Shown piece after piece: positions 1 to 64,000 of a stretch of 64,000 bases of DNA. The position numbers and the translations under genes were made by a program. Source of the stretch: Oscillospiraceae bacterium (GTDB lineage Bacteria; Bacillota; Clostridia; Oscillospirales; Acutalibacteraceae). The notes under the pieces were generated by a model. The model saw nothing but the letters and a program-made list of their open reading frames with translations. It was not told the origin of the DNA and ran no database searches. The DNA is taken from assembly GCA_031266365.1 (NCBI GenBank), contig JAISBE010000012.1, forward strand, positions 445-64,444, in the 5' to 3' direction. Every line of letters begins with the position of its first letter. The first letter of the stretch is position 1.

Positions 1-132
1 GAAACCATGCAGGTTTTGCGAAGGCACCTGGGATACCAACGCCGCCGGCAAAAGTCATTGCACTAAACGCCACGAATTTCAGCTCTTGTTAATCCTTTTT
101 TGCACTATTCTAAGAAATTCACTATTTTTAAA

Positions 133-357
133 TCACTTTTGCAAAAGCGAGTTTTCCAATTTTCTAATCCTTTTACGTTCCTCCTGCGTTCGCGCAACAT
201 CTATTAAGAATCTGCCACCTTCTTCAAGCGATAAAATAGTTCCTTCAACGACATTTGGCGGCAATCGCTTTTTCTCTATAATGTGAACTTTTCCCTTTTC
301 ATCAATGCAAACCGCGCCCGATTCCAAAATACGATCCACCGAAAAATATTTTTTCAT
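133..357 (-). CDS. small conserved hypothetical protein (DUF3006-like)
   Basis: 74-aa ORF MKKYFSVDRILESGAVCIDEKGKVHIIEKKRLPPNVVEGTIL... The pattern resembles the DUF3006 small-protein family as I recall it. No search was run. Confidence 0.4.
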   Translation of the reverse strand: MKKYFSVDRILESGAVCIDEKGKVHIIEKKRLPPNVVEGTILSLEEGGRFLIDVARTQEERKRIRKLENSLLQK

Positions 358-897
358 ATTCGCTCTTCCTCAAATCTTGATAATTACTATATCATAATTT
401 CAAAAATAATACCGACATAAATCCCAAAGCTATACAAAATAATAGTTTTACCAATAGCAAACTTTGCATGTAAAATAAAGTTAACCACACTGCTGACGTT
501 TTCTGAAAAATTTGCTCCAGCGAACAGCAACGTGTTTTCTTAATTCATCCCAGATCTCAAACCGGTACATTCACAGCGATGAGCGGACATTACAGCGAAA
601 AATAAACACGCCGCCCTGCTCACTTTTTAAATCTATATTGATATGCAGCAAAATGTTATGTATAATTTATTTGTGGATGTACTCAATTGAATGCCATTTT
701 TCAAAACAAATGCTTTCGCACAAGATGTGATAATTTTACGCCCAAACTATATTCCGCACTTCCTTTGCTTTACGCCACCGGTCTCGGCAGAATCGGCATT
801 CGCAATAAAATGCTCCACTTTTCGTTTTCTACCCTGATTTAAAGTATAGCCTTTTGGAGGGTTATGTAAAAAATAAATATTATAGTCTGTTGACATA

Positions 898-926
898 TTG
901 ACAAAATAGGTCAAAAAAGATAGAAT
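898..926 (+). promoter_or_regulatory. sigma-A type promoter candidate upstream of trpS
   Basis: TTGACA (898-903), 17-nt spacer, TAGAAT (921-926). It lies about 50 nt upstream of the trpS start. Confidence 0.4.
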
Positions 927-978
927 AAAAATATAATAAATTTATATATTTTAACATTTTTGGAGGTTTTATTTAAAA

Positions 979-1986
979 TTGGAAGAAAAACAATATCCGA
1001 AACCAAAGACTATGTTTAGTGCAATTCAACCCAGCGGAACCATCACACTCGGGAATTATTTAGGCGCTCTGCGCCATTGGATCAACCTTCAAAAAGAATA
1101 TTTTTGCATATTTGCCCTCGCAGACCTGCACACAATCACAGTGCGCCAAGAACCGCTAAAAATGCGAAAAAACGTCTTAGAGGCGTACGCACTTTTGATT
1201 GCCTGCGGAATCGATTTAGATAAATGCATATTTTTTATACAAAGTCATGTGAAGGCCCACTCCGAGCTGGCGTGGATACTCAACTGTTATGCACAATTCG
1301 GCGAGCTTGCCCGTATGACGCAATTTAAAGATAAATCACAAAATCATAAAGATAACATAAACGCTGGACTTTTTAGTTACCCTTGCCTCATGGCGGCCGA
1401 TATTTTGCTTTACAAAAGCGATTTCATTCCGATTGGAGCTGACCAAAAACAGCACGTTGAGTTGACAAGAAATATCGCTGAAAGATTTAACGGAATTTAT
1501 GGAGAGGTTTTTTCTATACCAGAACCATATATAGCCAAAACCGGTGCTAAAATTATGTCGCTGCAAGACCCTAGCAAAAAAATGTCTAAATCAGACAAAA
1601 ACAAAAATGCTTGGATTTCTATTTTAGATAATAAAGATGCAATTATAAAAAAATTTGGACGAGCTATCACCGATTCTGAGGCAATAGTTAGAAGTCGCGA
1701 AGGTAAAGATGGAATAAATAATCTAATTAGCATATATTCATGTGCCACTGGAAAAAATCTTGATGAAATAGAAGAAGAATTTTCAGGTAAAGGTTACGGC
1801 ACATTCAAAGCTGCGGTCGCAGAAGCCGTTTGGTCTCATATTGAGCACATACAAAACCGATTTAAAGAGATTATCGACGATAAACCTTATTTGGAAAAAT
1901 GCTATCGCGAAAATGCAGAAAAAGCAAGCTATTTAGCTGAGAATACTTTAAAAAAAGTCAAAAAAAAGATAGGCTTTATTATTTAA
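979..1986 (+). CDS. trpS: tryptophan--tRNA ligase
   Basis: 335 aa with class I aaRS signatures: SGTITLGNYLGALRHW at the HIGH-motif position and KMSKS. TTG start preceded by GGAGG. Confidence 0.93.
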   Translation: MEEKQYPKPKTMFSAIQPSGTITLGNYLGALRHWINLQKEYFCIFALADLHTITVRQEPLKMRKNVLEAYALLIACGIDLDKCIFFIQSHVKAHSELAWILNCYAQFGELARMTQFKDKSQNHKDNINAGLFSYPCLMAADILLYKSDFIPIGADQKQHVELTRNIAERFNGIYGEVFSIPEPYIAKTGAKIMSLQDPSKKMSKSDKNKNAWISILDNKDAIIKKFGRAITDSEAIVRSREGKDGINNLISIYSCATGKNLDEIEEEFSGKGYGTFKAAVAEAVWSHIEHIQNRFKEIIDDKPYLEKCYRENAEKASYLAENTLKKVKKKIGFII

Positions 1987-2033
1987 TAAATATATTGCAA
2001 ATTAAAGTTTTGTATTTCTCGCTTCTAATCATA

Positions 2034-3020
2034 TTATTTTTTAAAAAAGCTTGATTTTTTTAAAGATTCGCGGATTTGATAAGGCATTTGCGGTACTTTT
2101 GACACTACTTTATAATTTTCTTTTGTGAAAAATTGCAGAGATTTAAGCGCACTCCGGGCATTGATACTTATCCCTTTAAACGAACGAGCCCCAAAATGGA
2201 TCTCAAATATCCAAAATAAACTACAAAGCGCAACTTTTTTCGAATAATAAAGCAGACATTTTTTATATATTTCACACATATCATGCCTTTCTAAAAAATC
2301 ACGAATTGCACCAAAAGATATGATATAATCATTTATTTTGGTTGCGTTCATAGATGTTAAAATGCTACCTTTATGCAAAGTATAGTAATAAAGCCGTTCA
2401 CTGATAACAGCCACGCGCTTTGCATGGTAAAAAAGCTGCAGCGCAATTACGATATCTTCAAAATACATTTTTTTAAAAAATATATTATTTTCATAAAAAA
2501 GAGAACGTTTAAAAAGTTTATTACACATAAAATAGCCAATAGTATTATCCGCAATTAACTTTTTCAATGCCTGCTCAGTGGTATACACAGAAGTTTTCAA
2601 TCTGAATGGATAAGGAATCTTCAGTTTTCTTTTTGAGAAATAATAAAAATAACTGCAGCAGCTAATATCTGCGTTATAATACTTTATTGCATTATAAAGT
2701 TTTTCTAAAAATTGAGGATGTATAAAATCATCACTGTCGATAAATGCAACATATTTTCCACGAGCAACTTCAAGCCCCATATTTCGGGCACTCGAAGGCC
2801 CACCGTTGATTTTTTTTATAACAGAGAAGTTTTTGTATTTATCCGCAAACCCTTGCGCTATTTCCACGCTTTTATCTATAGAACCATCATCTACCAAAAT
2901 TACTTCAACGTCTTTAAACGTTTGCATCGCTATAGAATTCAAAGTTTTACTTAAAAATTTTTCAGCGTTATATATGGGAACAATAACACTGATTATCGGT
3001 ATACTTTCTTTCTTTATCAA
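2034..3020 (-). CDS. family 2 glycosyltransferase
   Basis: N-terminal ISVIVPIYNAEKFLSKTLNSIAMQTF...ILVDDGSIDKS and a DSDD motif, typical of the GT2 GT-A fold. Confidence 0.85.
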   Translation of the reverse strand: MIKKESIPIISVIVPIYNAEKFLSKTLNSIAMQTFKDVEVILVDDGSIDKSVEIAQGFADKYKNFSVIKKINGGPSSARNMGLEVARGKYVAFIDSDDFIHPQFLEKLYNAIKYYNADISCCSYFYYFSKRKLKIPYPFRLKTSVYTTEQALKKLIADNTIGYFMCNKLFKRSLFYENNIFFKKMYFEDIVIALQLFYHAKRVAVISERLYYYTLHKGSILTSMNATKINDYIISFGAIRDFLERHDMCEIYKKCLLYYSKKVALCSLFWIFEIHFGARSFKGISINARSALKSLQFFTKENYKVVSKVPQMPYQIRESLKKSSFFKK

Positions 3021-3045
3021 AAATCATCATCCTTCAAATTTAAAA

Positions 3046-4089
3046 TTACTTTTCCGGTTTAAGATTCTCCAGCATTTTTTTATCTTTCGTCATGCGCGAA
3101 AATGGAAAAGATATCAAAATAGTTAAATAATAAGAGATTAATCTAGTCATAGCCACTGCGGGTTTAATAGTTGTTTTCGTGAAAAAATCATTCAAAAAAA
3201 TCATACCCGCACCTTCGGTCGCTCCTGAAGCTCCAGGAATTGGAAAAAACGCAGTTGACATAGTAATGAACGCCTGCACGCAGACTATATCTAATAATGT
3301 TGCGCCACTGAGGTTAAATGATCTATAGATACAATATGGAATCAAAAACGTAGATGTTATCTGAATTATCGTAAATATATATGCCTTAAACAGTAAGCTC
3401 TTATTTTTATAAAGTTCCCTATTGCTGTCATGGAAAGCTTTTAACTGTTTTTGTAATCCCTTCACTTTATCGTCAGGATTTTTAATAATATGCAGCTTGC
3501 CTAACAGAGACAATATCATAAAAATAAAACGCATTGTCAGTTTTTCGTAAAAAGAAAAGAAAATAAGCACAAAAACCATCAGTGATTGAATGATAAATCC
3601 AAATATCGCCCAAATGCACACCCGACTGTCCAAAGCTGTAAAATAATCAAATTTTACGAAAAACGCGAAAATACAGTAACCTACCAGAACATTTTGGTAA
3701 AGAAGGAATTTTTGTATAAGAGCTGAGGTTGAATGACCAGCACCTACTCCCTGCTTTGACATAACATAAACCTGCATAGGCTGACCTCCTGTGGCCGATG
3801 GGGTGACAGAGTTAAAAAACTGCCCTACTAAAGACGCTTTGATAGCGTTTTTCATATTATAATTTTTCTCTCCATTAAAGACAAAAAGGTAAATCAAAAA
3901 AGCATCTATTAATAAATCGACAAACTGGCATAAAACAGCGATAATTAACCAGCTTTTTTTGAATTGCTTGGCATTTTTCGATAAATCTATCAACCCATTT
4001 TCAGAAAAGCAAAAATATACAAACACTCCAACCACAAATAAAGTTATAATAAAGTTATAAATCGCTTTTGCATTAATTTTTTTCCTCAT
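3046..4089 (-). CDS. polytopic membrane protein, flippase-like / lysylphosphatidylglycerol-synthase TM-region family (UPF0104-like)
   Basis: Multi-TM ORF adjacent to the GT2 gene. Start trimmed to the ATG at 4089 (MRKKINAK...), which follows GGAGG plus a 5-nt spacer. The family call is from general resemblance only. Confidence 0.55.
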   Translation of the reverse strand: MRKKINAKAIYNFIITLFVVGVFVYFCFSENGLIDLSKNAKQFKKSWLIIAVLCQFVDLLIDAFLIYLFVFNGEKNYNMKNAIKASLVGQFFNSVTPSATGGQPMQVYVMSKQGVGAGHSTSALIQKFLLYQNVLVGYCIFAFFVKFDYFTALDSRVCIWAIFGFIIQSLMVFVLIFFSFYEKLTMRFIFMILSLLGKLHIIKNPDDKVKGLQKQLKAFHDSNRELYKNKSLLFKAYIFTIIQITSTFLIPYCIYRSFNLSGATLLDIVCVQAFITMSTAFFPIPGASGATEGAGMIFLNDFFTKTTIKPAVAMTRLISYYLTILISFPFSRMTKDKKMLENLKPEK

Positions 4090-4368
4090 CACAGCCTCCC
4101 CGCAAGCATAATAATAAAAATTTCTTAAGAAACCGTAGCGTAAAATAGCATTTTTAACCGTTAACCGCAAATAGCTAGCGAAATTATTTTTTATTTTCTA
4201 AGATTAACTTTACTAACTTCATAATGTTCTATATTATTATATTAACCCTATTTTCTAAAAAGTCAATACAAAAGCCAATCAAATAATAAATTAGCTACTT
4301 ATTATTTGATATCTCACACATCTTTTAAGTGTTTTATGTTATAATAAATATCGGAGGTAAAAAATAGG

Positions 4369-6645
4369 ATGAAAAAAGCTGATATCAATCAGTATGGAAA
4401 TTTAAAAAATAGTTCACTTGCGGACGTAAAATATAAAAAAGAAAATAATTTTAAAATTATTTTTAAGCTAATTCTTACTGTTTTTACAATCTTCGCAACC
4501 ACCGGCATGATTGTTGGGATGTATCTTATTTCCTATATTATCAGCATGTCTAGCGAAAAAATCGATTACGATTTAAGGGCAATGAAATTGCAATTAACAA
4601 GCCAAATTTATATACTAGACGAAAACGGAAAATTTAAAGAATACGATAGCGTTCATCACTCAGAGGATAGAATTTGGGTAGATTTCAAAGATATACCAGA
4701 CGCGATGAAAAACGCTATCATTGCTATTGAAGATAAGCGCTTTGAAAGCCACAATGGCGTGGATTGGATACGCACTTTCAGCGCAGTGTCACACTTATTT
4801 GGTAGCGGAAGTAGTTACGGCGGTTCCACTATAACTCAACAAACTATAAAAAATTTAACTGAAGATAACGAAGTGAGTCTAACAAGAAAAATTCGAGAAA
4901 TATTTAGATCTATAAACATGGAAAACGAATATTCAAAAGATGAGATATTAGAAGCTTATTTAAATGCTGTTAATTTTGGAAGCGGCTGTCGCGGGGTTCA
5001 GGCATCGGCAAAAAATTATTTCAACAAAGATATCTCCGAATGTTCAATAGCTCAATGTGCAGCTATAGCGGGAATTACTAAAAATCCCGCAGCTTATAAC
5101 CCGTTAATTTTTCCAGAAAATAACAAAAAGCGTCGAGAACTTGTTTTGTCTGAAATGTACAATCAGGGAAAAATTTCAAAACAAGAATATGACGACGCAA
5201 TTGAAGAATCAAAAAATATGACATTTGGTAAAGTAAGCGATACCGATGAAGAAGAAGTCAGTGAAAAATGGATTTACAACTGGTATGTAGACGCCATGTT
5301 AAAAGAGGTAGTTGATGACTTAAATACCCGTCTCGAGCTTGGAAGACAATCTGCATGGGAAATGCTTTGTAGGCAAGGTCTAAAAATTTATTGTGCCATG
5401 GATGAAAACACCCAAAAGGCGGCGGAGTCTGTGATTCGCGATCCTAATATTATGCCAAAAGATGAAAAATTAGAGTTAGGATATATCATGATGGATTTCG
5501 ATGGAAGAGTACTTGCGAGTTTGGGAAGCAGAGAGGAAAAGAAAGGAAATTTATGGAGAGATCGCGCAAACGATAGGCAAAGCAGACGTCAGCCCGGCTC
5601 TGCAATAAAACCTTTAGGCGTATATGCCCCTGCAATAGATTCGGAACTATGCCACTATTCTTCGTTTATAAGCAATGAAAAAATTCCAAATTTTTATGGA
5701 GCTGGAAATCCCGGGCCCAATAATTGGGATAACAGTTCAGGCGGAGAAGTTTTCACTTTTAAAGCAATATCGAGATCCTTAAATATTCCAGCTGTCCGAA
5801 CGTTAGAAAAATTAACATCCATGAAAAGTTACGAATTTTTAACCAAAAAGCTTGGATTTACCAGCTTAGAGGAAAGCGATATTCACGCTCCTGTGGCGCT
5901 TTCACTCGGCGGAATGGCTCATGGAGTTACACCAAAAGAAATGACAGCTGGTTTTCAAATATTTGGCAACGGTGGAATTTACCATAAACCTTACAAATAT
6001 TTTTACATAACAGACAGAAATGGTAAAGTTTTACTCGATAATAGAAACCAAGTTGGCATTCAAGCAATAAAACCAGAAACCGCCACTATTATGAACCGCT
6101 TGCTCACAAACGTTGTGCAATCCGGAACAGGTACAAGTGCAGCCATTTCCGGTTGGCGCATTGGAGGAAAAACTGGAACAACCAATAACGATAACGATGC
6201 TTATTTCGTTGGTTTTTCTCCCTATAGTGTTGCAGGATTATGGCTAGGGTATGAACCGGCCAAAAAAATCAATCAAGCAACAACCACCACCAATATCATC
6301 TGGCGTGAAATAATGAAAAAATTTCTATCCGGCAAACCTTCAAAAGATTATCCCTCGAATTCAAATGTCGTTGAGCGATCTTTTTGCGCAACAACTGGTA
6401 AAATTGCAACCAACAGGTGTCCTATAGGTGGGACTGGATATTACGCTTCAAGCAACATGCCGCCGGTCTGTAATTTACACCCCGGGGATTATTCTACTCC
6501 CCCCAAAAAAGAAGAACCTTCTCCTCAAGAGCCAAAAGAACCAGAAAACCCAGCTCCGGGAAACGATGCAGAACAACCCAATATAGCTCAACCGAATGGA
6601 GAAAACAATACTGAAAATACCCAACAAAACCAAGCAGAGCAGTAG
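4369..6645 (+). CDS. class A penicillin-binding protein (transglycosylase/transpeptidase, PBP1A family)
   Basis: GT51 motifs EDKRFESHNGVD, GGSTITQQ and RKIRE. Transpeptidase motifs SAIKP (SxxK) and KTGT. N-terminal TM anchor and a low-complexity P/E/N/Q C-terminal tail. Confidence 0.9.
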   Translation: MKKADINQYGNLKNSSLADVKYKKENNFKIIFKLILTVFTIFATTGMIVGMYLISYIISMSSEKIDYDLRAMKLQLTSQIYILDENGKFKEYDSVHHSEDRIWVDFKDIPDAMKNAIIAIEDKRFESHNGVDWIRTFSAVSHLFGSGSSYGGSTITQQTIKNLTEDNEVSLTRKIREIFRSINMENEYSKDEILEAYLNAVNFGSGCRGVQASAKNYFNKDISECSIAQCAAIAGITKNPAAYNPLIFPENNKKRRELVLSEMYNQGKISKQEYDDAIEESKNMTFGKVSDTDEEEVSEKWIYNWYVDAMLKEVVDDLNTRLELGRQSAWEMLCRQGLKIYCAMDENTQKAAESVIRDPNIMPKDEKLELGYIMMDFDGRVLASLGSREEKKGNLWRDRANDRQSRRQPGSAIKPLGVYAPAIDSELCHYSSFISNEKIPNFYGAGNPGPNNWDNSSGGEVFTFKAISRSLNIPAVRTLEKLTSMKSYEFLTKKLGFTSLEESDIHAPVALSLGGMAHGVTPKEMTAGFQIFGNGGIYHKPYKYFYITDRNGKVLLDNRNQVGIQAIKPETATIMNRLLTNVVQSGTGTSAAISGWRIGGKTGTTNNDNDAYFVGFSPYSVAGLWLGYEPAKKINQATTTTNIIWREIMKKFLSGKPSKDYPSNSNVVERSFCATTGKIATNRCPIGGTGYYASSNMPPVCNLHPGDYSTPPKKEEPSPQEPKEPENPAPGNDAEQPNIAQPNGENNTENTQQNQAEQ

Positions 6646-6743
6646 CATCTAGGATAATTACGTTTTTATCTTTACACAAGAAAATCACAAATTAATTTTA
6701 ATTTAAAATCCTTAATTGTTTTAAATAAGGGGGCATAATAATC

Positions 6744-7934
6744 ATGAGTTTAATTGTTCAAAAATTTGGTGGCAGTTCTGTTGCAAATACCAACCTTTTA
6801 CTCAATGCAGCAAAAAAAATTATAAAAAAATATAATGAAGGCAATGAAGTTATCGCTGTGGTTTCTGCTCAAGGGAACACAACAGACAAGCTAATCGCAG
6901 AAGCCTTTAAAATTAGCCCTCTTGCATCAAACCGAGAACTGGACGTCTTACTTTCGTCCGGAGAGCAAGTTTCTATTGCACTTCTCTCAATTGCCATCAA
7001 AAAATTGGGATTTCCCGTAATTTCGCTGCTCGGTTGGCAAGCCGGGTTTAAAACAGACTCAAATTTTGGCAATGCACAAATTAAAAAAGTTGAAACAGAA
7101 AGAATAAAAAAAGAAATCGAAAAGAAAAATATTGTAATTGTCGCAGGATTTCAAGGTATAGACAGTTACGGCGATATCACAACTTTCGGTAGAGGCGGTT
7201 CAGATACAAGTGCGGTTGCGATTGCCGCCGCTATGAAAGCTAATATTTGCCAGATTTATACCGATGTAGAAGGCGTATACACCGCTGATCCACACAAAAT
7301 CCCTGATGCGCGAAAATTATCAGAAATTTCTTATGATGCCATGTTAGAAATGGCTTCTTTAGGGGCACAAGTTTTAAACAGTCGATCAGTTGAGATTGCC
7401 AAAAAGTATAAAGTTAAACTCGAAGTATTATCTAGTTTAACAGATGTTCCCGGCACTATTGTAAGGGAAATGGCAAAAAATGACGAGATAGTAATCACCG
7501 GAATAACCGGCGATAAAGATGTTGCTATAATAGAAATATTAGAAATGCCCGATAAAAAAGGAGAAAATTTAAGAATTTTTTCTAAATTATCGGATCTTGG
7601 CATCAATACCGATGTTACACAGCAATTTATAAATGATAAAACAACAAAAAACCCTACCTTCGCTGTAAAAAGAAATATCTTGCTCGAAACACTTAACATA
7701 CTTAAAAGCTGTTGTGTAAACAAAATATTTTACGACTCTAAAATAGCTAAAGTTTCCCTAATTGGCGCTGGATTGAAATTGCACCCTGAGGTTGCGGCAG
7801 CGGTTTTTGAAACACTAAATAAAGCCAAAATTAAAGTACATCTAAGTGAGACAAGTGAGACGAAAATATCTGTATTTATCGACAATCAATACATGGATAA
7901 GGCTGTTAAAATTTTGCATGATAAATTTTTTTGA
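6744..7934 (+). CDS. lysC: aspartate kinase
   Basis: 396 aa. N-terminal VQKFGGSSV, and GFQG...GRGGSDTSAV. The C-terminal part is consistent with ACT domains. Confidence 0.88.
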   Translation: MSLIVQKFGGSSVANTNLLLNAAKKIIKKYNEGNEVIAVVSAQGNTTDKLIAEAFKISPLASNRELDVLLSSGEQVSIALLSIAIKKLGFPVISLLGWQAGFKTDSNFGNAQIKKVETERIKKEIEKKNIVIVAGFQGIDSYGDITTFGRGGSDTSAVAIAAAMKANICQIYTDVEGVYTADPHKIPDARKLSEISYDAMLEMASLGAQVLNSRSVEIAKKYKVKLEVLSSLTDVPGTIVREMAKNDEIVITGITGDKDVAIIEILEMPDKKGENLRIFSKLSDLGINTDVTQQFINDKTTKNPTFAVKRNILLETLNILKSCCVNKIFYDSKIAKVSLIGAGLKLHPEVAAAVFETLNKAKIKVHLSETSETKISVFIDNQYMDKAVKILHDKFF

Positions 7935-8058
7935 AAACGTCAGATTGACTATTTCTATAAACCTTATAATTATTCTAATAGCTTTATATTCAATGTAAAA
8001 TGTAAATTAAAAATTTTTAATAAAATTAATGGCGATTTGCTTCTAAAATTCTTCTCAA

Positions 8059-8940
8059 TTATGCTTTTAATTCATACAATTCCAACAAACTTAAACTACA
8101 TAAAAATAAAATCTGTTCACGCAGCGTTAATTTGCGATTTTCATCTTTTTTTGACCATTTTTCTATGTTTCGTGCTGCTTTGACCGTGATTTTCTTCAAT
8201 ACATCTTTAGCTTCATCGGAAAGCCCCACAGTATAAATAGAGAAACGACCTTCTGTTTGAGGTTTTGGGTAATCATCTATCCCCATGCCGATCAAAAACC
8301 AATCTGCGTGATACTCACCTGCAGCAGACGACATTCCAGCATAATCGGCGATTAATTCGTCGTGCAAATTATTTTGAGAAGAACCCAAAAAACGCTTTGT
8401 AAAATAATGCGTACATTCATGTTCACGACGAATTATAAGCGAAAAATCTTTCCATTGCTCGTCTTCAAGCCCCAATTTTTGCGCAGGAATGTTGCTATAC
8501 GGCTTATTCGAAAGAATTATGAACCTCGTGGACTTTCCATTCGCAAAACTAGCACCTGTTTTCTCTATGCCTGGAAATTCCTTGCCTTTGTGTATTAATT
8601 TTATTACCAATTCCTCAAAATCTTTAGTATCCGTGGCATAAAATATTGGAATTGGGCCCGCTAAAGAATCATATATTTCTATTTTTACGCCTTCTGGTTT
8701 TTGAAGAACTATATCTTCTTCCCCATGAGATATATTATTGTTTAAAGCAGCCACTATGCCCTGATCTTTTACCTTTTCTATAAAGCTTTTCCAAGCTCCA
8801 ATAAACGGTTCCTCTGCGATTACTTCTGGAATTTGGGGATTTTTACCAAAGCGGTTAGCAGTATAATCAAGTAATTCCTGCAAAATTTCGCCCTTGGCTC
8901 CAATCGCTTCCAATAATTCGCTGCTCTTATCAATTGGCAT
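8059..8940 (-). CDS. hypothetical protein with HExxH motif (putative metallopeptidase-like), last gene of the GG-leader peptide operon
   Basis: 293-aa ORF containing REHECTHYF (H-E-C-T-H). It starts 18 nt downstream of the preceding peptide gene on the same strand. Confidence 0.5.
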   Translation of the reverse strand: MPIDKSSELLEAIGAKGEILQELLDYTANRFGKNPQIPEVIAEEPFIGAWKSFIEKVKDQGIVAALNNNISHGEEDIVLQKPEGVKIEIYDSLAGPIPIFYATDTKDFEELVIKLIHKGKEFPGIEKTGASFANGKSTRFIILSNKPYSNIPAQKLGLEDEQWKDFSLIIRREHECTHYFTKRFLGSSQNNLHDELIADYAGMSSAAGEYHADWFLIGMGIDDYPKPQTEGRFSIYTVGLSDEAKDVLKKITVKAARNIEKWSKKDENRKLTLREQILFLCSLSLLELYELKA

Positions 8941-8958
8941 GACGTCACCGTCCTTTCA

Positions 8959-9165
8959 CTAGTCTGGTTCCACAGACTCAACATTAGGCTCAGCTTCAGG
9001 CTCAGCTTCAAGCGGACCGAGCGTTGAAAATTGCTCTCCACCGAGCATCATTCCGTTGTTATTGTTCAAATCGCCACTATAGTTCTGTTGCGTCGCATCA
9101 CCTCCACCTATAACAAATCCCATTTGGTTATCGTTAAGTTTACGCAATTCTTCTTTTTTTGACAT
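8959..9165 (-). CDS. double-glycine-leader peptide precursor (bacteriocin-like)
   Basis: Start trimmed to MSKKEELRKLNDNQMGFVIGG|GDATQQ..., where AAAGGA lies 9 nt upstream. The 21-aa leader ends in VIGG. The core is acidic: GPLEAEPEAEPNVESVEPD. Confidence 0.6.
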   Translation of the reverse strand: MSKKEELRKLNDNQMGFVIGGGDATQQNYSGDLNNNNGMMLGGEQFSTLGPLEAEPEAEPNVESVEPD

Positions 9166-9387
9166 AATATTCATTCCTTTCCCCAATTCAATTTATAAGT
9201 TTTATTTTCTTTCCAACAAGATATATCAAAACAAAAACAGTAATGCGAGCAGCTCATCTGCAAACCTTTTATTTTTGCCATAATTGACTTTTTAATCATA
9301 CGAGCAACGCTAGTTAAGCTGAATATTTTTTTGATATAACCACATTGCTCGCATTCATTCGATATATTCAACTTTAAGTTACCAAAA

Positions 9388-9759
9388 TTATTTGTTACTA
9401 TACTTGTTGTTGTATACCTCCACTCCAACCAATGCCGCTAAGCCCGCAAGAGATTGTGCTAAGTCGATAACTTTTTGACTCCCTCCCGCTACGTTAACTA
9501 CATTTCCGACTACCTGACTAGCTAGTCCCACCGCCGCGGTTGAGTCCACCGCACCACCGGCGACTTGTGATATATTTGCCTCATTTAGCTGGGCACAGAC
9601 CGATCGCAATTCTTCGACAAATTCTTCGTAAGACAAACCGTCCAAGTAAGGTTTAAGAAAAGCTTCACCTTCTTTTTGAGTTTTCAGTTCTCCGAGTTTT
9701 CTAGCCAATTCCGGGCGTTTCACTAATTCATCAACAAATCTTTTCACTTGATCTTTCAT
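9388..9759 (-). CDS. Nif11-like long-leader GG peptide precursor
   Basis: About 68 aa of helical leader (MKDQVKRFVDELVKRPELARKLGELKTQKEGEAFLKP...NEANISQVAGG) followed by a Gly/Ala/Val-rich core. The leader architecture resembles Nif11-type leaders. Confidence 0.55.
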   Translation of the reverse strand: MKDQVKRFVDELVKRPELARKLGELKTQKEGEAFLKPYLDGLSYEEFVEELRSVCAQLNEANISQVAGGAVDSTAAVGLASQVVGNVVNVAGGSQKVIDLAQSLAGLAALVGVEVYNNKYSNK

Positions 9760-9846
9760 ATTGATTATACCTCTTTCCTAAATAAAATAGAAATTTCCTC
9801 ATATATATCTCACTAGCTATGATCGCTAGTTTGTAATCTAATTTAC

Positions 9847-10245
9847 TCAAAAACTTTTATCGCCATTTTTTAATGGATGCTCACATTCATAGCCATGCAC
9901 ATCTTTTACTTGGCCCTTCCCATCTGTGGCATATATGCCATTATAAGTCAATATTAGCGATCCATTATTATAGCCGCCAGAAACATATTGCAGCAGCATA
10001 TCGTCGTTTGAATCTAGTTCCGCGGACTTATTCATAGCTAAATATCGATTCAATATTTTTCTGAAATCGCGGTAAGAAAGCTTGTCAAAATATGCCTTTG
10101 CTATTTCATATTTTTCTCTATCGGAAAGGTTAGAGCTAAAATCTCTTTTCAGTTGCTCATCTCGCTCAAGCTCTTCAAAAAACTTTTCTATTTCCTTGCT
10201 TTTCAGTTCTTTTAAAAAATCTTCTATTTCATTTTTCATACACAT
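9847..10245 (-). CDS. Nif11-like long-leader GG peptide precursor
   Basis: Leader ...FLKELKSKEIEKFFEELERDEQLKRDF...DDMLLQYVSGG, then a roughly 43-aa core YNNGSLILTYNGIYATDGKGQVKDVHGYECEHPLKNGDKSF. The second ATG at 10239 is an alternative start. Confidence 0.5.
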   Translation of the reverse strand: MCMKNEIEDFLKELKSKEIEKFFEELERDEQLKRDFSSNLSDREKYEIAKAYFDKLSYRDFRKILNRYLAMNKSAELDSNDDMLLQYVSGGYNNGSLILTYNGIYATDGKGQVKDVHGYECEHPLKNGDKSF

Positions 10246-10745
10246 CTTTCACATGCCGTACTTTTCAAAAACTTTACTGAACTTTAGGATATATCATGCA
10301 TAAGAACTATATTTAGCAAACAATTTATTTAATCACTAAATACTGGCATGCTTATTGACCTCCTATTTCTTCATATTAAATTGCGCATCCCATCCTTATT
10401 AATTTTATATGATGAACTTTTTATTTAATTCAGATATCTTTTGCATATATCAACTCAATTTTCAATATTTCCATTTTTATTATATATTATTTGCGAGTAT
10501 ATTGTCAAGTGTTTTATATAAATTATATAAATTATTTTGCTTGTCGAGCCATTAATCTCTTATTTCAAATTTTAATCATTTACTTTAAATCAAAAACAAT
10601 GTAAAATTATATTATAGCCAAGTTTTGTTTATAGTTTACCTTACATATATAAACTACAGCTAAACCAAAAGCACAATAAAAATGTTAAAAATCGCTTTTA
10701 AATTTATTAATAGAAACGATTGCCATGAACAGAAAGTAGGTTTTT

Positions 10746-12311
10746 ATGAGAAAAACTTTCTACATCACAACCCCAATATACTATCCTTCTAATAAAGCTC
10801 ATATTGGACACAGCTACTGCACCGTCGCAACCGATGCTCTAGCCCGATATAAACGTATGCGCGGCTACGACGTAATATTTTTAACAGGCACCGATGAGCA
10901 CGGCCAAAAAATTGAACAAAAAGCTTTAGAAAAAGGCGTCACACCAAAAAATTACGTTGACGAAATTTCTTTGGAGTTTAAAAAACTTTGGAAATTATTA
11001 AATATTTCTAATGATTATTTCATCCGCACAACGGATATTTCGCATAAAAAAACCGTTCAAAAAATTTTTCGCAATCTATATGATAAAGGGGAAATTTATA
11101 AAGGCAACTACAAAGGCTGGTATTGCACGCCATGCGAAACCTTTTGGAAAGAAAGCCAATTGAACGATGCAAAATGCCCTGACTGTCAGCGCGAGGTACA
11201 ATGGGCTCAAGAAGAAGCTTATTTTTTTAAGCTTTCCGACTATTCAGAAAAACTTCTCTCACTCTACGAAAAAAATCCCAAATTTATACAACCGGAGAGC
11301 CGCAAAAATGAGATGATACAATTTATAAAAAGTGGCCTTGAAGATATATGCGTCAGCCGGACTAGCTTTAAATGGGGCATACCAGTGGATTTTGACGAGA
11401 AACACATAGTATATGTTTGGCTCGACGCGCTAACAAATTATATAACAGCTCTTGGCTATACCAGCGAAGATGACTCCACGTTCAAAAAATTTTGGCCAGC
11501 CGATGTACATTTTGTCGGCAAAGAAATTGTGAGATTTCACACAATTATATGGCCTGCTATTTTAATGGCACTAGATTTGCCAATGCCCAAGCAGGTTTAC
11601 GGGCATGGGTGGCTTCTTTTTGGAGATGGGACTAAAATGTCGAAATCCAAGGGCAATGTTGTTGACCCAACTATATTATGCAAACGCTATGGCGTCGATG
11701 CGATCCGTTACTTTTTGCTGCGAGAGATACCTTTTGGTGCAGACGGCCTTTTCACCAATCATGCACTGATAAGCCGTATCAATTCAGACCTCGCCAACGA
11801 CCTCGGCAACCTGCTTTCACGCGCAACTGCAATGATAGAAAAGTACTTTTCAGGGGAGCTTCCAACCGAGCAAAAGGCTGATGTTTTGGATGAAAATTTA
11901 ATTAAGCTTTCTCGAGAGGTCTGCAATTCAGTGGAAAACAGTATGGATGAATTTCAATTTTCTTCTGCGTTATCGGATATTTGGAAATTAGTTGCATATT
12001 TAAATCGATACATCGAAGAAACCGTTCCGTGGAATCTCGCAAAAGACCCCTCAAAGCAAGGTCGCCTTGCCCGGGTACTTTATAATCTTTGTGAAGCCTT
12101 CCGGATAATATCGATTTTGCTGGCACCGTTTCTCCCCGAAACTTCCCAGAGAATACGCGAACATTTATCCTTAAAAAGTTCCACTTTAAGCTGGGGAGAT
12201 GCAAAAGTTTGGGGTTTACTCCCCCAAAATTCAAAAATCAGCAAAACTGAGGCTCTTTTCCCGAGGATTGATATAGAAAAAGAGATTGAAGCGCTGAATA
12301 AACTATTATAA
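10746..12311 (+). CDS. metG: methionine--tRNA ligase (short form)
   Basis: 521 aa with HIGHSY and KMSKS motifs and a Cys knuckle CTPCETF...CPDC. Confidence 0.93.
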   Translation: MRKTFYITTPIYYPSNKAHIGHSYCTVATDALARYKRMRGYDVIFLTGTDEHGQKIEQKALEKGVTPKNYVDEISLEFKKLWKLLNISNDYFIRTTDISHKKTVQKIFRNLYDKGEIYKGNYKGWYCTPCETFWKESQLNDAKCPDCQREVQWAQEEAYFFKLSDYSEKLLSLYEKNPKFIQPESRKNEMIQFIKSGLEDICVSRTSFKWGIPVDFDEKHIVYVWLDALTNYITALGYTSEDDSTFKKFWPADVHFVGKEIVRFHTIIWPAILMALDLPMPKQVYGHGWLLFGDGTKMSKSKGNVVDPTILCKRYGVDAIRYFLLREIPFGADGLFTNHALISRINSDLANDLGNLLSRATAMIEKYFSGELPTEQKADVLDENLIKLSREVCNSVENSMDEFQFSSALSDIWKLVAYLNRYIEETVPWNLAKDPSKQGRLARVLYNLCEAFRIISILLAPFLPETSQRIREHLSLKSSTLSWGDAKVWGLLPQNSKISKTEALFPRIDIEKEIEALNKLL

Positions 12312-12631
12312 CACCCTGGGGTTCCATGTCATTCCTCTATTATTGTAGTAAGGGTTGTTATAGTGCTCAGTTACAGTTCCATCCGAAGTGACTCTGTAAA
12401 TCTTAAATTCACCCTTCATTTTAGTCGTGCAGGGCCCTTCAGCTGATTGCAAATCATTCACTATTTTATCAATAACTGTTTGCGGCTGGCCTTTTAATTG
12501 CTCGCCAACATAATCAGCATATGTTCCCGATTCATCACTTCTGTCAACGCGCGTGAACTTATAAACAATATCATTTCCTTCTTAAACACTACTTTCGAGA
12601 CGATACCCTCCTCCGCTTTAAGTTTATCCAT
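12306..12631 (-). pseudogene. frameshifted small gene (unknown function)
   Basis: GGGAGGG RBS plus ATG at 12631 opens MDKLKAEEGIVSKVVFKK..., which stops after 38 codons. A second frame continues without any start codon as EGNDIVYKFTRVDRSDESGTYADYVGEQLKGQ...RGMTWNPRVL, reaching a stop at 12306-12308. Confidence 0.35.
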
Positions 12632-12710
12632 CGCATTGCCCTCCCTATATTGCAAATTATCATATTTATATTCACGCGCATTATAATATAATTATTTAAG
12701 GACCATGGTT

Positions 12711-13460
12711 ATGTACATACGCACAGAAGGTCTCATAGTAATGGAACAGAATATAGGAGAAAAAGATAAACTCTTAACCATTTTGACAAAATGTGAAGGG
12801 CTAATCCGCGTATTTGCGCGCGGTGTGAAAAGCTTTCTCAATCGCAATGCCTCTGCAACGCAGCTTTTTTGCTATTCTGATTTAATATTATATAAAACTA
12901 AGGATAAATACGTTTTAACCGAAGCGAGTGCAAAAGTGCTATTTTTTGATCTCCGAAACGATATCGAAAAGCTCTCTTTGGCAGAATACTTTTGCGAATT
13001 AACCATCGCCTTAACGTCACATAATCACGAAATTGGCGACATTTTAAGCCTAATTTTAAACTCATTTCATTACCTGCAGACTGGAAAAATTTGCGCAAAT
13101 TTACTCAAACCTATTTTCGAAATAAAAATTCTATGTTTTTCCGGATATACGCCAAATCTTATTTGCTGCAAAGACTGTGCCGCCTACTGTGCATCGACAT
13201 TTTATTGGATTTTAAAAGAAGGCTCGATTTTTTGCGAAAATTGCTTTAAAAATCATTTTGCTCCAGGTTTGACGCTACACAGTGCTCCCTTAGCCGCCTT
13301 ACGCCACATTATTTACGCTGAGCCTAAAAAAACATTTTGGTTTGAACTTTCCTACGAAAGCAAAAAAGAACTAATTTACGCAGCAGAGCAGTATATTCTC
13401 TATTGCCTTGAAAAAGAGTTAAAAACGCTCGATTTTTACAATTTAATCGCTCAAAACTAA
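12711..13460 (+). CDS. recO: DNA repair protein RecO
   Basis: About 249 aa with an OB-fold-like N-terminus (MYIRTEGLIVMEQNIGEKDKLLTILT) and a C-terminal Cys cluster CCKDCAAYC...FCENC. The second ATG has the better RBS spacing. Confidence 0.82.
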   Translation: MYIRTEGLIVMEQNIGEKDKLLTILTKCEGLIRVFARGVKSFLNRNASATQLFCYSDLILYKTKDKYVLTEASAKVLFFDLRNDIEKLSLAEYFCELTIALTSHNHEIGDILSLILNSFHYLQTGKICANLLKPIFEIKILCFSGYTPNLICCKDCAAYCASTFYWILKEGSIFCENCFKNHFAPGLTLHSAPLAALRHIIYAEPKKTFWFELSYESKKELIYAAEQYILYCLEKELKTLDFYNLIAQN

Positions 13461-13821
13461 ACTTCGACCAACCAGCAATAAATCAAATACAATATCAAAA
13501 TAAGTTAAGATTTTTGGCATAGTGAACAATAATTTTCCGCCAATATTTTGACAATAAAAATATTTTTTTAATTCAATTGCAAAATTTGTAAATATATAAT
13601 ATATTATGTATTATAATGTCTATTTTTAGACTTTACTGTAAATAAATACAATTTAAGCCTAATTTAATTATCATTTATCCATCTTTTTGAATATTTTATC
13701 ACAATATCTCCTATTTATTAATTTTATAATAATATTTTATAGTTAAATTTTATAATATTTGTAAATATGCCGTAAAAATAGCAAAAAATCTAAAAAATAC
13801 AAAATCCGCGTTATTTAGCTC

Positions 13822-13850
13822 TTGACATCAAGAATAAATTATAGTAAAAT
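13822..13850 (+). promoter_or_regulatory. promoter candidate ahead of the cassette array
   Basis: TTGACA (13822-13827), 17-nt spacer, TAAAAT (13845-13850). Confidence 0.3.
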
Positions 13851-13915
13851 TAAATTAATATTTGATCAAATAGAAAACTATTATAATTTATAAAAACATG
13901 AAAGGAAGTATACCC

Positions 13916-14500
13916 ATGAACATTAATTTTCGTAAACTCAAAAACTCTTTATTAAGCCTCGGCTTAAGTGCTACCTTATTTTCTGCCTCCGGCCTAAAGA
14001 CGCTTGCTGAGCCGTTATCCCTGAGCTTTGTCAAGCAGCAGCTGAAGGACCTCCTCCCTGCCCCGACGGCGCCCCCTGATGAAATGGCGCGTGGTGTGCG
14101 TCTGCTACTAACGCGTGCGAGCCTATTTACACATGAGGGAGCCCAGCGGCAGGTTAAAGATGCCGATGGTCGAATCAGTAAGACGGAGGAGTGGGCTTCC
14201 GTTGTACGCTTGAATGCCGACACTTTCTACGTTAATACGCATAACTTAGCGAACGTGGCTGGAGTCGCGAAGTCTACGGTGAACGCGCGTCTGAAGGCAG
14301 CAAAAGTAATAAGAGTTTTTCTTACAGAGTCAGATATACGCTATGTGGAGGGGATAGTACCGACTCGCATCAGATCGAACTATTGGAGAAAAAGCACTCT
14401 AACGGCGGCTCCACCCATAGCGGCGCATGCACTGTTTCCCGACAAAGACTCTTCTGATGGCACAACTTGGGAGGAACAATTCGATTTAGCTGATGAATGA
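13916..14500 (+). CDS. cassette protein U1: Sec signal peptide plus GC-rich variable domain
   Basis: AAAGGAAG RBS 7 nt before the ATG. MNINFRKLKNSLLSLGLSATLFSASGLKTLA|EP. The upstream ATG is ACG or out of frame in sister cassettes, so the second ATG is used. Acidic aromatic tail TWEEQFDLADE. Confidence 0.7.
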   Translation: MNINFRKLKNSLLSLGLSATLFSASGLKTLAEPLSLSFVKQQLKDLLPAPTAPPDEMARGVRLLLTRASLFTHEGAQRQVKDADGRISKTEEWASVVRLNADTFYVNTHNLANVAGVAKSTVNARLKAAKVIRVFLTESDIRYVEGIVPTRIRSNYWRKSTLTAAPPIAAHALFPDKDSSDGTTWEEQFDLADE

Positions 14501-14521
14501 GCTGTGAGATGAAAACATCTT

Positions 14522-14542
14522 AATCGGGGGTACCCCCCGATT
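14522..14542 (+). repeat. cassette 3' palindrome (hairpin) after U1
   Basis: AATCGGGGGTACCCCCCGATT, a near-perfect inverted repeat. It is followed by the conserved CTTCACACCCCACCGCATTTAATTTAAATAAAAAATT. Confidence 0.75.
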
Positions 14543-14614
14543 CTTCACACCCCACCGCATTTAATTTAAATAAAAAATTAATATAATTTATAAAAACACG
14601 AAAGGAAGTTACCC

Positions 14615-15274
14615 ATGAACCTTAATTTTCGTAAACTTAAAAACTCCTTATTAAGCCTCGGCTTAAGCGCTACCTTATTTTGCACCGCCGGCCTGGCCGG
14701 AGTGCCCGCTTCAGCTAACGACCCGAACCCAGAGGCAACCAGTGCGTACCAACGGAAGGTAGTAACTATGCAGTACCGGAGCACAGCCGAGGGCGGAGAG
14801 TTTGCCAACCTGTCCGACTGGTTACACCAAGTCACAGACATGTCCACAGAGGCCAGAGAACAGGGAGCTGAGGTGGGCATATACTGGCAGGTCCGCGACC
14901 AGGTACTGTGCCTGAACTCGCAGATCCTGGCGGGCGATTTAGGTATTAAAGTTAACACGCTGAATAAACGACTGAAAGGGACATGCGGTCCGGCGCAGCC
15001 CTTAACGGTAGCACAAGTGAAAGAGATGGGGTACGCGAAACCAAGGAGCTGGTGCAAACGCGCTTTTTGGCCCAAGCGCACGACCCGCATGGTCGAGCCG
15101 CCGACGGCAGCGTGGATTCAAGGACCCGGGGCAAGCCTCGGCCGCCTGGCGACCGCCATCGCTGCCCCTGCACCGGCGCAACCGTTAGCCCCTCCGGTCT
15201 GTATCAGCCCTCAAATTGAAGATCATGATACGGACGGTTTGAATGACTGGGATCCTGACTTTGGATGGACTTGA
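14615..15274 (+). CDS. cassette protein U2
   Basis: MNLNFRKLKNSLLSLGLSATLFCTAGLAGVPASA|NDP. GC-rich body. Tail DWDPDFGWT. Closest paralogue is U3. Confidence 0.7.
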   Translation: MNLNFRKLKNSLLSLGLSATLFCTAGLAGVPASANDPNPEATSAYQRKVVTMQYRSTAEGGEFANLSDWLHQVTDMSTEAREQGAEVGIYWQVRDQVLCLNSQILAGDLGIKVNTLNKRLKGTCGPAQPLTVAQVKEMGYAKPRSWCKRAFWPKRTTRMVEPPTAAWIQGPGASLGRLATAIAAPAPAQPLAPPVCISPQIEDHDTDGLNDWDPDFGWT

Positions 15275-15288
15275 CCCTGAAAAATCTT

Positions 15289-15309
15289 AATCAAGGGTAC
15301 CCCCCGATT
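15289..15309 (+). repeat. cassette 3' palindrome after U2 (imperfect)
   Basis: AATCAAGGGTACCCCCCGATT, in the same position relative to the conserved tail. Confidence 0.65.
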
Positions 15310-15381
15310 CTTCACACCCCACCGCATTTAATTTAAATAAAAAATCATTATAATTTATAAAAACACGAAAGGAAGTTACCC

Positions 15382-16071
15382 ATGAACCTTAATTTTCGTA
15401 AACTTAAAAACTCCTTATTAAGCCTCGGCTTAAGTGCTACCTTATTTTGCACCGCCGGCCTGGCCGGCTTACCCGTTTTCGCTACCGACCCGAACCCAGA
15501 GGAAACCAGGGCGTACCGACAGACTGTAAAAGCTATGCTGTACCCGCGCACACCCACGGGCGTACAGTTTGACACCATGCAAGACTGGTTACACGGAGTA
15601 GCGGACGTGTCCACAGTGGCCAGAGCGCGTGGGGCTGTGGTGGGCATATTCTGGCGGGTCCCAGGTAGGGAATTGTGCCTAAACAAGCATATCATGGCGA
15701 GCGATTAAGGTCTTAAAGTTAACACGGTGGCGAAACGACTGAAACTGGTTAGATCCGGTCCGGCGCGTCGCTTACCGGTAGAACTCGCGATAATGCTGGG
15801 TGGCGCGAACCCAACGCACTGGTCCCGCCGCGCTTTCTGGCACGAGCCAAGACCCCCCGTGGGCGTGACACAAGCGGCAAACGGGGAAGCACTAGCCGAG
15901 GCGAGCCAAGGCCCGCTCGCGATACCACGAGCGGCCAATGCATCGGCAACAGCGTTAGCCCTTCCTGCCTCTACCAGCCCTGAAATTCAAAATTATGACT
16001 GGGATCTCGACGATACACCCTTTAGAGAGTACCCTGACCCGCATGACGACGCGGACGACTTTTGGCGCTGA
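15382..16071 (+). pseudogene. cassette U3, interrupted by one in-frame TAA (15706-15708)
   Basis: The two track ORFs (15382..15708 and 15727..16071) are in the same frame. U2 has GAT TTA GGT ATT AAA GTT AAC where U3 has GAT TAA GGT CTT AAA GTT AAC. Confidence 0.65.
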
Positions 16072-16167
16072 GCCGGGTCGGTCACGGCACCCTGGTGGAC
16101 TAACTGCGTAAGTGCCGGCAGCACGCCCAACCACCGGACTGGGATAAGCTTGAAAATGAAACATCGT

Positions 16168-16189
16168 AATCGGGGGTACCCCCACGATT
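16168..16189 (+). repeat. cassette 3' palindrome after U3
   Basis: AATCGGGGGTACCCCCACGATT. Confidence 0.7.
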
Positions 16190-16262
16190 CTTCACACCCC
16201 ACCGCATTTAATTTAAATAAAAAATTATTATAATTTATAAAAACATGAAAGGAAGTATACCC

Positions 16263-16982
16263 ATGAACATTAATTTTCGTAAACTCAAAAACTCTTTATT
16301 AAGCCTCGGCTTAAGCGCCACCTTATTTTGCACCGCCGGCCTGGCCGGCTTACCCGTTTTCGCTACCGACCCGATACGCGAAGTGGCCTTAAGGGAATGC
16401 GTTATCGGAATCGGAAGGGGGGCAATCAGGTACAGCCGCGGAAAGGCTAGGGCCGTATTTGTAGCTATTGTGAATCAACTAGTAAACCTTGCGTCAGTGG
16501 CTGCCAAGCGTGGAGTCATCGGTCCAGATGGACGGCCAGTGCCGCTACATTGCGTACTACCACTAATCCCGCTGGGACGCGGCGCATTCATGGTGCATAC
16601 ACAACTGCTAGCTGAGGTCGCGAAGGTAAGTAAATCTTCGGTTAACTCAAACTGGTGCGCAATAGGTTATAACAGCTCAACGCCGACTCCCGCGCAGATA
16701 GCACAACTAGAGATGCAACCACACCAGTGTCGGAGCTGGACGGTCCGCACGCTACGGACACCCGAATCTACCGGCGAACCGGAGGTCCACGCCGACGAGG
16801 CGCACACGGATGCTCCGACAAGCACACCAGGGGGATCCTTCGCGCAGGCTGACTGGCCGGAACTCTCGCTACCCGAGCAACCCGAGGGCTACGACCCATT
16901 AGCAGACACAGACACTGGGAGCGGCGAATACGGCTTTTTTGAACGTGACGTCGCTACCGAAGACCAAAGGTGGCTTTTTTGA
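16263..16982 (+). CDS. cassette protein U4
   Basis: MNINFRKLKNSLLSLGLSATLFCTAGLAGLPVFA|TDPIRE... Paralogue of U5. Contains ...SKSSVNSNWCAIGY...CRSWTVRTL. Confidence 0.7.
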   Translation: MNINFRKLKNSLLSLGLSATLFCTAGLAGLPVFATDPIREVALRECVIGIGRGAIRYSRGKARAVFVAIVNQLVNLASVAAKRGVIGPDGRPVPLHCVLPLIPLGRGAFMVHTQLLAEVAKVSKSSVNSNWCAIGYNSSTPTPAQIAQLEMQPHQCRSWTVRTLRTPESTGEPEVHADEAHTDAPTSTPGGSFAQADWPELSLPEQPEGYDPLADTDTGSGEYGFFERDVATEDQRWLF

Positions 16983-17065
16983 CCTTGCCGTCGCTCCCGA
17001 CGACCCTTGGCCTGTACTTAGTCCCAGTGGTTCAAAAGAACCCTTTTAAATGAAAAATTGTAATC

Positions 17066-17079
17066 GGGCGCTCTCGCCC
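17066..17079 (+). repeat. cassette 3' hairpin after U4 (different sequence, same position)
   Basis: GGGCG-CTCT-CGCCC followed by ATTTTTCACACCCAACCGCATTTAATTTAAAT. The stem sequence is replaced but pairing is preserved, and a T-run follows. Confidence 0.6.
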
Positions 17080-17155
17080 ATTTTTCACACCCAACCGCAT
17101 TTAATTTAAATAAAAAATTATTATAATTTACAAAAACATGAAAGGAAGTATACCC

Positions 17156-17884
17156 ATGAACCTTAATTTTTGTAAACTTAAAAGCTCCTTATTAAGCCTC
17201 GGCTTAAGTGCCACCTTATTTTGCTCCAGCCTGGCCTGCTTCCACGTTTCCGCTAACGACCCGATACGCGAAAAGGATTTAAGGGCACAACTTATCGAAC
17301 TCAAAAGAAAAGCCGCGCCAGTCAAGTATCAGCGCGGACGGGCTGGGGCCGTATTTGCAGCTCTTTGGAATGAACTACTAACAATTGCGAATGAGGCTGC
17401 CGCGAGTGGAGTCATAGATGAAGCCGGAAGGCCAGTGCCGCTGCATACCGTACTATCACTAATACGGCTGGGGCCGACAGCATTCGCAATGAACACACCC
17501 GCCCTAGCGAAGGACTTAGGGAGAAGTAAATCTTGTGTTAACAACCAGTTGTGGAAACTAGGTTATACCAGCTCTCCGCTGACTACCGAGCATATGGCAC
17601 AACTAGGGATGCGACCACACCAGTGTCGGAGCTGGACGGTCCGCACGCTCTGCCCACCCGAAAATACCGGCGAAGATGGGGGCTCTGCCGACGAGGCACT
17701 CACGAGTAATCCCCCAGAATCAACCGGCGACTCCTTCGCGCCCGCTGAATGGCCGAGACTATCGCTACCCGATCGACCCGCGGGCGCGGGCCGCTTGGCA
17801 CTCACAGACACTGGGCGAGGCGACGGTGGCTTTTTTGCCCTTGACCATGCTCCAGCCGGCGCCAGCTGGTTTGACCTTTACTGA
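17156..17884 (+). CDS. cassette protein U5
   Basis: MNLNFCKLKSSLLSLGLSATLFCSSLACFHVSA|NDPIRE... Contains LAKDLGRSKSCVNNQLWKLGY...CRSWTVRTL. Tail ASWFDLY. Confidence 0.7.
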   Translation: MNLNFCKLKSSLLSLGLSATLFCSSLACFHVSANDPIREKDLRAQLIELKRKAAPVKYQRGRAGAVFAALWNELLTIANEAAASGVIDEAGRPVPLHTVLSLIRLGPTAFAMNTPALAKDLGRSKSCVNNQLWKLGYTSSPLTTEHMAQLGMRPHQCRSWTVRTLCPPENTGEDGGSADEALTSNPPESTGDSFAPAEWPRLSLPDRPAGAGRLALTDTGRGDGGFFALDHAPAGASWFDLY

Positions 17885-17904
17885 GCTTAGGAATGAAAAA
17901 TCTT

Positions 17905-17925
17905 AGCCGAGGGTTACCCCCGATT
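17905..17925 (+). repeat. cassette 3' palindrome after U5 (degenerate)
   Basis: AGCCGAGGGTTACCCCCGATT followed by CCTCACACCCCACTGCATTTAATTTAAAT. Confidence 0.55.
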
Positions 17926-17997
17926 CCTCACACCCCACTGCATTTAATTTAAATAAAAAATCATTATAATTTATAAAAACACGAAAGGAAGTTACAC

Positions 17998-18603
17998 ATG
18001 AACCTTAATTTTCGTAAATTCAAAAGCTCTTTATTAAGCCTCGGCTTAAGCGCTACCGTATCTTTCGGCTTCGGCCTACCCGGCTTCCACGCTTTCGCCA
18101 TTGATCCAATACCGACCACGCGGGGCGCCTGGAGGGCCGCGTTGTTGAGCGTGAGGCGATACCACGAGCCGGGCAAGAGAGGCAACCACGCTGAAAAGGC
18201 CGATACCAAAGCGCGGTGGCTTAGGCTGGTGGCATTGGCGCCCGGGCCCGAAGGCAATGAAATACTTGGTGCGGACACAGGTGTCGTAGAGCTCGGTGAC
18301 GGGTTCATCCTAATAAACTCGCGACTAGTGGCAAAGAACTTGGGGCGAAGTAAATCGTGCGTCAACGGACTCCTGGCGGAGCTAACTTACGAAAGACAAC
18401 CGATAGCTGGTGAGCACAGGCAAGTGTTGCGCGGGCTCACGAAAAAACCTCGTGAGTGGTCTCTGCGCAAAATCAAGCCGCAAGGCGCGCAGGACGGGGG
18501 CCGAGCCACGACCCACTCGCCCGATACTAGACCTTTCAACCCTGATCAGGACGGCGCGCCTACATGGGATCCTGTCGATGACTGCGACTTTGATGAGATC
18601 TGA
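17998..18603 (+). CDS. cassette protein U6
   Basis: MNLNFRKFKSSLLSLGLSATVSFGFGLPGFHAFA|IDP... Contains LVAKNLGRSKSCVNGLLAELTY...PREWSLRKI. Tail WDPVDDCDFDEI. Confidence 0.7.
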   Translation: MNLNFRKFKSSLLSLGLSATVSFGFGLPGFHAFAIDPIPTTRGAWRAALLSVRRYHEPGKRGNHAEKADTKARWLRLVALAPGPEGNEILGADTGVVELGDGFILINSRLVAKNLGRSKSCVNGLLAELTYERQPIAGEHRQVLRGLTKKPREWSLRKIKPQGAQDGGRATTHSPDTRPFNPDQDGAPTWDPVDDCDFDEI

Positions 18604-18611
18604 ACAGTCTT

Positions 18612-18633
18612 AATCGGGGGTACCCCCACGATT
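18612..18633 (+). repeat. cassette 3' palindrome after U6
   Basis: AATCGGGGGTACCCCCACGATT followed by CTTCACACCCCACCGCATTTAATTTCAAC. Confidence 0.7.
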
Positions 18634-18705
18634 CTTCACACCCCACCGCATTTAATTTCAACAGAAAATTGTTATAATTTATAAAAAAATGAAAGGAAGT
18701 TACAC

Positions 18706-19860
18706 ATGAAACTTAATTTTCGTAAACTTAAAAACTCCTTATTAAGCCTCGGCTTAAGTGCTACCTTATTTTGCACCGCCGGCCTCGCCGGCTTACCCGT
18801 TTTCGCCGAGGGACCTGCCACAATGGATGAGTGGCGCGAAGCGATACTACGCATCCTGGCCGGGATGCCAGAGTACTCTGCGCGGGGGAAGGACGCAGAA
18901 GCCCGCACATCCACTCTGTTGCACAACCAACTGGCAGTGAGCCGACAAGCACTAGCAAACGGCGTGAAACCACCCCTGCAACCAGTGGAAGGGGGGTTCA
19001 CGATCCACTTGTCGGCATTCGCGAGATACACCGGCATTACCGAACGCCAAGTGGAAAGGCAGCTAGTACGCGGAGGGGCACACTTAGCCGGGCGTGGTGA
19101 TGGCTACTGGAGCTGGTACACACTAGTGTCGGTGGACGACGGTGCAGGTCGCGCGGAAGGCGACATAGTTGAAGCCACCGCCGTTCCTCCCATGGTTGAC
19201 GATCGTGGCCAATTGGAAGTCCAGGTAATAGAAAAATACAAGAAGCTGGAACCAAATTTAGCACTACGCAAGACCGCACGGGGAGAGAACCACCGTCAGT
19301 GGCTGAGAGATTTAATCACGATATCGGAAGAAACCCTCGAGCATGGACAGCCGGACCTAGCGACCGTCGTATTACTGGGCGACGGAACCTCCCTCGCTGT
19401 AAACGCGGGCGCGTTGAGGCGTTTGACTGGTATCTGCAAATCGGCGACGAATTACCGCTTACAAGCCGAGGGACTCCACAAACGCAGCTTAGCGGACGCC
19501 AGCGAGCTGGACGCACGCTTTGGGAGACCATTAGGTTTAGCGGACCGCCGGCACTGGGAAGTCTGGACACCCACCCCGCCCGCTGCGATCGACTATTCTG
19601 AAAAAGATAATCCCTGGTTAACCAGGGCCTTTACGGCCGCGAACTGGTCGCGCCGACCCGGGGAACAACCAGCCATCGCGAGAGGGACGGACGGCAAAAC
19701 CCTATGGGTACGGGTCGAGGAGCTCAGCCGAAAATTAGACACAACGGATCTTGACGTTATGAGGCACCTTGAAAACTTGGGGTACCGGCTCACGGGAACT
19801 AAACAGTGCCGGCTCGCCACAGGTGAAGAAGTGGCATTGACGATCTGGGCACAGCGTTAA
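18706..19860 (+). CDS. cassette protein U7 (largest, about three internal HTH-like repeats)
   Basis: MKLNFRKLKNSLLSLGLSATLFCTAGLAGLPVFA|EGP... 384 aa. Three segments of the form hydrophobic strand, helix, turn, helix: FTIHLSAFARYTGITERQVERQL, SLAVNAGALRRLTGICKSATNYRL and TLWVRVEELSRKLDTTDLDVMRHL. Confidence 0.7.
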   Translation: MKLNFRKLKNSLLSLGLSATLFCTAGLAGLPVFAEGPATMDEWREAILRILAGMPEYSARGKDAEARTSTLLHNQLAVSRQALANGVKPPLQPVEGGFTIHLSAFARYTGITERQVERQLVRGGAHLAGRGDGYWSWYTLVSVDDGAGRAEGDIVEATAVPPMVDDRGQLEVQVIEKYKKLEPNLALRKTARGENHRQWLRDLITISEETLEHGQPDLATVVLLGDGTSLAVNAGALRRLTGICKSATNYRLQAEGLHKRSLADASELDARFGRPLGLADRRHWEVWTPTPPAAIDYSEKDNPWLTRAFTAANWSRRPGEQPAIARGTDGKTLWVRVEELSRKLDTTDLDVMRHLENLGYRLTGTKQCRLATGEEVALTIWAQR

Positions 19861-19988
19861 GAACGAAGTTGCACCCCCCGACGACCGCCCCTGGAGCCAG
19901 CGGTGGTGCCTTGGACCCGGCAAATCAGCTTGGGTTCTTCGAACATCAAGACAACGGAAATTCTCAATGAGCCTTGGCATTAAAAAAT

Positions 19989-20014
19989 CTTACCCGGGGG
20001 TGCATCCTCCGATT
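19989..20014 (+). repeat. degenerate cassette 3' element after U7 (first of two)
   Basis: CTTACCCGGGGGTGCATCCTCCGATT followed by CTTAACATCCCACCACATTTAATTTAAG. Recognisably homologous to the tail block but decayed. Confidence 0.5.
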
Positions 20015-20097
20015 CTTAACATCCCACCACATTTAATTTAAGACGACCACACACACCTGGTACGGCGAGGCGCGTGAACGGTGAGATGAAATATCGA

Positions 20098-20118
20098 AAT
20101 CGAGGGTTACCCCCGATT
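20098..20118 (+). repeat. cassette 3' palindrome (second copy after U7, precedes the U8 head)
   Basis: AATCGAGGGTTACCCCCGATT followed by CTTCACGCCCCACCGCATTTAATTTAAATAAAAAATT. Confidence 0.65.
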
Positions 20119-20190
20119 CTTCACGCCCCACCGCATTTAATTTAAATAAAAAATTATTATAATTTACAAAAACATGAAAGGAAGTTACAT

Positions 20191-20952
20191 ATGAAACTTA
20201 ATTTTCGTAAACTCAAAAACTCCTTATTAAGCCTCGGCTTAAGCGCCACCTTATTTTGCAGCTCCGGCCTGGCCAGCTTACCCGTTTTTGCTGAACCTGT
20301 AGTACTATCTGCTCTCAATATGCGTCTAGACGAAAAGAAGAAGCACTGGAGCGACTTTGACGTGGATAGCATGGTGAACACTGAACTGACATATACAGAG
20401 GAGCTGTTAGCCCATGGGGCAGTTGATGAAAAAGGTATGTGGAGTCCCGGTGAAGGGCACCTCGCCGTCGTATACGTAGGTTCTGGAGTTGTCGCAATTA
20501 AGATACAGACGTTATCAAAAAGGGCGGACAGAGCTAAAAGTCGATTAAACAAGGTACTTGCTTCTGCAGGTTATACCCCTTTAACACCGACTGAGGGTCA
20601 CAAGCACATCCTAGCGTCACGACTAAAAGTAAACCCACATGACAGATCTTTAGTGTCCTGGTCGTTCCGAATCAAACCGGATCGCCGCGCGGACGCAGAC
20701 AGGGCATCTAGTGACGCTGAGGCTACGGATGACCCTGCATTACAATTCCCAAGATTAGCAGAGGAACCAGCAGATGCTATGATTTTTTCCAGAATGCAAG
20801 GCGAAGCTACACAGCACGTCTTGCAATTTGGCCAGGGTGATTTAAGGCCGCACCCGGCCAAATTTGTTGCACCAGCTTCTGAGGACCGGATTATTGTTAG
20901 ATGCAGTAAAGACAGGATCCCCGAATGCGCATGCTGCTATCGCGTTGACTGA
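20191..20952 (+). CDS. cassette protein U8 (terminal, less GC-rich, no conserved tail element)
   Basis: MKLNFRKLKNSLLSLGLSATLFCSSGLASLPVFA|EP... The body is visibly less GC-rich than U1-U7. The array ends without the palindrome block. Confidence 0.65.
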   Translation: MKLNFRKLKNSLLSLGLSATLFCSSGLASLPVFAEPVVLSALNMRLDEKKKHWSDFDVDSMVNTELTYTEELLAHGAVDEKGMWSPGEGHLAVVYVGSGVVAIKIQTLSKRADRAKSRLNKVLASAGYTPLTPTEGHKHILASRLKVNPHDRSLVSWSFRIKPDRRADADRASSDAEATDDPALQFPRLAEEPADAMIFSRMQGEATQHVLQFGQGDLRPHPAKFVAPASEDRIIVRCSKDRIPECACCYRVD

Positions 20953-21095
20953 TGTAAAGTTAAAATATACAGCTCCTTTGCTTTTTGATGCCACCTGAAT
21001 AATTATTATGTGATTTTCAAAATTTTAAGTTGCACGACCAGCCATAAGTATGACGGATTTTGCGAAGGTCGATATTATTAACTCACCTAGTCTTC

Positions 21096-21124
21096 TTGAT
21101 GTTTTTGCAAAAATATGTTATAAT
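21096..21124 (+). promoter_or_regulatory. promoter candidate for galU (extended -10)
   Basis: TTGATG (21096-21101), 17-nt spacer ending in TGT, TATAAT (21119-21124). Confidence 0.4.
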
Positions 21125-21159
21125 AATATATGTAAATCAAAATAATTTAGGAGAAATAA

Positions 21160-22029
21160 ATGCAGATCAAAAAAGCCGTCATACCCGCCGCCGGTCTTGG
21201 AACACGAGTTTTACCTGCAACAAAAGTCATGCCAAAAGAAATGCTCCCGATCGTGGACAAGCCTGCCATTCAATACATAGTAGAAGAAGCGGTGGCATCA
21301 GGAATCGAAGATATATTAATTATCACAAGTCGTGGCAAAGACTTGATAGAAGACCACTTTGATAAAACTCCAGAATTAGAAAGCCGCCTATATGGAACCC
21401 AAAAATATAAGCTTCATCAAGATATCCTCGATATTTCAAATCTTGCAAATATATATTTTCTTCGCCAAAAAGAAGCAAAAGGGTTGGGGCATGCCGTTTT
21501 ATGCGCGCGATCATTCGTGGGAAATGAGCCTTTCGCCGTTTTATATGGAGATGACGTAATCATTGGCGAAAAGCCCGTTACCAAGCAACTAATGGAAGTT
21601 TACGAAAAATTCGAGCGCGGTGTTTTAGGCGTTAAAAAGGTCTCCAGTGACGTTATTCAAAACTACAGTTCAATAAAAATAGACCCAATATATGACAATA
21701 TTTATAGTTGTACAGATATGATCGAAAAGCCCTCCAAAGATCAGGTCTTATCGCTCTATTCCATCTTGGGACGCTGCATACTTCCACCTGAGATATTTGA
21801 AGTATTAGAAAATACAAAGCCGGGCCGCGGTGACGAGATTCAATTAACCGATGCCATGTGCATTATAGCGCAAAGCACCGGTTTTATGGCAGTGGATTTT
21901 ATTGGCAAACGTTACGATATGGGAGATAAATTAGGCATAATGAAAGCTTCTGTTGAAACCGCTCTAACTCATCCAGAAATTGGAGAAAGCTTTAGAGGAT
22001 ATCTAAAGAAAGTTTGCATGAATTTATAA
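21160..22029 (+). CDS. galU: UTP--glucose-1-phosphate uridylyltransferase
   Basis: KAVIPAAGLGTRVLPATKVMPKEMLPIVDKPAIQYIVEEA, the canonical GalU N-terminus. 289 aa. Confidence 0.9.
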   Translation: MQIKKAVIPAAGLGTRVLPATKVMPKEMLPIVDKPAIQYIVEEAVASGIEDILIITSRGKDLIEDHFDKTPELESRLYGTQKYKLHQDILDISNLANIYFLRQKEAKGLGHAVLCARSFVGNEPFAVLYGDDVIIGEKPVTKQLMEVYEKFERGVLGVKKVSSDVIQNYSSIKIDPIYDNIYSCTDMIEKPSKDQVLSLYSILGRCILPPEIFEVLENTKPGRGDEIQLTDAMCIIAQSTGFMAVDFIGKRYDMGDKLGIMKASVETALTHPEIGESFRGYLKKVCMNL

Positions 22030-22112
22030 TCACCCATATAGCAAAATTGAGTATATAAATAAAAAGAAATTTAACTGCACAGCTGGGTTTGCTTGCAAAA
22101 GGAGGTAAATGC

Positions 22113-22271
22113 ATGCTCACCGATTGCATTATAGCCGCCATTGCAGTAGCATTCGTAGTTATCCCCATTTATAAAGGCATTATGCATAAAAATGAAAATA
22201 AATTTTGCAGAAATTGCAAATGCAGTAGCTGCGAATTTTGTACTATCTCAGATAATAAAAATAAACTTTGA
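22113..22271 (+). CDS. small Cys-rich membrane protein (FeoB-associated Cys-rich family-like)
   Basis: AAAGGAGG RBS, then MLTDCIIAAIAVAFVVIPIYKG (one TM helix), then CRNCKCSSCEFC. Confidence 0.4.
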   Translation: MLTDCIIAAIAVAFVVIPIYKGIMHKNENKFCRNCKCSSCEFCTISDNKNKL

Positions 22272-22301
22272 GAGTACATTTTGCCTTTTTCCAAGCTATT
22301 T

Positions 22302-22964
22302 TTATAAATAAACCTGCTTCGCAAAAACTGGAGGTCCAGAAAGCAGATACATCTGATCGGAAAGCAATTTTCCATGATATACATCATGTGTCACGATTAT
22401 AGTTATGATATTTTTTGCGTTTTCTTTAATTAATTTAACAATTTTTCTTTTTAAAGTTAAATCCAATCCCACAAACGGCTCATCCAACAGAAGAATATCT
22501 TTTGGAGAAGCCAGCGCTCGAGCGATAGAAACTAACTGCTGCATACCACCGCTTAGATTTTCAACTTTTTGATCACAATATTCGTTTAATCCCATTAATT
22601 TCAGCCATTTTTTCGCTTGTGATTTTTTGTAATCGTCACTTATGCTTTTCCAAATTTCTCGCATTGAAAATTTCTCTATTTGAGGATTTTTCCCTATTAC
22701 ACACGCGATATTTTTCTCTGCTGTTTCCGAAAGCAAAAGCCTTTTATCTTGAAAAACGCAAGAAATTCGCTTACCCTTAACTCCATCAATAGTTCCATAA
22801 TCTGGCATATAAATACCCATAATCAGATTTAGAATTGTAGTTTTTCCTATGCCAGAACGTCCATTTAAAAAAATTATTTTAGAATTTTCAAAGCATATTG
22901 AAAAATCAGCTAAGATTTTTTTTCCACCAAAAGCTTTCACAACATGATTTATATGAATCGCCAT
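22302..22964 (-). CDS. ABC transporter ATP-binding protein (NitT/TauT-type importer)
   Basis: Walker A GRSGIGKTT, signature LSGGMQQ, Walker B LLLDEP. Forms an operon with the permease and binding protein upstream. Confidence 0.85.
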   Translation of the reverse strand: MAIHINHVVKAFGGKKILADFSICFENSKIIFLNGRSGIGKTTILNLIMGIYMPDYGTIDGVKGKRISCVFQDKRLLLSETAEKNIACVIGKNPQIEKFSMREIWKSISDDYKKSQAKKWLKLMGLNEYCDQKVENLSGGMQQLVSIARALASPKDILLLDEPFVGLDLTLKRKIVKLIKENAKNIITIIVTHDVYHGKLLSDQMYLLSGPPVFAKQVYL

Positions 22965-23049
22965 TGAAATTTCTCCTATTTTTCCAAATAATCAAAAAAA
23001 TATTTAACATGGAAAAATTAAAAATACAGCTACTAAATTAATTTCCGTA

Positions 23050-23874
23050 TCAAGCATAATTTCTAAAAATTCCTTTTAATACGATTTTCTCTAAAATTGA
23101 GCTAAAAAAAGCGATAATTATAGTCCACGCAAACAGGTTTATTGTATTCAGATGAACCTGCGAAAAATATATTTCCATCCCTATTGAATTTCTGCTGTTA
23201 CTTATAACTTCCGCTGAAATGCCAGATTTCCAAGCAAGACCAATTCCACTCACACAAGACGAGAAAAAATGCGGTTTTATAGCGGGAAAGTAAATCATTT
23301 TCATTTTGTTCCAGCGACTAAAACGAAAAACTTTACTCATTTCAATCAGATTTGGCTCAACCGATGCCACTCCTTTTAAGATATTACTATATAATATTGG
23401 AAATGCGATCAAAAACGATATAAAAGATGGAATCCAAAAAGATGGAACCCAAATTAAAGCTAAAATAATAAAACAAGCTATTGGAGTCGTTTTGATTATG
23501 TGAATCAGTGGATTTAAAAAATATTTTATAAATTTAGATAAGTTTGTTACAAACGCAATTGTAATTGAAAATACGATTGCTAGAAAAAATCCACATAAAG
23601 TCCTCAAAGTAGATATAAAAATTTTGGGCCAAGCTGTGCAAGAGATAAAAATCAAGTCTATTATTTTACAAAACACAGAATAAGGATTTGCGATAATAAT
23701 ATCATTATTCACAGAAAGGTAAAATATTTGCCATAAAATAACCCAAATAATTAATAAAATCATCTGTTGGGCGAAATTCCACAATTTTGATTTGTATTTA
23801 TTATTAAGCTTTATTGAGTTTGTGAATTTTTTTTTAATTATTTTAAGCAACAAATTTACTGTAGAATTCTTCAT
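23050..23874 (-). CDS. ABC transporter permease (NitT/TauT family-like)
   Basis: 274-aa multi-TM ORF between the substrate-binding and ATPase genes. It overlaps the upstream gene end. Confidence 0.75.
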   Translation of the reverse strand: MKNSTVNLLLKIIKKKFTNSIKLNNKYKSKLWNFAQQMILLIIWVILWQIFYLSVNNDIIIANPYSVFCKIIDLIFISCTAWPKIFISTLRTLCGFFLAIVFSITIAFVTNLSKFIKYFLNPLIHIIKTTPIACFIILALIWVPSFWIPSFISFLIAFPILYSNILKGVASVEPNLIEMSKVFRFSRWNKMKMIYFPAIKPHFFSSCVSGIGLAWKSGISAEVISNSRNSIGMEIYFSQVHLNTINLFAWTIIIAFFSSILEKIVLKGIFRNYA

Positions 23875-24838
23875 CCGGCAAACTGCCCCCTACAGATTCA
23901 GGGTTTAAGCTGTGTAAAATCTGTAAAAATCCTTTCATGCTCTGTCTCACATTGAACAACGAATTTATACCGCATAAAGGAATTGCTTTAACGGCAATAT
24001 CTTTTTCCATGACGTTATATTTTTCACAAAGCAAAGCCGAAGCTTCTAAATCCTCATTTACAAATGAAAATGATTTTTCATAAAGCTTCAAAAATTTCTC
24101 CACTTCAGTGTCATTATTTATAAAGTCAACACTGGCGGTTAAACATCCCATAGGTGGCTCTGCTCCATTTATATCTTTCCATTCTTTGGTAATATTAACA
24201 GTCTTGCTTATAGAAGAATCTTTAAAAAGCACCTCTGTTGCGAATGGTTCCGGTAATAAAGCACAATCGCATTTCCCCGCTAACAACAACGAAGCAACCT
24301 GAGCATGACTTGATATATACTCAAGTTTTATATCAGAATCATTTAAGATATTGTGGTTTTGCAGTATATGTAAAAATATATATTCCGGAGCTGCGCCTTT
24401 TCCAGCCAAATAAAGAGTTTTGCCTTTAAAATCTTCAAGCGAATTTAAATTGCCATCTTTTGAAAGGATAAACAAGCTTCCCGATGCCCCTGACGCGATA
24501 ACTTTTATTTTACGTTGAGTTTTATGATATAAAATAGAAGCTAAATTTAACGGAATCGCTGCAGCATCTATTTCTTTTTTGATAATTTTACTGACTATCT
24601 CCTCAGGACTATTGTACATAGATATATGATAATTATATTTTCCTGCATCTTCCATGAGTTTTAGCATTGTTATTGCACTGGGACCACGTAAGCATGCGAT
24701 CTTTATTTTATTTAATTGTGTATTTTCAACATTTTTTTGACATGCTATTAAAATAAAAGATAATAAAATAGCAATCGTTAAAACTTTATATAAATTAATC
24801 CTCAACTTGCGGTTCAAAATCACATTGACAGTGTTCAT
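23843..24838 (-). CDS. ABC transporter substrate-binding lipoprotein (NMT1/SsuA-like)
   Basis: Start trimmed to MNTVNVILNRKLRINLYKVLTIAILLSFILIAC (lipobox LIAC). A TTG about 30 nt downstream is an alternative start. The family call is tentative. Confidence 0.65.
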   Translation of the reverse strand: MNTVNVILNRKLRINLYKVLTIAILLSFILIACQKNVENTQLNKIKIACLRGPSAITMLKLMEDAGKYNYHISMYNSPEEIVSKIIKKEIDAAAIPLNLASILYHKTQRKIKVIASGASGSLFILSKDGNLNSLEDFKGKTLYLAGKGAAPEYIFLHILQNHNILNDSDIKLEYISSHAQVASLLLAGKCDCALLPEPFATEVLFKDSSISKTVNITKEWKDINGAEPPMGCLTASVDFINNDTEVEKFLKLYEKSFSFVNEDLEASALLCEKYNVMEKDIAVKAIPLCGINSLFNVRQSMKGFLQILHSLNPESVGGSLPDEEFYSKFVA

Positions 24839-25238
24839 GAATACACCCACAATTTTTATCACAAATCGAATTAAAATCAAATTCCAAACCTTCACCGCAA
24901 TTTGGGCAATCAATTGGGCTTTTTAATAATACATCCTTGGAAAGACAAATAATTTTTTCGCAATTTGGACAAGGTATTTCGTAAAATGAATCAGAATTTT
25001 TTTCGCCTACGTCATTATCATCGTAATAGTCCTCTTCCAAAACACAGAGATTTTCATCTATTTCATCAACCTGATCCTTTAGATCACTATGACTTTGTTC
25101 TAGCTCAGAAACTTCCAAAGTTATGTCATCTAATAAATCGATTATCTCTTTTAAAACCTTATTTTCTGATTTTGTTTCGTCCAGCTGCAGCCCTTGAAAT
25201 AAACCTTTAATATAAGCCGATTTTTCAGTAACTGTCAT
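24795..25238 (-). CDS. acidic coiled-coil plus zinc-ribbon protein
   Basis: 147 aa with CPNC...CPNC plus a C-terminal Cys/His cluster CDKNCGCIHEHCQC. Very acidic central segment. Confidence 0.5.
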   Translation of the reverse strand: MTVTEKSAYIKGLFQGLQLDETKSENKVLKEIIDLLDDITLEVSELEQSHSDLKDQVDEIDENLCVLEEDYYDDNDVGEKNSDSFYEIPCPNCEKIICLSKDVLLKSPIDCPNCGEGLEFDFNSICDKNCGCIHEHCQCDFEPQVED

Positions 25239-25320
25239 ATCTTTTTATCTCCTCAATTATTTTTTTATAGAGCTGTCTTAAAAGCTAAGTAAATTCAAAA
25301 CCACGTTAAAATTTCTGTAC

Positions 25321-25878
25321 CTACGCTCGCTCCATATATTCACCGGTTCGTGTATCCACACGAATAACTTCATCTTGATCGATGAACAAAGGAACGCGAA
25401 TTTGTGCCCCCGTTTCCAATATTGCTGGTTTTGTTGCATTTGTGGCCGTATCACCTTTGAATCCTGGGTCGGTTTCTACTATTTTAAGCTCAACGAAAAA
25501 AGGAGGTTCCACACCAAAAACGTTACCTTTGTGAGACAAAACTTTACACTCCATATTTTCTTGCACAAATTTAAAATTATCGGATAAAACGTTTTTATTA
25601 ATCGGCAATTGCTCATATGTTTCGTTATCCATAAAATAATAGAGATTACCGTCATTGTAAAGATATTGCATGGTTTTGCGTTCCACATAGGCAGGCGGAT
25701 ATTTATCGTTGGGGTTAAAAGTTTTCTCGATAACACTACCCGTAATCACATTTTTTAATTTTGTCCTGACAAACGCCGCGCCTTTTCCTGGCTTAACGTG
25801 TTGAAATTCTATAATAGAAAAAACATTGCCATCCATCTCAAAAGTCACGCCATTTCTAAATTCACCTGCTGATATCAT
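25321..25878 (-). CDS. efp: elongation factor P
   Basis: [47 protein letters not shown]. 185 aa. Confidence 0.95.
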
Positions 25879-25905
25879 GTGATTTCCTCCTGAATTTCAC
25901 CCATA

Positions 25906-26994
25906 TTAAATTATTAAAAGATCTTTGGTTATGTTAGTTAGGTTTTCGCAGCCACTTTCTGTCACCAAAACCATATCTTCTATTCTAACACCAAATTCTC
26001 CCTTTAAATATATCCCCGGTTCAACCGTAATTACCATCCCGGATTCTAAAACAGTTTGGTTGCCCTGCGCAAGTCTTGGATTTTCATGAATGCAAAGCCC
26101 CACACCATGGCCAGTTGAATGCCCAAAACATGCACCATAACCTTCTTTTGCAATAACACTTCTTGCCGCATCATCGGCATCTCCCGCTTTAATTCCAGCT
26201 TTTATAGATTTTATACCCTCTAATTGGGCCTGCAACACAATTTCATAAACGCGGCGCTGCTTATCGCTCACAGATCTCACCGCAACAGTCCTCGTCATAT
26301 CGCTGTTGTAGCCATCTAAATTCGCACCTATATCCATAGTTAATAGTTCGCCACTTTGGATTTTTTTATCACCCGGTTCGCCATGTGGCAGCGAAGTATT
26401 CTCACCACTGACGACTATTAAATCAAAAGCCACGCTTTTTGCCCCGTTTCTTTTCATAAAAAACTCGAGGTCAAGAGCGATTTGTTTTTCTGTCATGCCA
26501 GCAGAGATGTTGTTAAGAACGTGTTTAAAGGCATCTTCCGTCAGCTTTTGAGAAGATTTAATTCTCTCAATTTCGTCATATGATTTAATTGCGCGCATAT
26601 TTTGTAAAATACTATCCAGCTTGCCGTCGCATAAAGATTTTACATTTAAGCTAGAAAATATCTCTTCCAGGCGTTCTTTTTGAGATACTTTAAGCTCTTT
26701 TTCGATTAAAACACCTTTTATATTATGTTTGCGAATTAAATTTTGCAACGTATTTTCAAGGTTATCCATTAATATAACTTCGCACACATTTGCGTTCTTT
26801 GCGGCCGCCTCATAATAACGAAAATCGACTAAATTATAAATATTACCACGAGCGGCAAAAATATAGCCCATATGAGAGTTAAAGCCTGAAAGGTAATAAC
26901 GATTCTCAGGAGAAGTGATTATAGCTGCATCAAAAGCAGCGGAATCAACTTCACAAAATAGAGCTTTAATGAATTTTTCCACACGTTTTAGCAA
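25906..26994 (-). CDS. pepP: M24 family Xaa-Pro aminopeptidase
   Basis: C-terminal metal-ligand motifs [24 protein letters not shown] and EPG...RIED. Start trimmed to the TTG at 26994, where AGGGGG lies 6 nt upstream. Classic pairing with efp. Confidence 0.85.
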
Positions 26995-27092
26995 ATAATA
27001 CCCCCTATTTTTATGACACCAAATCGGCAATCACAGTTTTCGTGCTGTTTAAAATTCAAAAAACACATGCAAAACTGCTCTAAAAAAATAAA

Positions 27093-27269
27093 TTATTTAA
27101 ATTTACGCTTTCTAGCCGCTTCCGACTTTTTTTTACGTCTAACCGAAGGTTTTTCATAAGCTTCCCTTTTGCGGACTTCCGAAATAACTCCAGCCTTTGA
27201 ACACTGTTTTTTAAACCTTTTTAGCGCATTTTCAAGAGATTCATTATCTTTAATTCTAATTTCAGCCAT
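27093..27269 (-). CDS. rpsU: 30S ribosomal protein S21
   Basis: Not in the ORF track (58 aa). My own translation is [68 protein letters not shown] upstream. Confidence 0.88.
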
Positions 27270-27480
27270 TTATCTTACCTCCCCTCTATCAATCACCAGG
27301 GGTAAATCACATTAATACAATTAAATTATCTAAAATTTGATAAAATAATTTTTATATTATTATATCATGAAGTTGATTAATTGTCAAGTTGAGCCACTAT
27401 ATAAAAACATATTTTGTCGATTTTTTCTTTTGGCTATATATTGCCTTGCCATGCCACATTGCGCTTTAAATTATCAGTTA

Positions 27481-29892
27481 TTATTTAACCACTATGTTTA
27501 CTAACCTACCTTTCACATAAATTTCTTTAATTATATTCTTTTCAGCGATAGCCTGCACAACTTTTTCGTCTCGCTTAGCCAAACAAATAGCCTCATTTGC
27601 CTCCAGAGAAGCTGCAATTACTTTACGCGACTGAATTTTACCATTCACTTGCAAGGCTATCTCTATAAAATCATCTTTACATTTTCCCTCATCGTAAGCC
27701 GGCCACTTCCTTTGAAGGCCTAAGCACACTTCATCGCCTGCAACACTATGCCAAACTTCTTCCGTGATATGCGGTGCAAAAGGATATAGCAATAATGTGA
27801 AAATCTTCAGCTCTTCTTTAGTTATACTTCCTAAAGTATAAATTTCATTGATCAAAGCCATAAGCGCTGCTATCGCCGTATTAAACTTTAGCGCCTCTAT
27901 ATCTTCTGTTACTTTTTTTATTGTTTTATGAAAATTAGATGACAATTCTTCTCTTACAAAATTTTTTTCCTCTATAATATTTTGAAGATTCCAGTATCGT
28001 TCCAAAAAATGCCTGCAGCCTTTTATTCCCGCCGCATTCCAAGGAGCTGCTTTTTCGTAATCCCCAATAAACATTTCATATAATCGCAAAGTATCTGCCC
28101 CATACGCCTCAATAACGTCGTCTGGGTTCACAACATTTCCTCGCGATTTACTCATTTTTTCGCCACTTTCACCCAATATCATCCCATGGCTTGTACGCTT
28201 GGTGTATGGTTCCGGAGTTGGCACTATTCCTATATCGAACAAAAATTTGTACCAAAATCGGCTATAAAGCAGATGCAAAGTTGTGTGCTCCATTCCACCA
28301 TTATACCAATCAACGGGCAGCCAATGCTTTAGAGCACCCATTCCTGCAAATTCTTCGCTATTCTTAGGATCAATATATCTCAAAAAATACCACGATGAAC
28401 CGGCCCACTGCGGCATTGTGTCCGTTTCTCGCTTTGCGCTTCCGGCACATTTAGGGCAACTCGTGTTCACCCAATCCTCGACCCCGGCAAGTGGCGATTC
28501 CCCAGTAACAGCGGGTTCATATGATTCTATTTTGGGAAGTTTTAACGGCAACTCTGATTCAGGCAGTGGGACATATCCACACTTTTCGCAATAAACAATA
28601 GGAATAGGTTCGCCCCAATAACGCTGCCTAGAAAATACCCAGTCGCGCAGTTTATAGTTTACCTTTTTCTTCCCTTTATTATTACTTTCAAGCCAATTTA
28701 TCATCATAAGCTTAGCGTCGTTGACACCAAGACCGTTTAAAAAACCAGAATTTACTATTACGCCTGAGTTGCAATCAGTGAACGCCTGCTTATCGATATC
28801 TCCACCGGCAACCACTTCTATCTTCGGTAAATTAAATTTTTTCGCAAATTCAAAGTCCCTTTCATCATGTGCCGGCACTGCCATTATCGCGCCTGTACCA
28901 TACGATGCGAGAACATAATCTGAAATAAATATGGGAATTGCAGTCCCTGTTACAGGATGTATAGCAAAAATATTTTCCAGCTTAATTCCCGTCTTTTCCT
29001 TCGCAAGTTCAACCCTTTCAAACTCAGATTTTTTCGCCGCTTGCGTTTGATAGTTCTTTAAATCTTGCAAATTGCTTATTTTATCTTCCCATTTAGAAAG
29101 AATTGGGTGTTCCGGAGACAAAACAAGATAGGTCGCTCCAAAAAGAGTATCCGGGCGCGTGGTATAAATTTCGATATTATCTCCACCGCTGACCTGAAAC
29201 TTTACTAAAGCACCTTCTGAACGGCCGATCCAATTACGTTGCTGAGCTTTAACGCGTTCCGGGTAATTAACCAAATCGAGGTCTTTAATCAAGCGTTCAG
29301 CGTACTCAGTAATTTTGAGCATCCACTGCGATTTAATCTTTTGAATAACTTCACTGCCGCACCGTTCGCACGCACCTTTCACCACTTCTTCATTTGCCAA
29401 CACGCATCTACAAGAAGTGCAAAAGTTTACAGCCATTTCCTTTTTATACGCAAGATTGTGTTTAAAAAGCTGTAAAAAAATCCACTGCGTCCATTTGTAG
29501 TACGAAGGGTTAGTTGTATCAACTTCCCTATCCCAATCAAATGAGAGTCCAAAAGCCTTTAACTGTCTCCTAAAATGCGTAATGTTATTTTTCGTGACAA
29601 TTTCAGGGTGGATGTGATTTTTTATAGCGTAATTTTCCGTTGGGAGCCCAAAAGCGTCAAAGCCTATGGGGTATAGCACATTATACCCCATCATACGGCG
29701 CTTCCTTGCAACCACATCCAGCGCAGTATAAGGCCTTGGATGGCCCACATGCAAGCCTTGACCAGAAGGATACGGAAACTCGACTAAAGCGTAAAATTTC
29801 GGAGCAACTGAATCATCGCGAGCACAGAAACATTTGCTTTCTTCCCATATTTTTTGCCATTTATTTTCTATGATTTTGTGATTATATTTCAA
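27481..29892 (-). CDS. leuS: leucine--tRNA ligase
   Basis: 803 aa with HVGHPR (HIGH) and [11 protein letters not shown] start. Confidence 0.95.
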
Positions 29893-30051
29893 ATTAAAAG
29901 CCCCTTATTATTTTTTTAATGAACTATTAAAATTTTTATATTATCACCTACAAGTAAAGTATACTAAAATATTGAAAATAACTTTAATTTCCCATTGTAT
30001 GTTAAGTGCCCATAGACAGTAAAGCGTCCATAAAGCAGCTAATTCGCAATT

Positions 30052-30354
30052 TTAATAAATTATTGGCGATGCGCTTATTAAGTTGCCATTATGCACTTCA
30101 TAAGAGTATAACGTGCGTTCATCTTGCATAAAGTGCATACCAAACGTTAATGATACAGACCCTTTCCATACATCTGCTATTTTTTCTAAAAATTTTTCAA
30201 CTGTTATATCGCTAAGACATTGAATTTCTACAACATCTCCTGACGGCAATTCTACACGCACACTAATTTCTTTACCCTTACCTGGGTCCACTCCACCTAT
30301 AACCAATTCTAACTCCTCTTCGCTAAGAGCAATCAACTCTCCTTGTTTTAGCAA
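30052..30354 (-). CDS. GG-leader ubiquitin-like protein, copy 4 (divergent)
   Basis: TTG start after AAGGAAGGGGGGG. (M)[20 protein letters not shown]|VDPGKGKEISVRVELPSGDVVEIQC... It has lost the RL(R/M)G C-terminus and ends ...ISASPIIY. Confidence 0.65.
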   Translation of the reverse strand: MLKQGELIALSEEELELVIGGVDPGKGKEISVRVELPSGDVVEIQCLSDITVEKFLEKIADVWKGSVSLTFGMHFMQDERTLYSYEVHNGNLISASPIIY

Positions 30355-30445
30355 TTTTATCCCCCCCTTCCTTAATTTTTTTAACACTAATTATAAGCGA
30401 CTTGCTGATCAGAATTAACTAATATCAACTCACATTAAGCTTTAG

Positions 30446-30757
30446 TCAACCCATCAGCCGCAATAGTTGATGTATAGTGCTATCACGCTCCACACCACAA
30501 CTGCTTAACGTATCGACGTCTTCCAGTTGCTTTCCTTGAAATACTAATCTTATGCCATCACCAACTATGCCATAGCACTTTGCTATTAGTTTTTTAAGAT
30601 CCATAACTGTCATCGAACGCCCACAAGTAAACGATGCAGTTTTTCCTGTTGTCAATATTATAAAAACCGTAATATTGTCATCCTTATCTGGGTTCGCTCC
30701 ACCTATAACCAATTCTAACTCCTCTTCACTAAGAGCAACTACTTCTTGTTTTATCAA
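30446..30757 (-). CDS. GG-leader ubiquitin-like protein, copy 3
   Basis: Start trimmed to the TTG at 30757, giving the same 312-nt length as copies 1 and 2. (M)[19 protein letters not shown]|ANPDKDDNITVFIILTTGKTASF...RLVFQGKQLEDVDTLSSCGVERDSTIHQLLRLMG. Confidence 0.75.
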   Translation of the reverse strand: MIKQEVVALSEEELELVIGGANPDKDDNITVFIILTTGKTASFTCGRSMTVMDLKKLIAKCYGIVGDGIRLVFQGKQLEDVDTLSSCGVERDSTIHQLLRLMG

Positions 30758-30841
30758 TTTTATCCCCCCTTCCTTAATTTTTTTAACACTTATCAACCAC
30801 ACTGCCAAAATCAACACGTTTTAACTTTCATTAAACTTTAG

Positions 30842-31153
30842 TTAACCTCGCAACCGCATCATCAGATGTATAGTGCTATCACGCTGCACACTATAACTGG
30901 CTAACGGAAACCCATCTTCTAGTTGCCGTCCTGCGAATGTTAACCTAACTTGCTCAATTGGAATACCCTGGCAATTTGCAATTATTTCTCTAAGCTCTCT
31001 AACTAACATGCCATCAGTGAAAAGAACCCTTTTATGATCTCCTGTTAATAATTTTACATATATAAACGGTTTATCCGCATCTGGATCCTTTCCGCCAATA
31101 ACCAATTCTAACTCCTCTTCGCTAAGAGCAATCAACTCTTCTTGTTTTATCAA
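30842..31153 (-). CDS. GG-leader ubiquitin-like protein, copy 2 (most ubiquitin-like)
   Basis: (M)[20 protein letters not shown]|[24 protein letters not shown]...[43 protein letters not shown]. Compare ubiquitin: MQIFVKTLTGKTITL...[43 protein letters not shown]. Confidence 0.8.
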
Positions 31154-31246
31154 TTTTACCCCCCTTCCTAAATTTTTTTAACATTAACTCATTATAAGCG
31201 ACTTGCTGATCAGAATTAACTAATATCAACTCACATCAAACTTTAG

Positions 31247-31558
31247 TCAACCCATCTGCCGTAATGCCGCAAATACAGTGCCATTTGCCACAACACTATC
31301 TCCTAAAACTTGACCATCTATTAGTTGCTTCCCACTGCATGTTAACCTTATCGCCTCCACGGGAATTCCAGGGAGTCCTTCTGCTACTTTTGCTATTAAA
31401 TCATTAACTGTCATGCCTCTATTAACCCTCATCAGCTGTGGTTTCCCTTGAAACTTTACAAATATTTGAATTTCTTCACTTCCAGCTGGATCCACTCCAC
31501 CTATAACCAATTCTAACTCCTCTTCACTAAGAGCAATCAACTCTTCTTGTTTCATCAT
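31247..31558 (-). CDS. GG-leader ubiquitin-like protein, copy 1
   Basis: [21 protein letters not shown]|VDPAGSEEIQIFVKFQGKPQLMRV...GIPVEAIRLTCSGKQLIDGQVLGDSVVANGTVFAALRQMG. The ATG lies 1 nt after the yqeK stop. Confidence 0.78.
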   Translation of the reverse strand: MMKQEELIALSEEELELVIGGVDPAGSEEIQIFVKFQGKPQLMRVNRGMTVNDLIAKVAEGLPGIPVEAIRLTCSGKQLIDGQVLGDSVVANGTVFAALRQMG

Positions 31559-31559
31559 T

Positions 31560-32159
31560 TTATATCTCCCTAAATTTTTTTAACACTAATTCATTATATG
31601 CAGCTATACTACCAGGATCAATTGGTAGATTTTTACTTAAAAGTTCGCGAATTGTGTACTTTAAACCAGATCTCATAGCTTTTTCCAAACTAATTGTAGC
31701 ATCTTCCCTAATTCTGTCAACATCTCCGTAATTTCTATCTTTTGAAGTAAAATCCGCTACAAAAACAATTTTTTCGAGCAAAGACATTCCACCTCGAGCA
31801 CTCGTGTGATATCGAATCGCGTTGTAAATGTCGATATCTTTGATATGTAAAACATGTTTTACATACGCACTGCCGGTGATAGCATGCCAAAGTTTAAAAG
31901 ACTTTTTTTCTATATCAGTTAGTATTATACCAAAGCGATTTAAAATTTGCAAGTGTTCTTCTCGAGGAGCCTCTTTAAAAATATCATGTAAAATACCGGC
32001 AATTTCTGCTTTTTGAGGATCCATTCCATATCTCTTTGCAAGCCTTTTTGCCTCATTTGCAACATTCAAAGAATGCTTGAATCGTTCATTACTCAAGCGA
32101 GATTTAACAATTTTTATGCAAGCTATAAACACATTGTCACTATTACCTTTCCCCATCAT
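31560..32159 (-). CDS. yqeK: HD-domain phosphohydrolase, YqeK family
   Basis: RFKHSLNVANEAKRLAKRYGMDPQKAEIAGILHDIFKE (HD motif). 199 aa, typical YqeK length. Confidence 0.72.
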   Translation of the reverse strand: MMGKGNSDNVFIACIKIVKSRLSNERFKHSLNVANEAKRLAKRYGMDPQKAEIAGILHDIFKEAPREEHLQILNRFGIILTDIEKKSFKLWHAITGSAYVKHVLHIKDIDIYNAIRYHTSARGGMSLLEKIVFVADFTSKDRNYGDVDRIREDATISLEKAMRSGLKYTIRELLSKNLPIDPGSIAAYNELVLKKFREI

Positions 32160-32366
32160 GGTTACACCTCTCTCATTAATTAAATTAACCCAGCTATAAA
32201 TGGCAAACTGGTCAAATGATATGAGAATCAGATTTGATTTTTTCTTTAATGATTTTCTACAATATAAAAATACCCGAATTAAAATGCATCGACAAATTAA
32301 CTCAGATATAAAACTGTATTTAATACTATATTAAAACTATGAACATAGATTTTTTATTTGCCAATT

Positions 32367-32708
32367 TTATATTAACTCTATTATCGCCATTTCTGCCGAA
32401 TCGCCACGCCTCGGACCTATTCTACTTATGCGTGTATATCCTCCTTTTACATCAACATATTTTGGGGCAATTTCGTCAAATAATTTTTTAACAACACTTC
32501 CCTTTGTCAAAAAAGACATCGCTCTGCGCCTATTGTGCAGATTCGCCACTTTCGCGTCAGTAATAACCTTTTCAACTAATGAACGCACCTCTTTAGACCG
32601 TGTAATAGTGGTCTCAATTTTCCCATTTTCTAAAAGAAAAGTAACCATCGCCCTTAGCATGGCTATTCTATGGGCAGTAGCTCGACCTAACTTCCTTATT
32701 CCGGCCAT
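32367..32708 (-). CDS. rplQ: 50S ribosomal protein L17
   Basis: [21 protein letters not shown]... Follows rpoA. The ATG has the better RBS spacing. Confidence 0.93.
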
Positions 32709-32805
32709 CACAATTCACCTCTTTAAATCTTTCTATACAACCATAAATAAATTAAAACTAATAACATGCCTTTGATCAAATATTTAATAACAGCTTTCTA
32801 ATAAT

Positions 32806-33753
32806 TTATTCTTTATCTAGATCAAACCCTAGTGATTTTAATTTGTTTAAAACTTCATTAAAAGATTTCTTTCCTAAATTACGCACTTTAACAATATCAT
32901 TTTCAGATTTATGTACCAAATCTTCCAAAGTATTAACTCCAGCGCGCTTCAAACAATTAAATGAACGCACAGATAAATCCAATTCTTCAATAGTCATTTC
33001 CAATGCGTTTTCTTTATTTTTTAAATCCTTCTCAATCACAACATCCGAGTCATTATCTTTATTTGAAAGTTTAACAAATAAGTTTAAGTATTCAATTAAA
33101 ACTCTCGAAGCAAGAGCGATCGCTTCTTGAGCATTTATAACTCCGTTCGTCCAAACTTCAAAAGTCAGTTTATCATAGTCTATAATTTGTCCAACACGCG
33201 TATTTTCCACATCATAATTCACTTTTATAACAGGAGTATATATAGAGTCAACAGGAATAGCTCCAACAATCGCCAATTCCACATTCGATTTGTTGCGCTC
33301 AGCCGGAATATACCCGCGCCCTTTATCAAGCGTGAGTTCCATATGAAGTGTCGCTTTCTCCGAAAGCGTTGCAATGTGCATACCAGGATTGAGTATTTCC
33401 ACTTCACTATCACACTTTATGCTCCCAGCTGTCACTTCACAAGGTCCCACGGCTCTTATCTCCACTGTTTTTGCATGGGCGCTATGTAGTTTCGCTGTAA
33501 GATTTTTAATATTCAAAATAATTTGAGTTACATCCTCTTTCACACCCGGTATTGTCGAAAATTCATGCAATACACCTTCTATTTTTATAAAAGTAACTGC
33601 AACACCCGGCAAAGACGAAAGTAAAACCCGGCGCAAACTATTACCCAATGTATTTCCAAATCCTCGCTCTAAAGGCTCAACCACAAATTTACCATAAGCG
33701 CCATCATCGGATAATTTTTCTATTACAATTTTAGGCTTTTCTATTTCGATCAC
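32806..33753 (-). CDS. rpoA: DNA-directed RNA polymerase subunit alpha
   Basis: 315 aa. MIEIEKPKI...[21 protein letters not shown]-terminal-domain motif [16 protein letters not shown]. Confidence 0.95.
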
Positions 33754-33894
33754 TTGCGATCCTCCTTGACATATGGATAATCCTTAAGCTGAGTTATTGC
33801 AAAAAACAAATTCAAGATCGATTTTAATATCAATTAAAAGAAAAGATCATATATAATTAAGTAAAGATAACTATACACACACTGTTCCAAAACA

Positions 33895-34527
33895 TTACTT
33901 TGAGTATAACTCCACTATTAGCGTTTCCTCTACCTCTAAATCTATATCTTCACGCTCTGGCAGCGATAAAATTTTACCTTCAAAACCTTCTCTATTAACT
34001 TCCATCCATTTTGGTACCGGATGTGAAGCGTTTGCTTCGACAATAGATTTCATTTGAGGGTTATTTTTACTTTTTTCAACGATAGCAACCGTTTCGCCAG
34101 GTTTTGTTAAATAAGAAGGAATATCTACCTTTTTTTGATTGACCGAAAAGTGCCCATGCACAACCAGCTGGCGAGCCTGCGCCCTTGAATTCGCAAATCC
34201 CAGTCTATACACAACATTATCCAAACGGCTTTCTAAAATCGCCAAAAGAGCATCGCCGGTTTTTCCTTCCTTTTTTCTGGCCAGTTCGTAATAATGCCTA
34301 AATTGGCCTTCTAAAATTCCATAATAGCGCCGTGCAGACTGCTTCGCTCTGAGCTGTAAGCCATATTCTGAGAATTTTTTTCGGCCACCCTGTTGTCCGT
34401 GCTGGCCAGGAACATAAGCTCTCCTAACAACGCCACATTTTTCAGTATAGCATCTTTCCCCTTTTAGAAAAAGCTTTTTACCTTCACGTCGACAAAGTCT
34501 GCACGTTGCACCTGTATACCTTGCCAT
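33895..34527 (-). CDS. rpsD: 30S ribosomal protein S4
   Basis: [31 protein letters not shown]. Start trimmed to the family N-terminus. Confidence 0.93.
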
Positions 34528-34691
34528 ATTATTACAACACCTCCATAAAATCACAAATTACCGTTAATAGTCTTTTTAAAACCATAACTATCAAAATTTA
34601 AAGTTCAAATAAAAAATTCCTATTTTAAATTTACTCCACAAACAAATTTAAAATATACAACTATAAGTTAAAAAAGCTAAATCTAAATAAA

Positions 34692-35099
34692 TCAAACTCT
34701 CCGCCTTTTTGGAGGGCGACAGCCATTATGCGGAATTGGTGTAACATCTTTAATCATGCTCACTTCGAGCCCAGTGGCCTGCAAAGCACGGATAGCTGCC
34801 TCACGCCCCGAACCTGGACCTTTAACAAAAACTTCCACGTGCTTCATACCGTGATCCATCGCCGCTTTCGCCGCGGTTTCTGCCGCACTTTGAGCGGCAA
34901 AAGGCGTTGATTTTCGCGAGCCTTTAAACCCCAATTCACCTGAACTTGCCCACGCAACAGCATTGCCTTTAACATCGGTTATAGTAACAATCGTATTATT
35001 AAAAGTTGACTGTATATGCGCCATTCCCCGTTCGATATTTTTTCGATCACGCCTTTTTCGAACCGTCGAAGCTTTATTGCCACTTTTTGGCACCGCCAT
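34692..35099 (-). CDS. rpsK: 30S ribosomal protein S11
   Basis: ...[30 protein letters not shown]... Confidence 0.94.
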
Positions 35100-35115
35100 A
35101 ACTCATTCCCCTCCT

Positions 35116-35487
35116 TTATTTCTTCTTATTAGCCACAGCCACTCTAGGCCCGCTTTTACGCGTTCTTGCATTCGTCTTTGATCTTTGTCCTCTAACAGGT
35201 AGCCCCTTACGATGACGAATTCCTCTGTAACATCCTATTTCTTTCAATCTTTTAATATCAAAAGCAATATCCCTTCTCAGATCGCCTTCCACCTTGCAAT
35301 TTCGGTCTATATACTCTCTCAATTTTGAAACATCGTCTTCCGTAAGATCTTTAACACGAGTATCAGGATTTACTCCTGTTGATTTTAATATCTTTTGTGC
35401 AGTTTTTATGCCAATACCAAAAATATAAGAAAGGCCTATCTCCACTCTTTTATCTTTCGGCAAATCAATACCCGCTATACGTGCCAT
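35116..35487 (-). CDS. rpsM: 30S ribosomal protein S13
   Basis: [26 protein letters not shown]. The ATG lies 7 nt after GGAGG. Confidence 0.94.
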
Positions 35488-35516
35488 TTTCACACCTCCA
35501 TTATAAAATTATATTT

Positions 35517-35630
35517 TTAACCTTGGCGTTGCTTGTGTTTTGGATTATCGCATATAACCATTACTTTTCTTTTGCGCTTAATTATTTTGCATTTTTCGCA
35601 AATTTTTTTTACCGAAGGTCTCACTTTCAT
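35517..35630 (-). CDS. rpmJ: 50S ribosomal protein L36
   Basis: Not in the ORF track. My translation is [37 protein letters not shown] (37 aa). Lies between infA and rpsM. Confidence 0.92.
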
Positions 35631-35644
35631 AAATTTTATCCTCC

Positions 35645-35863
35645 TCACTTACGGCGCCAAATAATGCGCCCCTTCTCCAAATCATATGGAGACATCTCAA
35701 CAGTGACTTTATCTTCCTTTAAAATTCTTATATTATGCATACGTAATTTCCCCGAAATATGCGCTAATATAATTTTACCGTTTGGAATTTCTACTTTAAA
35801 CTCCGCATTGGGCAATATTTCCTTAACTATACCCTCTAATTCGATAATATCCTGTTTAGACAA
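35645..35863 (-). CDS. infA: translation initiation factor IF-1
   Basis: [48 protein letters not shown]. 72 aa. Confidence 0.95.
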
Positions 35864-35893
35864 AATAACAGCCTCCTCATAACGTCAAGATCA

Positions 35894-36154
35894 TCAAACT
35901 TTCGTGCAAAATTTACTCAGAGCTTTTCTTATATCTCGGTTGCTTTCCATTGAGCTCTCGTCTATAAGAGTATTTGTAACGAAAAGATGTTTCTTCTTTT
36001 TTTTCTTGAGCTTTGAAATAGGTCTGCATTTGCCATCACAAATATATGCATATAGAGAATCACAATCAGCTACCACAAAAAAATTATCCTTATCTCGCCC
36101 CGCAGCAGACCTAACTATCAACCCTTTCACTATCTCCATTACTTTCTTCTCCAA
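35894..36154 (-). CDS. KOW-domain RNA-binding protein (Clostridia-type gene between map and infA)
   Basis: VKGLIVRSAAGRDKDNFFVVADCD...KKKKKKHL. Call based on position and pattern. Confidence 0.6.
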   Translation of the reverse strand: MEKKVMEIVKGLIVRSAAGRDKDNFFVVADCDSLYAYICDGKCRPISKLKKKKKKHLFVTNTLIDESSMESNRDIRKALSKFCTKV

Positions 36155-36202
36155 CCTTAATTCGCTAAATTTAGAAATATATATAATATAATTATATTCA
36201 TT

Positions 36203-36952
36203 CTAATCCTCCAGAGTTAAAATTAACGAGCCTTCCATCGTGATGGCGATTGTGTGCTCAAAATGCGCTGAAAGGCTGCCGTCAGAGGTAATCACCGAGC
36301 CGTCAGGTAAAATGGTAACATCCGGCTTCCCCATATTGACCATTGGCTCTATAGCAATAGTCATCCCAGAATCCAAACGCAAACCTCTTCCTTTAACCCC
36401 AAAATTCGGTACACTGGGATCTTCATGTAGTTTAGTACCTACCCCATGGCCCACAAAATCCCGCACTATCGAATAACCTCGAGATTCAACATATCCTTGA
36501 ACAGTGCTAGAAATATCGCCTATATGGCTCCCCGCTCTTACTATCTTGATCGCTTCAAATAAGCTTTCTTTTGTCACATCAATCAACGATTGCGCTTGAT
36601 TGGAAATAGTCTCACAAGAAAAGGTTGCCGCGGTATCTCCATGATAGCCTTCAAAACAAGCTCCAACATCAATGCTGACTATATCGCCTTGTTTTAAAAC
36701 ACAGGTTTTGCTCGGTATGCCATGAATAACCATATTGTTAACCGAAATACAGGCACTCGCCGGAAAACCACCATATCCTAAAAAAGAAGGCTTTGCCCCT
36801 TGAGACTCAATATAATCCCTAATCATACGATCAATATCTATTGTTGTTACCCCTGGTTTAACAGCTGTTTTCGCCAGATTTAAAGCCCCAGCTGCGATTC
36901 TGCCTGCCTTTTTCATGCTTTGCAGTTCTCTATCAGTTTTAAGAATTATCAT
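36203..36952 (-). CDS. map: type I methionine aminopeptidase
   Basis: 249 aa with metal-ligand context DIVSIDVGACFEGYHGDTA, HGVG and EPM. Confidence 0.92.
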   Translation of the reverse strand: MIILKTDRELQSMKKAGRIAAGALNLAKTAVKPGVTTIDIDRMIRDYIESQGAKPSFLGYGGFPASACISVNNMVIHGIPSKTCVLKQGDIVSIDVGACFEGYHGDTAATFSCETISNQAQSLIDVTKESLFEAIKIVRAGSHIGDISSTVQGYVESRGYSIVRDFVGHGVGTKLHEDPSVPNFGVKGRGLRLDSGMTIAIEPMVNMGKPDVTILPDGSVITSDGSLSAHFEHTIAITMEGSLILTLED

Positions 36953-37586
36953 ATTGAAGTCCTAATTTCTCAAAAATCAGCTCTGTCGTTTTGCTCACGT
37001 CATTTTGTCCTTGTATTTCTATAAATTTACCTTGTTTTATATAATAATCCTTTAATGGCTCAGTTTGTTGATGATAAACCTTTAAACGCTCCTTGACCGT
37101 ATCCGGATGATCATCCTTCCTTTGAATGAGCGCTCCTTGGCAATTATCACAGAGATTTTCTACTAAAGGATGTTTAAACTCCAAATGATAACTCGATCCA
37201 CATTTTTCACAAACGCGGCGGCCAGACATTCTTTTAATTATCTCATCATCAGTGACTTTTATATTTAAAACTTTATCTATTTCAATTTTTATAGAATCCA
37301 GCGCCTGTGCCTGTGGAATCGTTCGGGGAAAGCCGTCTAATATAAAGCCACCTTTGCAGTCCTCTTTTTGCAGCCTATTTTCTATTATTTCTATAATGAT
37401 ATCGTCGCTGACTAGTTTGCCTAAATCCACAAAAGCTTTAGCTATTTTGCCTAATTCATCATTATTTTTTATCGCTTCTCTAATAATATTTCCTGTTGCA
37501 ATAATAGGAATACTAAGACTTTTACTGATAAGTTCCGCTTGAGTGCCTTTCCCCGCACCGGGAGCACCTAAAATTATTATTTTCAT
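36939..37586 (-). CDS. adk: adenylate kinase
   Basis: MKIIILGAPGAGKGTQ P-loop. Zn lid CEKCGSSYH...CDNC. Confidence 0.93.
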   Translation of the reverse strand: MKIIILGAPGAGKGTQAELISKSLSIPIIATGNIIREAIKNNDELGKIAKAFVDLGKLVSDDIIIEIIENRLQKEDCKGGFILDGFPRTIPQAQALDSIKIEIDKVLNIKVTDDEIIKRMSGRRVCEKCGSSYHLEFKHPLVENLCDNCQGALIQRKDDHPDTVKERLKVYHQQTEPLKDYYIKQGKFIEIQGQNDVSKTTELIFEKLGLQYDNS

Positions 37587-37606
37587 AAAACTTAACACCT
37601 CTCTTC

Positions 37607-38950
37607 TCAGTCCAAAAACCCTTTATAATGACGCTGCATCATCTGCGCCTCCATCTGTTTAACAGTTTCTAAAGCAACACCCACTAATATTATAATCGAA
37701 GTTCCTCCAAAAGACAAATAACTCAGTGAACTTATTCCTCCAAATGCCATAGGCAGCAATGCGATAAATGCCAAGAATAAAGCACCAATCAATGTGACTT
37801 TAGAAAGAACTTTTGTTATAAAATCCGAAGTCGGTTTGCCCGGACGAATCCCAGGTACTGTTCCATTGCTCTGTTTGAGGTTATTAGCTATCTCTATTGG
37901 ATTATATTGGATAGAAACGTAAAAATACGCAAACATTATTATCAACAAGAAATATAAACCAGCATACAGCCAACCGTTCGGCGATAAGGCTGTTAAGATA
38001 GTCTTCCACAAACCCGGCTCAGCTTGTTCTATAGTTTTCGCATGGGTCAATTGGTAAACAGTGACAGGTAACATTAAGATTGTACTCGCAAAAATAATCG
38101 GCATAACGCCTGTGAGTCCCACCTTAATCGGCAAATGACTATTCTGCCCGCCATACATCTTCCGGCCAACCAAACGCTTCGCATACTGAATTGGTATACG
38201 CCTTTCTGCATCGTTCATAAATACAATAACCCAAATTAAACCTAAGAACATAACCACAAATAACGGCACAAAAATGAAATTTCCACTCAATGATTCCGGA
38301 TTTTCTATAGCTGAAGTGATGGAAACCCACAATTTTCCTATCATATCCGGCATTCTTGAAACAATTCCTGCAAACAGCAGAATTGATATACCATTTCCTA
38401 TTCCCTTTTTGTTAACTTGTTCTCCAAGCCACATCATCATTGCCGTTCCCGCTGTGAAAGCTGCAACGATAACCACGGCAGCAAACCAAGACTCCCAACC
38501 TGTCCTAAACGGCACAATATAGCGGGCTCCATGATGTTGATTTTTCAAAATCCAATAAAACCCCACACCTTGCATTACCCCAATAATCACCGTTACGTAT
38601 CGCGTTATAGCTGCAATTTTTTTATGCCCTTCTTCGCCTTCTTTTGATAATCTTTCCAAAACAGGGAGGCCAACCGTCAATAATTGCATGATAATCGAAG
38701 AGTTGATATAAGGCTGCACAGACATTGCAAATAAAGTTGCATGGGCAAAAGCACCACCTGAGAACATGTTAAATTGCGCAAATAATCCTTCATTCGCGGC
38801 ATCGGCCATGTAGCCCTTTAGTGCTTCCACATCTAAAAACGGAACTGGGATCACAGACCCTAATCTGAAAACTATTATAATAAATAGAGTAAAGATAATT
38901 TTCTTTCTCAAATCAGGCACATTCCATGCGTTTCTTATCGTTTGAAACAA
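37607..38950 (-). CDS. secY: preprotein translocase subunit SecY
   Basis: 447-aa, 10-TM type ORF between rplO and adk. Confidence 0.94.
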   Translation of the reverse strand: MFQTIRNAWNVPDLRKKIIFTLFIIIVFRLGSVIPVPFLDVEALKGYMADAANEGLFAQFNMFSGGAFAHATLFAMSVQPYINSSIIMQLLTVGLPVLERLSKEGEEGHKKIAAITRYVTVIIGVMQGVGFYWILKNQHHGARYIVPFRTGWESWFAAVVIVAAFTAGTAMMMWLGEQVNKKGIGNGISILLFAGIVSRMPDMIGKLWVSITSAIENPESLSGNFIFVPLFVVMFLGLIWVIVFMNDAERRIPIQYAKRLVGRKMYGGQNSHLPIKVGLTGVMPIIFASTILMLPVTVYQLTHAKTIEQAEPGLWKTILTALSPNGWLYAGLYFLLIIMFAYFYVSIQYNPIEIANNLKQSNGTVPGIRPGKPTSDFITKVLSKVTLIGALFLAFIALLPMAFGGISSLSYLSFGGTSIIILVGVALETVKQMEAQMMQRHYKGFLD

Positions 38951-39391
38951 TTATATCACCTCCGCTTTTCCACCAACTTTTTCAACCTTTTGCTTTGCCG
39001 AATCAGAAAATTTTCCAACTTTAACAGTCAATTTTTTAGTTAAATTTCCATTTCCAAGAATTTTAACACCATCACAACGCGTTTTAATAATGCCAGCTTC
39101 TCTCAAAACTTTTTCATCTATAATGGAGCCATCTTCAAATAAATTAAGAGAACAAACATTAACAGCAACAATTTTTTTCGCAAATATATTATTAAAACCT
39201 CTCTTAGGCACTCTTCTTTGTAAAGGCATCTGCCCACCTTCAAAACCCACTCTCACTCCACCACCAGATCTCGCTTTTTGTCCTTTATGGCCTTTTCCAG
39301 CAGTTTTGCCCTGTCCTGAGCCGTGCCCTCTGCCAATACGTTTACTCTTTTTTTTAGCACCAACTGCAGGTGAAAGTTCATGTAATTTCAT
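38951..39391 (-). CDS. rplO: 50S ribosomal protein L15
   Basis: [44 protein letters not shown]. Confidence 0.94.
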
Positions 39392-39406
39392 CGCCTCACA
39401 CCTCCT

Positions 39407-39586
39407 TTAATTTTTTTCTACATTAACAAGGTGGGTTATCTTATTTATTTTACCTTTAGTCTGCAGATTATTTGGCTGAGTTGTTTCATCGCCAATTTTT
39501 TTAAGACCAAGGGAATGCGCAACTGCGATCTGATTTGTATTGCCGCCAATAAGACTTTTCGCCAGCTTTATTTTAATTTCTCCCAA
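39407..39586 (-). CDS. rpmD: 50S ribosomal protein L30
   Basis: Start trimmed to a TTG 5 nt after GGAGGTGGAG. (M)GEIKIKLAKSLIGGNTNQIAVAHSLGLKKIGDETTQ... 59 aa. Confidence 0.85.
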   Translation of the reverse strand: MGEIKIKLAKSLIGGNTNQIAVAHSLGLKKIGDETTQPNNLQTKGKINKITHLVNVEKN

Positions 39587-39602
39587 GATAGCTCCACCTC
39601 CA

Positions 39603-40106
39603 TTAAAAAATCTCGCTAACTGCTTTACCGCGCAATTTAGCAACTTCTTTTGCCGTGCGCAGGCTTTCTAAACCCTGCATAGTTGCGCGTACCACATTAC
39701 AAGGATTATTTGACCGCAGAGCCTTAGTGCTAACATCTTTAACCCCCGCAGCATCCATCACGGCGCGCACCGGCCCACCAGCAATAATACCGCTACCAGG
39801 AGCTGCCGGTTTCATTAAAACCCTTGCCGCACTAAAAATCCCGATAATTTCATGCGGAATTGTTGTCCCTTTTAAAGAAATTTTCTTTAAATTTTTCTTC
39901 GCATCTTCAATACCTTTGCGAATTGCGTCCGGCACTTCACCCGCTTTACCTATACCAAAGCCAACAGTTCCATTGCCGTCACCCACAACTACCAAAGCTG
40001 AAAATTTAAAAATACGCCCACCTTTAACGGTTTTAGATACCCTGTTCACCGCAACTAATTTTTCTTTTAAATCTAAAGCGGCTGCATCAATTTTTATCAA
40101 CAACAA
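39603..40106 (-). CDS. rpsE: 30S ribosomal protein S5
   Basis: ...[39 protein letters not shown]. The start is ambiguous among three consecutive TTG codons. Confidence 0.92.
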
Positions 40107-40116
40107 TACCTCCCTT

Positions 40117-40479
40117 TTAGAACTTAAGTCCGCCTTCTCTGGCGCCTTCTGCCAATTCTTTCACACGCCCATGAAATATATATCCACCGCGATCAAAAAC
40201 CACTTTATTTATACCTTTTTCAGCTGCACGCGTTGCAAGTAATTTTCCAACTTCGTTTGCGCCTTTTTTATTTCCGCCATTTGGCACCAATTCGCGATCT
40301 AAACTCGACGCCGAGCATAAAGTACTACCTGCTTGATCATCGATCAACTGAGCATAAATATTATTCAGTGAACGAAAAACGTTCAACCTTGGTCTTTGTG
40401 CTGTACCATTAGAGATTTTTCCTCTCACTCTTTTATGACGAACTAACCTGGTCTTATTACTATTAATTTTTTTTACCAT
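40117..40479 (-). CDS. rplR: 50S ribosomal protein L18
   Basis: [22 protein letters not shown]...[18 protein letters not shown]. The ATG lies 8 nt after GAGGT. Confidence 0.93.
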
Positions 40480-40495
40480 TCTCACTTACCTCGCA

Positions 40496-41044
40496 TTACT
40501 TTTTACCGCCTTTACCAACTTTGCCCTCTTTACGCTTAATAACTTCGTTTTCGTATTTAATACCTTTACCTTTATAAGGTTCTGGAGGGCGTTTTTCTCT
40601 AACTTCAGCGGCAAACTGACCCACTTTTTGTTTATCTATTCCATTAATAATTATCTTATTTGGCCCTGGTACTTCAATTTTAATATCTTCTGTATCAGAT
40701 ACTATTACTTGATGAGAATATCCCAAATTCATAACGAGATTTTTTCCTTGCTTTTGGACACGATATCCCACTCCATTGACTTCAAGCGCTTTTTTAAATC
40801 CATTAACAACGCCTTCTACCATATTAGCGATTAAAGTGCGCGTTAAGCCGTGCAGAGAACGATTTTCTTTGTTATCATTCGGACGGGTAACGTTAATTAC
40901 TGAACCTTCAACTTTAACGGTCATGTTTTTATTTATATTTTGTATTAAAGTTCCCTTAGGTCCTGAAATTTCAATTTTATTGCCATCGAGCGCAATTTTA
41001 ACTCCACTGGGGATATCGATTGGCTTTCTTCCTATTCTAGACAA
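40496..41044 (-). CDS. rplF: 50S ribosomal protein L6
   Basis: Start trimmed to a TTG giving (M)SRIGRKPIDIPSGVKIALDGNKIEISGPKG. GGAGG upstream. Confidence 0.92.
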   Translation of the reverse strand: MSRIGRKPIDIPSGVKIALDGNKIEISGPKGTLIQNINKNMTVKVEGSVINVTRPNDNKENRSLHGLTRTLIANMVEGVVNGFKKALEVNGVGYRVQKQGKNLVMNLGYSHQVIVSDTEDIKIEVPGPNKIIINGIDKQKVGQFAAEVREKRPPEPYKGKGIKYENEVIKRKEGKVGKGGKK

Positions 41045-41057
41045 TTCATACACCTCC

Positions 41058-41456
41058 TCACCAAACGAATGCAAGTACTTCGCCACCCACATTTTCTGTT
41101 CGGGCCTGACGATCCGTCATGACTCCTTTTGATGTGGAGACTATAGCGATACCTAGACCTTTCATTACCCTGGGCATAGTTTCAACATCGCTATATATTC
41201 TAAGGCCTGGTTTTGAAACTCTTTTTAGCCCCATAATGACTGGAGATTTATTTTCTCCATACCTCAAATTCATCTTAATTAAACCCTGTTTGCCGTCCTC
41301 GATTACAGTAAAATTTCTAATATATCCCTCATCTACAAGAATTTTAGAAATCGCTTTTTTTATGTTAGAAGCCGGAATCGTCACGGTATCGTGTTTGGCA
41401 GAACTTGCATTGCGAATTCTCGTCAGCAAATCCGCAATTGCATCCGTTATTTGCAT
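41058..41456 (-). CDS. rpsH: 30S ribosomal protein S8
   Basis: [30 protein letters not shown]. Confidence 0.94.
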
Positions 41457-41481
41457 AATATATTCCTCCTTTGATAAGCTG

Positions 41482-41667
41482 TTACCAGCTTGCCTTTCTC
41501 ACGCCTGGAATCTGACCTTTATAAGCAAGTTCTCTAAAGCATATACGGCAAACGCCAAACTTTCTAAGATAAGCATGAGGTCTTCCACATATCCGGCATC
41601 TACTATATTTTCGCGTTGAAAATTTAGGAATCCGTTGCTGTTTGATTTTCATTGACATCTTAGCCAC
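41482..41667 (-). CDS. rpsN: 30S ribosomal protein S14 type Z (zinc form)
   Basis: 61 aa. [38 protein letters not shown]. Confidence 0.94.
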
Positions 41668-41679
41668 GATAATCTCTCC

Positions 41680-42219
41680 TTACTTTGCAAATGGAGCTCC
41701 CATTCGCTCCAAAAGCTCTCGAGCTTCTTCATCTGTTTTTGCTGTTGTCACGAAACATATATCCATTCCACGAACTTTATCAACTTTATCATACTCTATT
41801 TCAGGGAAAATTAGCTGTTCTTTAATTCCCATATTATAGTTGCCTCGGCCATCAAACGAGTTTGCGTTGATTCCTCTAAAATCTCTAACTCTCGGCAACG
41901 CAACATTAAAAAATCTATCCAAAAATTCATACATTCTATCGCCGCGCAGCGTGACTTTTGCACCGATTTTCATGCCCTCTCGAAGTTTAAAATTCGCCAC
42001 TGATTTCTTAGCCGTACACACCACCGGTTTTTGCCCTGTAATTGCAGAGAGATCTGCCACAACCCCATCTATTACTTTTGAATTATCTTTAGCTTCACCA
42101 GCAGCAACGCTCACTATAATTTTTTCTAATTTAGGTATCTGCATCACATTTTTATAAGAAAATTTCTTCATCAAATCAGGACTGACAGTCTGTTGATAGA
42201 ATTCCTTTAGCCTAGCCAC
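41680..42219 (-). CDS. rplE: 50S ribosomal protein L5
   Basis: [36 protein letters not shown]. Confidence 0.94.
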
Positions 42220-42231
42220 ATTTTTCCCTCC

Positions 42232-42552
42232 TCACAGTGTCTCTCCGCACTTTTTGCAAATCCGATCTTTCGATTTATCTTCGCAAATTTTATGCGCAAT
42301 ACGCGTCGGTTTATTACAGCGCGGGCACAAAATTTGAACTTTACAAGCATATAATGCAGCTTCCGCTTTTACTATTCCACCTTGTTCTCCCATTTTGCGG
42401 GGTTTTACGTGTTTTGATACCAAATTAACTTTCTCAACTATAACTTTACCCTCTTTGGGGCTCACTTCCAAAATTTTGCCCTTTTTCCCTCGGTCTTTAC
42501 CGTTCAAAACAACAACAGTATCGCCCGTTTTCACATGAACTTTTTTAATCAT
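42232..42552 (-). CDS. rplX: 50S ribosomal protein L24 (with C-terminal CxxC...CxxC)
   Basis: Start trimmed to MIKKVHVKTGDTVVVLNGKDRGKKGKILEV (KOW). The C-terminus contains CPRC...CKKC. Confidence 0.9.
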   Translation of the reverse strand: MIKKVHVKTGDTVVVLNGKDRGKKGKILEVSPKEGKVIVEKVNLVSKHVKPRKMGEQGGIVKAEAALYACKVQILCPRCNKPTRIAHKICEDKSKDRICKKCGETL

Positions 42553-42662
42553 AAAAACATCTCCATAAAAGGTGATTATTCCAACAATATACTTCGAACA
42601 AATTTTAGCCGCATCCTTGATATTACCGAAAGCAGCGCTAATTAAATAATCAACAAAATGCG

Positions 42663-43031
42663 TCAAAGCACTTCTGGCGCAAGACTCACTATTTTCATAT
42701 AATCCTTATCTCGAAGTTCTCGCGCAACTGGCCCAAATATACGCGTACCTCTCGGATTTTTATCCTCTTTTATAATCACCGCAGCATTTTCATCAAAACG
42801 AATATATGTGCCATTTTCACGCCGTTTGCCTTTTACTGATCTCACAACAACAGCTTTAACAACTTCGCCTTTTTTTGCCATTCCATTCGGTGCTGCCTTT
42901 TTTACTGAAGCTACAATAATATCGCCAATATTAGCATATTTTCTGCCAGATCCGCCAAGAACTTTAATGCACATCAATTCTTTAGCACCAGTATTATCCG
43001 CAACTCTAAGGCGTGTTTGTTGCTGTATCAT
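42663..43031 (-). CDS. rplN: 50S ribosomal protein L14
   Basis: [28 protein letters not shown]. 122 aa after trimming. Confidence 0.94.
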
Positions 43032-43100
43032 AATTTTCGCCTCCATTCGACTGGATTTATTAATTTTATCTAAAATTTAGCTATTTTACAAAATAAGTAA

Positions 43101-43364
43101 TTATTTCGCTTTTTCTAAAATCTCCGTGACTCGCCAACGCTTTTCTTTTGATAAAGGGCGAGTTTCCATAATGCGCACTCGATCGCCAATACTGCATTCA
43201 TTTTTTTCATCATGCGCTTTTAGTTTAACAGTACGTTTAATAATTTTTTTGTAAAATTTATGTCTTATACTATTTTTAATCGCAACAACAACTGTTTTTT
43301 CCATTTTATCGCTAACTACTCTACCTATTCCTGTTTTTCTCATATTTCTATCTGGCAAAATCAA
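43101..43364 (-). CDS. rpsQ: 30S ribosomal protein S17
   Basis: ...[25 protein letters not shown]... The TTG start overlaps the rpmC stop. Confidence 0.92.
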
Positions 43365-43582
43365 TCATCCCCTTTTCTCACAGACGCTGTGGCCCTTAAT
43401 TCATTTTGTCTCATAATAGTTAATATTCTAGCGATATCTTTCTTCACAGCATTTATGCGCATCGGGTTTTCTAATTGATTAACAGCAAGTTGGAATCTCA
43501 AATTAAAAAGTTCGCTTTTTAAATCCTTTAATTTTTTTTGTAACTCCACTAACGTCAATTCCCTAATATCAGAAATTTTCAT
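43361..43582 (-). CDS. rpmC: 50S ribosomal protein L29
   Basis: [40 protein letters not shown]. Confidence 0.93.
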
Positions 43583-44007
43583 TGCTGTTCATCACCCGCT
43601 TTTTCTTTTATTAAAAATTTACACTTAATCGGTAATTTATTAGCTGCCAACCGCAACGCCTCCTTGGCGGTCTCCTGAGATACCCCAGCGAGCTCAAACA
43701 TAACTCTACCCGGTTTCACCACTGCAACCCAAAACTCCGGCGAACCTTTTCCTTTACCCATTCTTGTTTCCGCGGGTTTTTTAGTCACAGATTTACTGGG
43801 AAAAATTTTGATCCAAACTTTACCAAATCTTTTGCAATATCGGGTCATAGCAATACGAGCAGCTTCAATTTGATTAGAAGTGATCCAACCCGGCTGTAAA
43901 GCCTGCAAACCAAATTCACCGTATGTTATTTGTGTACCACTAGTCGCTTTGCCTTTCATTCGCCCTCGATGTAAGCGGCGATATTTCACACGTTTTGGCA
44001 TCAACAT
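43579..44007 (-). CDS. rplP: 50S ribosomal protein L16
   Basis: [21 protein letters not shown]. Confidence 0.94.
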
Positions 44008-44672
44008 TATTTTTTGCCCCCTTCTCTTTGAGGGCTGCGCGCATCTCCCAATACCTCACCTTTATAAAGCCATACTTTCACACCAATTCTACCGTAAGTT
44101 GTTGCTGCTTCAGCAAAACCATAATCTATATCGGCTCTTAAGGTTTGAAGCGGAATGGTGCCTTCGCGATAATGCTCGCTTCTTGCAATTTCAGCGCCTC
44201 CTAAACGACCCGAAACTTGTGTTTTGATTCCTTTGGCACCAAATTTCATAGTACGGCTCATCGATTGCTTCATAGCGCGGCGAAAAGAAGTTCGTTTTTC
44301 TAATTGCGCTGCTATATTTTCCGCAATTAATTGCGCATCCAAATCTGGCGACTTTATTTCCACAATATTGATAAATACTTGCTTTTTTAACATGGTTTCA
44401 CAATCCAGACGCAATTTATCAATTTCACTGCCGCCTTTACCGATAACAACACCAGGTTTAGCACAATAAATATGCACGCGTATCTTTGCAGAATCTCTCT
44501 CTATTTCTATTTTAGAAATTCCAGAAACATATAGTCTCTTCTTTAAATATTTTCGCAATTTATAATCTTCAACGAGAGTATCGCCAAAATATTTATTTTT
44601 CACAAACCAGCGCGAATCCCAATTTTTAATCACGCCAACTCGAAGTCCATGTGGATGCACCTTTTGGCCCAT
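44007..44672 (-). CDS. rpsC: 30S ribosomal protein S3
   Basis: [23 protein letters not shown]. Confidence 0.95.
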
Positions 44673-44691
44673 AACTCACTTCCCCCTTTCA

Positions 44692-45027
44692 TTAATTTCT
44701 TTCTTTAAGCACGATAGTCACATGCGAAGTTCTTTTTTTAATTTGCAATCCGCGTCCTTTAGGCCCTGGCCGTAATCGTTTGAGGATCGGTCCTGGACAT
44801 ACAAAACATTGATCGATATATAATCTGTCTTTATCCATATTATAGTTATTTTCAGCATTTGCTATTGCCGATTTAAGCAATTTTTTTAAATCTTCACAAG
44901 CCGATTTTGGTACATGCTCTAAAACTGCCATCGCAAGATAAGTAGATTTATTTCTAATCAAATCTAGAACTATCGAAATTTTTCGTGGAGATATTCTAGC
45001 ATATTTAAGATAAGCCTTAGCTTCCAT
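44692..45027 (-). CDS. rplV: 50S ribosomal protein L22
   Basis: MEAKAYLKYARISPRKISIVLDLIRNK after trimming. 111 aa. Confidence 0.93.
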   Translation of the reverse strand: MEAKAYLKYARISPRKISIVLDLIRNKSTYLAMAVLEHVPKSACEDLKKLLKSAIANAENNYNMDKDRLYIDQCFVCPGPILKRLRPGPKGRGLQIKKRTSHVTIVLKERN

Positions 45028-45102
45028 TATTATATCACCTCTGCCGTCATTAAACATTATCTACAGTAAAATTTATTTTAAAATTTCTAATTGAGCGCTG
45101 TT

Positions 45103-45378
45103 TTATTTTTTAGTCGTTTTTGAACCAGCATGACCCTTAAATGTTCTCGTCGGCGCAAATTCCCCAAGTTTATGCCCAACCATATCTTCAGTTATATAAA
45201 CAGGCACATGCCTACGACCATCATGGACCGCAAAAGTATGGCCTACAAAATCTGGAAAAACAGTCGAAGCCCGACTCCACGTTTTCAAGATCTTCTTCTC
45301 TTTTGCTTCATTCATCGCCTGAACTCTCTTTAGCAATACAGGCTGTACGAATGGTCCTTTTTTTATGCTTCGTCCCAT
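45103..45378 (-). CDS. rpsS: 30S ribosomal protein S19
   Basis: [19 protein letters not shown]...[29 protein letters not shown]. Confidence 0.95.
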
Positions 45379-45398
45379 ATTATCGACCTCCTCTAACC

Positions 45399-46232
45399 TT
45401 ACTTTTTCCCACGACGTCTTACGATATATTTATCTGAGCGATGACGTTTTTTGCGCGTTTTAAGTCCGAGCGCTGGCTTACCCCAAGGTGTTCGCGGTCC
45501 AGGGTGACCGATCGGGCTCTTCCCTTCTCCACCACCGTGCGGGTGATCGCAAGGGTTCATCGCCGATCCACGTACTGTTGGCCGCCAGCCCATATTACGC
45601 TTTCTACCCGCTTTTCCTAGTTCGACGTTTGCATGATCCGCATTTCCCACTGGGCCAATTGTCGCTATGCAGCGATTCGATACTGTTCGCAGCTCACCTG
45701 AAGGCAATCTAAGCAAAGCATTTTGCCCTTCCAGTGCCATTAATTGTGCCATATTTCCAGCCGATCTTGCAAGTTGCGCACCTTTGCCTGGATATAGCTC
45801 CACGTTGTGGATAAAAGTACCAGTTGGGATATCTTTAAGCGACAGTGCATTGCCAGGTTTTATATCTGCTTGTGCACCCGCATTTATTTTGTCGCCAGCT
45901 TTCAAGCCTTGTGGCGCAATAATATAGCTTTTAGTTTCATCTTCATATTTAATCAGAGCGATAAGAGCGGAACGATTTGGGTCATATTCCAGCCCTAATA
46001 CTTCAGCTAACATATCCACTTTTTTCCTCTTGAAATCAATAATGCGATATTTTTTACGATTCCCACCACCTCTATGCCGAACCGTGATTCTACCATAACT
46101 ATTTCGGCCCGCTTTTTTATTGAGTGGAGCCAATAAGCTTTTTTCCGGCCCTGATTTAGAAAGATCAGAATAATCCACTACTGACATATTCCTCCTGGAA
46201 GGAGTAGTCGGCTTATAGTTCTTAATTGCCAT
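45399..46232 (-). CDS. rplB: 50S ribosomal protein L2
   Basis: [18 protein letters not shown]...[13 protein letters not shown]. Confidence 0.95.
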
Positions 46233-46320
46233 CAATTTCACGCCCCTTTTTAAGGCTCATTTATGCGATATTTCGCTTGCCTTAAATATTATTTACCATT
46301 TAAATGAAACTTTATAATTT

Positions 46321-46611
46321 TTACATCATATCTTCAAAAAATTCAATATTTTTACTTTTCTCACTCAGCGTTACTATAGCTTTTTTCCAAGAAGGCGTAT
46401 AACCTTCTGTTTTACCTCTTTTTCTAAGTTTTCCTCTAACGTGCATAGTGTTCACTTTATCAACTTTAACGTTAAAAAGTTCTTCCACTGCTTTTTTTAT
46501 CGTGATTTTATTTGCATTTTTAACAACTTTGAAAGTATATTTTTTCATAGCAGTCCCCGCCATGGTCTTTTCCGTGATAATAGGGCGAATAACGATATCT
46601 TGAGCAAACAC
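46321..46611 (-). CDS. rplW: 50S ribosomal protein L23
   Basis: ...IIRPIITEKTMAGTAMKKYTFKVVKNANKITIKKAVEELF. Confidence 0.93.
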   Translation of the reverse strand: MFAQDIVIRPIITEKTMAGTAMKKYTFKVVKNANKITIKKAVEELFNVKVDKVNTMHVRGKLRKRGKTEGYTPSWKKAIVTLSEKSKNIEFFEDMM

Positions 46612-47234
46612 TAAGCATACACCTCCTCAATTATATTCACCGCATCGCGCACCACAACCAATTTTTCAGCATTTAGGAGATCATAGACATTTAATATATT
46701 AACCGACGAAGTTTTCACTTCTGGTATATTATTAACCGATTTAACAATTTTATCATTATATTCCGGCAATACAATCAAAGCTTTTTTTTCAACATTAATA
46801 TTTTTTAACATATTCACAATTTTGCGAGTGCTATATTCATTTACATCTATTTTATCTAAGATTATCATATTATTATCTAATACTTTAGAAGAAAATGCCG
46901 ATTTCATAGCCAGACGTCTTGCTTTTTTATTCACCGTGTAGCCGTAATTTCTCGGTTTTGGCGCAAACACAACCCCTCCATGCCGCCACTGCGGAGCCCT
47001 GGTTGAACCTTGGCGCGCCCTGCCAGTGCCTTTCTGCCTCCACGGTTTTCTCCCACCGCCGGCAACCTCCGCACGCGTTTTTGCGGATTGCGTGCCCTGC
47101 CTTTTATTTGCAAGATAATTCACCACAAGTTCATGTAAAACAAACTTATTGGGTTTTATACCAAAAACCGAATCTGAAAGATCTATCTCCCCTACTTGAT
47201 CCCCTTCCATATTCAACATCGCTAATTTAGGCAC
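46611..47234 (-). CDS. rplD: 50S ribosomal protein L4
   Basis: Start trimmed to a GTG 7 nt after GAGGGGG. (M)[25 protein letters not shown]. Overlaps the rplC stop by 8 nt. Confidence 0.9.
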
Positions 47235-47928
47235 TCTGCATCCCCCTCTTCTTGGCTTTAATGCTGCCACGGATCAACAAAGTGCCCCCATTCGGGCCAG
47301 GTACTGCACCCTTAATCGCAATCAAATTGTTCTCCGCATCAACTTTAATCACTGTTAAATTTTGCACAGTCACCCTTTCACAACCCAGATGCCCTGCCAT
47401 TTTTTTCCCTTTAAACACCCTAGAAGGATCGGAACAGCAGCCCATCGAGCCACCTGTGCGCACACACGGACCTGTACCATGCGTTTCTTTTAATCTTCTA
47501 AAATTCCAACGTTTAATAACCCCAGCCGTGCCTTTACCTTTGCTGGTGCCAGTCACATCGATCTGATCTCCCGTATTAAAGATGTCCACCTTAACTAAAT
47601 CTCCAATTTTATAATCACCTATATTATCAACGCGAAATTCTCTAAGGAAGCGTTTAGGCGCCACATCAGCTTTAATAAAGTGCCCTTGAAGCGGCAACGT
47701 TATATTCGCAGGTTTTTCCGCGAACTTTTGCGATCTTTGTTCTTTTTTATATTTTAATTTCATATCCTGAAACCCAACTTGAATGGCAGCATAGCCATCC
47801 TTTTCCAGATTTTTTATCTGCGAAACCACACACGGTCCTGCTTCCACAACAGTTACAGGAATTACTTTCCCATTTTCATCGAAAATCTGCGTCATTCCGA
47901 TTTTTTTTCCAATGATTGCTTTGTTCAT
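47227..47928 (-). CDS. rplC: 50S ribosomal protein L3
   Basis: [33 protein letters not shown]. Confidence 0.95.
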
Positions 47929-48000
47929 TACTGCATCCTCCTCAGGTTATTGGTTGAATTACGGCCGGAACACATTCAACTTGACCTTAAAGTCATTTTT

Positions 48001-48312
48001 TTAAAGTTTGACTTCAATATCAACGCCAGCAGGTAGCTCAAGCCCCATTATTGCCTCAACAGTTTTGTTCGAAGGCTTTATAATGTCAATTAGTCGCTTA
48101 TGTGTCCTCATCTCAAATTGCTCACGGCTATCTTTATGCTTATGGACAGAACGCAAGATTGTTATGATTTGCTTGTTAGTCGGCAACGGAATTGGACCTG
48201 AAACCTTTGCTCCACTGCGTTTTGCAGTATCTATAATTCTACCTGCCGACTGATCCGCCAGCTGATGATCATAGCTTTTAAGTCTAATTCTAATTTTTTC
48301 CTTCACCGCCAT
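48001..48312 (-). CDS. rpsJ: 30S ribosomal protein S10
   Basis: [45 protein letters not shown]. Confidence 0.95.
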
Positions 48313-48930
48313 TTTGTTATCCCCTCCCTGCTTCTTACAGCAACTAATTTTATGCTACCTATCCCGGGTGTTTTGAATAATTAAAGAAAACTCTAGCGCC
48401 CTATTTCACAGGATATTCCCTGAAATAGGAAACGCTTTTTTAAGATTATTATGAAAATCCTAAATTAAAATTATAAATTTCCAGTATCTTCCATACTTTA
48501 TATACACAATTGCATATGCTCAAACTACATAATAATTTATAGTATAGCATAGGCCAAAAATAAATACAAGTGTTTTTCAAATTATTTTTTAACATAAAAA
48601 ATTAGATATTAATGATAAGCTTTACATTTTAAAAATTAAACACCAAAGAAAGCATTTTCGAAAAATAATTAAAATTTAATCATAATTTAAGGCGTAAAAT
48701 ACGGTCAAAATTATACAAAAATAAACAAAAAATCAATAATGTTATCTACTAAATTAATTTGAAAAAATTGTGTACTGTTAAATTTTATTGCTTATTTTTT
48801 GACCTTCTCTAACATGCTCGTTTTTTCGCAACAGCCAACATTTTTTAATATATTTGCCGCTTTTCTTCAGCTTTTAAATCGGCTTTTTATTTTCCTCTTT
48901 AATTTTTTCACCCATTCTTAATACTACATT

Positions 48931-49485
48931 TCAAAACTCCTTTTCCACAGCTTTATTTTGTTTGATTGAATTTCGCGGATCTATAATTCTCTGATTTTTA
49001 GATCCACAAAATTTCAAAATAAGGCTTTTCTCTTTCAAGATAAACGGCCCGTCTATTAATGTGTCTGTTTCCTCCAGCAAGGCCTTCCAATAAGGTTTGC
49101 TTTGGATCATCGTTAATATTTCCTCAACAGTATAGCCGGTATAGGTTACCACATCAAGCCCTATAAAATGAGCAAATTTAGCAAGCTCTACGAGAGGTTT
49201 TGGCTGTAAAAACGGTTCGCCTCCAGAAAAAGTGACCCCTTTTAATATGGGATTTTGCTTTATAGCAAATTTTAAATTGCCCAGACTTTCTTCATATCCA
49301 CCCAACGGATCATGTGTTTCCGGGTTATGGCAACCTTCACATCTATGAGGACAGCCTTGAACAAAAACAACAAATCTTATTCCAGGTCCATCCACTATGG
49401 ATTCTTTAATTGTGCCCGAAAGCCTTAATTTAATCTGTTTTTCATCTGCATTCACGTAAATAGAAGATAATTCCACATCTTGCAA
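48931..49485 (-). CDS. nrdG: anaerobic ribonucleoside-triphosphate reductase activating protein
   Basis: DGPGIRFVVFVQGCPHRCEGCHNPETHD, a radical-SAM CxxxCxxC in the NrdG context. Confidence 0.85.
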   Translation of the reverse strand: MQDVELSSIYVNADEKQIKLRLSGTIKESIVDGPGIRFVVFVQGCPHRCEGCHNPETHDPLGGYEESLGNLKFAIKQNPILKGVTFSGGEPFLQPKPLVELAKFAHFIGLDVVTYTGYTVEEILTMIQSKPYWKALLEETDTLIDGPFILKEKSLILKFCGSKNQRIIDPRNSIKQNKAVEKEF

Positions 49486-49609
49486 TTTTTAAAATCTCCT
49501 TAATTTTTATAATTAAGTTTGCATTTATACAACTTTTTAAGAAACAGTAAAATTTTGTTGCTTATAAACCAAGATTTAATCGTCACTTACATATTTAATA
49601 ACTTTATCC

Positions 49610-50302
49610 TTAATGGCGATATATAGCATATACAAAACGCGCAGCTGCAATAACAGGGCGAAACGCATTCTCGCACATATAATGATAAAGTTCATTAATC
49701 AAAAAACCCTCACCTCGGTCTCCATATCTACGTATATAATTGTAAACTACATCGTTAGGTATCTGCTCGAATTGGCGATGATCAATACAAAGCGCAACCC
49801 TAATATTTTCAACCTCAGCTTGCTCTTCTCTAGCAGCATTTCCAGCGTCTATCGCATCTTGATCTGCAGGGTATATAGGTAAATATAATTCACGTTCGAT
49901 ACTAGCAAAAGATACATCTTCCGTTAATAACTCAAATGCAAAATTAACGTAATGAGTACACGTAGCAGGAACTGCATCGTAATCATTTATATTATCAATT
50001 TCTGTAGTCTGATTATCATCTATTTTGTATAAAGAGCTAGAATCTCCTTCACCGAACTTAAACAACAAAACAGCATCTTTATCAAGCAAAAAACTGTCTT
50101 CACTCAGCTGAGAAAAAAACAAGACAAGCCCATCAAAACCTTGAGATTTATATGGCTCCCAATTGCTAACATTAAAATTCCCCCCTTTTATATCTATATT
50201 AATACATCCTTCAGCAAATACAATAGGTGATAAAGCAAACAAATTAACCAGTACTCCCAACGATGATAGGCAAAGCAATGATATTTTTTTAAATATTTTC
50301 AT
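49610..50302 (-). CDS. secreted hypothetical protein
   Basis: Signal peptide MKIFKKISLLCLSSLGVLVNLFALSPIVFA|EG. No recognisable domain. Confidence 0.5.
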   Translation of the reverse strand: MKIFKKISLLCLSSLGVLVNLFALSPIVFAEGCINIDIKGGNFNVSNWEPYKSQGFDGLVLFFSQLSEDSFLLDKDAVLLFKFGEGDSSSLYKIDDNQTTEIDNINDYDAVPATCTHYVNFAFELLTEDVSFASIERELYLPIYPADQDAIDAGNAAREEQAEVENIRVALCIDHRQFEQIPNDVVYNYIRRYGDRGEGFLINELYHYMCENAFRPVIAAARFVYAIYRH

Positions 50303-50420
50303 ATTAATCCTCCTTATTTAATATAAATAATATTGAATTAATACGATTATATTATAAAACGCCAAGAACGTCAATCTATTTTATGAATTATTTATAAATT
50401 TATATTACAAATATTCACAC

Positions 50421-51380
50421 TTAATAAAAATTCCCTAAAAAAGCCGCACCAATAATACCGGAATCATCTCCCAGCTCTGCTTTGCGTACTTCAGTTTGTT
50501 TTTTTGAATGCTTACTGTATCTATTTTCTTCCACATATTTCCTTATCGGGCCTAAAAGTGTTTCACCTTCTCTGCTAATACCACCTCCAACACAAAATAT
50601 TTCTGGCTGAAATAGGTTAATAGCGTTTACAATTCCACATGAAAGATATTCCAAATATTGATCTAAAGCCACTTTAGCCAATATATCTCCTTTTTTCATC
50701 GCTAAAAATGGCATACGTCCGCTAATTTTATTGTGATTATTCTCTATCATCTCCCACATACAGCTTTTTTTTTCTATATCTCTATCTAAATTCTCACGCA
50801 CAATTGCGACCAGCCCTCTACTAGACGCATAAACTTCCCAACAGCCTTTTCTTCCGCAAGCGCAAGGCAGCCCGTTGCTTATTATAACGGTATGCCCCAG
50901 CTCTCCTCCCGTGAAATTACAGCCACTATAAAGTTTATCATCAATAATAATTCCGCTACCTATACCTGTCCCCACCGTTATTGTAATTGAGGTTTTCGAG
51001 CCTTTAGTTGCCCCAGCGATATGTTCTCCATATGCTGCCGTATTTGCATCATTTTCTAAAAAGATTTGCTTAAAAAGTCTTTCTTTCATCATCTCTGCAA
51101 GGTTCCAATTATGAAAAAATAGGTTTGCCGAATATTCAACTATTCCTGTCTCTATATTAACCGATCCAGGGCAGCCTATGCCTATCCAAGGAATATCATC
51201 GAGTGTTGCGTTCACTAAACTTAAAGCTTGTTTTGTGAGCCTGGCCATATCATCGCAAATTTTTTCTTCTGCTCTAGGAATAGCAGTTTTACAGGTCAAT
51301 CTGGATATCACCGAAAAATCTTCATCGACAACTCCGACTGCAATATTAGTGGCACCCAAATCTATTCCCAAATATTTCAT
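50421..51380 (-). CDS. glcK: ROK family glucokinase
   Basis: MKYLGIDLGATNIAVGVVD. ROK zinc motif CACGRKGCWEVYAS. Confidence 0.85.
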   Translation of the reverse strand: MKYLGIDLGATNIAVGVVDEDFSVISRLTCKTAIPRAEEKICDDMARLTKQALSLVNATLDDIPWIGIGCPGSVNIETGIVEYSANLFFHNWNLAEMMKERLFKQIFLENDANTAAYGEHIAGATKGSKTSITITVGTGIGSGIIIDDKLYSGCNFTGGELGHTVIISNGLPCACGRKGCWEVYASSRGLVAIVRENLDRDIEKKSCMWEMIENNHNKISGRMPFLAMKKGDILAKVALDQYLEYLSCGIVNAINLFQPEIFCVGGGISREGETLLGPIRKYVEENRYSKHSKKQTEVRKAELGDDSGIIGAAFLGNFY

Positions 51381-51771
51381 TATCTAACAAGCTCCCTTTT
51401 CTCGATAAAGCAGGATATGATATTTTTTATTTCCAATTTTTTCCATAATCATAAAAACAATTTATTAAGCAATTACTGATAGCCTTGCTTGCCGCATTTC
51501 TTTTTTAACAAATGCTTTATATATTTATTGTAAATATTTTGATTTCATTGTCAAGCTTTTTAAGCTTAATATTCGCTTTATTCAGCATTATAACTGAAAA
51601 TTAATTTTTTTATAAAATAGCACTTAACATGCTTCTGTTGCAAAAAATTGTAAAAATTAGTCAAGTATTTTTAAATAGAATATTTTTCAAAATTGTCAAA
51701 TTAAGATAATTTTCGCCATAAAATCATGCTATGATTTAACAGTAGTACAGAGTAAAAGGAGTGTTTATATA

Positions 51772-51795
51772 ATGAATACCACGCCACGTAACTAA
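51772..51795 (+). CDS. microcin C-like heptapeptide precursor (MccA-like): MNTTPRN
   Basis: ATG AAT ACC ACG CCA CGT AAC TAA. AAAGGAG RBS ends about 10 nt upstream. C-terminal Asn as in E. coli MccA (MRTGNAN). Lies directly upstream of the MccB-like gene. Confidence 0.7.
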   Translation: MNTTPRN

Positions 51796-51804
51796 AATTT
51801 CAAA

Positions 51805-51832
51805 GCTTCCTGACTATTATATGTCAGGAAGC
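51805..51832 (+). terminator. stem-loop between the heptapeptide ORF and the adenylyltransferase gene (attenuating terminator or stabiliser candidate)
   Basis: GCTTCCTGAC-TATTATAT-GTCAGGAAGC, a perfect 10-bp stem 9 nt after the stop codon. No clear T-tract follows. Confidence 0.55.
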
Positions 51833-51894
51833 CACTTGTAGTTAAATCTCAAAAAAATATTAGGCAATAAGAAAACAAACAGGAGGGCAAATCT

Positions 51895-52962
51895 TTGAGC
51901 ACAAATAAATACATTTTAGCCCCATATGTTGGGGTTGGCATGGATGAAAAAGCGATGTATATGGGATTTGGTTCACTTCAAAAGCTAGTTATTAATAAAA
52001 CAGAACAAACCTTGATTTTGTCGGCTGCTCAAAATTGGTTAGTCCCTAAAACAGAAGATGAAATGATTGAATTTCTGCAAAAAGAAAAATATTTCTCTAA
52101 AGATGATGCTCAAAAGGCAGTAAATTATTTAAAACAAGGCAACTATTTGATGAAAGCTTCCTATGATAAAAATGATCGATATAGCCGACCTGCATTATAT
52201 TATTCTCTATCCGGTGCTGATCCCGATTTAGTTCAGGAAAAATTATCAAATAAACACGTTTTAATTATCGGTTGTGGAGGGATAGGAAACCACATCTCGA
52301 GTGCTCTCGCCACAGCTGGCATAGGAAAATTAACTCTTATCGACTTTGATACTATAGAAATATCCAATTTAACAAGGCAAACCTTATTTACTGAAAAAGA
52401 CGAAGGGAAATCAAAAATAGAAATTTTAAAGCGCGAACTTTTAAAAAGAAATTCCACAATTCAAATCGATATAATTCAAAAAGAATCCGGGCAAAAAGAT
52501 GATATTTTTCCAAAATGCGATTTGGCTGTAGTCTCTGCAGATGGAAATTCAGTTGTTAGCAAATTCAACAGTTATGCTGTAAAAAATAATATACCATACA
52601 TAAACGTTGGATACATTGAAGATATTGCTATTTGGGGACCTTTTGTTATTCCCGGAAAAACTGGCTGTATTGCATGCGCCAAACTCGCTTCAAATACTCC
52701 ATTTGAAATTACATCTGACGAAGACAAAAAGAAATGGGAAATTATAGGAAAAATCAATGAAAGATATCAAGCACCATCTATCTGGGCAACCAACACTTTA
52801 GCCTCTTCTTTAGCCGTGCTGGATATCATACGCTACTTGGGAGAATTCGGTGAAATAATGTCAATCAATCGCAGAATGGGTTTATGGACGCATAATTTAA
52901 AACTGGATTTCCAAGAATGCCCGCCAAACAAGGCTTGTTCTGTCTGCGGCGGGGGTGTATAA
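51895..52962 (+). CDS. MccB-like ThiF/E1-family peptide adenylyltransferase
   Basis: 355 aa with a roughly 110-aa N-terminal extra domain. Rossmann motif HVLIIGCGGIGNHISSALATAGIGKLTLIDFDTIEISNLTRQTLF. YINVGYIEDIAIWGPFVIPGKTGCIAC and terminal CSVCGG. Closely parallels E. coli MccB as I recall it. TTG start after AGGAGGG. Confidence 0.8.
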   Translation: MSTNKYILAPYVGVGMDEKAMYMGFGSLQKLVINKTEQTLILSAAQNWLVPKTEDEMIEFLQKEKYFSKDDAQKAVNYLKQGNYLMKASYDKNDRYSRPALYYSLSGADPDLVQEKLSNKHVLIIGCGGIGNHISSALATAGIGKLTLIDFDTIEISNLTRQTLFTEKDEGKSKIEILKRELLKRNSTIQIDIIQKESGQKDDIFPKCDLAVVSADGNSVVSKFNSYAVKNNIPYINVGYIEDIAIWGPFVIPGKTGCIACAKLASNTPFEITSDEDKKKWEIIGKINERYQAPSIWATNTLASSLAVLDIIRYLGEFGEIMSINRRMGLWTHNLKLDFQECPPNKACSVCGGGV

Positions 52963-52982
52963 TTAAAAAGGAGGGTTTAAAA

Positions 52983-53630
52983 ATGGATTTATTAAATTTA
53001 GACAAACTTTCAACTGAAGCTAAAATGCTTGATATAACACCGGACCAAACAAGTCTAGGACTGCCAACTGAAGATTTTGCTAAAACTTCGTCTGTTGTCA
53101 CCGGCAGACTAAAATTATTTTCGATAAATTCACCTATAGATGAATCTGTGCGCGACAAAATTTCAAAATTTCGAAATGAATTCACCTCACAGGGCGATAA
53201 CTTAGATGGCTCGGCTGGTTTAGGAGAAGCAGCTTCTCTAGATGAGTGGTTTGCACAAATTCAAGATAATTCCTCGATAGAAACAGTTCGGGAAAATATG
53301 GTTCCCGCCTCCACATATTTGGCTTTAGATCAACACGATCATATAGTCGGCATAGCAGATATTCGCCACAGCTTAAATGATTACCTATTAGCAGCTGGTG
53401 GCCATATTGGCTATAGTGTTAGGCCAAGTCAGCGCAGGCAGGGATACGGAAAGGAAATTTTGTTTTTAGCCTTGTTAAAATGCAGAGAATTAGGAATAAA
53501 TAGGGTTTTACTTTCCTGCGATAGCGAAAACATAGCCAGCGAAAAAATAATACTTGCAAACGGTGGACAATTAGAAAATTGTGTGATTTTTGGTGATAAG
53601 GTTAAAAAGCGCTACTGGATTGAGTTATGA
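52983..53630 (+). CDS. GNAT family N-acetyltransferase (candidate MccE-like self-immunity)
   Basis: AAGGAGGG RBS plus ATG at 52983. GNAT core ...IGYSVRPSQRRQGYGKEILFLALLKCRELGINRVLLSCDSEN. Confidence 0.7.
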   Translation: MDLLNLDKLSTEAKMLDITPDQTSLGLPTEDFAKTSSVVTGRLKLFSINSPIDESVRDKISKFRNEFTSQGDNLDGSAGLGEAASLDEWFAQIQDNSSIETVRENMVPASTYLALDQHDHIVGIADIRHSLNDYLLAAGGHIGYSVRPSQRRQGYGKEILFLALLKCRELGINRVLLSCDSENIASEKIILANGGQLENCVIFGDKVKKRYWIEL

Positions 53631-54445
53631 AACCTGTATTTTTGACCGCAAAAGCTGTCACTTTAAAGAACAGAATAATAACAAACCGCGCATATCCTTT
53701 ATCTTCCTTCACAGAGAGGGTGGTAGGGTCTATATTTTCTATCATCTTCCCTGTATTTATATACTATTTTATATTCAATTGCCATATTTCTGAAAGCTTT
53801 ACAAAGCACGCCAACACGATGGATTATCTCACATATATCGTGCTAGGTCAAAGTGTGAATATAATTGCCGTTTCAACCTTGATGAGCGTTGGACGTTGCA
53901 TGATAACCGAGATTCGCGAAGGGACCTTAGATAATTTTCTGCTTTCTCCAGCTTCACGCATAGGCTATTTTTTAGGCAGCTATGTGGAGCAATTTTTAAG
54001 ATCTATGCTCGAATTCAGCTTGGTGTTGCTTGTGGGTATTACGCTTGGAGCTCGTATTCCAGCAGAAAAAGTTCCAATTATAGCGTTATTTATAATTTTT
54101 ATGTCGCTGGTATGCTTTTGCATGGCTATCCTAATTTCCACAATCATGGTTTTCACTAAAGATACTTATATTACCCAAAATACTTTCTTCTTATTGATCG
54201 ATTTTATCTGCGGGGTTCTTTTCCCGGTTGAATGTTTACCACATTGGCTACAGTATATATCTCAATTAATGCCGCTCACCTCTGCGCTAAAAGCTTTTCG
54301 CAATTGCATTTTAGGCAACCAGTCACTGCAAGATAATTGGATATTATTAGCCTATTCCAGCATTATTAGTATAGTTTTTTTAGCGATTGGTTACTGCTAT
54401 TTTAGAAAATTTGAAAAAAAATTGATAGAAAACATATATGTGTAA
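53627..54445 (+). CDS. ABC-2 type transporter permease
   Basis: 272-aa, roughly 6-TM ORF. Its start overlaps the GNAT stop by 4 nt. Confidence 0.7.
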   Translation: MKPVFLTAKAVTLKNRIITNRAYPLSSFTERVVGSIFSIIFPVFIYYFIFNCHISESFTKHANTMDYLTYIVLGQSVNIIAVSTLMSVGRCMITEIREGTLDNFLLSPASRIGYFLGSYVEQFLRSMLEFSLVLLVGITLGARIPAEKVPIIALFIIFMSLVCFCMAILISTIMVFTKDTYITQNTFFLLIDFICGVLFPVECLPHWLQYISQLMPLTSALKAFRNCILGNQSLQDNWILLAYSSIISIVFLAIGYCYFRKFEKKLIENIYV

Positions 54446-54459
54446 AATTAGGTGAGTTT

Positions 54460-55437
54460 ATGATTCAGGCTAAAAATTTGAATAAAATATATAAGATAAA
54501 AATGAAAAAGCACATCTGGAATCGCAGCGAAATTCAATACAAAGAAGCGGTACATGATATCAGCATGGACATAGAAAAAGGGAAAATAGTGGGATTACTT
54601 GGCGTTAATGGAGCCGGAAAAACCACAACCATCAAGATGCTATCAACCATGATATCTCCGTCTTCTGGGACTATTCATGTTGATGATATCGATGCTGTGA
54701 AATTTCCTTTTCATGCCAAAAAAATAATAAACCTCATAACAGGTGGAGAAAGGAATATTTATTGGAGATTATCCGCTCGAGAAAATTTGGAATATTTCGG
54801 AAGCTTATATGGTTTGACAAAAACTGAATTAAAAAAACGGATAGATTACTGCTTATCGATAGTTAATCTCACCAAAAATGCAGATATTCCTGTGGAAAAA
54901 TATTCCAAAGGCATGAAGCAGAGATTGCAAATTGCACGCGGCTTGATTAATAATCCCAGCTATATATTTTTGGATGAACCCACTTTAGGAATAGATATAT
55001 TGATGGCAAAAGAGTTGAGGGAATACATAAAGAGAATAACTGTGGAGGAAAATAAAGGCGTGCTCCTAACCACCCATTATATCGCGGAAGCAGATGAACT
55101 ATGCAACTATATTTATGTTATAAATAATGGGAAAATAGTCTCAGAGGGCACAGCAAATGATTTAAAAAAGCTATATACTTCAAATTACTGCCTGAACTTT
55201 ATTTTTGATTGCTACAACAAAAGCTTATTTGACGATATCGCCAAGCTTGAAAATATCATCAAAATCGAGCTAAATCCGGAATTACATTCAATAAAATTGA
55301 TCTCTAAAGAAAATTTAATAAAAAAAATCATACAGCTTTCTTCAAATTACAAATGCAACATAAACCAAATCAAAACTGAGGACAGCTTAGAGGCTTCATT
55401 GATGCAAATTTTGAAAGTTGGGAATAGCCATGCGTAA
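54460..55437 (+). CDS. ABC transporter ATP-binding protein (DrrA-like exporter ATPase)
   Basis: Walker A GVNGAGKTTT, signature YSKGMKQR, Walker B IFLDEPT. Confidence 0.85.
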   Translation: MIQAKNLNKIYKIKMKKHIWNRSEIQYKEAVHDISMDIEKGKIVGLLGVNGAGKTTTIKMLSTMISPSSGTIHVDDIDAVKFPFHAKKIINLITGGERNIYWRLSARENLEYFGSLYGLTKTELKKRIDYCLSIVNLTKNADIPVEKYSKGMKQRLQIARGLINNPSYIFLDEPTLGIDILMAKELREYIKRITVEENKGVLLTTHYIAEADELCNYIYVINNGKIVSEGTANDLKKLYTSNYCLNFIFDCYNKSLFDDIAKLENIIKIELNPELHSIKLISKENLIKKIIQLSSNYKCNINQIKTEDSLEASLMQILKVGNSHA

Positions 55438-56227
55438 TTGTTTAATAATATGCTCAGCAGAAGTAAAAAAAGCGCACAGAAACTATTTTAAATCAATTTC
55501 GAATTACTTTTCCCTGCTATTGTGGCCTATACTTTCATTCTTCACCACATATTACACTTATTCCTCTTTTGATAATTATTTTGACCCTGACTTAGCCAAT
55601 AAAACAAATTTTTTTACTTTTCTCATCTTGGGCTGTTTGGGCCACAACTGTTTTTGGGCTATGGTCCAGGGGGGCGTAATGCAAATCAGAGAAGAACGCA
55701 GAAATGGCGCATTAGAAATAATATATTTTTCACCAGCAAACCGATTAGCTTTACTTTACGGCAGAGCTTTAGGTGATTTCATTCAAAACACATGGATGTT
55801 TTTCATTTTTTCGTCAATAATAGTAATGTTGATATCCAAATTTACTTATATCATTTTGTTTAAAATTATTGGCAGTTTTATGGTATTATTACTCACTTCC
55901 ACCATCTGGGGAGGGCTAATTAATTCAATTTGCATCGCCACAAGAGACGCCGGCTTTCTATTCACTATAGGCGAACCCATGAACTTTTTTTCCGCAGTTA
56001 AATTTCCGCTAAAAAACTTACCATTCTGGGCAAGAGCAATTTCGCCGATCTTTCCCTCCACATATTGCATATATATAATTAGAGCGATTTTTATGGGAAA
56101 TAGCGTCAATACTATTAAAATCTTGGAGCTATTAACTTGCCTCTCAATTATAGTGGCAATCACTTATATACTCACTAAAATAACTGAAATTCACAATAGG
56201 AAAACGGGCAATTTACAATTTTATTAA
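55430..56227 (+). CDS. ABC-2 type transporter permease (second)
   Basis: The ATG at 55430 overlaps the ATPase stop (ATGCGTAA). Multi-TM ORF. Confidence 0.7.
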   Translation: MRNCLIICSAEVKKAHRNYFKSISNYFSLLLWPILSFFTTYYTYSSFDNYFDPDLANKTNFFTFLILGCLGHNCFWAMVQGGVMQIREERRNGALEIIYFSPANRLALLYGRALGDFIQNTWMFFIFSSIIVMLISKFTYIILFKIIGSFMVLLLTSTIWGGLINSICIATRDAGFLFTIGEPMNFFSAVKFPLKNLPFWARAISPIFPSTYCIYIIRAIFMGNSVNTIKILELLTCLSIIVAITYILTKITEIHNRKTGNLQFY

Positions 56228-56261
56228 GATCCAATCTCAAAATATTATAAAGACAATTCAC

Positions 56262-56287
56262 AAGCCTTCTGCCAACCCAGAAGGCTT
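56262..56287 (+). terminator. intrinsic terminator after the exporter operon
   Basis: AAGCCTTCTG-CCAACC-CAGAAGGCTT (10-bp stem) followed by a T-rich run TAATTTATGTTCTTT. Confidence 0.7.
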
Positions 56288-56301
56288 TAATTTATGTTCT
56301 T

Positions 56302-56377
56302 TGGCGCCTCGTGTAGGGCTCGAACCTACGACACTGCGGTTAACAGCCGCATGCTCTGCCAACTGAGCTAACGAGGC
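56302..56377 (-). tRNA. tRNA-Asn (GTT)
   Basis: Hand-folded cloverleaf. Acceptor GCCTCGT/ACGAGGC, D arm GCTC..GAGC, anticodon arm TGCGG-CTGTTAA-CCGCA, T arm GTAGG-TTCGAGC-CCTAC, encoded CCA. Confidence 0.9.
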
Positions 56378-56614
56378 TAATATTAAAATTTATGATATAC
56401 TGTTATTTTCTTTTAACTTTAAAAAAAATCCAGTTTTCTAAGAAAATATCAATATCTAACTTTCTTATTATACTATATATTAAATTAAAATACAATATTC
56501 AAATCAAAAAAAGTGCTACCTAAAGCGCTTTTTTAAGGCATGGAAATAGCTAAACTTTAATTTCACTCACACTTAACAAGACATTCACCAAAGCTGCAAT
56601 ATTAGCCAACTAGA

Positions 56615-57835
56615 TTATGTTTTTTCTAAATTTACGTTCCGCGATATGGATAAAATTATCCCCATTTGAGCGAGCAGCATCACTAAAGCTGTGCCTCCAT
56701 AGCTGAAAAACGGCAAACTTATTCCTGTATTTGGGATGGTATTCGTCACAACAAAGATGTTTAAAATGACCTGCAAAGCCATTTGAGCGGTTAGGCCAAT
56801 ACCTAAAAGTGCACCAAATTTGTCTTTTGCGCGCATGGAAATGACTATTCCACGCCAAACCAGCATAGAGAAAATTAAAAGTATTATAAATGCTCCCAAA
56901 AAGCCCAATTCTTCACACACTACCGCAAAAATAAAATCGTTATGAGGGTCAGGGATAAATAGATGTTTTTGCCTAGATTGGCCAAGGCCGAGCCCCCAAA
57001 AACCCCCTGAACCTATTGCATAAAGGCCCTGTTTAGTTTGCCAATTATTAACATTAGGGTTAAACGGATCCAGCCAATTTATCACTCTGGCACTTGCATA
57101 AGATAATTTATTTGAAAGAATTAAATATCCCACAGCGGCCAATGCAACAATCAAAACAACGCCAAACCACCGCAATTTCACCCCGCCGATATATAACATA
57201 CCTCCAGCTAAAAGTACCACTATAATTATACACGAAATATGCGGTTCAAGGTAAAGTAAAAAAGCAGTAATAGCTAAAATAGCCGCATATGGAATGACAC
57301 CGTATTTAAATTTATTCATCCTCTTAAAATTAATTGAAATAAAGTGAGCAAATGAAAGCACAATAGCAAATTTGCTCACCTCTGATGCCTGAAAGCTCAC
57401 AGGACCAAGTGAAATCCAACGATGTACACCATTTCTAACGGGCATGCAAAGAACTAAAGCCAACAAAATTGTTGATATGCACAAAATTGGGACTGCTAAT
57501 TTGTGAAAGTGATGATAATCTAGATAAGACATAAAAAAAAGAGTAACAACCCCCAAAATAGCCCATATTGCCTGACTTTTTATGAAATAGTAGCTATTAC
57601 CTTTGTGAAAGTGATAGGCGTTTGGATGAGAGGCGGAAAATAACATAATAAGGCCTAAAATCAACAAAAGTAGTGTTAAAAGCAAAAATGGCATATCTAC
57701 CTTTGAGTTAATTAAGAATAATTTAAATCTCTTTTTTCTTTTTTCCAATAATTGCCTCGTTTCACTTATCGCAGTATTTTTACCCACCGCCACTGATTCT
57801 CTATAAGCCTTTTCTAAAATACGGTTTGGTCGCAA
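56615..57835 (-). CDS. ftsW: FtsW/RodA/SpoVE family peptidoglycan polymerase
   Basis: 406-aa polytopic ORF downstream of mraY. TTG start 5 nt after GGAGGGGAG. Confidence 0.85.
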   Translation of the reverse strand: MRPNRILEKAYRESVAVGKNTAISETRQLLEKRKKRFKLFLINSKVDMPFLLLTLLLLILGLIMLFSASHPNAYHFHKGNSYYFIKSQAIWAILGVVTLFFMSYLDYHHFHKLAVPILCISTILLALVLCMPVRNGVHRWISLGPVSFQASEVSKFAIVLSFAHFISINFKRMNKFKYGVIPYAAILAITAFLLYLEPHISCIIIVVLLAGGMLYIGGVKLRWFGVVLIVALAAVGYLILSNKLSYASARVINWLDPFNPNVNNWQTKQGLYAIGSGGFWGLGLGQSRQKHLFIPDPHNDFIFAVVCEELGFLGAFIILLIFSMLVWRGIVISMRAKDKFGALLGIGLTAQMALQVILNIFVVTNTIPNTGISLPFFSYGGTALVMLLAQMGIILSISRNVNLEKT

Positions 57836-57906
57836 CTATACTCCCCTCCTTTACTGCTGCAAGCATTAATACTCTTTTGCTTTAACAACTAATTGCCCAT
57901 CTTGTT

Positions 57907-58938
57907 TTAAGCTAAAAATTTTACATAAAGCAGCGCGATAATACCTCCAAAAATTGCAACCGTACTAAATATCAGGCAAATTTTACTTTCCTTCCATCCA
58001 CACATTTCAAAATGATGATGAATTGGGCTCATTTTCAATATGCGTTTTCCTTTTGTGATTTTAAAATATATTACTTGAAGCATCACAGAGAACATTTCAA
58101 GCAAATAAACAAGTCCTATTGGTACGAGCAGCAAAGGCTTATCAAAACCGAAAACAATAGCACAAATCATTCCACCCAAAAATAGTGCGCCTGTATCTCC
58201 CATAAAAATCTTTGCGGGATAAAAATTCCAAACTAAAAAGCCAAGGCAGCCCCCCGAAAGGCATACAGATATTATGCTAAATTCTGGCATATTAAGAATA
58301 ATCGCTATTATCGTTAAAAATATACCATTAAAAAATGTGACAGATCCGTTTAAGCCATCTATTCCATCAGTTAAATTCACTGCATTTACTATCCCAGCGA
58401 TCATTATAGCAGCAATAATCCAATAAAAAATTCCGAAATCATAGGTCCCTAAAAATGGTATTTCAATAAATGTTATATCAATCTTTCCATAGCACTTTTT
58501 GACTATGTAAATAGATGTAAGGTACATTGCGGCTATAAGAAATTGAAAAAACAATTTTTGTTTTGCTTTTAAGCCAAGATTTCTCTTTTTTATCACTTTT
58601 ATATAATCGTCTAAAAATCCCAGAATGCCATAACATAATGCCATACCCAATCCTGCAAAAATTTTCACCTGCATTATGACTAAATCTTTCTGCGCTACGT
58701 TTACACTAAAAAAATAAGCTAATATGCAAGCCACACTCGATAAAATAACCCCGATAATAAAGGTAATCCCGCCCATTGTGGGTGTACCCTGCTTACTTTT
58801 ATGCCAAGAGGGGCCATCATCTTCCAGTATCGGCTGCCCATATTTTATTTTATGCAAAAAGGGTATTAATTTTTTCCCTAAGAGACATGTAGTTAAAAAT
58901 GCCATAAATGCTGCAATTAATAGCCAAAATCCATTCAT
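57907..58938 (-). CDS. mraY: phospho-N-acetylmuramoyl-pentapeptide-transferase
   Basis: 343 aa. ...GPSWHKSKQGTPTMGG...NAVNLTDGIDGL... Confidence 0.93.
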   Translation of the reverse strand: MNGFWLLIAAFMAFLTTCLLGKKLIPFLHKIKYGQPILEDDGPSWHKSKQGTPTMGGITFIIGVILSSVACILAYFFSVNVAQKDLVIMQVKIFAGLGMALCYGILGFLDDYIKVIKKRNLGLKAKQKLFFQFLIAAMYLTSIYIVKKCYGKIDITFIEIPFLGTYDFGIFYWIIAAIMIAGIVNAVNLTDGIDGLNGSVTFFNGIFLTIIAIILNMPEFSIISVCLSGGCLGFLVWNFYPAKIFMGDTGALFLGGMICAIVFGFDKPLLLVPIGLVYLLEMFSVMLQVIYFKITKGKRILKMSPIHHHFEMCGWKESKICLIFSTVAIFGGIIALLYVKFLA

Positions 58939-59108
58939 AAAATTCCACCCTACATTAATTTTTTTAGTTTTAGCTTACGTCAATAAAATTAATAATTTAT
59001 TTACGCTTTAATGGTGAAATTACCGACCTACAATATCTTTTTTATTTTATACAAACTTTACTTACTAATAAATATATTATTTTTTATTAACAGCTATAAT
59101 AATATTTA

Positions 59109-61331
59109 TTAAAAAATATTAGCTCTTTGAATAAATTCAACTGTAATAACTGTTTGTTGGCTCACTTCGGTACCTAACTTGATATTTTGGCGCACAGATT
59201 TGCTCTCATTGCCAGAATTCGTTGCTCCACTAACACACACATTAAGTTTCATTAGCGATGCCAATTTTTCAACCTGAGATAACGTCAATCCAACAAAATT
59301 TGGGACAGCCACTTTTTGTTCAGGGATTGTGCTATCTGTGGACAACAACACCGTACCACCTTTTGGGATTATAATTCCAGATTTAGGGTTCTGAGAAACC
59401 ACTTTGTTTTCGATTGGTCCACTCACTTGAACTTTGAGCCCCAGTCGCGATAACTTTTCTTTAGATTCATCCACCGAACAACCAATTAATAAAGGGGCAG
59501 ATACACCAGCATTTAAAAGCTCACTATTTGTAAACTTCTTCCTTACTCCTAAATGCGGCAATACCTCCTCCATAATAGTTCTGAAAGTTGGTGCAGCTAC
59601 TGCGCTTCCATAGTAATCTTTCCCTTTTGGGGTATCATAAATGACTAAAAGTGCAATTTGTGGGTCATCAGCCGGAGCACAGCCACAATACGATGCAATA
59701 TAATCCTTACCATCTTGGCCACTCTGGCCTATTTTTTCAGCTGTCCCTGTCTTTCCGAAAATTTGAAATCCTGGAACATTACCATTTCTTCCCGAACCGA
59801 CCTCCACATTTTTTTGCAACATTTTACGAAGTCTCTGTGATGTTTGTTTAGATATAACCTGCCTTTTAACATTTTTATCTACTATTTTTACTATATTATG
59901 AGAGTCGTCAATTATTTGCTTAACAACATGTGGTTTAACTAATTTACCACCATTTGCCACTGCCGAAACCGCTGTTATCAGTTGAATTGGGGTAATACTG
60001 AAATTTTGGCCAAATGATGCCACAACTAAAGACATCGGTTGCATAGTTCCGTCTTTGCTGAAGAAAATCCCATTTGCCTCCCCTGGTAAATCTACGCCTG
60101 TTTCCTGAGTAAGACCAAAATCTCTGTAATATTTATAAAATCTCTCCGCCCCCAAACTTTGTCCCAAAGCTATAAAAGCGGGGTTGCAGGAATGGCATAT
60201 AGCTTCTAAAAAACTTTGCGAACCATGCCCTTCTCGTTTGTGGCAATGCACTGTTTTTTCTTTATTAAACAGCCTAAATCCACCTGAACAGTTAAACCTC
60301 GTCCCTTCATTTACCACATCCTCTTCAAGCCCCATAGCTGCGGTAATCATCTTGAAAGTAGAGCCCGGCATGTATGTATCGCTAATTGCCTTATTTCGCC
60401 ACTGCTTTTGCAAAGCCTCACCCTCAGCTTTTGATCTTTCCTCTTTTTCCAAAGTTTCAATTCGCGCTTTTTCCTCTTCATTTTTTATATCAAATGGATT
60501 ATTTAAGTCATAGCCTTCCGTGGCCATTCCCAAAATTTCCCCATTATTGACATCCATCATAATGGCTACAGCGCCATTTACCACATTATTATGCACTCTA
60601 CCCGCCTCTAAATATTTTTCCATAACACCTTGGATATACTCATCTATTGATAAAACCAAACTGCGACCATTCTGAGCAGGCATAGATTGCTCATGCTCAC
60701 ATGGTATATCCATCCCAATTGCATTTTTAGCTGTGACAACTCTACCCGGCTTACCCGTTAATTCTTGGTCATAATAATTCTCAATACCAGATAATCCTTG
60801 ATTTTCTAATCCTGTAAACCCAATAACAGTCGAAGCCAAGCATCCACACGGATAACATCTCTTAGTATCATCTATAATCCTTATACCATTGCTAATTTTG
60901 TTATCTTTTTTAAATGCTAATATTTTGTCTCTATCACTGTTTTCTATTTTTCTTTTTATTATCTCATAAAAAGATTCTTTTCTCATTTTTTGCAAAATTT
61001 CGTCTTTATCTATCATTAATATTTCAGATAAACCCGTCGCGACGAGATTTTTCGATTCATCCGATTTTAAATAAACAGGCTCAAGGATCACCGTCCAAGC
61101 TTCAACACTTTGCGCAAGAGGCTTCATGTTTTTGTCATATATTGTTCCTCTTTTTGCATTTATGGCAATATCTTTTAATTGTTGAGCCATAGCCATTTGC
61201 TGAAGATCTTTCCCCTGAATCAGCTGCCATTCTACAAGTCTAAAAATGCTGACCCCAAAGCCTCCCACAAGCAATATAATCAATACCAAAAGCGCCCTAC
61301 GCCACATTCTCACAGTAACGCCTTTTGCCAT
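59109..61331 (-). CDS. class B penicillin-binding protein with two PASTA domains (PBP2B/SpoVD-like)
   Basis: Start trimmed to MAKGVTVRMWRRALLVLIILLVGG. Motifs STFK (SxxK) and KTGT. Two PASTA-like C-terminal repeats. Confidence 0.88.
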   Translation of the reverse strand: MAKGVTVRMWRRALLVLIILLVGGFGVSIFRLVEWQLIQGKDLQQMAMAQQLKDIAINAKRGTIYDKNMKPLAQSVEAWTVILEPVYLKSDESKNLVATGLSEILMIDKDEILQKMRKESFYEIIKRKIENSDRDKILAFKKDNKISNGIRIIDDTKRCYPCGCLASTVIGFTGLENQGLSGIENYYDQELTGKPGRVVTAKNAIGMDIPCEHEQSMPAQNGRSLVLSIDEYIQGVMEKYLEAGRVHNNVVNGAVAIMMDVNNGEILGMATEGYDLNNPFDIKNEEEKARIETLEKEERSKAEGEALQKQWRNKAISDTYMPGSTFKMITAAMGLEEDVVNEGTRFNCSGGFRLFNKEKTVHCHKREGHGSQSFLEAICHSCNPAFIALGQSLGAERFYKYYRDFGLTQETGVDLPGEANGIFFSKDGTMQPMSLVVASFGQNFSITPIQLITAVSAVANGGKLVKPHVVKQIIDDSHNIVKIVDKNVKRQVISKQTSQRLRKMLQKNVEVGSGRNGNVPGFQIFGKTGTAEKIGQSGQDGKDYIASYCGCAPADDPQIALLVIYDTPKGKDYYGSAVAAPTFRTIMEEVLPHLGVRKKFTNSELLNAGVSAPLLIGCSVDESKEKLSRLGLKVQVSGPIENKVVSQNPKSGIIIPKGGTVLLSTDSTIPEQKVAVPNFVGLTLSQVEKLASLMKLNVCVSGATNSGNESKSVRQNIKLGTEVSQQTVITVEFIQRANIF

Positions 61332-61516
61332 TTTATCAAGTCCTCCAAAAATACTATATCGCTCTTTAGGAATTATACTTAACCGACATAACACTAAATA
61401 TAATACTATTACTTTTCATTTAGTCAAGAAAAATAGTTATTATAAATAAAACTATATTAAATTATTTTTTTAGAGTTTTTATAAATCTATTAAATGTCAT
61501 AAAACATTTTTAATTT

Positions 61517-61591
61517 TGGCACCCCTGACCGGACTCGAACCGATATCTAAGTCTTAGGAGGACCTTGTTCTATCCTTTGAACTACAGGGGC
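61517..61591 (-). tRNA. tRNA-Arg (CCT)
   Basis: Hand-folded. Acceptor GCCCCTG/CAGGGGT (G1-U72), anticodon arm AGGTC-CTCCTAA-GACTT, T loop TTCGAGT, encoded CCA. Confidence 0.85.
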
Positions 61592-61727
61592 AAGACAAAA
61601 AATTTAATTATTTTTATAAACTTCTAAATACATTTTATGCTATAAAATTTCATCTTGTCAATAATATATTATAATTTTTAAATTTATGTTTAAATATATT
61701 CACATTAATCAATTTTTTGCTGTTATG

Positions 61728-62216
61728 TCAATGCCTAATCTTAGAAAAAAATTCTAAAATTGCAGTTAAGATATTCTTTCGCTCACTATTTTCAATTTCA
61801 GCTTTATCAGTTTTCGACAAACTAATATATTCTATTTGCGTATTGTCAACTTTTCTCATGCCAAGATTCTCAATTGAATATTTTTCTATGTTCTCACGAG
61901 AAAATTGAGACTCCAACTCAATTTTTAACTGACTATATTCATTACGAGATTCGTTTAAACTTTTTTTGGCAACATAAATTTTATTCGTGAGTTCAGACAG
62001 TTGCACCTGGTTATAAACAGTTATACCTAAAATAGAAACGGAAACGGCTAAAGAGCACACTCCTAATATTAGCGTCGCCGGACGCAGTTTGGCTTTTTGC
62101 TTTTTTTCTTCGTTTTTAGTTAGGCTTACAATATTATCTCTGTATTTCTGTCCTTTTGGTTTAGCCTCAAACAAAGATAGATCATAAGCTAAGTTTTTTT
62201 CAGAAATTCCCAACAT
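61728..62216 (-). CDS. ftsL: FtsL-like cell division protein
   Basis: 162 aa, single TM (LILGVCSLAVSVSILGITVY) followed by a coiled coil. Lies between rsmH and the PBP gene. Confidence 0.65.
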   Translation of the reverse strand: MLGISEKNLAYDLSLFEAKPKGQKYRDNIVSLTKNEEKKQKAKLRPATLILGVCSLAVSVSILGITVYNQVQLSELTNKIYVAKKSLNESRNEYSQLKIELESQFSRENIEKYSIENLGMRKVDNTQIEYISLSKTDKAEIENSERKNILTAILEFFSKIRH

Positions 62217-62255
62217 TAATTTCCCCTTTAAATAAAAACTTAAAATTATCCGTTA

Positions 62256-63182
62256 TTATATCTTCATAATAACCCTGAGCTTGGCGCTCTTACATCTCCG
62301 GTTTTCATTTAATTCTAAAAACGAAGGAACAATTGGATTTTTATTAACAGGTTCTGCTTTTTTTCTATTATCACAAACGCACACAGGAAAATCTGCAGGG
62401 CACACACAATCTTTAAACCAAGATGCCATCTTTTTTTTAACTATCCTGTCCTCCAATGAATGAAAAGAAATCACAGCAAGTCTTCCTCCTGGTTTTAAAA
62501 TTGAAAACGCCGCTTCTAGCCCTTTACATAAATTTTGAAGTTCATTATTAACTTCAATTCTAATAGCCTGAAAAGTTTTTTTTGCAGGATGCCCTGCTTT
62601 TCTACGAACAGCTGCCGGAATTGCAGATTTGATAATATTTGCAAGCTCCAGTGTGGTTTTTACCGGTTTCATCTTTCTTGCATCCACTATTGCTTTAGAA
62701 ATTTTTCTTGAAAATTTTTCCTCCCCGTAACTCCATATTATATGCGACAACACCTCTTGTGAATACTCATTCACCACACTATAAGCAGAAATACCATTTT
62801 TACTCATACGCATATCAAGTTTTGCATCATTTTTGTATGAAAATCCGCGCTCTGGTTCATCAAGCTGATAAGATGAAACCCCTAAATCCAAAATCACACC
62901 ATTCACAGACGAAATTCCAACTATATTAATCACACTCGCCATTTCAGCAAAATTAGAATTTATAATAAAAACATTCTTTTTCTCAAAAAATCTCTTGTGC
63001 AATAAAGCTAGCGAATCAGGATCTCGGTCTATCAAAATTAATTTCCCCGCAGTAAGCTTTTCAAGTATAGCTGCAGAATGCCCCCCTCCTCCCGCAGTGC
63101 CATCAACATAAACTCCAGTTGGATCTATATCTAGCAGATCGATTATCTCATAAAGTAAAACCGGTTTATGAGCGAAATTCAT
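62256..63182 (-). CDS. rsmH: 16S rRNA (cytosine1402-N4)-methyltransferase
   Basis: HKPVLLYEIIDLL...YVDGTAGGGGHS...DLGVSSYQLD. Confidence 0.94.
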   Translation of the reverse strand: MNFAHKPVLLYEIIDLLDIDPTGVYVDGTAGGGGHSAAILEKLTAGKLILIDRDPDSLALLHKRFFEKKNVFIINSNFAEMASVINIVGISSVNGVILDLGVSSYQLDEPERGFSYKNDAKLDMRMSKNGISAYSVVNEYSQEVLSHIIWSYGEEKFSRKISKAIVDARKMKPVKTTLELANIIKSAIPAAVRRKAGHPAKKTFQAIRIEVNNELQNLCKGLEAAFSILKPGGRLAVISFHSLEDRIVKKKMASWFKDCVCPADFPVCVCDNRKKAEPVNKNPIVPSFLELNENRRCKSAKLRVIMKI

Positions 63183-63252
63183 AATAACCTCTATAAAACT
63201 ATCTTAATTTAAAGCTGATAAGTTACCAAAATAGCTCAAATAAAATTCATTT

Positions 63253-63672
63253 TTAAATACCAAGTAGATCCATCGCTTGGGCGATTGTTTCCTCAGTGAG
63301 CGCTTTATTGGCTTCTTCCCAACGAGATTTATCCCAAATTTCCACCCGGCTCGATACTCCCACAAAAGTAATCTCTCTGCTTAAGTTCGCATGTTCTCTC
63401 AATAGCTGAGGTATTAAAATCCTACCTTGCTTATCCGGTTGAACCTCCAGAGCTCCAGAAAAGAAAAAGCGCTGAAGCCCTCTCGACTTAGATATCGGGG
63501 TGGATTTTATCTTCTCTTCTAAATTTTTCCATTCGCTTTGTGAAAAAACAAAAAGACAGCCATCCAAGCCTTTGGCAACATAAAAGCACTCGCCCAAATC
63601 TTCACGAAACTTGGCTGGAACTATCACACGCCCTTTTTCGTCAATACTGTGTTGATATTCTCCAATCAACAT
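63253..63672 (-). CDS. mraZ: transcriptional regulator MraZ
   Basis: [24 protein letters not shown]... and a second DKQGRILIP repeat. Start trimmed to the family N-terminus. Confidence 0.92.
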
Positions 63673-64000
63673 AACGAACCCCCATGAACTCACTTCAATG
63701 GATAATTTCTACCACTTTCCTCTACTTTCCACCACTCTATACTTTAATTATATACCTTAATAAAAAAAACACAAGGAATATTTTACTAAATTTTATTTAA
63801 AAACGACTCAAACACCTTTAAAATATAATTAAGCGATAAAAAATAATATATAAAGTGTAAAAATTTATAAAAAATAAAAGCAAGATCACGGTGTTTTTAA
63901 ATTTTTATAGACGTTCACACTTGTAATTAGTTTTTCAAAACGTAAATAAAATTATTTGAAAATATTTTTAAAAGGATTGTAAGCCAACTACCAAATATTT

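Follow-up and report, generated by a model that had tools for sequence, protein, structure and literature searches.

A strain-variable tandem array of Initiator-binding-domain genes, probably of parabasalid origin, in an Acutalibacteraceae bacterium

How does a bacterial chromosome of 36% G+C come to carry a row of G+C-rich genes whose starts are nearly identical and whose bodies are not? The genes lie in the window, by which we mean the whole 64 kb stretch of DNA analysed, and come from a bacterium of the Oscillospiraceae/Acutalibacteraceae (36% G+C) that is represented solely by a genome assembled from the metagenome of a mixed sample and whose LeuS is just 71–72% identical to those of named Acutalibacteraceae and Ruminococcaceae genomes. 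The first-pass annotation had described eight units in one direction in the recO–galU interval, which the open reading frames of the window bear out (eight co-directional + strand units, here U1 to U8). We show that all eight bodies belong to one protein family, that of the Initiator-binding domain (IBD; Pfam PF10416), a winged helix originally described in IBP39 of Trichomonas vaginalis.

12705–13460, + strand: recO, left flank; open reading frame of native composition (36% G+C)
13916–14500, + strand: U1, 194 aa (LBJ95_02635); predicted signal peptide, IBD-like body and acidic tail
14615–15274, + strand: U2, 219 aa; no Pfam match, predicted fold best matched by the IBD of IBP39
15382–16071, + strand: U3, paralogue of U2 (45% amino acid identity); probable pseudogene, given the in-frame TAA at 15706–15708
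16263–16982, + strand: U4, 239 aa; Pfam IBD 27.2 bits (cut-off 25)
17156–17884, + strand: U5, 242 aa; Pfam IBD 32.7 bits
17998–18603, + strand: U6, 201 aa; Pfam IBD 27.5 bits
18706–19860, + strand: U7, 384 aa; long form containing at least two IBD-like modules
20191–20952, + strand: U8, 253 aa (LBJ95_02660); body of 49% G+C, the lowest of all, tail absent
21160–22029, + strand: galU, right flank; open reading frame of native composition
37607–38950, − strand: secY (Pfam SecY, 356.7 bits); context, outside the array

The step in composition persists in 1-kb G+C windows and in a codon-position profile, and the spot counts reported earlier (47/60, 22/60, 15/60 and 7/60) were reproduced exactly. 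The array (13881–20952) has 52.3% G+C against 36.1% in the remainder of the window, with 1-kb values of 46.9–58% within it and a maximum of 45.8% elsewhere. Bodies have 49–61% G+C on a 36% chromosome, and the excess is found at every codon position (GC1/2/3 of about 0.62/0.50/0.60 in bodies and 0.45/0.34/0.33 in native genes), third-position G+C in bodies being 0.44–0.65. The encoded residues follow suit: G, A, R and P make up 0.29–0.38 and F, Y, M, I, N and K 0.14–0.19 of the bodies, versus 0.16–0.22 and 0.32–0.38 of native proteins.

The heads had been described as almost the same, and between ATG−45 and ATG+101 they are 77–95% identical (mean 87%, versus 45% for bodies); an invariant 20-mer, TTATTAAGCCTCGGCTTAAG, occurs exactly eight times in the 64 kb, always inside the array (chance expectation 0.01). 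A signal peptide was assigned by eye from a charged N-terminus, a hydrophobic core and V-F-A or A-x-A ahead of the mature protein. The palindrome-bearing tail attributed to seven units was confirmed after U1–U7 and is absent after U8, and each of the eight tail copies in the window folds into a G+C-rich hairpin, at −4 to −14.6 kcal/mol; in one of them the stem sequence is altered but pairing is retained. Conservation of both elements stands, but their description as separate elements does not, because a tail and the head that follows it form a single unbroken conserved block of about 210 nt. The sole strong promoter match of the array lies upstream of U1.

13822–13850, + strand: putative sigma-70-like promoter, TTGACA-17-TAAAAT (11 of 12 positions)
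13880–14008, + strand: first head, comprising a TATAAT box, the ribosome-binding site GAAAGGAAG, the start codon ATG (13916) and codons of the signal peptide (MNINFRKLKNSLLSLGLSATLFSASGLKTLA)
14509–14716, + strand: conserved block 1, with tail hairpin (14522–14542), TATAAT (14582–14587), ribosome-binding site and U2 signal-peptide codons
15277–15483, + strand: conserved block 2, tail and U3 head
16156–16364, + strand: conserved block 3, tail and U4 head
17050–17257, + strand: conserved block 4, tail and U5 head; variant hairpin GGGCG/CGCCC, then a T run
17893–18099, + strand: conserved block 5, tail and U6 head
18600–18807, + strand: conserved block 6, tail and U7 head; the tail adjoins the U6 stop codon
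19979–20041, + strand: orphan tail, the eighth copy, directly followed by a G+C-rich scrap (20042–20085), together the remnant scar of a lost cassette
20086–20292, + strand: conserved block 7, tail and U8 head

The bodies had been called largely unalignable between non-adjacent units. For the DNA this is correct, identities of 38–48% being near the 41 ± 3% of shuffled sequence, with the adjacent pairs U2/U3 and U4/U5 as exceptions (71% nucleotide identity each); U1 and U4 share 89 identical nt in their heads, and their bodies are at noise-level identity. For the proteins it is not, as homology is clear. A separate observation, which weighs against the explanation favoured below, is that high third-position G+C in non-adjacent bodies that look saturated fits poorly with a long stay in an AT-rich genome.

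PF10416 was the best Pfam match in six of the eight units and was above its cut-off of 25 in U4, U5 and U6, and a cassette of another strain that differs from these units also exceeded it (25.9 bits); the U1 match is under the cut-off (12.4 bits) with an alignment that spans the IBD core. When 1.84 billion representatives were searched with a profile built from the mature bodies, the matches outside its own family were about 25 short proteins without signal peptides, one of them from Histomonas meleagridis. A second profile search gave 160 matches, in which all named proteins were parabasalid ‘Initiator binding domain-containing protein’ (Tritrichomonas foetus, T. musculus, Histomonas and Trichomonas vaginalis); beyond parabasalid proteins, the profile matches were proteins on short metagenome contigs only. 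Single units also matched proteins of this set in BLASTP (U4 with the metagenomic IBD protein P0022, 32.5% over 120 aa, E 4e-12; U5 with P0023, E 7e-10; U6 with P0021, E 6.5e-10). Alignment with IBD proteins covers the N-terminal helices, the recognition-helix motif K-S-x-x-N, R-x-W-T/S-x-R and an acidic, W/F-rich C-terminus, and K-S-x-x-N and R-x-W are present in every copy; the clearest helix-turn-helix core of U7 is at mature residues 195–220. The array proteins had no match in NCBIfam, PHROG or PADLOC, and sequence searches of the PDB gave none.

The predicted fold agrees with this assignment. AlphaFold models were made for U5, the most typical unit, in which mature residues 1–135 are folded (pLDDT above 90) and the acidic C-terminal tail is disordered, and for U2, the least typical. 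For both, the top matches among 350,542 PDB chains were the IBP39–Inr complexes 1PP7/1PP8, with a probability of 1.00, TM-scores on the target of up to 0.58 (U5) and 0.66 (U2), and modest Foldseek E-values of about 3e-3. The fold test is not fully independent because parabasalid IBD proteins were in the model alignments.

The first-pass annotation rightly suspected foreign coding DNA in the bodies, in keeping with their raised G+C at all codon positions and their eukaryote-type relatives. A search of representatives from 185,579 species of Bacteria and Archaea turned up no relative, and the family, which might have proved equally G+C-rich in low-G+C relatives, was absent from the other bacteria searched and is AT-rich in AT-rich trichomonads. 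The nearest relatives of eukaryote type are found on 49–55% G+C contigs without a Shine-Dalgarno sequence (coding G+C 52–65%), from JGI metagenomes numbered adjacent to the locus-bearing one; the G+C step is therefore best read as donor composition. We infer that transfer ran from protist to bacterium. Because the bacterial copies form a clade in just 39 of 200 bootstraps of a tree that lacks resolution, a single acquisition is not proven.

The mixed sample behind this metagenome-assembled genome invites the suspicion that protist and bacterial DNA were joined in assembly; alternatively, a bacterial family could have passed to parabasalids. We give these possibilities very little credence. The recO–U1–U2 and U7–U8–galU junctions recur in separate JGI and Logan assemblies at 98–100% identity (recO–U1–U2 in the independent JGI contig L004, U8–galU at 100% in Logan contig L001), several head–body junctions were also recovered in independent assemblies, and all eight fusions of signal peptide and body are in frame. 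Given the recurring junctions, the array is not an assembly artefact, and a bacterial origin is opposed by the distribution of the family, which has many paralogues across four parabasalid genera but yielded no member when representatives of bacterial species were searched. It is also improbable, though less so, that the G+C excess was made in place by GC-biased gene conversion or by selection for Gly/Ala/Arg/Pro-rich proteins. Recombination among copies is evident, the signal-peptide codons too have a third-position G+C of about 0.5 versus about 0.33 in native genes, and lasting high GC3 is otherwise puzzling; however, the heads and intergenic blocks, which have recombined most, have the lowest G+C of the array (35–48%), the bodies are without sign of homogenisation, and the G+C-rich DNA that carries the nearest non-bacterial relatives is sufficient to explain the excess.

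Two proposals of the first-pass annotation concerned mechanism. Targeted diversification is unsupported, as a reverse transcriptase and a template/variable repeat pair were looked for and not found, and so is a secretion trap or cassette-capture locus, since all bodies are one family and, among 5.8 billion proteins searched, every one found to carry this signal peptide has the same body type. Capture could instead have been repeated within that family, with distinct host IBD paralogues or a gene cluster acquired several times and each joined to the shared promoter and signal-peptide head through recombination in the conserved head and tail sequences, making this a true cassette-exchange locus. 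We think this unlikely, although third-position G+C is still high in non-adjacent bodies at shuffled-sequence identity and the distance from a unit to its nearest eukaryote-type relative is about that between bacterial subfamilies. Comparison of the recO–galU interval between strains, as earlier recommended, did reveal differing middle cassettes with the ends retained (U1 and U2 at the left, U7 and U8 at the right in contigs L002 and L004), as well as chimeric ends (a different L002 cassette has its last 23 aa 91% identical to the end of U3). Yet homologous insertion would lack a substrate because host genes have neither head nor tail; neither an attC-like site nor an integrase, transposase or other recombinase gene was seen in the vicinity of the array; most units match another bacterial copy better than any sampled eukaryotic protein; a neighbour-joining tree, itself weak, puts the bacterial copies together; and the eukaryote-type relatives are all at or below about 33% identity despite hundreds sampled from sister metagenomes. 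Equally doubtful is a relic of a single transfer, amplified and now drifting neutrally without protein function, its heads kept alike solely by recent recombination. A dN/dS near 1 across all partitions of the two close pairs (1.15 and 1.09) and of 0.9 between strain alleles, the interrupted U3, the cassette scar at 19979–20085 and, in L002, an ORF that lacks a head are likewise compatible with such a decaying family. Against this, seven of the eight frames are open over 160–350 body codons (stop-free in 0–6 of 5000 composition-matched shuffles), the two motifs persist in all copies, indels between paralogues are multiples of three, and U1 and U8 are identical between strains (the U8 protein in L002); the U7 allele of L002 has 95.7% identity and an insertion of about 70 nt.

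We therefore favour, as the likely explanation, an array of tandemly amplified genes whose bodies come from a parabasalid IBD-protein gene; the bacterium probably took up a host gene and expanded it into predicted exported proteins. Each comprises a DNA-binding winged helix of the type by which the Inr core-promoter element is recognised in Trichomonas, and after it a short tail that is acidic and aromatic. The eukaryotic N-terminus may have been swapped once for a native promoter-proximal region, ribosome-binding site and Sec-type signal peptide, and the unit of head, body and hairpin tail then multiplied through unequal crossing-over, with donor G+C eroded only partly. Heads and tails would stay alike because they hold expression and export signals and because recombination homogenises the copies, while fast divergence of bodies and gain, loss and breakage of copies would make the middle of the array differ among strains. 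The earlier option of a fast-evolving effector family fits one family whose bodies diverge at dN/dS of about 1, with a putative effector role. The source bacterium should be single-membraned, and Sec export, for which the SecY channel would serve the predicted signal peptides, would then deliver the proteins to the cell exterior. Should the bacterium live inside a parabasalid, a lifestyle assumed by analogy with its relatives, export would lead into the host cytoplasm, from which the proteins could reach host DNA and rival or mimic host IBD proteins. Inr and IBP39 are central to Trichomonas transcription initiation (PMC7946386).

With IBP39 and the parabasalid IBD family the bacterial proteins share the winged-helix fold, recognition-helix and wing motifs and N-terminal helices, and many parabasalid members are equally short with an acidic, W- and F-rich C-terminus. 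They differ in having a signal peptide for the eukaryotic N-terminus, in being merely 20–33% identical to any sampled eukaryotic member and in lacking the C-terminal domain of IBP39, which counts against our preferred explanation. Integron arrays resemble the locus in their co-directional cassettes, an imperfect palindrome closing each cassette and strain-variable content, whereas here no integrase was seen, the palindrome forms a 21-nt hairpin that lacks attC core sites, every unit brings its own ribosome-binding site, start codon and signal peptide, and the encoded proteins are all of one family.

Legionella, Chlamydiae and plant pathogens have nucleus-targeted or eukaryotic-like effectors (e.g. 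TAL effectors) that are delivered to act on chromatin or transcription. These too are eukaryotic-type or mimicking proteins, often in expanded, fast-evolving families, but they pass through type III or IV secretion from double-membrane bacteria, whereas the array proteins have a Sec signal alone and their delivery to a host is presumed. We know of no description of bacterial targeting of a core-promoter recognition factor.

The earlier statement that no such system had been described was too strong, since endosymbiotic Clostridia of termite-gut parabasalids (30–39% G+C; ‘Candidatus Improbicoccus’ and relatives) are reported to have protist-derived ‘eukaryotic-like’ genes for regulatory proteins, among them Myb-like DNA-binding factors most similar to those of Trichonympha; roughly half of these genes encode a Sec or lipoprotein signal peptide, and the authors propose that the eukaryotic-like proteins interfere with the host (Takahashi et al. 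2023, PMC10579323). The IBD goes unmentioned in that paper and is absent from the domains listed for those bacteria (PMC10579323). Our bacterium matches that group at the Acutalibacteraceae/Oscillospiraceae level and in its low G+C range, and differs in holding one family in a strain-variable tandem array of at least eight copies with a common head and tail. With products that are predicted to be secreted, the array is a new member of the known eukaryote-like secreted proteins of related protist endosymbionts rather than a new mechanism.

The eight co-directional units of the array (U1-U8) lie between recO and galU, and within the conserved block of about 210 nt the tail of one unit is continuous with the head of the next.

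Genes flanking the array
12705-13460: recO, left flank
21160-22029: galU, right flank

Base composition sets the array apart from its surroundings, with a G+C content of 52.3% versus 36.1% in the rest of the window. On a 1-kb scale values of up to 58% were reached inside the array and the maximum outside was 45.8%; the four spot counts with which the first-pass annotation had drawn attention to this step were all exact on recount. The excess is present at all codon positions, with GC1, GC2 and GC3 of about 0.62, 0.50 and 0.60 in the bodies versus about 0.45, 0.34 and 0.33 in native genes. The order within the conserved block is a 21-nt hairpin, TTCACACCCCACCGCATTTAATTTAA, a TATAAT box, GAAAGGAAG, the ATG and 31-34 signal-peptide codons. 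A head 20-mer, TTATTAAGCCTCGGCTTAAG, occurs eight times in the window, exclusively in the array, where 0.01 occurrences are expected by chance, and pairwise identity of the heads (ATG-45 to +101) is 77-95%. Nucleotide identity of the bodies is 0.38-0.48, close to that of shuffled sequence (0.41 +/- 0.03), except for the adjacent pairs U2/U3 and U4/U5 at 0.71. A strong -35/-10 promoter match is found upstream of U1 only, and the coding frame of U3 is broken by one in-frame TAA.

Tails follow seven of the units and are absent after U8, while an additional, orphan tail and the G+C-rich scrap beside it (19979-20085) are the remains of a lost cassette. When folded copy by copy (gaps in consensus folding misplace the stems), all eight tail copies in the window formed hairpins of -4 to -14.6 kcal/mol, including one in which the stem is altered and pairing is retained. 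A terminator function of the tail is unsupported on the + strand, save for the U4-U5 copy, which has a T run after it. The start of the tail (14509-14568 and the other tails) reads ATGAAA(A/C/T)AT(C/T)... in six of the eight window copies, with CTG for ATG in two; read as a mini-ORF, it would span 19 codons (MKNLNRGYPPILHTPPHLI in the copy on L002, a contig carrying part of the array of another strain). The first bases of this mini-ORF are similar to ATGAACCTTAAT of the head, and the JGI gene caller joined it to the U7 allele (P0006). Between stop codon and tail, U3 and U4 have G+C-rich stretches (16072-16155 and 16983-17049; intergenic G+C 0.40-0.47 versus 0.35 elsewhere) that look like former coding sequence stranded by premature stops; the sequence at 16932-16965 recurs at 16972-17005.

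Elsewhere in the window, three small ORFs of 75, 123 and 132 aa at 8959-10245 (- strand), beside 8059-8940 and adjoining a DUF7005 gene, encode helical leaders ending in the double glycines ...VIGGG, ...QVAGG and ...YVSGG. These ORFs look like bacteriocin or Nif11-type precursor peptides; a comparison with NCBIfam gave no match to them.

Despite their divergence as DNA, the bodies are homologous as proteins. BLASTP links them to one another with E values of 1e-5 to 1e-63, and they have a common core of the form L-A-x-x-L-G-x-S-K-S-x-V-N-x-x-L-x-x-x-G-Y ... R-S-W-x-x-R. The best Pfam match in six units was PF10416 ('Transcription-initiator DNA-binding domain IBD'), for which the curated gathering cut-off is 25 bits. 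Scores exceeded this cut-off for U4 (27.2 bits), U5 (32.7) and U6 (27.5) and fell below it for U1 (12.4), U7 (16.7) and U8 (15.9); U2 and U3 had no match to PF10416, and the cassettes of L002 scored 25.9 (a 330-aa cassette), 24.7 and 23.3 bits. U1, U7, U8, U2 and U3 are placed in the IBD family solely through the paralogue chain together with profile and fold evidence.

A profile of the mature bodies, searched against 1.84 billion representative proteins, retrieved about 25 proteins beyond its own family, of 130-290 aa and without signal peptides, including one protein of the parabasalid Histomonas meleagridis and LBJ95_01455 of the same genome. With the joint alignment as query, a word-indexed search yielded 160 matches, and all named ones are parabasalid 'Initiator binding domain-containing protein' entries; among named proteins the domain was thus otherwise confined to eukaryotes, with protist sequences nearest. 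Individual units also matched such proteins in plain BLASTP, as U4 did the database protein P0022 (32.5% identity over 120 aa, E 4e-12). Homology to IBD proteins is full-length, extending from N-terminal helices with a (K/R)-Y-x-R motif through the helix-turn-helix and wing to an acidic W/F-rich C-terminus, where ...DWDPDFGWT of U2 resembles ...GWDPDFFC of the database protein P0020. Among the profile matches, P0011 and P0013-P0015 were set aside as a Closterium-type repeat and P0017 as a repeated helix-turn-helix protein. The gene LBJ95_01455 (P0027) is a further IBD gene located outside the window on another contig (271 kb); it is nearest to U4/U5 (38% over 77 aa), is annotated without a signal peptide and ends in three Pro-rich repeats, each about 60 aa long.

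Other collections gave negative results. Sequence searches of the PDB with the body profile, with U5 alone and with a broader profile produced nothing meaningful, and the PHROGs, PADLOC and NCBIfam libraries had no match to the array proteins. No relatives were found in 185,579 prokaryotic species representatives with two patterns (the signal peptide and RSKS[SAC]VN[AG][LMR][LF]), a weak negative given that the patterns are narrow and the collection evidently excludes the genome of the window. Protein and head 20-mer scans of a metagenome contig collection were also empty, the locus-bearing JGI contigs being part of another. Exact-sequence look-ups of U5 and P0027 returned no recorded entry.

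Structural modelling points the same way. The U5 model has pLDDT >90 at residues 1-135 and a disordered tail, and U2 was modelled as a unit without a Pfam match. For both models, the top PDB matches were 1PP7/1PP8, the crystals of the IBD of T. vaginalis IBP39 with Inr (probability 1.00, E 3e-3 to 4e-2, target TM-score 0.43-0.66), and the next was the tandem winged helix of RNA polymerase I A49; both models thus have the winged helix of the IBP39 IBD. As the model alignments contained parabasalid IBD proteins, this result corroborates homology rather than proving it, and the PDB entry of IBP39 was linked to the bodies only by fold comparison and not by sequence search. Beyond the 115-135 folded residues, the models contain nothing more than an acidic stretch, about 70 residues long and predicted with low confidence. 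Both lack the C-terminal domain of IBP39, which makes U5 and U2, and by extension the predicted array proteins, members of the IBD family rather than orthologues of IBP39.

The composition of the bodies may be a guide to their origin. G, A, R and P make up 0.29-0.38 of residues in the bodies versus 0.16-0.22 in native proteins, and F, Y, M, I, N and K make up 0.14-0.19 versus 0.32-0.38. This composition is unlike that of IBD proteins of AT-rich trichomonads and similar to that of unnamed metagenomic IBD proteins. Three of the latter were located, on the short contigs L003, L005 and L006. These have 49-55% G+C and few other ORFs, and the IBD genes on them lack signal peptides and a Shine-Dalgarno sequence; coding G+C is 52-65%, with third-position values of up to 0.81. 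Their sources are two JGI metagenomes, 3300042596 and 3300042618, with numbers next to that of the array-bearing one. The contigs are probably protist nuclear DNA from this series of samples, and their lineage is a candidate donor. Most simply, the gene came from a parabasalid richer in G+C that lived in these samples, and the composition of this donor persists in the bodies. The least G+C-rich copies are the edge units U1 and U8, as expected if edge copies are the oldest. That third-position values of 0.44-0.65 have survived in the bodies, when non-adjacent ones appear saturated, is only partly accounted for. The donor may have had a very high third-position G+C, with fast and recent divergence of the bodies from it; alternatively, the bodies may have diverged before transfer, or gene conversion may have been biased.

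The locus is no assembly artefact, as its junctions are confirmed in three independent assemblies. The array is contained in an NCBI metagenome-assembled genome (tags LBJ95_02635-02660) and a 67-kb JGI contig, and the region from U8 through galU and beyond is 100% identical in the Logan assembly of SRR14710922. Another strain, in JGI metagenome 3300042612, has recO-U1-U2 on contig L004 (U1 identical, U2 98%) and ...U7-U8-galU on L002 (95.7% and 99.6% identity), thereby retaining U1/U2 and U7/U8 as the array edges. Upstream of U7, this strain has two-module cassettes of 330 and 348 aa, a 144-aa cassette and a headless 325-aa ORF. The 144-aa cassette is directly followed by the headless ORF (L002 1258-2682), and the latter contains an internal duplication of about 105 aa. 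Chimeric ends occur as well: the headless ORF finishes with 23 aa that share 91% identity with the end of U3, and part of the 348-aa protein matches U8. The headless ORF is a product of recombination inside the array.

Within the window, the heads are alike even at synonymous sites; for U4-U6 the head dS is 0.14 and the body is saturated. Relationships among heads conflict with those among bodies, and the heads of U1 and U4 are identical over 89 nt (13880-13968 and 16227-16315) in front of bodies that are unalignable as DNA. These patterns indicate recombination among copies, and the U1/U4 identity points to recent gene conversion between non-adjacent copies. Estimates of dN/dS were 1.15 and 1.09 for the two recent pairs, or 1.2-1.55 when confined to the folded domain, and about 0.9 between strain alleles of U7 and U2, all of them indistinguishable from 1. 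Seven frames, with 160-350 body codons, are open, a state seen in only 0-6 of 5000 shuffles, and DNA-binding motifs are kept across the bodies. The array behaves as expected for unequal crossing-over and gene conversion with a fast-evolving cargo. A single transfer followed by duplication is favoured but not proven, because the six typical units group in a neighbour-joining tree of the IBD core (39/200 bootstraps, in a tree too saturated to separate one from several acquisitions) and the best match of most units is another bacterial copy.

Each unit would produce a precursor with a Sec-type signal peptide consisting of a charged MN(L/I)NFRKLK, a hydrophobic SLLSLGLSATLF... and V-F-A or A-x-A. 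By eye, the three regions typical of such peptides can be recognised, with small residues at -3/-1, and secY is located within the window. Array proteins contain no lipobox, wall anchor or membrane segment, and release of the mature IBD proteins is therefore expected. The bacterium is related to Acutalibacteraceae, to whose genomes its LeuS shows 71-72% identity, and its 36% G+C falls within the 30-39% of the 'small genome clade' of endosymbiotic Clostridia, which bears an ATP/ADP translocase and lives inside protists; no such translocase was found among the ORFs scanned in the 64-kb window. Endosymbiotic Clostridia of termite-gut parabasalids have protist-derived regulatory genes, about half with signal peptides, and DNA-binding Myb-like factors are among the host-derived genes of the same bacterial family (PMC10579323). 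In parabasalids, Inr is the main core-promoter element and is read by IBD proteins (PMC7946386).

If this bacterium lives inside a protist like its relatives, export would deliver the array proteins to the host cytoplasm. Since host promoters rely on Inr and IBD proteins (PMC7946386), the bacterial proteins could imitate or compete with those of the host, and this is the likeliest function; we infer the secretion, localisation and DNA binding that it entails. A fuller scenario, which we consider speculative and rather unlikely as a whole, is that the symbiont exports diversifying mimics of the host Inr recognition factor and that these, once inside the protist nucleus, compete with host IBD proteins or redirect them. 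If true, the bacterium would act directly on transcription initiation, a host-symbiont arms race would drive cassette turnover, and the array would encode an effector family that is the first from bacteria to target a core-promoter element of eukaryotes.

At least eight copies of a host promoter reader with a putative export signal suggest a very direct route for a symbiont or parasite to influence host gene expression, and provide an uncultured system with a concrete, testable hypothesis; the array is of interest to specialists in symbiosis and protist transcription. The locus is a natural example of eukaryote-to-bacterium gene transfer and of the placing of a foreign domain behind a native export signal, and shows how tandem arrays can keep their ends and regulatory parts while the cargo diverges. 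For genome scanning, the locus shows that host-derived effector genes can reveal themselves by a sharp GC step where 'hypothetical proteins' are arrayed.

Known systems of cassette exchange and diversification differ from this array. Its flanks are housekeeping genes (metG, recO, galU and an ABC transporter), and the window ORFs scanned include no integrase, transposase or reverse transcriptase. Integron arrays have an adjacent integrase and attC sites with a GTTRRRY core; an integron cassette array was rejected as neither a tyrosine-recombinase integrase among the ORFs scanned nor this core in the conserved block was seen. Capture of cassettes had been among the proposals of the first-pass annotation, and in a collection of 5.8 billion proteins, all those found to carry the array signal peptide have bodies of the IBD type. 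A diversity-generating retroelement has a template/variable pair differing at adenines. It was rejected in the absence of a reverse transcriptase among the ORFs scanned and of template/variable repeats; the bodies are repeated only as whole-gene paralogues, which are 71% identical and differ by indels and all kinds of substitution. Antigenic-variation loci of the vls/msp2 type have a single expression site fed by promoterless, start-less partial cassettes. This type was rejected because each unit comes with a ribosome-binding site, ATG, signal peptide and stop codon of its own. An unprecedented mechanism had also been suspected, but host-derived, eukaryote-like genes with signal peptides are already known from protist endosymbionts. 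What is new, as far as the literature consulted shows, is that the domain is the reader of the parabasalid core promoter, that it has been amplified into a strain-variable array of at least eight copies with a common export head, and that the result is a clear compositional mosaic.

What the first reader, a model, noticed from the sequence alone, without database searches (positions are those of the whole stretch)
14508..14614. Conserved inter-cassette block with a palindrome whose pairing is preserved by a sequence swap in one copy
The tail consensus is (A)TGAAAA(C/A)ATCTT-AATCGGGGGTACCCCCCGATT-CTTCACACCCCACCGCATTTAATTTAAATAAAAAATT. It runs directly into the next head.

Copies of the palindrome lie at 14522, 15289, 16168, 17905, 18612, 19989 (decayed) and 20098. 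After U4 (17066-17079) the G5/C5 palindrome is replaced by GGGCG-CTCT-CGCCC at the same position, now followed by a T-run. The hairpin rather than its sequence therefore seems to be conserved.

Most copies lack a proper U-tract. The hairpin could be a terminator or RNA-stability element, or a recombination or protein-binding site that defines cassette boundaries.
Basis: seen in the sequence. Interest (0 to 1): 0.6.

Follow-up and report, generated by a model that had tools for sequence, protein, structure and literature searches.

The report
Repeated terminator-like hairpin between tandem genes
The repeated palindrome is the stem-loop at the end of each gene in a tandem array of secreted-protein genes, copied along with the next gene's promoter and kept alike by gene conversion; it is most likely a leaky terminator or RNA-end protector, and the supposed structure-preserving sequence swap is not statistically supported.

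Summary

The block is the intergenic module of a tandem array of eight secreted IBD-domain genes. In order it holds the ancestral stop zone, an A-rich spacer, a G5/C6 palindrome, an AT-rich TATAAT promoter, the RBS and a conserved signal peptide.

- **Hairpin quality.** Only one copy (14522) is a perfect 9-bp hairpin. The others carry uncompensated mismatches or a bulge.
- **The "swap" variant.** GGGCGCTCTCGCC recurs at a different junction in a second strain, so it is one allele spread by conversion. It needs a register shift and keeps about half the stability. Random substitutions do as well in 13-36% of trials.
- **Conservation.** Identity rises smoothly across the hairpin (0.76 to 0.92), and the head is a recombination mosaic (Rm at least 12).
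- **U-tract.** Only the 17066 copy has a proper one.
- **Second array.** A paralogous array elsewhere in the genome has an unrelated junction block with its own canonical-looking terminator hairpin, which has been improved in one copy.

Best reading: a duplicated, weakly constrained 3'-end stem-loop acting as a leaky terminator or stabiliser. No attC features or nearby recombinase were found. Ordinary element in an interesting array.

The parts
14508..14614 (+). Inter-cassette block 1 (the finding). It holds the A-rich spacer, the perfect palindrome 14522-14542, CTTCACACCCCACCGC, an AT-rich stretch, TATAAT 14582-14587 and the RBS 14601-14608. The next ATG is at 14615.
15289..15309 (+). Palindrome copy T2. 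It has two uncompensated A.C mismatches in the left arm (-3.6 kcal/mol).
16168..16189 (+). Palindrome copy T3, with an inserted A that bulges the right arm (-10.3 kcal/mol).
17062..17087 (+). Copy T4, the 'swap' allele AATCGGGCGCTCTCGCCC. The 5-bp G-C stem is at 17066-17079 and is followed by ATTTTTCA. The upstream A-run can pair with the T-run. This is the only copy with canonical terminator features.
17905..17925 (+). Palindrome copy T5, decayed: outer arm AGCC and a G>A change (-5.4 kcal/mol).
18612..18633 (+). Palindrome copy T6, the same A-bulge allele as T3.
19989..20041 (+). Decayed tail T7a with no head behind it. Its G-run is G5 here and G6 in the second strain.
20042..20085 (+). GC-rich remnant of the 3' end of a deleted ninth cassette. 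It lies between tails T7a and T7b.
   Evidence: the same remnant is in L021
20098..20118 (+). Palindrome copy T7b, with one A.C mismatch (-7.8 kcal/mol).
14543..14720 (+). An example of the highly homogenised core, with 0.87-1.0 pairwise identity among copies. It runs from the right flank of the palindrome through the promoter, the RBS and the signal-peptide codons. It is a mosaic between copies.
13868..13995 (+). Head of the first cassette. Homology to the repeated block starts here (AAATAGAAAACTATTATAAT...), and no tail or palindrome lies upstream.
13822..13850 (+). Strong sigma-70-like promoter TTGACA-17-TAAAAT upstream of the array and outside the repeat. It could drive read-through transcription of the array.
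13898..20952 (+). The tandem array of eight secreted IBD-domain genes that the block punctuates. No tail follows the last gene.

Best explanation
**What it is.** The block is the intergenic module of a tandemly duplicated gene. The palindrome is the stem-loop of each cassette's 3' untranslated end. It starts about 24 nt after the ancestral TGA(GCTT) stop. About 40 nt downstream of its right arm lies the TATAAT promoter, then the RBS and signal-peptide codons of the next cassette.

**Why it recurs.** It is present at every junction because the duplication unit carried it. A stretch of about 230 bp is also continually homogenised by unequal crossing-over and short-tract gene conversion. The hairpin lies on the weakly homogenised 5' edge of that tract.

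**Likely function (inferred, not shown).** Where the stem is intact, the transcribed stem-loop acts as a leaky intrinsic terminator or a 3'-exonuclease block. This would insulate and stabilise each cassette's mRNA.

**Strength of constraint.** Constraint on the hairpin is weak. Several copies are decaying. One allele (GGGCGCTCTCGCC) arose once, probably as a multi-base event. It then spread to a second junction by conversion. In T4 it gained a fifth G-C pair and a T5 run, which gives that copy a canonical terminator look.
For: **Shown.**
- Anatomy and position of the block.
- The block occurs only in this array in the genome.
- Identity rises smoothly across the block: 0.29 in the body, 0.48, 0.76, arms 0.80-0.83, 0.92, then 0.87-1.0 through the head, and 0.37 in the mature part.
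- 142 of 231 site pairs fail the four-gamete test, and Rm is at least 12 in about 180 nt among 10 copies.
- Head types are shuffled relative to bodies between the window and metagenome contig L021.
- The swap allele sits at two junctions in different flank contexts.
- T4 has a 5-bp G-C stem followed by ATTTTTCA.
- In this genome, hairpins of -14 kcal/mol or stronger with at least 5 T are enriched after genes: 18 of 779 gene ends against 3 of 508 intragenic controls. The organism therefore uses canonical terminators.

**Independent parallel: the second IBD array on contig C8.**
- Its junction block is unrelated in sequence and has its own hairpin at the same relative place.
- In J1 this hairpin is a 14-bp stem followed by TGATTTTTC (z -5.1).
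- J1 differs from J2 by six changes clustered in the left arm and loop, and none in the right arm.
- At least three of these changes are derived relative to the source gene. Two of the three extend the stem.
Against: - No transcript data exist.
- Seven of the eight window copies have only 2-4 T in the 8 nt after the stem.
- T-poor hairpins are not enriched after genes in this genome.
- T2 and T5 fold no better than shuffled sequence.
- The last cassette has no such hairpin.
- There is no significant covariation.
- The array comes from a MAG, and the metagenome contigs break inside the repeats. Some junction assignments could therefore be assembly artefacts.
Confidence: 0.55

Rival explanations
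1. The palindrome is a passive passenger with no present function. It hitch-hikes on the edge of the homogenised head block. Its variants reflect mutation processes specific to palindromes: replication template switching that rewrites arms and loops in one step, and slippage in the G5/C6 runs.
For: - The arms are no better conserved than their neighbours.
- Five of seven variant lineages weaken the stem without compensation.
- The swap allele's pairing is within random expectation.
- The G-run length differs between strains in T7a.
- Template switching is documented to create and repair stems in single events (PMC8794818).
- The one-arm-only cluster of changes in the C8 junction J1 has that signature.
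Against: - The loop is more variable (0.61) than the arms (0.80-0.83).
- All copies keep at least 3-5 G-C pairs.
- T4 gained both an extra G-C pair and a T-run.
- An unrelated hairpin with a T-run sits at the same relative position in the second array.
Confidence: 0.25
2. The palindrome is a DNA-level recombination site or hot spot that defines cassette boundaries. A cruciform or hairpin would be used for crossover, integron-attC-like or break-induced. This would let cassettes be gained, lost and exchanged between strains.
For: - Contig L021, from the same metagenome, carries three cassettes (X1-X3) that are absent from the genome.
- At the X1 junction, homology to the common block begins at the right arm of the palindrome.
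- A deleted-cassette remnant lies between two tails.
- The C8 array also has an inverted repeat right at the edge of its duplicated segment.
Against: - There is no GTTRRRY/RYYYAAC core, and no tail after the last cassette.
- Every cassette has its own promoter.
- The only tyrosine recombinase is on contig C6.
- Conversion breakpoints are scattered over the whole head, and bodies also share segments.
- Only one junction breaks at the palindrome.
- No other copies or donor locus exist in the genome, in 40 relatives or in the public scans.
Confidence: 0.07
3. The palindrome is an operator for a dimeric DNA-binding regulator. It has 9-bp arms and a 3-bp spacer, centred about 63 bp upstream of the presumed start site. 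Binding would co-regulate all the internal promoters.
For: - The inverted repeat is symmetric and lies at a fixed distance from TATAAT in every copy.
- The adjacent CTTCACACCCCACCGC is very well conserved (0.92).
Against: - The first cassette has the same promoter and head but no palindrome.
- The arm sequence varies, and the swap allele changes the inner bases a protein would read.
- No candidate regulator is linked.
- No other copies exist in the genome.
Confidence: 0.08
4. The array is one long transcript from the strong promoter at 13822-13850. The hairpins would be RNase III or processing sites, or segment stabilisers, that cut it into unit mRNAs.
For: - A strong TTGACA-17-TAAAAT promoter lies upstream.
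- The internal promoters have poor -35 boxes.
- Most hairpins lack U-tracts.
Against: - Every unit keeps an invariant TATAAT (identity 1.0).
- The 9-bp stems are short for RNase III.
- There are no data on transcripts.
Confidence: 0.05

Closest known systems
Rho-independent (intrinsic) transcription terminators and 3' stabilising stem-loops of Bacillota
   Same: A G+C-rich stem of 5-9 bp with a 3-4 nt loop lies a few tens of nt after the stop codon and before the next promoter. An upstream A-run is present. T4 has a T5 run directly after the stem.
   Different: Seven of the eight window copies lack the U-tract (2-4 T in 8 nt). Several stems are degraded. No 3'-end data are available.
Template-switch (quasipalindrome) mutation that creates or repairs stems (Monttinen & Loytynoja 2022, PMC8794818)
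   Same: Multi-base clustered changes are confined to a hairpin and leave it still foldable. One case is the A-to-B allele here: 5 changes in 13 nt. The other is C8 junction J1 against J2: six changes clustered in the left arm and loop, none in the right arm.
   Different: No donor template for the B allele was identified, so the mechanism is inferred from the pattern alone.
Conserved-flank cassette families. Examples, from my own knowledge, are the upstream and downstream homology sequences of Borrelia hermsii vsp/vlp, and the conserved 5' region plus signal peptide of Mycoplasma vlp/vsp genes.
   Same: A near-identical 5' region with signal peptide, and a short 3' homology block, flank highly diverged mature-protein bodies. 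There is evidence of recombination in the flanks and of strain-level cassette turnover.
   Different: Every cassette here has its own promoter and RBS, so there is no single expression site and no silent archive. No invertase or site-specific system is present.
Integron attC sites
   Same: An imperfect palindrome lies at the 3' end of each unit in a one-directional array.
   Different: There is no IntI nearby and no R/L core boxes. The palindrome is 21 nt rather than 60-140 nt. Cassettes carry promoters. The last cassette lacks the element.

Membership tests
Intrinsic (Rho-independent) terminator | G+C-rich stem-loop shortly downstream of the stop codon, on the coding strand | tested here: met
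   Stems of 5-9 bp lie 10-30 nt after the stops. T1 is -14.1 kcal/mol, T3 and T6 are -10.3, and T4 is -8.8. T2 (-3.6) and T5 (-5.4) are degraded.
Intrinsic (Rho-independent) terminator | Run of U (at least 5 of 8 nt) immediately after the stem | tested here: not met
   Only T4 (ATTTTTCA) meets it. The other window copies have 2-4 T. Genome-wide, hairpins with a T-run are enriched after genes and T-poor hairpins are not.
Intrinsic (Rho-independent) terminator | Transcript 3' ends or a read-through drop at the site | not testable with these tools
Structured RNA element supported by covariation | Compensatory base-pair changes beyond chance | tested here: not met
   There are 0 compensatory pairs in the T1 register, and the share of paired cells equals the shuffles. 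One G-C to C-G pair, shared by two copies, appears in the RNAalifold register, with a covariation term of -0.1. The simulation gives 13-36%. There is no Rfam family.
Integron attC / gene cassette array | Adjacent IntI-type tyrosine recombinase and attI | tested here: not met
   The genome has a single PF00589 match, on contig C6 and not in the window's contig C22.
Integron attC / gene cassette array | R''-L''/L'-R' boxes with a GTTRRRY core, promoterless cassettes, and an attC after every cassette including the last | tested here: not met
   The tail contains no GTT or RYYYAAC core. Each unit has TATAAT and an RBS. No tail follows the eighth gene.
REP/BIME-like dispersed palindromic repeats | Many copies dispersed in intergenic regions of the genome | tested here: not met
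   All 8 copies lie in this one array. nhmmer and a fuzzy search of the whole genome found none elsewhere. None were found in 40 relatives.
Conserved-flank recombining cassette family (Borrelia UHS/DHS-like) | Recombination within conserved flanks that shuffles variable bodies | tested here: met
   Mosaic heads: 142 of 231 site pairs are incompatible and Rm is at least 12. Cassette content differs in L021.
Conserved-flank recombining cassette family (Borrelia UHS/DHS-like) | A single expression site with a silent, promoterless archive | tested here: not met
   Every cassette has an invariant TATAAT, an RBS and an ATG.

The most novel reading that the evidence does not exclude
The junction palindromes are not just terminators. 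They would be the footprints, or the promoters, of the duplication and exchange process itself. In this reading hairpin-forming inverted repeats arise at cassette junctions by template switching. This would have happened independently in both IBD arrays. In the C8 array the right arm and T-run were recruited from a copied coding fragment of the neighbouring gene. The repeats then act as preferred break or crossover points that set the left edge of the exchangeable head block. The result would be a recombinase-free way to turn over host-mimicking effector cassettes between strains.
Probability: 0.1. Interest if true: 0.55.

Novelty: new member of a known kind. Interest (0 to 1): 0.28.

Why it matters
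On its own the element is ordinary. It is a duplicated terminator-plus-promoter module.

It matters mainly as part of the architecture that lets a reduced gut Clostridia genome keep eight or more secreted genes individually expressed and recombining. These genes resemble protist transcription factors (IBD).

Two points are useful beyond this locus:
- Apparent "structure-preserving swaps" in repeated hairpins can come from one multi-base event spread by gene conversion. They should not be scored as covariation.
- The second array shows a terminator-like hairpin assembled partly from a duplicated coding fragment. This is a neat case of how terminators can arise.

Tried and rejected
- **Rfam scan** of 13400-21200 at E up to 1. 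It gave only a chance rli22 hit at 27 bits against an 80-bit threshold.
- **Extra copies or a donor locus.** An exact or 3-mismatch pattern, nhmmer and a fuzzy palindrome search of the whole genome found none.
  - Forty relatives gave only two short AT-rich chance hits.
  - Pattern scans of genome contigs and metagenome contigs, and a protein-profile scan, gave nothing.
  - Profile searches of 5.8 billion proteins found only the window's own genes and three contigs of JGI metagenome 3300042612.
- **Tail derived from the recO 3' end or the array's right flank.** Rejected: local alignment p is above 0.25.
- **X1 3' flank homologous to the flank after the last gene.** Rejected: p is 0.24.
- **Homology between the junction blocks of the two arrays.** Only AT-rich promoter-like similarity was found, and the 3' flank gives p of 0.06-0.15.
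- **RBS-sequestering helix predicted by RNAalifold in the 5' UTR.** It is weak, at -1.9 to -6.6 kcal/mol with z from -1.9 to +1.2.
- **attC or integron reading.** Rejected; see the membership test.
- **Exact-sequence look-ups of C8 array proteins in other contigs.** Not on record.

Full report
**1. Context**

Window 13.8-21.0 kb holds eight co-directional genes between recO (12705-13460) and galU (21160-22029).

- Each gene has a near-identical AT-rich head. The head holds TATAAT, the RBS AAAGGAAG and the signal peptide MNLNFRKLKNSLLSLGLSATLF...
- Each gene has a diverged body of 46-57% GC, in a genome whose flanks run at 28-40% GC.
- The bodies carry the Pfam IBD domain PF10416. Three of the seven tested are above the curated cut-off.
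- The genome is a 1.10-Mb, 22-contig assembly.
- Its MetG is closest (72% aa identity) to gut MAGs labelled Ruminiclostridium, Ruminococcaceae and Clostridium sp. CAG:557.
- Earlier notes of this scan already treat the IBD array itself. This report concerns the inter-cassette block.

**2.

- The palindrome copies and the T4 replacement lie at the stated coordinates.
- The flank motif occurs 7 times, against 0 expected.
- Aligned, the block reads, in order:
  - an ancestral stop zone, TGAGCTT;
  - an A-rich spacer, ATGAAAAATCTT;
  - the palindrome;
  - CTTCACACCCCACCGC;
  - an AT-rich stretch;
  - an invariant TATAAT;
  - the RBS and the ATG.
- The first cassette shares only the part from about 13868 onward and has no palindrome upstream. 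The last cassette has no tail behind it. So there are n-1 junction blocks, as expected for tandem duplication.
- An eighth, decayed tail (about 19989-20041) is followed by a 44-nt GC-rich remnant and then by tail T7b. This is the scar of a deleted ninth cassette. The same scar is present in a second strain.

**3. Quality of the hairpins**

| Copy | MFE of palindrome alone (kcal/mol) |
|---|---|
| T1 | -14.1 (perfect 9 bp) |
| T3, T6 | -10.3 (A bulge) |
| T4 | -8.8 |
| T7a | -8.8 |
| T7b | -7.8 |
| T5 | -5.4 |
| T2 | -3.6 |

- With flanks, only T1 (z -3.4) and T4 (z -2.3) beat shuffled sequence.
- The 8 nt after the stem hold 2-4 T, except in T4 (ATTTTTCA, 5 T).
- In T4 the upstream A-run can pair with the T-run, which gives it the look of a bidirectional terminator.
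- On the minus strand the stems are followed by AAGATTTTTC. Nothing on that strand needs termination.

**4. More copies from a second strain**

Public scans by pattern and by profile returned nothing. Exact-protein look-ups recovered three contigs of JGI metagenome 3300042612.

- L019 and L020 are 99.5-99.8% identical to window 13075-15419 and 15439-17520.
- L021 (7070 bp) ends in the same U8 and galU at 99.6% identity. Upstream it carries three cassettes, X1-X3, whose bodies are absent from the genome. It also carries a U7 allele at about 96% identity.
- Cassette content therefore differs between co-occurring strains.
- One caveat applies. All contigs break inside the repeated block, and the window itself is from a MAG, so junction order could be affected by assembly.

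**5. The "swap" is one allele, not independent compensation**

- L021's X2 junction reads AATCGGGCGCTCTCGCCGATT. This is the same inner segment as T4, but with the common GATTCTT flank.
- Its left flank is T3-like and its head is T6-like. The segment has therefore moved by conversion.
- Relative to the common allele it has 5 changes in 13 nt. It pairs only after a one-base register shift. It keeps -7.0 kcal/mol, against -14.6 for the common allele.
- Five random substitutions keep at least that much pairing in 13-36% of simulations.
- Counting pairs in the T1 register gives 0 compensatory pairs. The share of paired cells, 82.7%, equals the shuffles.
- RNAalifold's consensus register gives a single G-C to C-G pair, shared by T4 and X2t, with a covariation term of -0.1.
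- T4 differs from X2t by G>C and C>T. These two changes add a fifth G-C pair and create the T5 run. This is suggestive of selection for termination, but it is a single case.

**6. Why the block is conserved**

- Mean pairwise identity among nine independent copies changes as follows:

| Segment | Identity |
|---|---|
| Body end | 0.29 |
| Stop zone | 0.48 |
| A-rich spacer | 0.76 |
| Left arm | 0.80 |
| Loop | 0.61 |
| Right arm | 0.83 |
| CTTCACACCCCACCGC | 0.92 |
| Promoter region | 0.88-1.0 |
| Signal-peptide codons | 0.87 |
| Mature part | 0.37 |

- The hairpin lies on a smooth edge gradient and is not a conservation peak.
- Within the core there are 22 informative sites. They give 142 incompatible pairs out of 231 and a Hudson-Kaplan Rm of at least 12.
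- Head variants are recombined in segments of 20-30 nt, for example in X3t.
- Concerted evolution by short-tract conversion therefore explains the conservation. It does not require that each part be functional.

**7. Tests of the recombination-site idea**

- The tail has no attC-type core boxes.
- Every unit has a promoter.
- The last unit lacks the element.
- The genome's only tyrosine recombinase is on contig C6.
- One observation points the other way. After X1 there are about 120 nt of unique sequence, and homology resumes at the right arm of the palindrome (CCTTTT|CCCCCGATTCTT). One case cannot separate a preferred break point from chance. No source for the unique stretch was found.

**8. 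An independent comparator**

The genome has a second IBD array on contig C8 (L022, minus strand 6334 to 3069). It holds three genes with a related signal peptide and AT-richer bodies.

- Its junction block is unrelated to that of array 1.
- The block contains a copied piece of the upstream neuA-like gene's last codons (..IDTELDFSIAEHVKN..) together with that gene's downstream promoter region.
- A hairpin sits exactly at the left edge of that copied piece. Its right arm and the following TGATTTTTC lie inside the copied coding fragment.
- In junction J1 the stem is 14 bp. The 86-nt region folds at -28 kcal/mol with z -5.1, and the consensus scan calls it a terminator.
- J2 differs from J1 by six changes clustered in the left arm and loop, and by none in the right arm. 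The background divergence between the two junctions is about 8%.
- J2 matches the source gene at three of these sites. J1 is therefore derived there, and two of the three changes extend its stem.
- Either selection for a junction terminator or one-step template switching (PMC8794818) produced this pattern. Both readings make a 3'-end hairpin a recurrent feature of this gene family's junctions.

**9. Genome grammar**

- A crude survey covered 779 gene ends and 508 intragenic controls.
- Hairpins of -14 kcal/mol or stronger with at least 5 T occur at 18 gene ends and in 3 controls.
- T-poor hairpins of the same strength are equally common in both sets: 32 of 779 and 29 of 508.
- Canonical terminators therefore exist in this organism. 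The T-poor array hairpins cannot be called terminators on sequence grounds alone.

**10. Verdict**

- The block is a duplicated terminator-like and promoter module, homogenised by gene conversion.
- The palindrome is most likely a weakly constrained, leaky terminator or 3'-end stabiliser. This functional assignment is inferred.
- A purely passive palindrome shaped by template switching and slippage is the main rival.
- The claim of structure-preserving covariation is not supported.
- Recombination-site and operator readings are not excluded but lack their defining features.
- Transcript 3'-end mapping and reporter assays would decide.

Noticed in passing
G000:C8 about 221.0-224.3 kb (L022 6334-3069, minus strand): A second tandem array of three IBD-domain genes. 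It has a related signal peptide (MKFKRLKFKNLLMSLTLSAS..VFADP), AT-richer bodies and GC-rich proline-rich C-terminal repeats. Its junction block includes a duplicated fragment of the neighbouring neuA-like gene's 3' coding end. A terminator-like hairpin is built partly from that fragment.
   Followed up: partly
L021 (JGI metagenome 3300042612, contig Ga0466705_336747) 62-3918: Three further cassettes (X1 330 aa, X2 broken 144+325 aa, X3 348 aa). They have the same head and tail, but their bodies are absent from the window's genome. This is strain-level cassette turnover. Short C-terminal segments are shared with U3, U6 and U8.
   Followed up: partly
L103 1252-2154 (G006:C107), also G006:C54 and C4: Another reduced genome of the same family (1.3 Mb) has three dispersed IBD genes with stronger Pfam scores (E 1.8e-18). 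The one inspected is AT-rich and has its own signal peptide. IBD genes are therefore older in this bacterial lineage, and only array 1 is GC-rich.
   Followed up: partly
window 13584-13756: A 173-bp AT-rich segment upstream of the array is absent from the second strain (L019). It is bounded by 15-bp direct repeats, AAAATTTGTAAATAT and AATATTTGTAAATAT.
   Followed up: partly
window 13822-13850: A near-consensus sigma-70-type promoter, TTGACA-17-TAAAAT, lies just upstream of the first cassette and outside the repeated head. The array may also be read through as one transcript.
   Followed up: no
window 16932-17005: A 34-nt direct duplication with 40-nt spacing lies at the 3' end of the fourth cassette (GGCTTTTTTGA.CGT..GTCGCT.CCGA.GACC). 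It probably shifts or truncates the C-terminus just before tail T4.
   Followed up: no
window 19995-20000 vs L021 5375-5381: The G-run of the decayed tail T7a is G5 in the window and G6 in the second strain. The homopolymer runs of the palindrome are slippage-prone.
   Followed up: yes
window 19600-19605 vs L021 4914-4985: The U7 allele of the second strain carries about 66 extra nt. It is about 96% identical before that point and 99.6% after it. Recombination breakpoints therefore also fall inside cassette bodies.
   Followed up: partly

Follow-up and report, generated by a model that had tools for sequence, protein, structure and literature searches.

A tandem array between recO and galU

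The window, that is, the whole stretch of 64,000 nucleotides that was analysed, belongs to a low-GC Oscillospiraceae MAG of the Acutalibacteraceae type (genome approximately 36% GC). The best named matches of its LeuRS are Acutalibacteraceae and Ruminococcaceae proteins, with 71–72% identity; the contig with the closest LeuRS relative (L003) has a different gene order and does not contain the island described here. Between recO (12705..13460, forward strand) and galU (21160..22029, forward strand) lies a GC-rich island of approximately 7 kb (13822..20955, forward strand; 50–57% GC), which was delimited by its composition profile, the repeat families D1–D3, and the per-gene GC content by codon position. 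Both flanking genes are native: recO (GC 0.36, GC3 0.36) matches NCBIfam TIGR00613 (E 3e-27) and its product is an exact match to RecO of an NCBI “Oscillospiraceae bacterium” MAG, and galU (Pfam NTP_transferase) encodes an exact match to MDR1253901.1, the GalU of an NCBI Oscillospiraceae bacterium MAG. The remainder of the window outside the island consists of ordinary bacterial genes. The recO–galU interval has no ORFs besides the units of the array, an Rfam search of the island gave no match, and the island borders have no integrase, transposase, or tRNA gene.

The island holds eight genes (U1–U8), all on the forward strand and each built of a common leader and a body of approximately 50–57% GC, in which an IBD-like domain is usually followed by an acidic/aromatic tail. 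U1 (13916..14500, with an alternative in-frame ATG at 13898) shares the leader core with the other units but not the c-region of the signal peptide; its body is IBD-like, with a GC3s of 0.50, and is followed by the tail TWEEQFDLADE. It scores 12.4 bits against PF10416, below the cut-off of 25, and has an E of 2.5e-30 against the family profile. U2 (14615..15274) comprises the putative signal peptide MNLNFRKLKNSLLSLGLSATLFCTAGLAGVPASA and an IBD-like domain, after which comes the tail DWDPDFGWT (profile E 8e-33). DNA alignment identified U3 (15382..16071) as a recent paralogue of U2 with one in-frame TAA at 15706–15708, where U2 has TTA, and an otherwise preserved frame. A frameshift in U3 is ruled out, the lesion being this TAA, which marks either a young pseudogene or else a polymorphism or an error of sequencing.

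Three units exceed the PF10416 cut-off: U4 (16263..16982, alternative ATG at 16245; 27.2 bits), its recent paralogue U5 (17156..17884, alternative ATG at 17138; 32.7 bits, the best of the array), and U6 (17998..18603, with the tail TWDPVDDCDFDEI; 27.5 bits). U7 (18706..19860) carries two aligned IBD-like repeats (approximately residues 36–135 and 190–300) behind one leader, and its PF10416 match (16.7 bits at residues 225–259) lies below the cut-off. A third repeat of U7, at approximately residues 320–384, is discernible by eye only, and no acidic tail follows. The next segment (19861..20100, forward strand) holds remnants of deleted units, recognized through repeat family D3, blastn of the spacer, and the sequence itself: a tail-like fragment (…LGFFEHQDNGNSQ, followed by a stop), an incomplete copy of the spacer between units (19998–20041), and a second 3′-end fragment. 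U8 (20191..20952) has the leader, an IBD-like body, and a differing C-terminus; its GC3s of 0.42 is the minimum of the array, and it scores 15.9 bits against PF10416 (below the cut-off) and an E of 1.4e-29 against the family profile.

The shared leader and the composition break

The leader of approximately 200 nt is common to all units and is 80–98% identical between them, with 93% identity in codons 1–22 and 80–94% in the upstream 105 nt (U2–U8); the bodies are approximately 45–55% identical. In U2, the leader module (14513..14716, forward strand) was defined by alignment of the units and consists of (i) a hairpin with a 9-bp stem at 14522–14542; (ii) the box CACACCCCACCGC, followed by an AT-rich, TATAAT promoter-like core; (iii) the ribosome-binding site GAAAGGAAG, followed by the ATG at 14615; and (iv) signal-peptide codons 1–34. 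Every unit has its own ribosome-binding site and promoter, and a hairpin with a 9-bp stem, in which one pair covaries, stands after each gene. The core promoter (−48 to −25) has merely 4–5% GC; by eye, it resembles the region upstream of the native galU. The leader is a recombination mosaic, the four-gamete test being violated by 106 of 171 site pairs, and the dS between leaders is only approximately 0.19.

Codons 1 to approximately 34 encode a putative Sec signal peptide, recognized by inspection, with the N-terminal stretch MNLNFRKLKN (net charge +3), a 19-residue uncharged stretch, and a predicted cleavage site between ASA and ND or between VFA and TDP. A lipoprotein leader was rejected, there being no lipobox and TLFC not fitting one. 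An integron cassette array was also rejected: no IntI integrase lies beside the units, each unit has its own promoter, unlike cassettes, and the 3′ ends carry only the 9-bp-stem hairpin where cassettes have attC sites. The exact leader DNA pattern had 0 matches in the GTDB species genomes and 0 in the JGI metagenome contigs, and the leader peptide (43 residues) yielded no candidates in an index of 5.8 billion proteins.

The original prediction placed a switch in composition and synonymous codon choice near codon 25 of U2, at the junction between the signal peptide and the mature domain. The switch is real and sharp, and the AT-rich leucine codons noted in the U2 head do include TTA as far as codon 21. 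Its position is different: the maximum-likelihood change point in total GC is nucleotide 41 of the coding sequence, at codon 13/14, in eight of eight units (14655 in U2), and the GC3 of U2 is 3/12 in codons 2–13 compared with 13/21 in codons 14–34. The break therefore falls inside the signal peptide, at the boundary of its n- and h-regions and approximately 21 codons before the cleavage site predicted at about codon 34/35. That the switch recurs at the equivalent point of every unit was borne out, but the eight heads (93% identical) all copy a single sequence, and the shared break therefore counts as a single observation. When a single head was tested, P was 0.036 for codons 2–13 being body-like and 0.0024 for codons 14–34 being native-like, and the log-likelihood ratio of codons 2–22 lay in the top 3.9% of body windows; this single-head evidence for the break is modest.

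The proposed tabulation of synonymous codon use in heads, bodies, and native genes revealed a clear difference. GC3 at synonymous codons was 0.30 in 40 native ORFs (0.22–0.38 per gene) and 0.55 across the eight bodies (0.42–0.63 per gene), with no overlap of the per-gene ranges (Fisher p 5e-83), and within the heads it was 0.37 in codons 2–22 and 0.74 in codons 23–34. At fourfold-degenerate third positions, the bodies are flat (A.26, C.27, G.30, T.18) and the native genes are T-rich (A.27, C.17, G.21, T.35). The native genes show no difference in GC3 between start and interior (0.305 vs 0.323).

Only approximately 100 nt are AT-rich, beginning at the promoter, including the ribosome-binding site, and ending with codon 13. 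GC-richness like that of the bodies is seen in signal-peptide codons 14–34, which encode the hydrophobic core and the cleavage region, and at the upstream end of the leader (−108 to −61), so that the leader as a whole is not clearly native. AT-rich gene starts are a general trend, and a gene can be expressed in a low-GC Firmicute only if its promoter and start are AT-rich; the break alone is therefore no proof of a chimera. The general trend was reportedly described by Gu et al. in 2010 and Bentele et al. in 2013. A different local mutational regime may also be the cause of the break. Separate histories of head and body, which had been proposed from the break, are partly supported, on broader evidence: the bodies belong to IBD, a family reported only from trichomonads, and are foreign in composition, the leaders are 80–98% identical beside mostly saturated bodies, and the leader has a mosaic structure; the codon break itself does not lie at the proposed junction.

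Fold, relatives, and divergence of the bodies

The bodies are divergent IBD winged-helix domains (PF10416) and are predicted to bind DNA. Besides U4, U5, and U6, which surpass the Pfam cut-off, U1, U7, and U8 score 12–17 bits, and U2 and U3 have no direct PF10416 match; the weak units are assigned to the same family by their profile matches (E 1e-25 to 1e-40), an assignment that is partly circular because the profile was built from these same units. An hhalign comparison of the window family with outside metagenomic IBD proteins gave a probability of 99.1% (E 4e-19). The U5 domain was modelled with AF2 at a pLDDT of 90.5, and the top Foldseek matches of the model in the PDB are 1pp7_U and 1pp8, the IBD of Trichomonas vaginalis IBP39, with a probability of 0.99–1.00, a TM of 0.44–0.57 over 132–137 columns, and an E of only 2e-3. 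IBP39 was missed when the PDB was searched by sequence alone with the IBD profile and came to light only in the fold search, and none of the units matched any of the NCBIfam bacterial families.

The IBD family has been reported only from trichomonad protists. A scan of 185,579 GTDB species genomes for the IBD motif with a narrow pattern found no relative, and there, as in metagenome contigs, the motif matched chance patterns only. Among 1.84 billion representative proteins, no bacterial relative was found, and the sole believable outside matches were small IBD proteins lacking a signal peptide. These proteins score 63–151 bits against the Pfam model, compared with 12–33 bits for the window units, and share an FC…KRxxxCG motif that is absent from the units; several of them carry an acidic W/F C-terminal tail like that of the units. 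Of the remaining matches, P0009, P0014, P0016, and P0020, the top hits of the exhaustive search, were rejected as translated tandem-repeat DNA, and P0015 and P0021 as generic helix-turn-helix repeat proteins. A word-index protein search with U5 retrieved only its own paralogues, and neither U5 nor P0001 could be traced to an encoding contig by exact look-up.

The four outside IBD proteins whose contigs were examined lie on contigs of 1.5–3 kb with 45–51% GC, and their genes have a GC3 of 0.44–0.58. The proposed comparison of body codon usage with candidate donors gave no match: these four nearest outside genes resemble the bodies in base composition only and not in codon preference (RSCU r = -0.23, n = 588 codons), and no donor was identified. 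By BLASTP, the window units are as near to outside IBD proteins as to each other. In a neighbour-joining tree with thin donor sampling, the window units formed their own long-branched group, not nested among the outside proteins, in 67% of 60 bootstraps.

Most unit lineages are saturated at synonymous sites (215 codons are identical, where chance alone predicts 207), and they nevertheless keep a GC3 of 0.42–0.63 rather than becoming AT-rich. The two recent pairs have dN/dS values of 0.87 (0.61–1.24; dS 0.45, dN 0.39) for U2–U3 and 1.15 (0.86–1.63) for U4–U5. A dN/dS near 1 is equally seen in decaying genes. Reading frames are intact in seven of the eight units, and a neutral simulation gave a chance of approximately 0.002 that both frames of one pair stay open.

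Origin of the array and known systems

The explanation that we favour, with a probability of about two in three for the whole, is that the recO–galU island is foreign to this genome and consists of protist-derived genes that have not yet reached bacterial composition and stand behind a common Sec leader, encoding secreted mimics of protist-host transcription factors; the likeness of the leaders would be kept by gene conversion or recent spread, and the bodies would evolve fast with their reading frames preserved. The bodies and the signal-peptide core and cleavage region would retain a foreign, GC-neutral composition, undecayed toward the AT-rich equilibrium of the bacterium, and the approximately 100 nt from promoter to codon 13 would owe their AT-richness to the requirements of a promoter and translation start in this bacterium. 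The codon-usage break would then arise because the bodies keep their foreign composition while the promoter and start must be AT-rich. The unit proteins would be exported by the Sec pathway into the protist host and may be small enough to reach its nucleus, where they could mimic or compete with factors that bind the initiator element, acting as “nucleomodulin” effectors in an arms race.

Within this explanation, we tentatively consider a more specific and rather doubtful form, in which the array is a capture site where diverged protist IBD paralogues of approximately 50% GC were taken up repeatedly and recently, each behind a standard promoter, ribosome-binding site, and Sec module. The saturated lineages are far from the bacterial GC3, so under a simple two-state model we infer that their time in this genome is at most approximately dS 0.2–0.3. 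Repeated capture is allowed by bodies that are saturated but undecayed together with leaders that differ by so small a dS. If true, it would be a bacterial way to turn transcription-factor genes of a protist host into secreted effectors.

An unlikely alternative source is a GC-richer bacterium or mobile element from which the whole island, leaders included, was transferred in one block, the family having diversified and its leaders having been homogenised there, and the AT-rich 100 nt serving only as promoter and start region; head and body would then lack separate origins in this genome. The conserved leader is indeed GC-rich outside −60 to +40, a GC3 of 0.42–0.63 in saturated lineages would follow easily from divergence in a GC-richer genome, 67% of bootstraps place the window units together, and the native-like codon usage of the head rests on approximately 12 codons (P 0.036). 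Such a donor, however, left no bacterial relative among the 1.84 billion representative proteins or in the narrow-pattern GTDB scan, the island borders carry no integrase, transposase, or tRNA gene, and the core promoter is as GC-poor as stated above and, by eye, like the native galU upstream region.

It is very improbable that the array has a single origin, in which a gene from any source duplicated in place, its first 13, AT-rich codons reflecting only selection for weak mRNA structure at the start and a Lys/Asn-rich n-region and its GC-rich bodies a local regime of mutation or selection. The location of the break at the n-/h-region boundary rather than a domain junction, the generality of AT-rich gene starts, and the frequent recombination of tandem arrays accord with such an origin, but it leaves a trichomonad-type domain in a bacterium unexplained, the native genes lack any corresponding start–interior difference, and no known process keeps 7 kb at a GC3 of 0.55 in a genome at 0.30. 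GC-biased gene conversion is an unlikely cause, as it predicts that the most-converted segment is GC-rich, and here that segment, the leader core, is the AT-rich one. A functionless array, either a decaying relic or an assembly artefact joining eukaryotic and bacterial reads, could account for the dN/dS near 1 in both recent pairs, the U3 stop codon, the deleted-unit remnants, and the fact that the Logan contig of a second assembler begins at 20231, within the U8 leader (k-mer assemblies break at such 200-nt repeats), but is similarly improbable given the seven intact frames and the neutral simulation for one pair alone, the alternation of AT-rich leaders and GC-rich bodies eight times in frame and each time with a ribosome-binding site, the bacterial genes on both sides of the island on a 67-kb contig, and the agreement of that Logan contig with 20231–30320 at zero mismatches.

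If our favoured explanation of protist-derived, secreted mimics is true, a secreted, fast-evolving copy of a protist initiator-binding domain would be a direct route to disturb transcription initiation in the host; the borrowed functions so far described in protist-dwelling bacteria are mostly those of signalling proteins. To judge from the literature examined, the units would be the first report of an IBD family from outside trichomonad protists. The array would also be a natural case of foreign eukaryotic coding sequence made expressible and exportable through a shared leader module, and would show the pace at which foreign composition decays, with synonymous saturation beside undecayed GC as a testable puzzle.

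The IBD family of T. vaginalis, with IBP39 (PF10416; PDB 1PP7, 1PP8), has the same fold and belongs to the same family, and it likewise includes small proteins with one IBD followed by a C-terminal region; by contrast, the window units are bacterially encoded and carry a putative N-terminal signal peptide. The vsp/vlp genes of Mycoplasma are tandem genes with divergent bodies, whose near-identical upstream region and leader are kept by recombination; they encode native lipoproteins with a lipobox and internal repeats, and they undergo phase variation. The window array is similar in its shared leader and divergent bodies and differs in having no lipobox or internal repeats and in bodies that are foreign in composition and probably in origin. 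The phytoplasma effectors SAP11 and SAP54, which come from intracellular monoderm bacteria and target transcription factors of the host, and bacterial “nucleomodulins” are small proteins with a cleavable Sec leader that are released directly into the host cytoplasm and act on host transcription. Effectors of the SAP11/SAP54 type form multigene, fast-evolving families and act by binding host factors rather than as copies of a DNA-binding domain of the host. By analogy, the window units, which are small, multigene, and fast-evolving with a putative Sec leader, may be effectors of this kind, although the window candidate appears to be a captured protist-type DNA-binding domain.

The closest published precedent comes from Clostridia that live as endosymbionts in parabasalids of the termite gut (Takahashi et al., ISME J 2023, PMC10579323). 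They carry 42 eukaryote-like genes, of which at least 20 encode signal peptides and at least 12 are most similar to genes of parabasalids; these genes, which include Myb-like transcription-factor-like proteins, were proposed to interfere with the protist host. IBD and PF10416 are absent from the main text and one supplement of that paper (PMC10579323), which describes neither a tandem array of units joined to a shared, homogenised leader nor any analysis of composition. The LeuRS of the window has no close named relative (best named matches at about 72% identity), and the window bacterium is probably a different lineage from those Clostridia. The window bacterium and that “Acutalibacteraceae” small-genome clade (PMC10579323) are alike in belonging to the same family-level group and in combining a low-GC genome with eukaryotic-type genes, approximately half of which in that clade carry Sec signal peptides.

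The GC-rich island and its genes

The composition profile revealed that GC content, ~36% on average over the window, is 46–57% at 14–21 kb, and this island is bounded by recO (12705–13460) and galU (21160–22029). RecO and GalU have exact matches in the NCBI MAG "Oscillospiraceae bacterium" and in a 67,469-nt JGI contig, LeuRS (27481–29892, minus strand) is 71–72% identical to MAG proteins of Acutalibacteraceae and Ruminococcaceae, and the window outside the island holds ordinary bacterial genes (tRNA ligases, PBP1A, aspartate kinase, ribosomal proteins, and ABC transporters). An independent Logan assembly of run SRR14710922 reproduces 20231–30320 with 0 mismatches; because its reads may be those behind the JGI assembly, this agreement tests the assembler and not the sample. 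Its contig begins at 20231, within the leader of the last unit (U8) and also at the composition change point of U8; the leader shared by the units interrupts the k-mer assembly. An ORF at 8059–8940 (minus strand) encodes a DUF7005 protein (Pfam, E = 4e-71) with no NCBIfam match and appears unrelated to the island.

The island contains eight genes (U1 to U8) in tandem, all on the plus strand, with a repeated module before or overlapping each start. Antisense to these units lie minus-strand ORFs of 111–170 residues (13888–14223, 14578–15090, 15348–15695, 17964–18365, 18672–19037, and 20157–20552), which we rejected as genes since they are an expected by-product of few stop codons in GC-rich sequence.

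The mature domains (bodies) of the units belong by sequence profile and fold to the IBD family, the winged-helix initiator-binding domain of Trichomonas IBP39 (PF10416). In Pfam, U4, U5, and U6 score over the gathering score and U1, U7, and U8 under it, U2 and U3 have no direct PF10416 match, and none of the eight units matches an NCBIfam family. We built a profile from the eight mature domains and searched 1.84 billion representative proteins with it. It returned the paralogues from the window itself at E 1e-25 to 1e-40 and, outside the window, only weak matches (E 3e-6 to 9e-4) to JGI metagenome proteins of 133–296 residues; repeat-translation artefacts and generic HTH-repeat proteins were set aside. 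When scanned with Pfam, 10/10 of these outside proteins proved to be strong, full-length IBD matches (63–151 bits), and profile–profile comparison linked the window family to the outside family with a probability of 99.1% (E = 4e-19, 103 columns). For the U5 domain modelled with AlphaFold2 (pLDDT 90.5), the best PDB fold matches are 1pp7 and 1pp8, the IBP39 IBD–DNA complexes.

Size and place of the codon-usage break

Compared with 40 long host ORFs outside the island, the bodies have a synonymous GC3 of 0.549 (0.42–0.63) versus 0.300 in the host (0.22–0.38 per gene; Fisher p = 5e-83). At fourfold third positions, the bodies show an almost even composition (A.26, C.27, G.30, T.18), whereas the host is T-rich (A.27, C.17, G.21, T.35). 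The synonymous-site difference is therefore real and large, as the original prediction of a synonymous-codon and composition switch within the ORF had held, and the composition of the bodies is foreign to this genome.

The break had been placed at about codon 25, at the junction of signal peptide and mature domain. By contrast, a likelihood scan that splits total GC into two segments finds the change point at CDS nucleotide 41 (codon 13/14), with the predicted cleavage site at about codon 34/35. In U2, GC3 is 3/12 in codons 2–13 and 13/21 in codons 14–34. The AT-rich stretch is confined to about −60 to +40, and the GC content of both the leader from −108 to −61 and signal-peptide codons 14–34 matches that of the bodies. 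As claimed, the switch has the same place in 8/8 units (nucleotide 41), but the eight heads are 93% identical and the shared break therefore counts as one observation. Statistics on this one head sequence are modest: P is 0.036 for body-like codons 2–13 and 0.0024 for host-like codons 14–34, and the codon log-likelihood ratio of codons 2–22 ranks within the top 3.9% among body windows, a value typical for host windows. The original interpretation holds in part: head and body differ in their history, but what the break marks is the promoter/start region and not a fusion point.

Leaders, bodies, and turnover of the array

Alignment of the eight leader modules revealed, in order, a hairpin (AATCGGGGGTACCCCCCGATT), a box (CACACCCCACCGC), a very AT-rich stretch with TATAAT, a ribosome-binding site (GAAAGGAAG), and an ATG followed by the peptide MNLNFRKLKNSLLSLGLSATLFCTAGLAGLPVFA. 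This leader is common to all units and bacterial in type. By inspection, its peptide appears to be built in three parts like a Sec signal peptide (net charge +3 over the first ten residues, an uncharged stretch of ~19 residues, and an end ASA|ND or VFA|TDP) and no lipobox. In U1, U4, and U5, a 1-nt insertion (AAGTATACCC versus AAGT-TACCC) brings an upstream ATG into frame and adds MKGSIP; these ATGs (13898, 16245, and 17138) overlap the ribosome-binding site, and translation more likely starts at the second ATG, which is conserved. Each stop codon is followed by a hairpin with a 9-bp stem (14522–14542 and equivalents), possibly a terminator or mRNA-end structure, though its plus strand lacks a clear T-run; the U5 stem differs (GGGCG…CGCCC) with pairing kept, a covariation in one pair only.

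Nucleotide identity between units is 80–94% in the upstream 105 nt (U2–U8), 88–98% in codons 1–22, mosaic in codons 23–34 (51–100%; U3 = U4, U7 94%), and ~45–55% in the bodies, except for two recent pairs (U4–U5, 72%; U2–U3, 84% in a full-length CDS alignment). The leaders are a recombination mosaic that swaps short tracts, because 106/171 pairs of the 19 informative sites fail the four-gamete test. The bodies evolve fast with their frames kept open: U4–U5 has dS 0.33, dN 0.38, and dN/dS 1.15 (95% CI 0.86–1.63), U2–U3 has dS 0.45, dN 0.39, and dN/dS 0.87 (95% CI 0.61–1.24), and in a neutral simulation with the observed difference count both frames stayed open with a probability of ~0.002. The dN/dS of about 1 together with open frames points to diversifying mixed with purifying selection, not decay alone. 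U3 carries one in-frame TAA (15706–15708; TTA in U2) in a frame otherwise continuous to 16071, a stop that reflects very recent pseudogene formation, polymorphism, or an error in sequencing.

The array both gains and loses members. The gap between U7 and U8 (19861–20100) holds remnants of at least two deleted units, namely a tail-like fragment (…LGFFEHQDNGNSQ*), a partial copy of the inter-unit spacer (19998–20041), and another 3′-end fragment. U7 (18706–19860) appears to be adjacent units fused in frame, with a single leader, two aligned IBD-like repeats, a possible third repeat by eye only, and no acidic tail; in the JGI annotation, a separate 222-residue protein (P0013) starts inside it.

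Origin and possible role of the bodies

The outside proteins begin at the domain itself, without a hydrophobic N-terminal extension, and in several the C-terminus is an acidic W/F tail (…EDWMEPWVQ, …GEEWTYLL, and …ENPWDLSFDF) that the tails of U1–U6 resemble (…TWEEQFDLADE, …DWDPDFGWT, and …TWDPVDDCDFDEI). These two features suggest that whole small IBD genes were acquired and their N-terminus was extended afterwards. The acidic W/F motif (e.g., DWDPDF, TWEEQFD, and ENPWDLSFDF), present at the C-termini of U1–U6 and of the protist-type outside proteins P0017, P0018, P0019, P0022, P0024, and P0030, might serve small IBD proteins as a conserved motif for interaction or activation. As for the proposed match of body codon usage to candidate donors, four of the closest outside genes (contigs of 1.5–3.2 kb, 45–51% GC; gene GC3 0.44–0.58) agree with the bodies in base composition but not in codon preferences (RSCU r = −0.23, 588 codons), and the actual donor was absent from the databases searched.

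The older unit lineages share 215 identical codons at identical aligned amino acids versus 207 expected by chance, and are therefore saturated at synonymous sites; the recent pairs share 49/55 and 57/68. All saturated lineages nevertheless stand at GC3 0.42–0.63, with host genes at 0.30. In a simple two-state model, that much synonymous change in this genome should have relaxed GC3 almost fully to the host value, and the time of the units in this genome would be about dS 0.2–0.3 or less, a limit similar to the divergence within the recent pairs and among the leaders (dS ~0.19). This conflict of saturation with undecayed composition deserves follow-up. The lineages may have diverged in a genome of ~50% GC and then reached this one by repeated capture from a protist, or may have come together, diversified beforehand as an array, from a different genome richer in GC. 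The window units group together in 67% of bootstraps of a neighbour-joining tree, and in BLASTP the outside IBD proteins (30–46 bits) are no farther from the units than the units from each other; both single and multiple acquisition are compatible with these results. A local process could instead hold the bodies GC-rich; GC-biased gene conversion fits this role poorly, since conversion is most frequent in the AT-rich core.

U4, U5, and U6 carry an SKS motif, (R)SKS(C/S)VN, as in one outside subgroup. The second repeat of U7 (19273–19605) has a CKS motif (GICKSATN), comparable to GKCKSSIN of another outside subgroup (P0027–P0030), and its best BLASTP matches are outside proteins (41 and 34 bits versus ≤21 bits for window units); this repeat weakly hints at more than one acquisition.

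The unit proteins would be exported by Sec at ~17–23 kDa after cleavage (U7 larger), would enter a protist host and reach its nucleus, and would there act on initiator-type promoter elements or their partners by binding or competition. This proposal draws on the known role of IBP39, reportedly described by Schumacher et al. 2003 (PDB 1PP7 and 1PP8), and on a published precedent in Clostridia. The choice, by a putative effector, of the initiator-binding domain of the host lineage deserves follow-up. In the precedent, endosymbiotic Clostridia of termite-gut parabasalids, from the same family-level group, have 42 eukaryote-like genes, of which at least 12 have parabasalid genes as nearest relatives and at least 20 encode signal peptides (PMC10579323); the main text and one supplement of that paper make no mention of IBD. 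Like the genes of these protist-associated Clostridia, the window units would be host-derived effector genes with signal peptides.

Follow-up and report, generated by a model that had tools for sequence, protein, structure and literature searches.

Organization of the locus

A tandem array of eight paralogous genes (U1 to U8) is encoded on the plus strand between recO (12705-13460) and galU (21160-22029), within the window, i.e. the whole stretch of 64,000 nucleotides that was analysed. These genes form a GC-rich island (13898..20952), in which each unit is composed of a near-identical 5' module, with a TATAAT box, a ribosome-binding site (RBS) and a predicted Sec-type signal peptide of 31-34 aa, and of a variable body: the bodies of U1-U8 are ~45% identical, versus a mean DNA identity of 88% for the 5' module. 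Seven of the eight open reading frames are intact (194-384 aa). A sequence-only reading of this DNA had counted eight units, and eight are indeed present, but U3 is not intact, as it carries an in-frame TAA (15706-15708). Another assembly (L086) has TTA (Leu) at this position and an intact U3; U3 is a pseudogene in this strain. The peptides quoted in that reading were all found in place, and its assumption that the start codon is the second ATG after the RBS (e.g. 16263 for U4) holds.

The units U4, U5 and U6 each encode a signal peptide, a winged-helix core of the initiator-binding domain (IBD) type and a linker ending in an acidic/aromatic tail. U4 (16263..16982) comprises a signal peptide (16263..16364; MNINFRKLKNSLLSLGLSATLFCTAGLAGLPVFA) with an n-region of charge +3, a hydrophobic core of ~20 aa and V-F-A at positions -3 to -1, predicted to be cleaved after VFA, then a core (16365..16763) with the motifs KVSKSSVN and CRSWTVRT, and a linker and tail (16764..16982; net charge -16, pI 4.1) ending in FFERDVATEDQRWLF. 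U5 (17156..17884) comprises a predicted signal peptide (17156..17254), a core (17255..17659) with the motifs GRSKSCVN and CRSWTVRT, and a linker and tail (17660..17884) ending in GASWFDLY. In U6 (17998..18603), the predicted signal peptide (17998..18099) is followed by a core (18100..18483) with the motifs GRSKSCVN and PREWSLRK, and by a linker and tail (18484..18603) ending in TWDPVDDCDFDEI; the W-D-P-x-D-F motif of this tail is also found in U2 (DWDPDFGW) and in a signal-peptide-less protein, P0017 (GWDPDFF).

The other units also encode a signal peptide, and their bodies are more diverged. Indeed, (i) U1 (13916..14500) has a diverged IBD core (GVAKSTVN) and an acidic tail, (ii) U2 (14615..15274) has a diverged IBD core (GIKVNTLN; PRSWCKRAFW) and the tail DWDPDFGWT, and U3 (15382..16071) is its paralogue, (iii) U7 (18706..19860) has a body of 350 aa lacking an acidic tail, of which a middle module (U7b, 19207-19581) is IBD-like, and (iv) U8 (20191..20952; GC 0.49) has a diverged IBD core (DRAKSRLN; VSWSFR) and a different, Cys-rich C-terminus. 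Cores are basic (net charge +4 to +10, pI 9-10.6) and tails acidic (net charge -6 to -16, pI 4.1). The count of six tails among eight units given by the sequence-only reading was borne out: in U1-U6, no other 15-mer of the protein is as rich in acidic plus aromatic residues (D/E plus W/F/Y) as the C-terminal one, and such a tail is lacking in U7 and U8.

Predicted signals for expression and export

The 5' module upstream of U4 (16168..16262, plus strand) is a representative example, in which the alignment of the units delimits a GC-rich hairpin (16168-16188), a TATAAT-containing box (16225-16244) and an RBS (GAAAGGAAGT; 16247-16256). All eight units have a perfect TATAAT (the -10 boxes having been located by pattern), an RBS that does not vary between them and a complete signal peptide. 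Hairpins were mapped upstream of six units, with a seventh, variant hairpin at 17066-17079; U1 has none. The predicted RNA fold of the hairpin has a free energy of -19.7 kcal/mol (z -3.7). A consensus promoter scan left the per-unit promoters unflagged, because their -35 element is weak.

The signal peptides are nearly invariant across the aligned units, and a 20-mer coding for them occurs in exactly eight exact copies in the window, all inside the array. These N-termini have the classical layout of Sec type I signals, with an n-region of charge +3, a hydrophobic core and an A-x-A-like site (VFA, ASA, VSA, AFA or TLA). A lipoprotein reading of the 'LFC' stretch was rejected, since Phe, which is not a lipobox residue, occupies position -1 and since U1 and U6 lack the Cys; no lipobox was found at the N-terminus of any unit. 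The layout of these elements thus predicts that the units carry bacterial signals for both expression and export.

Base composition and variation between strains

The GC content reaches 0.52-0.56 over 14-20 kb, versus 0.31-0.41 elsewhere in the window (2-kb windows). The bodies of U1-U8 have a GC content of 0.49-0.59 and a GC3 of 0.44-0.63, versus a GC3 of 0.28-0.39 in neighbouring genes; in other words, they are at 52-59% GC, except for U8 (49%), in a genome of ~35% GC. Such a sharp discontinuity, together with the fact that other assemblies break within the array, is what would be expected of an assembly chimera in which eukaryotic DNA had been mis-joined into a bacterial contig. This explanation is extremely unlikely, considering that low-GC modules bearing promoter, RBS and signal peptide alternate with the GC-rich bodies, each module being joined in frame to its body, and that independent assemblies (L087, L086, L001) contain each of four junction stretches (recO-U1, U1-U2, U3-U4-U5 and U8-galU).

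Differences between strains are concentrated in the array, with a flank of 10 kb being identical, and, of the five coding changes, four affect the protein sequence, one of them being a stop codon. Along with the nonsense codon of U3 in this strain and the degenerate motifs of several units, this pattern would fit an array that is decaying cargo of horizontal transfer, currently without function. We consider this improbable: seven of the eight reading frames are intact and U3 is intact in another sample, all eight units keep their TATAAT, RBS and signal peptide, the folds are predicted with confidence, and the high GC content has been maintained rather than ameliorated. The best reading is that the array expanded through duplication, and perhaps also through repeated capture, with its 5' cassette staying uniform, and the array would represent a case of concerted evolution of an export cassette beside fast-evolving effector bodies.

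Assignment to the initiator-binding domain family

The mature domains of U4, U5 and U6 belong to Pfam family PF10416, the winged-helix Initiator-binding domain (IBD) of Trichomonas IBP39, an assignment based on above-threshold Pfam matches, an independent HMM, an hhalign probability of 99% and two AlphaFold models whose best matches are 1PP7/1PP8. All eight units can be placed in PF10416, although on weaker evidence for the set as a whole. Indeed, the gathering cut-off of the family (25 bits) is reached by U4 (E 4.2e-6, 27.2 bits), U5 (E 8.7e-8, 32.7 bits) and U6 (E 3.5e-6, 27.5 bits), U1 (E 0.16, 12.4 bits), U7 (E 0.0073, 16.7 bits, residues 225-259) and U8 (E 0.013, 15.9 bits) fall below it, and U2 and U3 have no match. 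PF10416 is the only family above threshold, the sole other match at E <= 1 being a weak IF2_N in U7 (E 0.17).

The independent HMM was built only from nine foreign, signal-peptide-less proteins and run on 611 six-frame open reading frames of the window. It retrieves six units, namely U5 (5e-16), U6 (8.6e-16), U4 (2.8e-12), U8 (1.3e-8), U1 (1e-7) and U7 (1e-4), the next, unrelated frame scoring 0.26. Furthermore, hhalign of the bacterial cores against the signal-peptide-less IBDs gives a probability of 99% (E 2e-18); for U2 and U3, the weakest units by sequence, the alignment is in the correct register with a probability of 60% (E 8.8e-5). The similarity of the cores, as had been supposed, goes beyond the close adjacent pairs (U2-U3, 50%; U4-U5, 53%), with BLASTP E-values between mature cores of 1.7e-10 for U5-U6, 2e-6 for U5-U8, about 0.003 for U1-U4/U5 and 0.003-0.015 for U2-U5/U6.

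The recognition-helix motif (R/K)SKSS(V/I)N and the wing motif LRxW(T/S)xR are intact in U4-U6, partial in U1, U8 and U7b, and degenerate in U2 and U3; taken alone, the recognition-helix motif is degenerate in U2, U3, U7 and U8. The sequence-only reading had included U7 in its motif series; statistical support was obtained for the middle module, from which its 'RRHWEVW' was taken, but not for the rest of U7. An interpretation of U7 as three IBD repeats was discarded, the two outer modules being suggestive and not significant.

IBP39 was not reached by searches of PDB sequences with U5 alone or with profiles of the bacterial cores, of the signal-peptide-less homologues, or of both combined. Residues that contact DNA can therefore not be mapped by sequence; the link to 1PP7/1PP8 is made by the Pfam profile and the predicted fold.

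Predicted fold

The guess of a winged helix-turn-helix (HTH) was well founded, as both AlphaFold models find their best PDB matches among winged-helix DNA-binding domains, specifically the IBD of IBP39 bound to Inr DNA. For U5 (pLDDT 90.6, pTM 0.81), the top Foldseek matches are 1pp7/1pp8, with a probability of 1.0 and a TM score of 0.48-0.59 over 131-133 columns. For U2 (pLDDT 81.9), modelled from an alignment that contained three eukaryotic IBDs, the top six matches are all IBP39 IBD (E 2e-4, TM 0.60/0.65), and this unit, despite its weak sequence match, is predicted to have the same fold. Taken together, these two predicted structures match the IBP39 IBD chains with a probability of 1.0 and moderate TM scores (0.48-0.65) over 119-133 columns. 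The excisionase-type fold proposed as an alternative did not hold: the sole Xis match, from a mycobacteriophage, is at rank 38 (E 3.7), and no Xis or MerR-type domain was matched in Pfam by any unit.

Winged helices are ubiquitous, and weak Crp and MarR-type matches do occur low in the structure and profile lists, so that one could consider the units as ordinary bacterial winged-HTH or excisionase-like regulators, with a convergent or too distant likeness to the IBD and an N-terminus serving as membrane anchor. This is very unlikely. The IBP39 IBD is the top structural match of both independent models, with an alignment that spans all ~120-130 residues and is not confined to the HTH, and IBD is the sole Pfam family above threshold, Xis being matched at the E-value given above. 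The C-terminal wing motif and the tail are also common to parabasalid proteins, and neither GTDB nor 1.84 billion protein representatives contain bacterial homologues.

Homologues and possible donor

With the profile of the signal-peptide-less homologues, 112 PF10416 proteins were obtained, the named ones all being from Trichomonas, Tritrichomonas or Histomonas, and PF10416 has been reported solely in trichomonads among the protists compared (PMC11978803). The named proteins of these three genera share the C-terminal ending of the units; because they end alike, the acidic/aromatic tails are not convergent but were inherited along with the domain.

No relatives were found in 185,579 GTDB species genomes. 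Among 1.84 billion protein representatives, only 17 matches were obtained at E <= 1e-3, including seven of the window's own genes and nine signal-peptide-less IBDs. The nearest homologues in this set lack signal peptides and are from the same metagenome series: all six that were looked up come from JGI 3300042593, 3300042596, 3300042616 and 3300042618, and the bacterial units are also present in JGI 3300042612. Lake Mendota (the TYMEFLIES project), considered as the habitat on account of adjacent IMG identifiers, was rejected: the samples of that project bear Ga045xxxx and SRR273-274xxxxx identifiers, and its sample table lists none of the identifiers of the present series. Short IBD-bearing contigs of this sample series reach up to 54-61% GC, with a gene GC3 of 0.73-0.79. 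A viral donor was rejected, in view of the lack of relatives in IMG/VR and of a significant fold match in BFVD.

In bootstrapped neighbour-joining trees, monophyly of the bacterial units was recovered in 28 of 200 and in 15 of 100 replicates, which does not separate single from multiple acquisition. U7b, U1 and U8 resemble signal-peptide-less proteins more closely than they do their sibling units.

The bacterial host

The LeuRS encoded in the window is 63-71% identical to that of many Oscillospirales, with the best matches in Acutalibacteraceae and relatives and at most 71% identity to any GTDB species; the host of the array is an Oscillospirales (Acutalibacteraceae-like) bacterium. The GC content of the window (~35%) lies in the range of the small-genome clade of endosymbionts (27-38%) and, at the level of a locus, is not diagnostic of that clade. 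The identification as a termite endosymbiont suggested by the IBD match could not be proven, since the family is absent from GTDB species genomes and the LeuRS is similarly close to many Oscillospirales, with no close relative among them. No signs of an intracellular or protist-associated lifestyle were found in the window, the flanks of the array consisting of ordinary Firmicute housekeeping and cell-wall genes.

Proposed function

The membership in a eukaryote-only family of transcription factors and in its fold, the foreign GC content, the bacterial signals added to each copy and the homologues in the same samples, all of which were observed here, considerably strengthen the proposal of the sequence-only reading that the units are candidate nucleomodulin-like effectors. 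On balance, the array probably represents horizontally acquired, Sec-exported bacterial copies of parabasalid IBD transcription factors, which would mimic host factors.

The chain of events that we infer, from secretion and host contact to nuclear entry, DNA binding and a direction of effect, would be as follows. A GC-rich eukaryote of parabasalid type would have been the source of one or several IBD genes, acquired by an Oscillospirales (Acutalibacteraceae-like) bacterium of the gut, in which every copy now lies downstream of a uniform, native and low-GC cassette (-10 box, RBS and signal peptide). This monoderm bacterium would export the mature proteins (18-24 kDa; about 39 kDa for U7) via Sec. 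Provided that this bacterium lives inside a parabasalid or on its surface, the proteins could reach the host cell and then the nucleus, since a size of 18-24 kDa would allow them to pass nuclear pores by diffusion. In the nucleus, the basic winged-helix core would bind Inr-like core-promoter DNA, as IBP39 does, and the inherited acidic/aromatic tail could engage the partner used by endogenous host IBD proteins, so that the units would mimic the initiator-binding factors of the host or compete with them.

The exported proteins could instead act outside the host nucleus, on extracellular DNA, the protist surface or a lumenal target, or could titrate a cytoplasmic partner via the tail, the winged helix having been repurposed. 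A Sec signal alone leads only to the extracellular space, no NLS was identified in the units, and the DNA-recognition motif is degenerate in half of them. Furthermore, the cells of known clostridial endosymbionts, to which this bacterium is related, are enclosed by a host membrane, and a further translocation step would therefore be needed. We nevertheless regard this alternative as unlikely, given that the full eukaryotic layout is kept, including the C-terminal motif of trichomonad proteins, which points to an intracellular eukaryotic partner, that the cores are still strongly basic, and that (R/K)SKSxVN and RxWxxR are kept in U4-U6.

Pursuing the reading of the units as mimics of host factors, one may tentatively envisage, as a possibility that we hold with some doubt, that a protist-associated member of the Clostridia secretes a host-derived IBD family that redirects or competes in Inr-dependent initiation in the parabasalid nucleus, and that the uniform cassette is a capture platform which has recruited different host IBD paralogues repeatedly. 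Such a platform is hinted at by the proximity of U7b, U1 and U8 to signal-peptide-less proteins, by the units not being resolved as monophyletic and by the donor-like GC content that the bodies keep. Inr is the main core-promoter element of trichomonads, IBP39-type factors are to our knowledge the only proteins known to recognise it, and their family, which has undergone a huge expansion in parabasalids, is for the most part uncharacterised. If this reading is true, the units would be the first effectors of bacterial origin directed at the recognition of core promoters. Eight secretion-tagged copies would offer a testable handle on the bacterial manipulation of gene expression in a protist host, and small, foldable IBD variants would help to work out how DNA is recognised and what the conserved acidic/aromatic tail does.

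Comparison with known systems

In their organization only, the units recall the SVM/SAP effectors of phytoplasmas (e.g. SAP11), which combine a conserved signal peptide with highly variable mature parts. These effectors are small proteins exported via Sec from a monoderm intracellular bacterium directly into the host cytoplasm, and some of them act on nuclear transcription factors of the host. However, there is no sequence relationship, no unit matches the Pfam family SVM_signal at E <= 1, and the phytoplasma effectors are not host-derived DNA-binding domains. By analogy, the units may also be compared with TAL effectors and nucleomodulins, in which a DNA-binding module and a C-terminal acidic region act on host promoters. 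TAL effectors rely on repeat-based DNA recognition, type III secretion and explicit NLSs, whereas in the window the whole protein would be a borrowed host factor and the predicted export signal is of the Sec type.

The parabasalid IBD proteins (PF10416; prototype Trichomonas vaginalis IBP39, 1PP7/1PP8) share the domain with the units by profile and predicted fold, as well as the motifs IAVNT..L..LG(R/K)SKSS(V/I)N and LRxW(T/S)xR, and their small members have the same succession of IBD, Pro-rich linker and acidic/aromatic C-terminus. The three motifs singled out by the sequence-only reading (GRSKSxVN, RxWxxR and the acidic/aromatic tail) correspond to the standard layout of small parabasalid IBD proteins. 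In contrast to these, the genes of the window are bacterial, lie between recO and galU, and have sigma-70-type -10 boxes and Shine-Dalgarno sites; their products carry an N-terminal signal peptide of 31-34 aa, which eukaryotic IBD members lack, have replaced the Cys cluster (FC..W.RCL.CG) conserved in most eukaryotic members, and are only 25-40% identical to parabasalid IBDs. The units are therefore not the signal-peptide-less nuclear proteins of parabasalids but homologues of them in a new host and context.

A precedent is provided by Acutalibacteraceae endosymbionts of termite-gut parabasalids, which possess 42 eukaryote-like genes, with signal-peptide-bearing Myb, Rab and kinase genes among them (Takahashi 2023, PMC10579323). 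Their Myb factors are closest to Trichonympha, and about 20 of the 42 genes, i.e. about half, carry Sec or lipoprotein signals and were taken to be secreted and to manipulate the host; the list of 42 does not include IBD (PMC10579323). These endosymbionts are broadly of the same bacterial group as the bacterium of the window, are likewise low in GC and possess signal-peptide-bearing genes of parabasalid affinity, including DNA-binding factors; the units combine the same two properties, parabasalid affinity and a predicted signal peptide. The window differs from this repertoire by its single family, its tandem array of eight genes and its homogenised 5' cassette. Moreover, that clade has small genomes and lives in the cytoplasm of parabasalids, whereas the bacterium of the window would be a candidate member of it. 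The IBD would extend the known gene flow from hosts to clostridial endosymbionts by a new family of transcription factors.

Genomic context and assembly support

The window has a GC content of about 35%, and a single island at 13.9-21.0 kb reaches 52-62% GC. This island, flanked by recO (12705-13460) upstream and galU (21160-22029) downstream, contains eight paralogous units (U1-U8), all on the + strand. Outside it, ordinary Firmicute housekeeping genes are encoded, and flanking genes include aminoacyl-tRNA synthetases, FtsW, MraY, EF-P, a ribosomal-protein cluster and PASTA-containing penicillin-binding proteins. The leucyl-tRNA synthetase shares 63-71% identity with many Oscillospirales homologues and has no close relative among them; its best matches are from Caproiciproducens and from Acutalibacteraceae MAGs of animal guts. 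Three minus-strand ORFs of 123-230 aa (9388-9759; 9847-10245; 49610-50302) gave no Pfam match at E <= 1e-5, and a neighbouring gene (8059-8940) encodes DUF7005. The gap between recO and U1 (13500-13900) is extremely AT-rich (16-19% GC) and contains the region's top match to a complete sigma-70-like promoter (TTGACA-17-TAAAAT, 13822-13850).

The array is not an assembly artefact, because three independent assemblies reproduce the junctions recO-U1-U2, U3-U4-U5 and U8-galU, and because a bacterial cassette is fused in frame to each GC-rich body (the unit without its signal peptide). U3 is a pseudogene in this strain and intact in another: the in-frame TAA at 15706-15708 is TTA (Leu) in the intact gene of contig L086 (position 269; JGI sample 3300042612), and the remaining two differences between these copies (15743 and 15860) are both non-synonymous. 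Compared with a further contig, L087, the U2 tail (15120-15167) shows four SNPs in 48 bp, three of the four at non-synonymous positions, and the AT-rich region upstream of U1 (13596-13756) differs by an indel or a rearrangement spanning about 130-170 bp; over 13075-13595 (the end of recO and just downstream), the 521 bp that L087 contributes are identical. The flank at 20231-30320 (10,090 bp) is identical in the third assembly, L001. Between-strain variation seems to be concentrated in the array.

Domain identity and predicted fold

The sequence-only reading had proposed that the mature parts share a winged-HTH or excisionase-type core, an R-x-W-x-x-R element and an acidic/aromatic tail. All the peptides quoted in its support were found in the window. 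The Pfam profile of the Initiator-binding domain (IBD, PF10416) of Trichomonas IBP39 scores above its gathering cut-off in U5, U6 and U4 and below it in U7, U8 and U1; apart from this profile, Pfam yields at E <= 1 just one weak hit, to IF2_N in U7 (E 0.17). Confident AlphaFold models of the cores of U5 (pLDDT 90.6, pTM 0.81) and U2 (pLDDT 81.9, pTM 0.73) present their secondary-structure elements in identical order. In the PDB, each model matches the IBP39 IBD-Inr DNA complexes 1PP7 and 1PP8 best (119-133 aligned columns, probability 1.0, TM 0.48-0.65), with the Pol I A49 tandem winged helix next in rank. Since these complexes rank first and excisionase lies far down the list, the models indicate that the winged-HTH guess was right, that the excisionase-type alternative was not, and that a name can be given to the domain. 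The tie with IBP39 itself is made through the Pfam profile and the predicted structures, not through direct sequence similarity.

Relatives without signal peptides

A word-indexed search with U5 returned the window's own genes only. When all 1.84 billion representatives were scanned with HMMER, 17 matches emerged at E <= 1e-3, among which are seven of the window's own units, nine small proteins of 138-287 aa without signal peptides, encoded on contigs of 1-3 kb, and two HTH-repeat proteins unrelated to IBD, P0008 (ENA, 834 aa) and P0012 (391 aa). The last two have an unusual architecture of 5-9 or more tandem HTH_7-like repeats ('LRAQGYT.GQLAEHFGV...LTLADITPE'). All nine signal-peptide-less homologues are strong PF10416 members (53-123 bits) and share the three features noted in the units, namely IAVNT..L..LGRSKSSVN, LRxWTxR and an acidic/aromatic C-terminus. 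The hhalign comparison of the bacterial against the signal-peptide-less alignment gave a probability of 99% (E 2e-18). A profile of the signal-peptide-less set retrieved 112 PF10416 proteins, whose named members belong without exception to Trichomonas vaginalis, Tritrichomonas foetus, T. musculus or Histomonas, and the layout of IBD, Pro-rich linker and acidic/aromatic tail is common to these named proteins. Among compared protists, PF10416 is reported to be trichomonad-specific (PMC11978803). The window's bacterial proteins thus amount to complete IBD proteins of parabasalid type with an added predicted signal peptide.

An HMM built from the nine foreign proteins only was used to search the full set of 611 six-frame ORFs in the window. 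Its hits are U5, U6, U4, U8, U1 and U7 (E 5e-16 to 1e-4), and the ORF ranked after them has an E-value of 0.26. Kinship of the cores extends past the two close neighbour pairs. U2 and U3 give the weakest sequence signal (hhalign E 9e-5) and share the predicted fold; the motifs are degenerate in U2, U3, U7 and U8. The tail was also borne out in six of the eight units (U1-U6), where the C-terminal 15-mer is the most acidic-plus-aromatic of the protein. Cores are basic (net charge +4 to +10) and tails acidic (-6 to -16). Overall, the original observation is confirmed, and its interpretation is partly supported and sharpened.

U7 (18706-19860), about 1.6 times as long as the other units and devoid of an acidic tail, resembles three tandem HTH-containing modules, of which only the middle one (U7b) has statistical support as IBD-like; alignments of the two outer modules are in register and not significant. 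The C-terminus of U8 (20683-20952) carries a Cys-rich ...RIPECACCYRVD in place of the acidic/aromatic tail.

Probable foreign origin

Unit bodies (GC 0.49-0.59; GC3 0.44-0.63) differ in composition from neighbouring genes (GC 0.36-0.40; GC3 0.28-0.39). U8 has the lowest GC of the array (0.49) and U1, at the opposite edge, has 0.52; these two outermost units may be more ancient or have had a donor of lower GC. Contigs bearing the signal-peptide-less genes have 44-61% GC and a low coding density, and Shine-Dalgarno sites are absent from these IBD genes. Two of these genes, encoding P0019 (L084, 1152-1601; 54% GC contig) and P0014 (L085, 485-1108; 61% GC contig), are candidates for the donor lineage. 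Both have a GC3 of 0.73-0.79, and the Cys cluster seen in typical trichomonad IBDs is missing from both. Their wing motif, RDWSFRRL(K/V)P, is also present in U6 and U8, and 43 of 100 bootstraps place them with the bacterial units. Regarding a single versus several transfers, bacterial monophyly was not recovered in NJ bootstraps, and U7b, U1 and U8 are closer to signal-peptide-less proteins than to sibling units.

All six nearest homologues looked up come from JGI samples 3300042593, 3300042596, 3300042616 and 3300042618 (one is present in SRR14710907 as well); the bacterial units recur in 3300042612 and the galU flank in SRR14710922; the bacterium and the likely donor lineage therefore share a sample series. 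Lake Mendota, an early suggestion for the habitat of this series, was checked and rejected.

The 5' cassette and the hairpin

A perfect TATAAT box inside TTATTATAATTTATAAAAAC and an RBS GAAAGGAAGT precede all eight units, whose N-termini of 31-34 aa each comprise a +3 n-region, a hydrophobic core and VFA, ASA, VSA, AFA or TLA before the mature part. Mean DNA identity between units is 88% in this 5' module versus 45% in the bodies (about 70% in the two close pairs); therefore, either gene conversion has homogenised the cassette or its spread is recent. On the minus strand, long ORFs lie opposite the units (14578-15090; 15348-15695; 17964-18365; 18672-19037; 20157-20552). All of them close with ...QNKVALKPRLNKEFLSLRKL... 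and correspond to the signal-peptide region read in reverse complement; they look like shadow ORFs produced by GC-rich DNA rather than genes.

A GC-rich hairpin located 3' of the previous stop codon precedes seven units. Its conserved palindrome, AATCGGGGGTACCCCCCGATT and variants, follows the stop codons of U1-U7 (14522-14542; 15289-15309; 16168-16188; 17066-17079; 17905-17925; 18612-18632; 20098-20118). It has a strong RNA fold and no U-tract on the + strand, and a terminator scan flags the minus strand only. This hairpin may serve in transcription termination, mRNA stabilisation or recombination.

Proposed mechanism and known systems

We infer a mechanism in four steps: (i) the monoderm cell would export the proteins (18-24 kDa; about 39 kDa for U7) by Sec, (ii) the nucleus could be within their reach should the bacterium live inside or on a parabasalid, (iii) the basic winged helix would there bind Inr-like DNA, and (iv) the inherited tail would engage a partner of endogenous IBD factors, making these proteins mimics or competitors. 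The closest precedent is that of the Acutalibacteraceae endosymbionts of Trichonympha, Pseudotrichonympha and Devescovina, in which 42 eukaryote-like genes, Rab, kinase and Myb genes among them, are described, and about 20 of these carry signal peptides (PMC10579323). Cells of these known endosymbionts are enclosed by host membrane, so an extra crossing step would be needed. Host-derived, secretion-tagged eukaryote-like effectors are an already known kind in protist-associated bacteria. IBD is absent from the 42-gene list (PMC10579323), and what is new here is the IBD family, present as a tandem array with a shared predicted export cassette.
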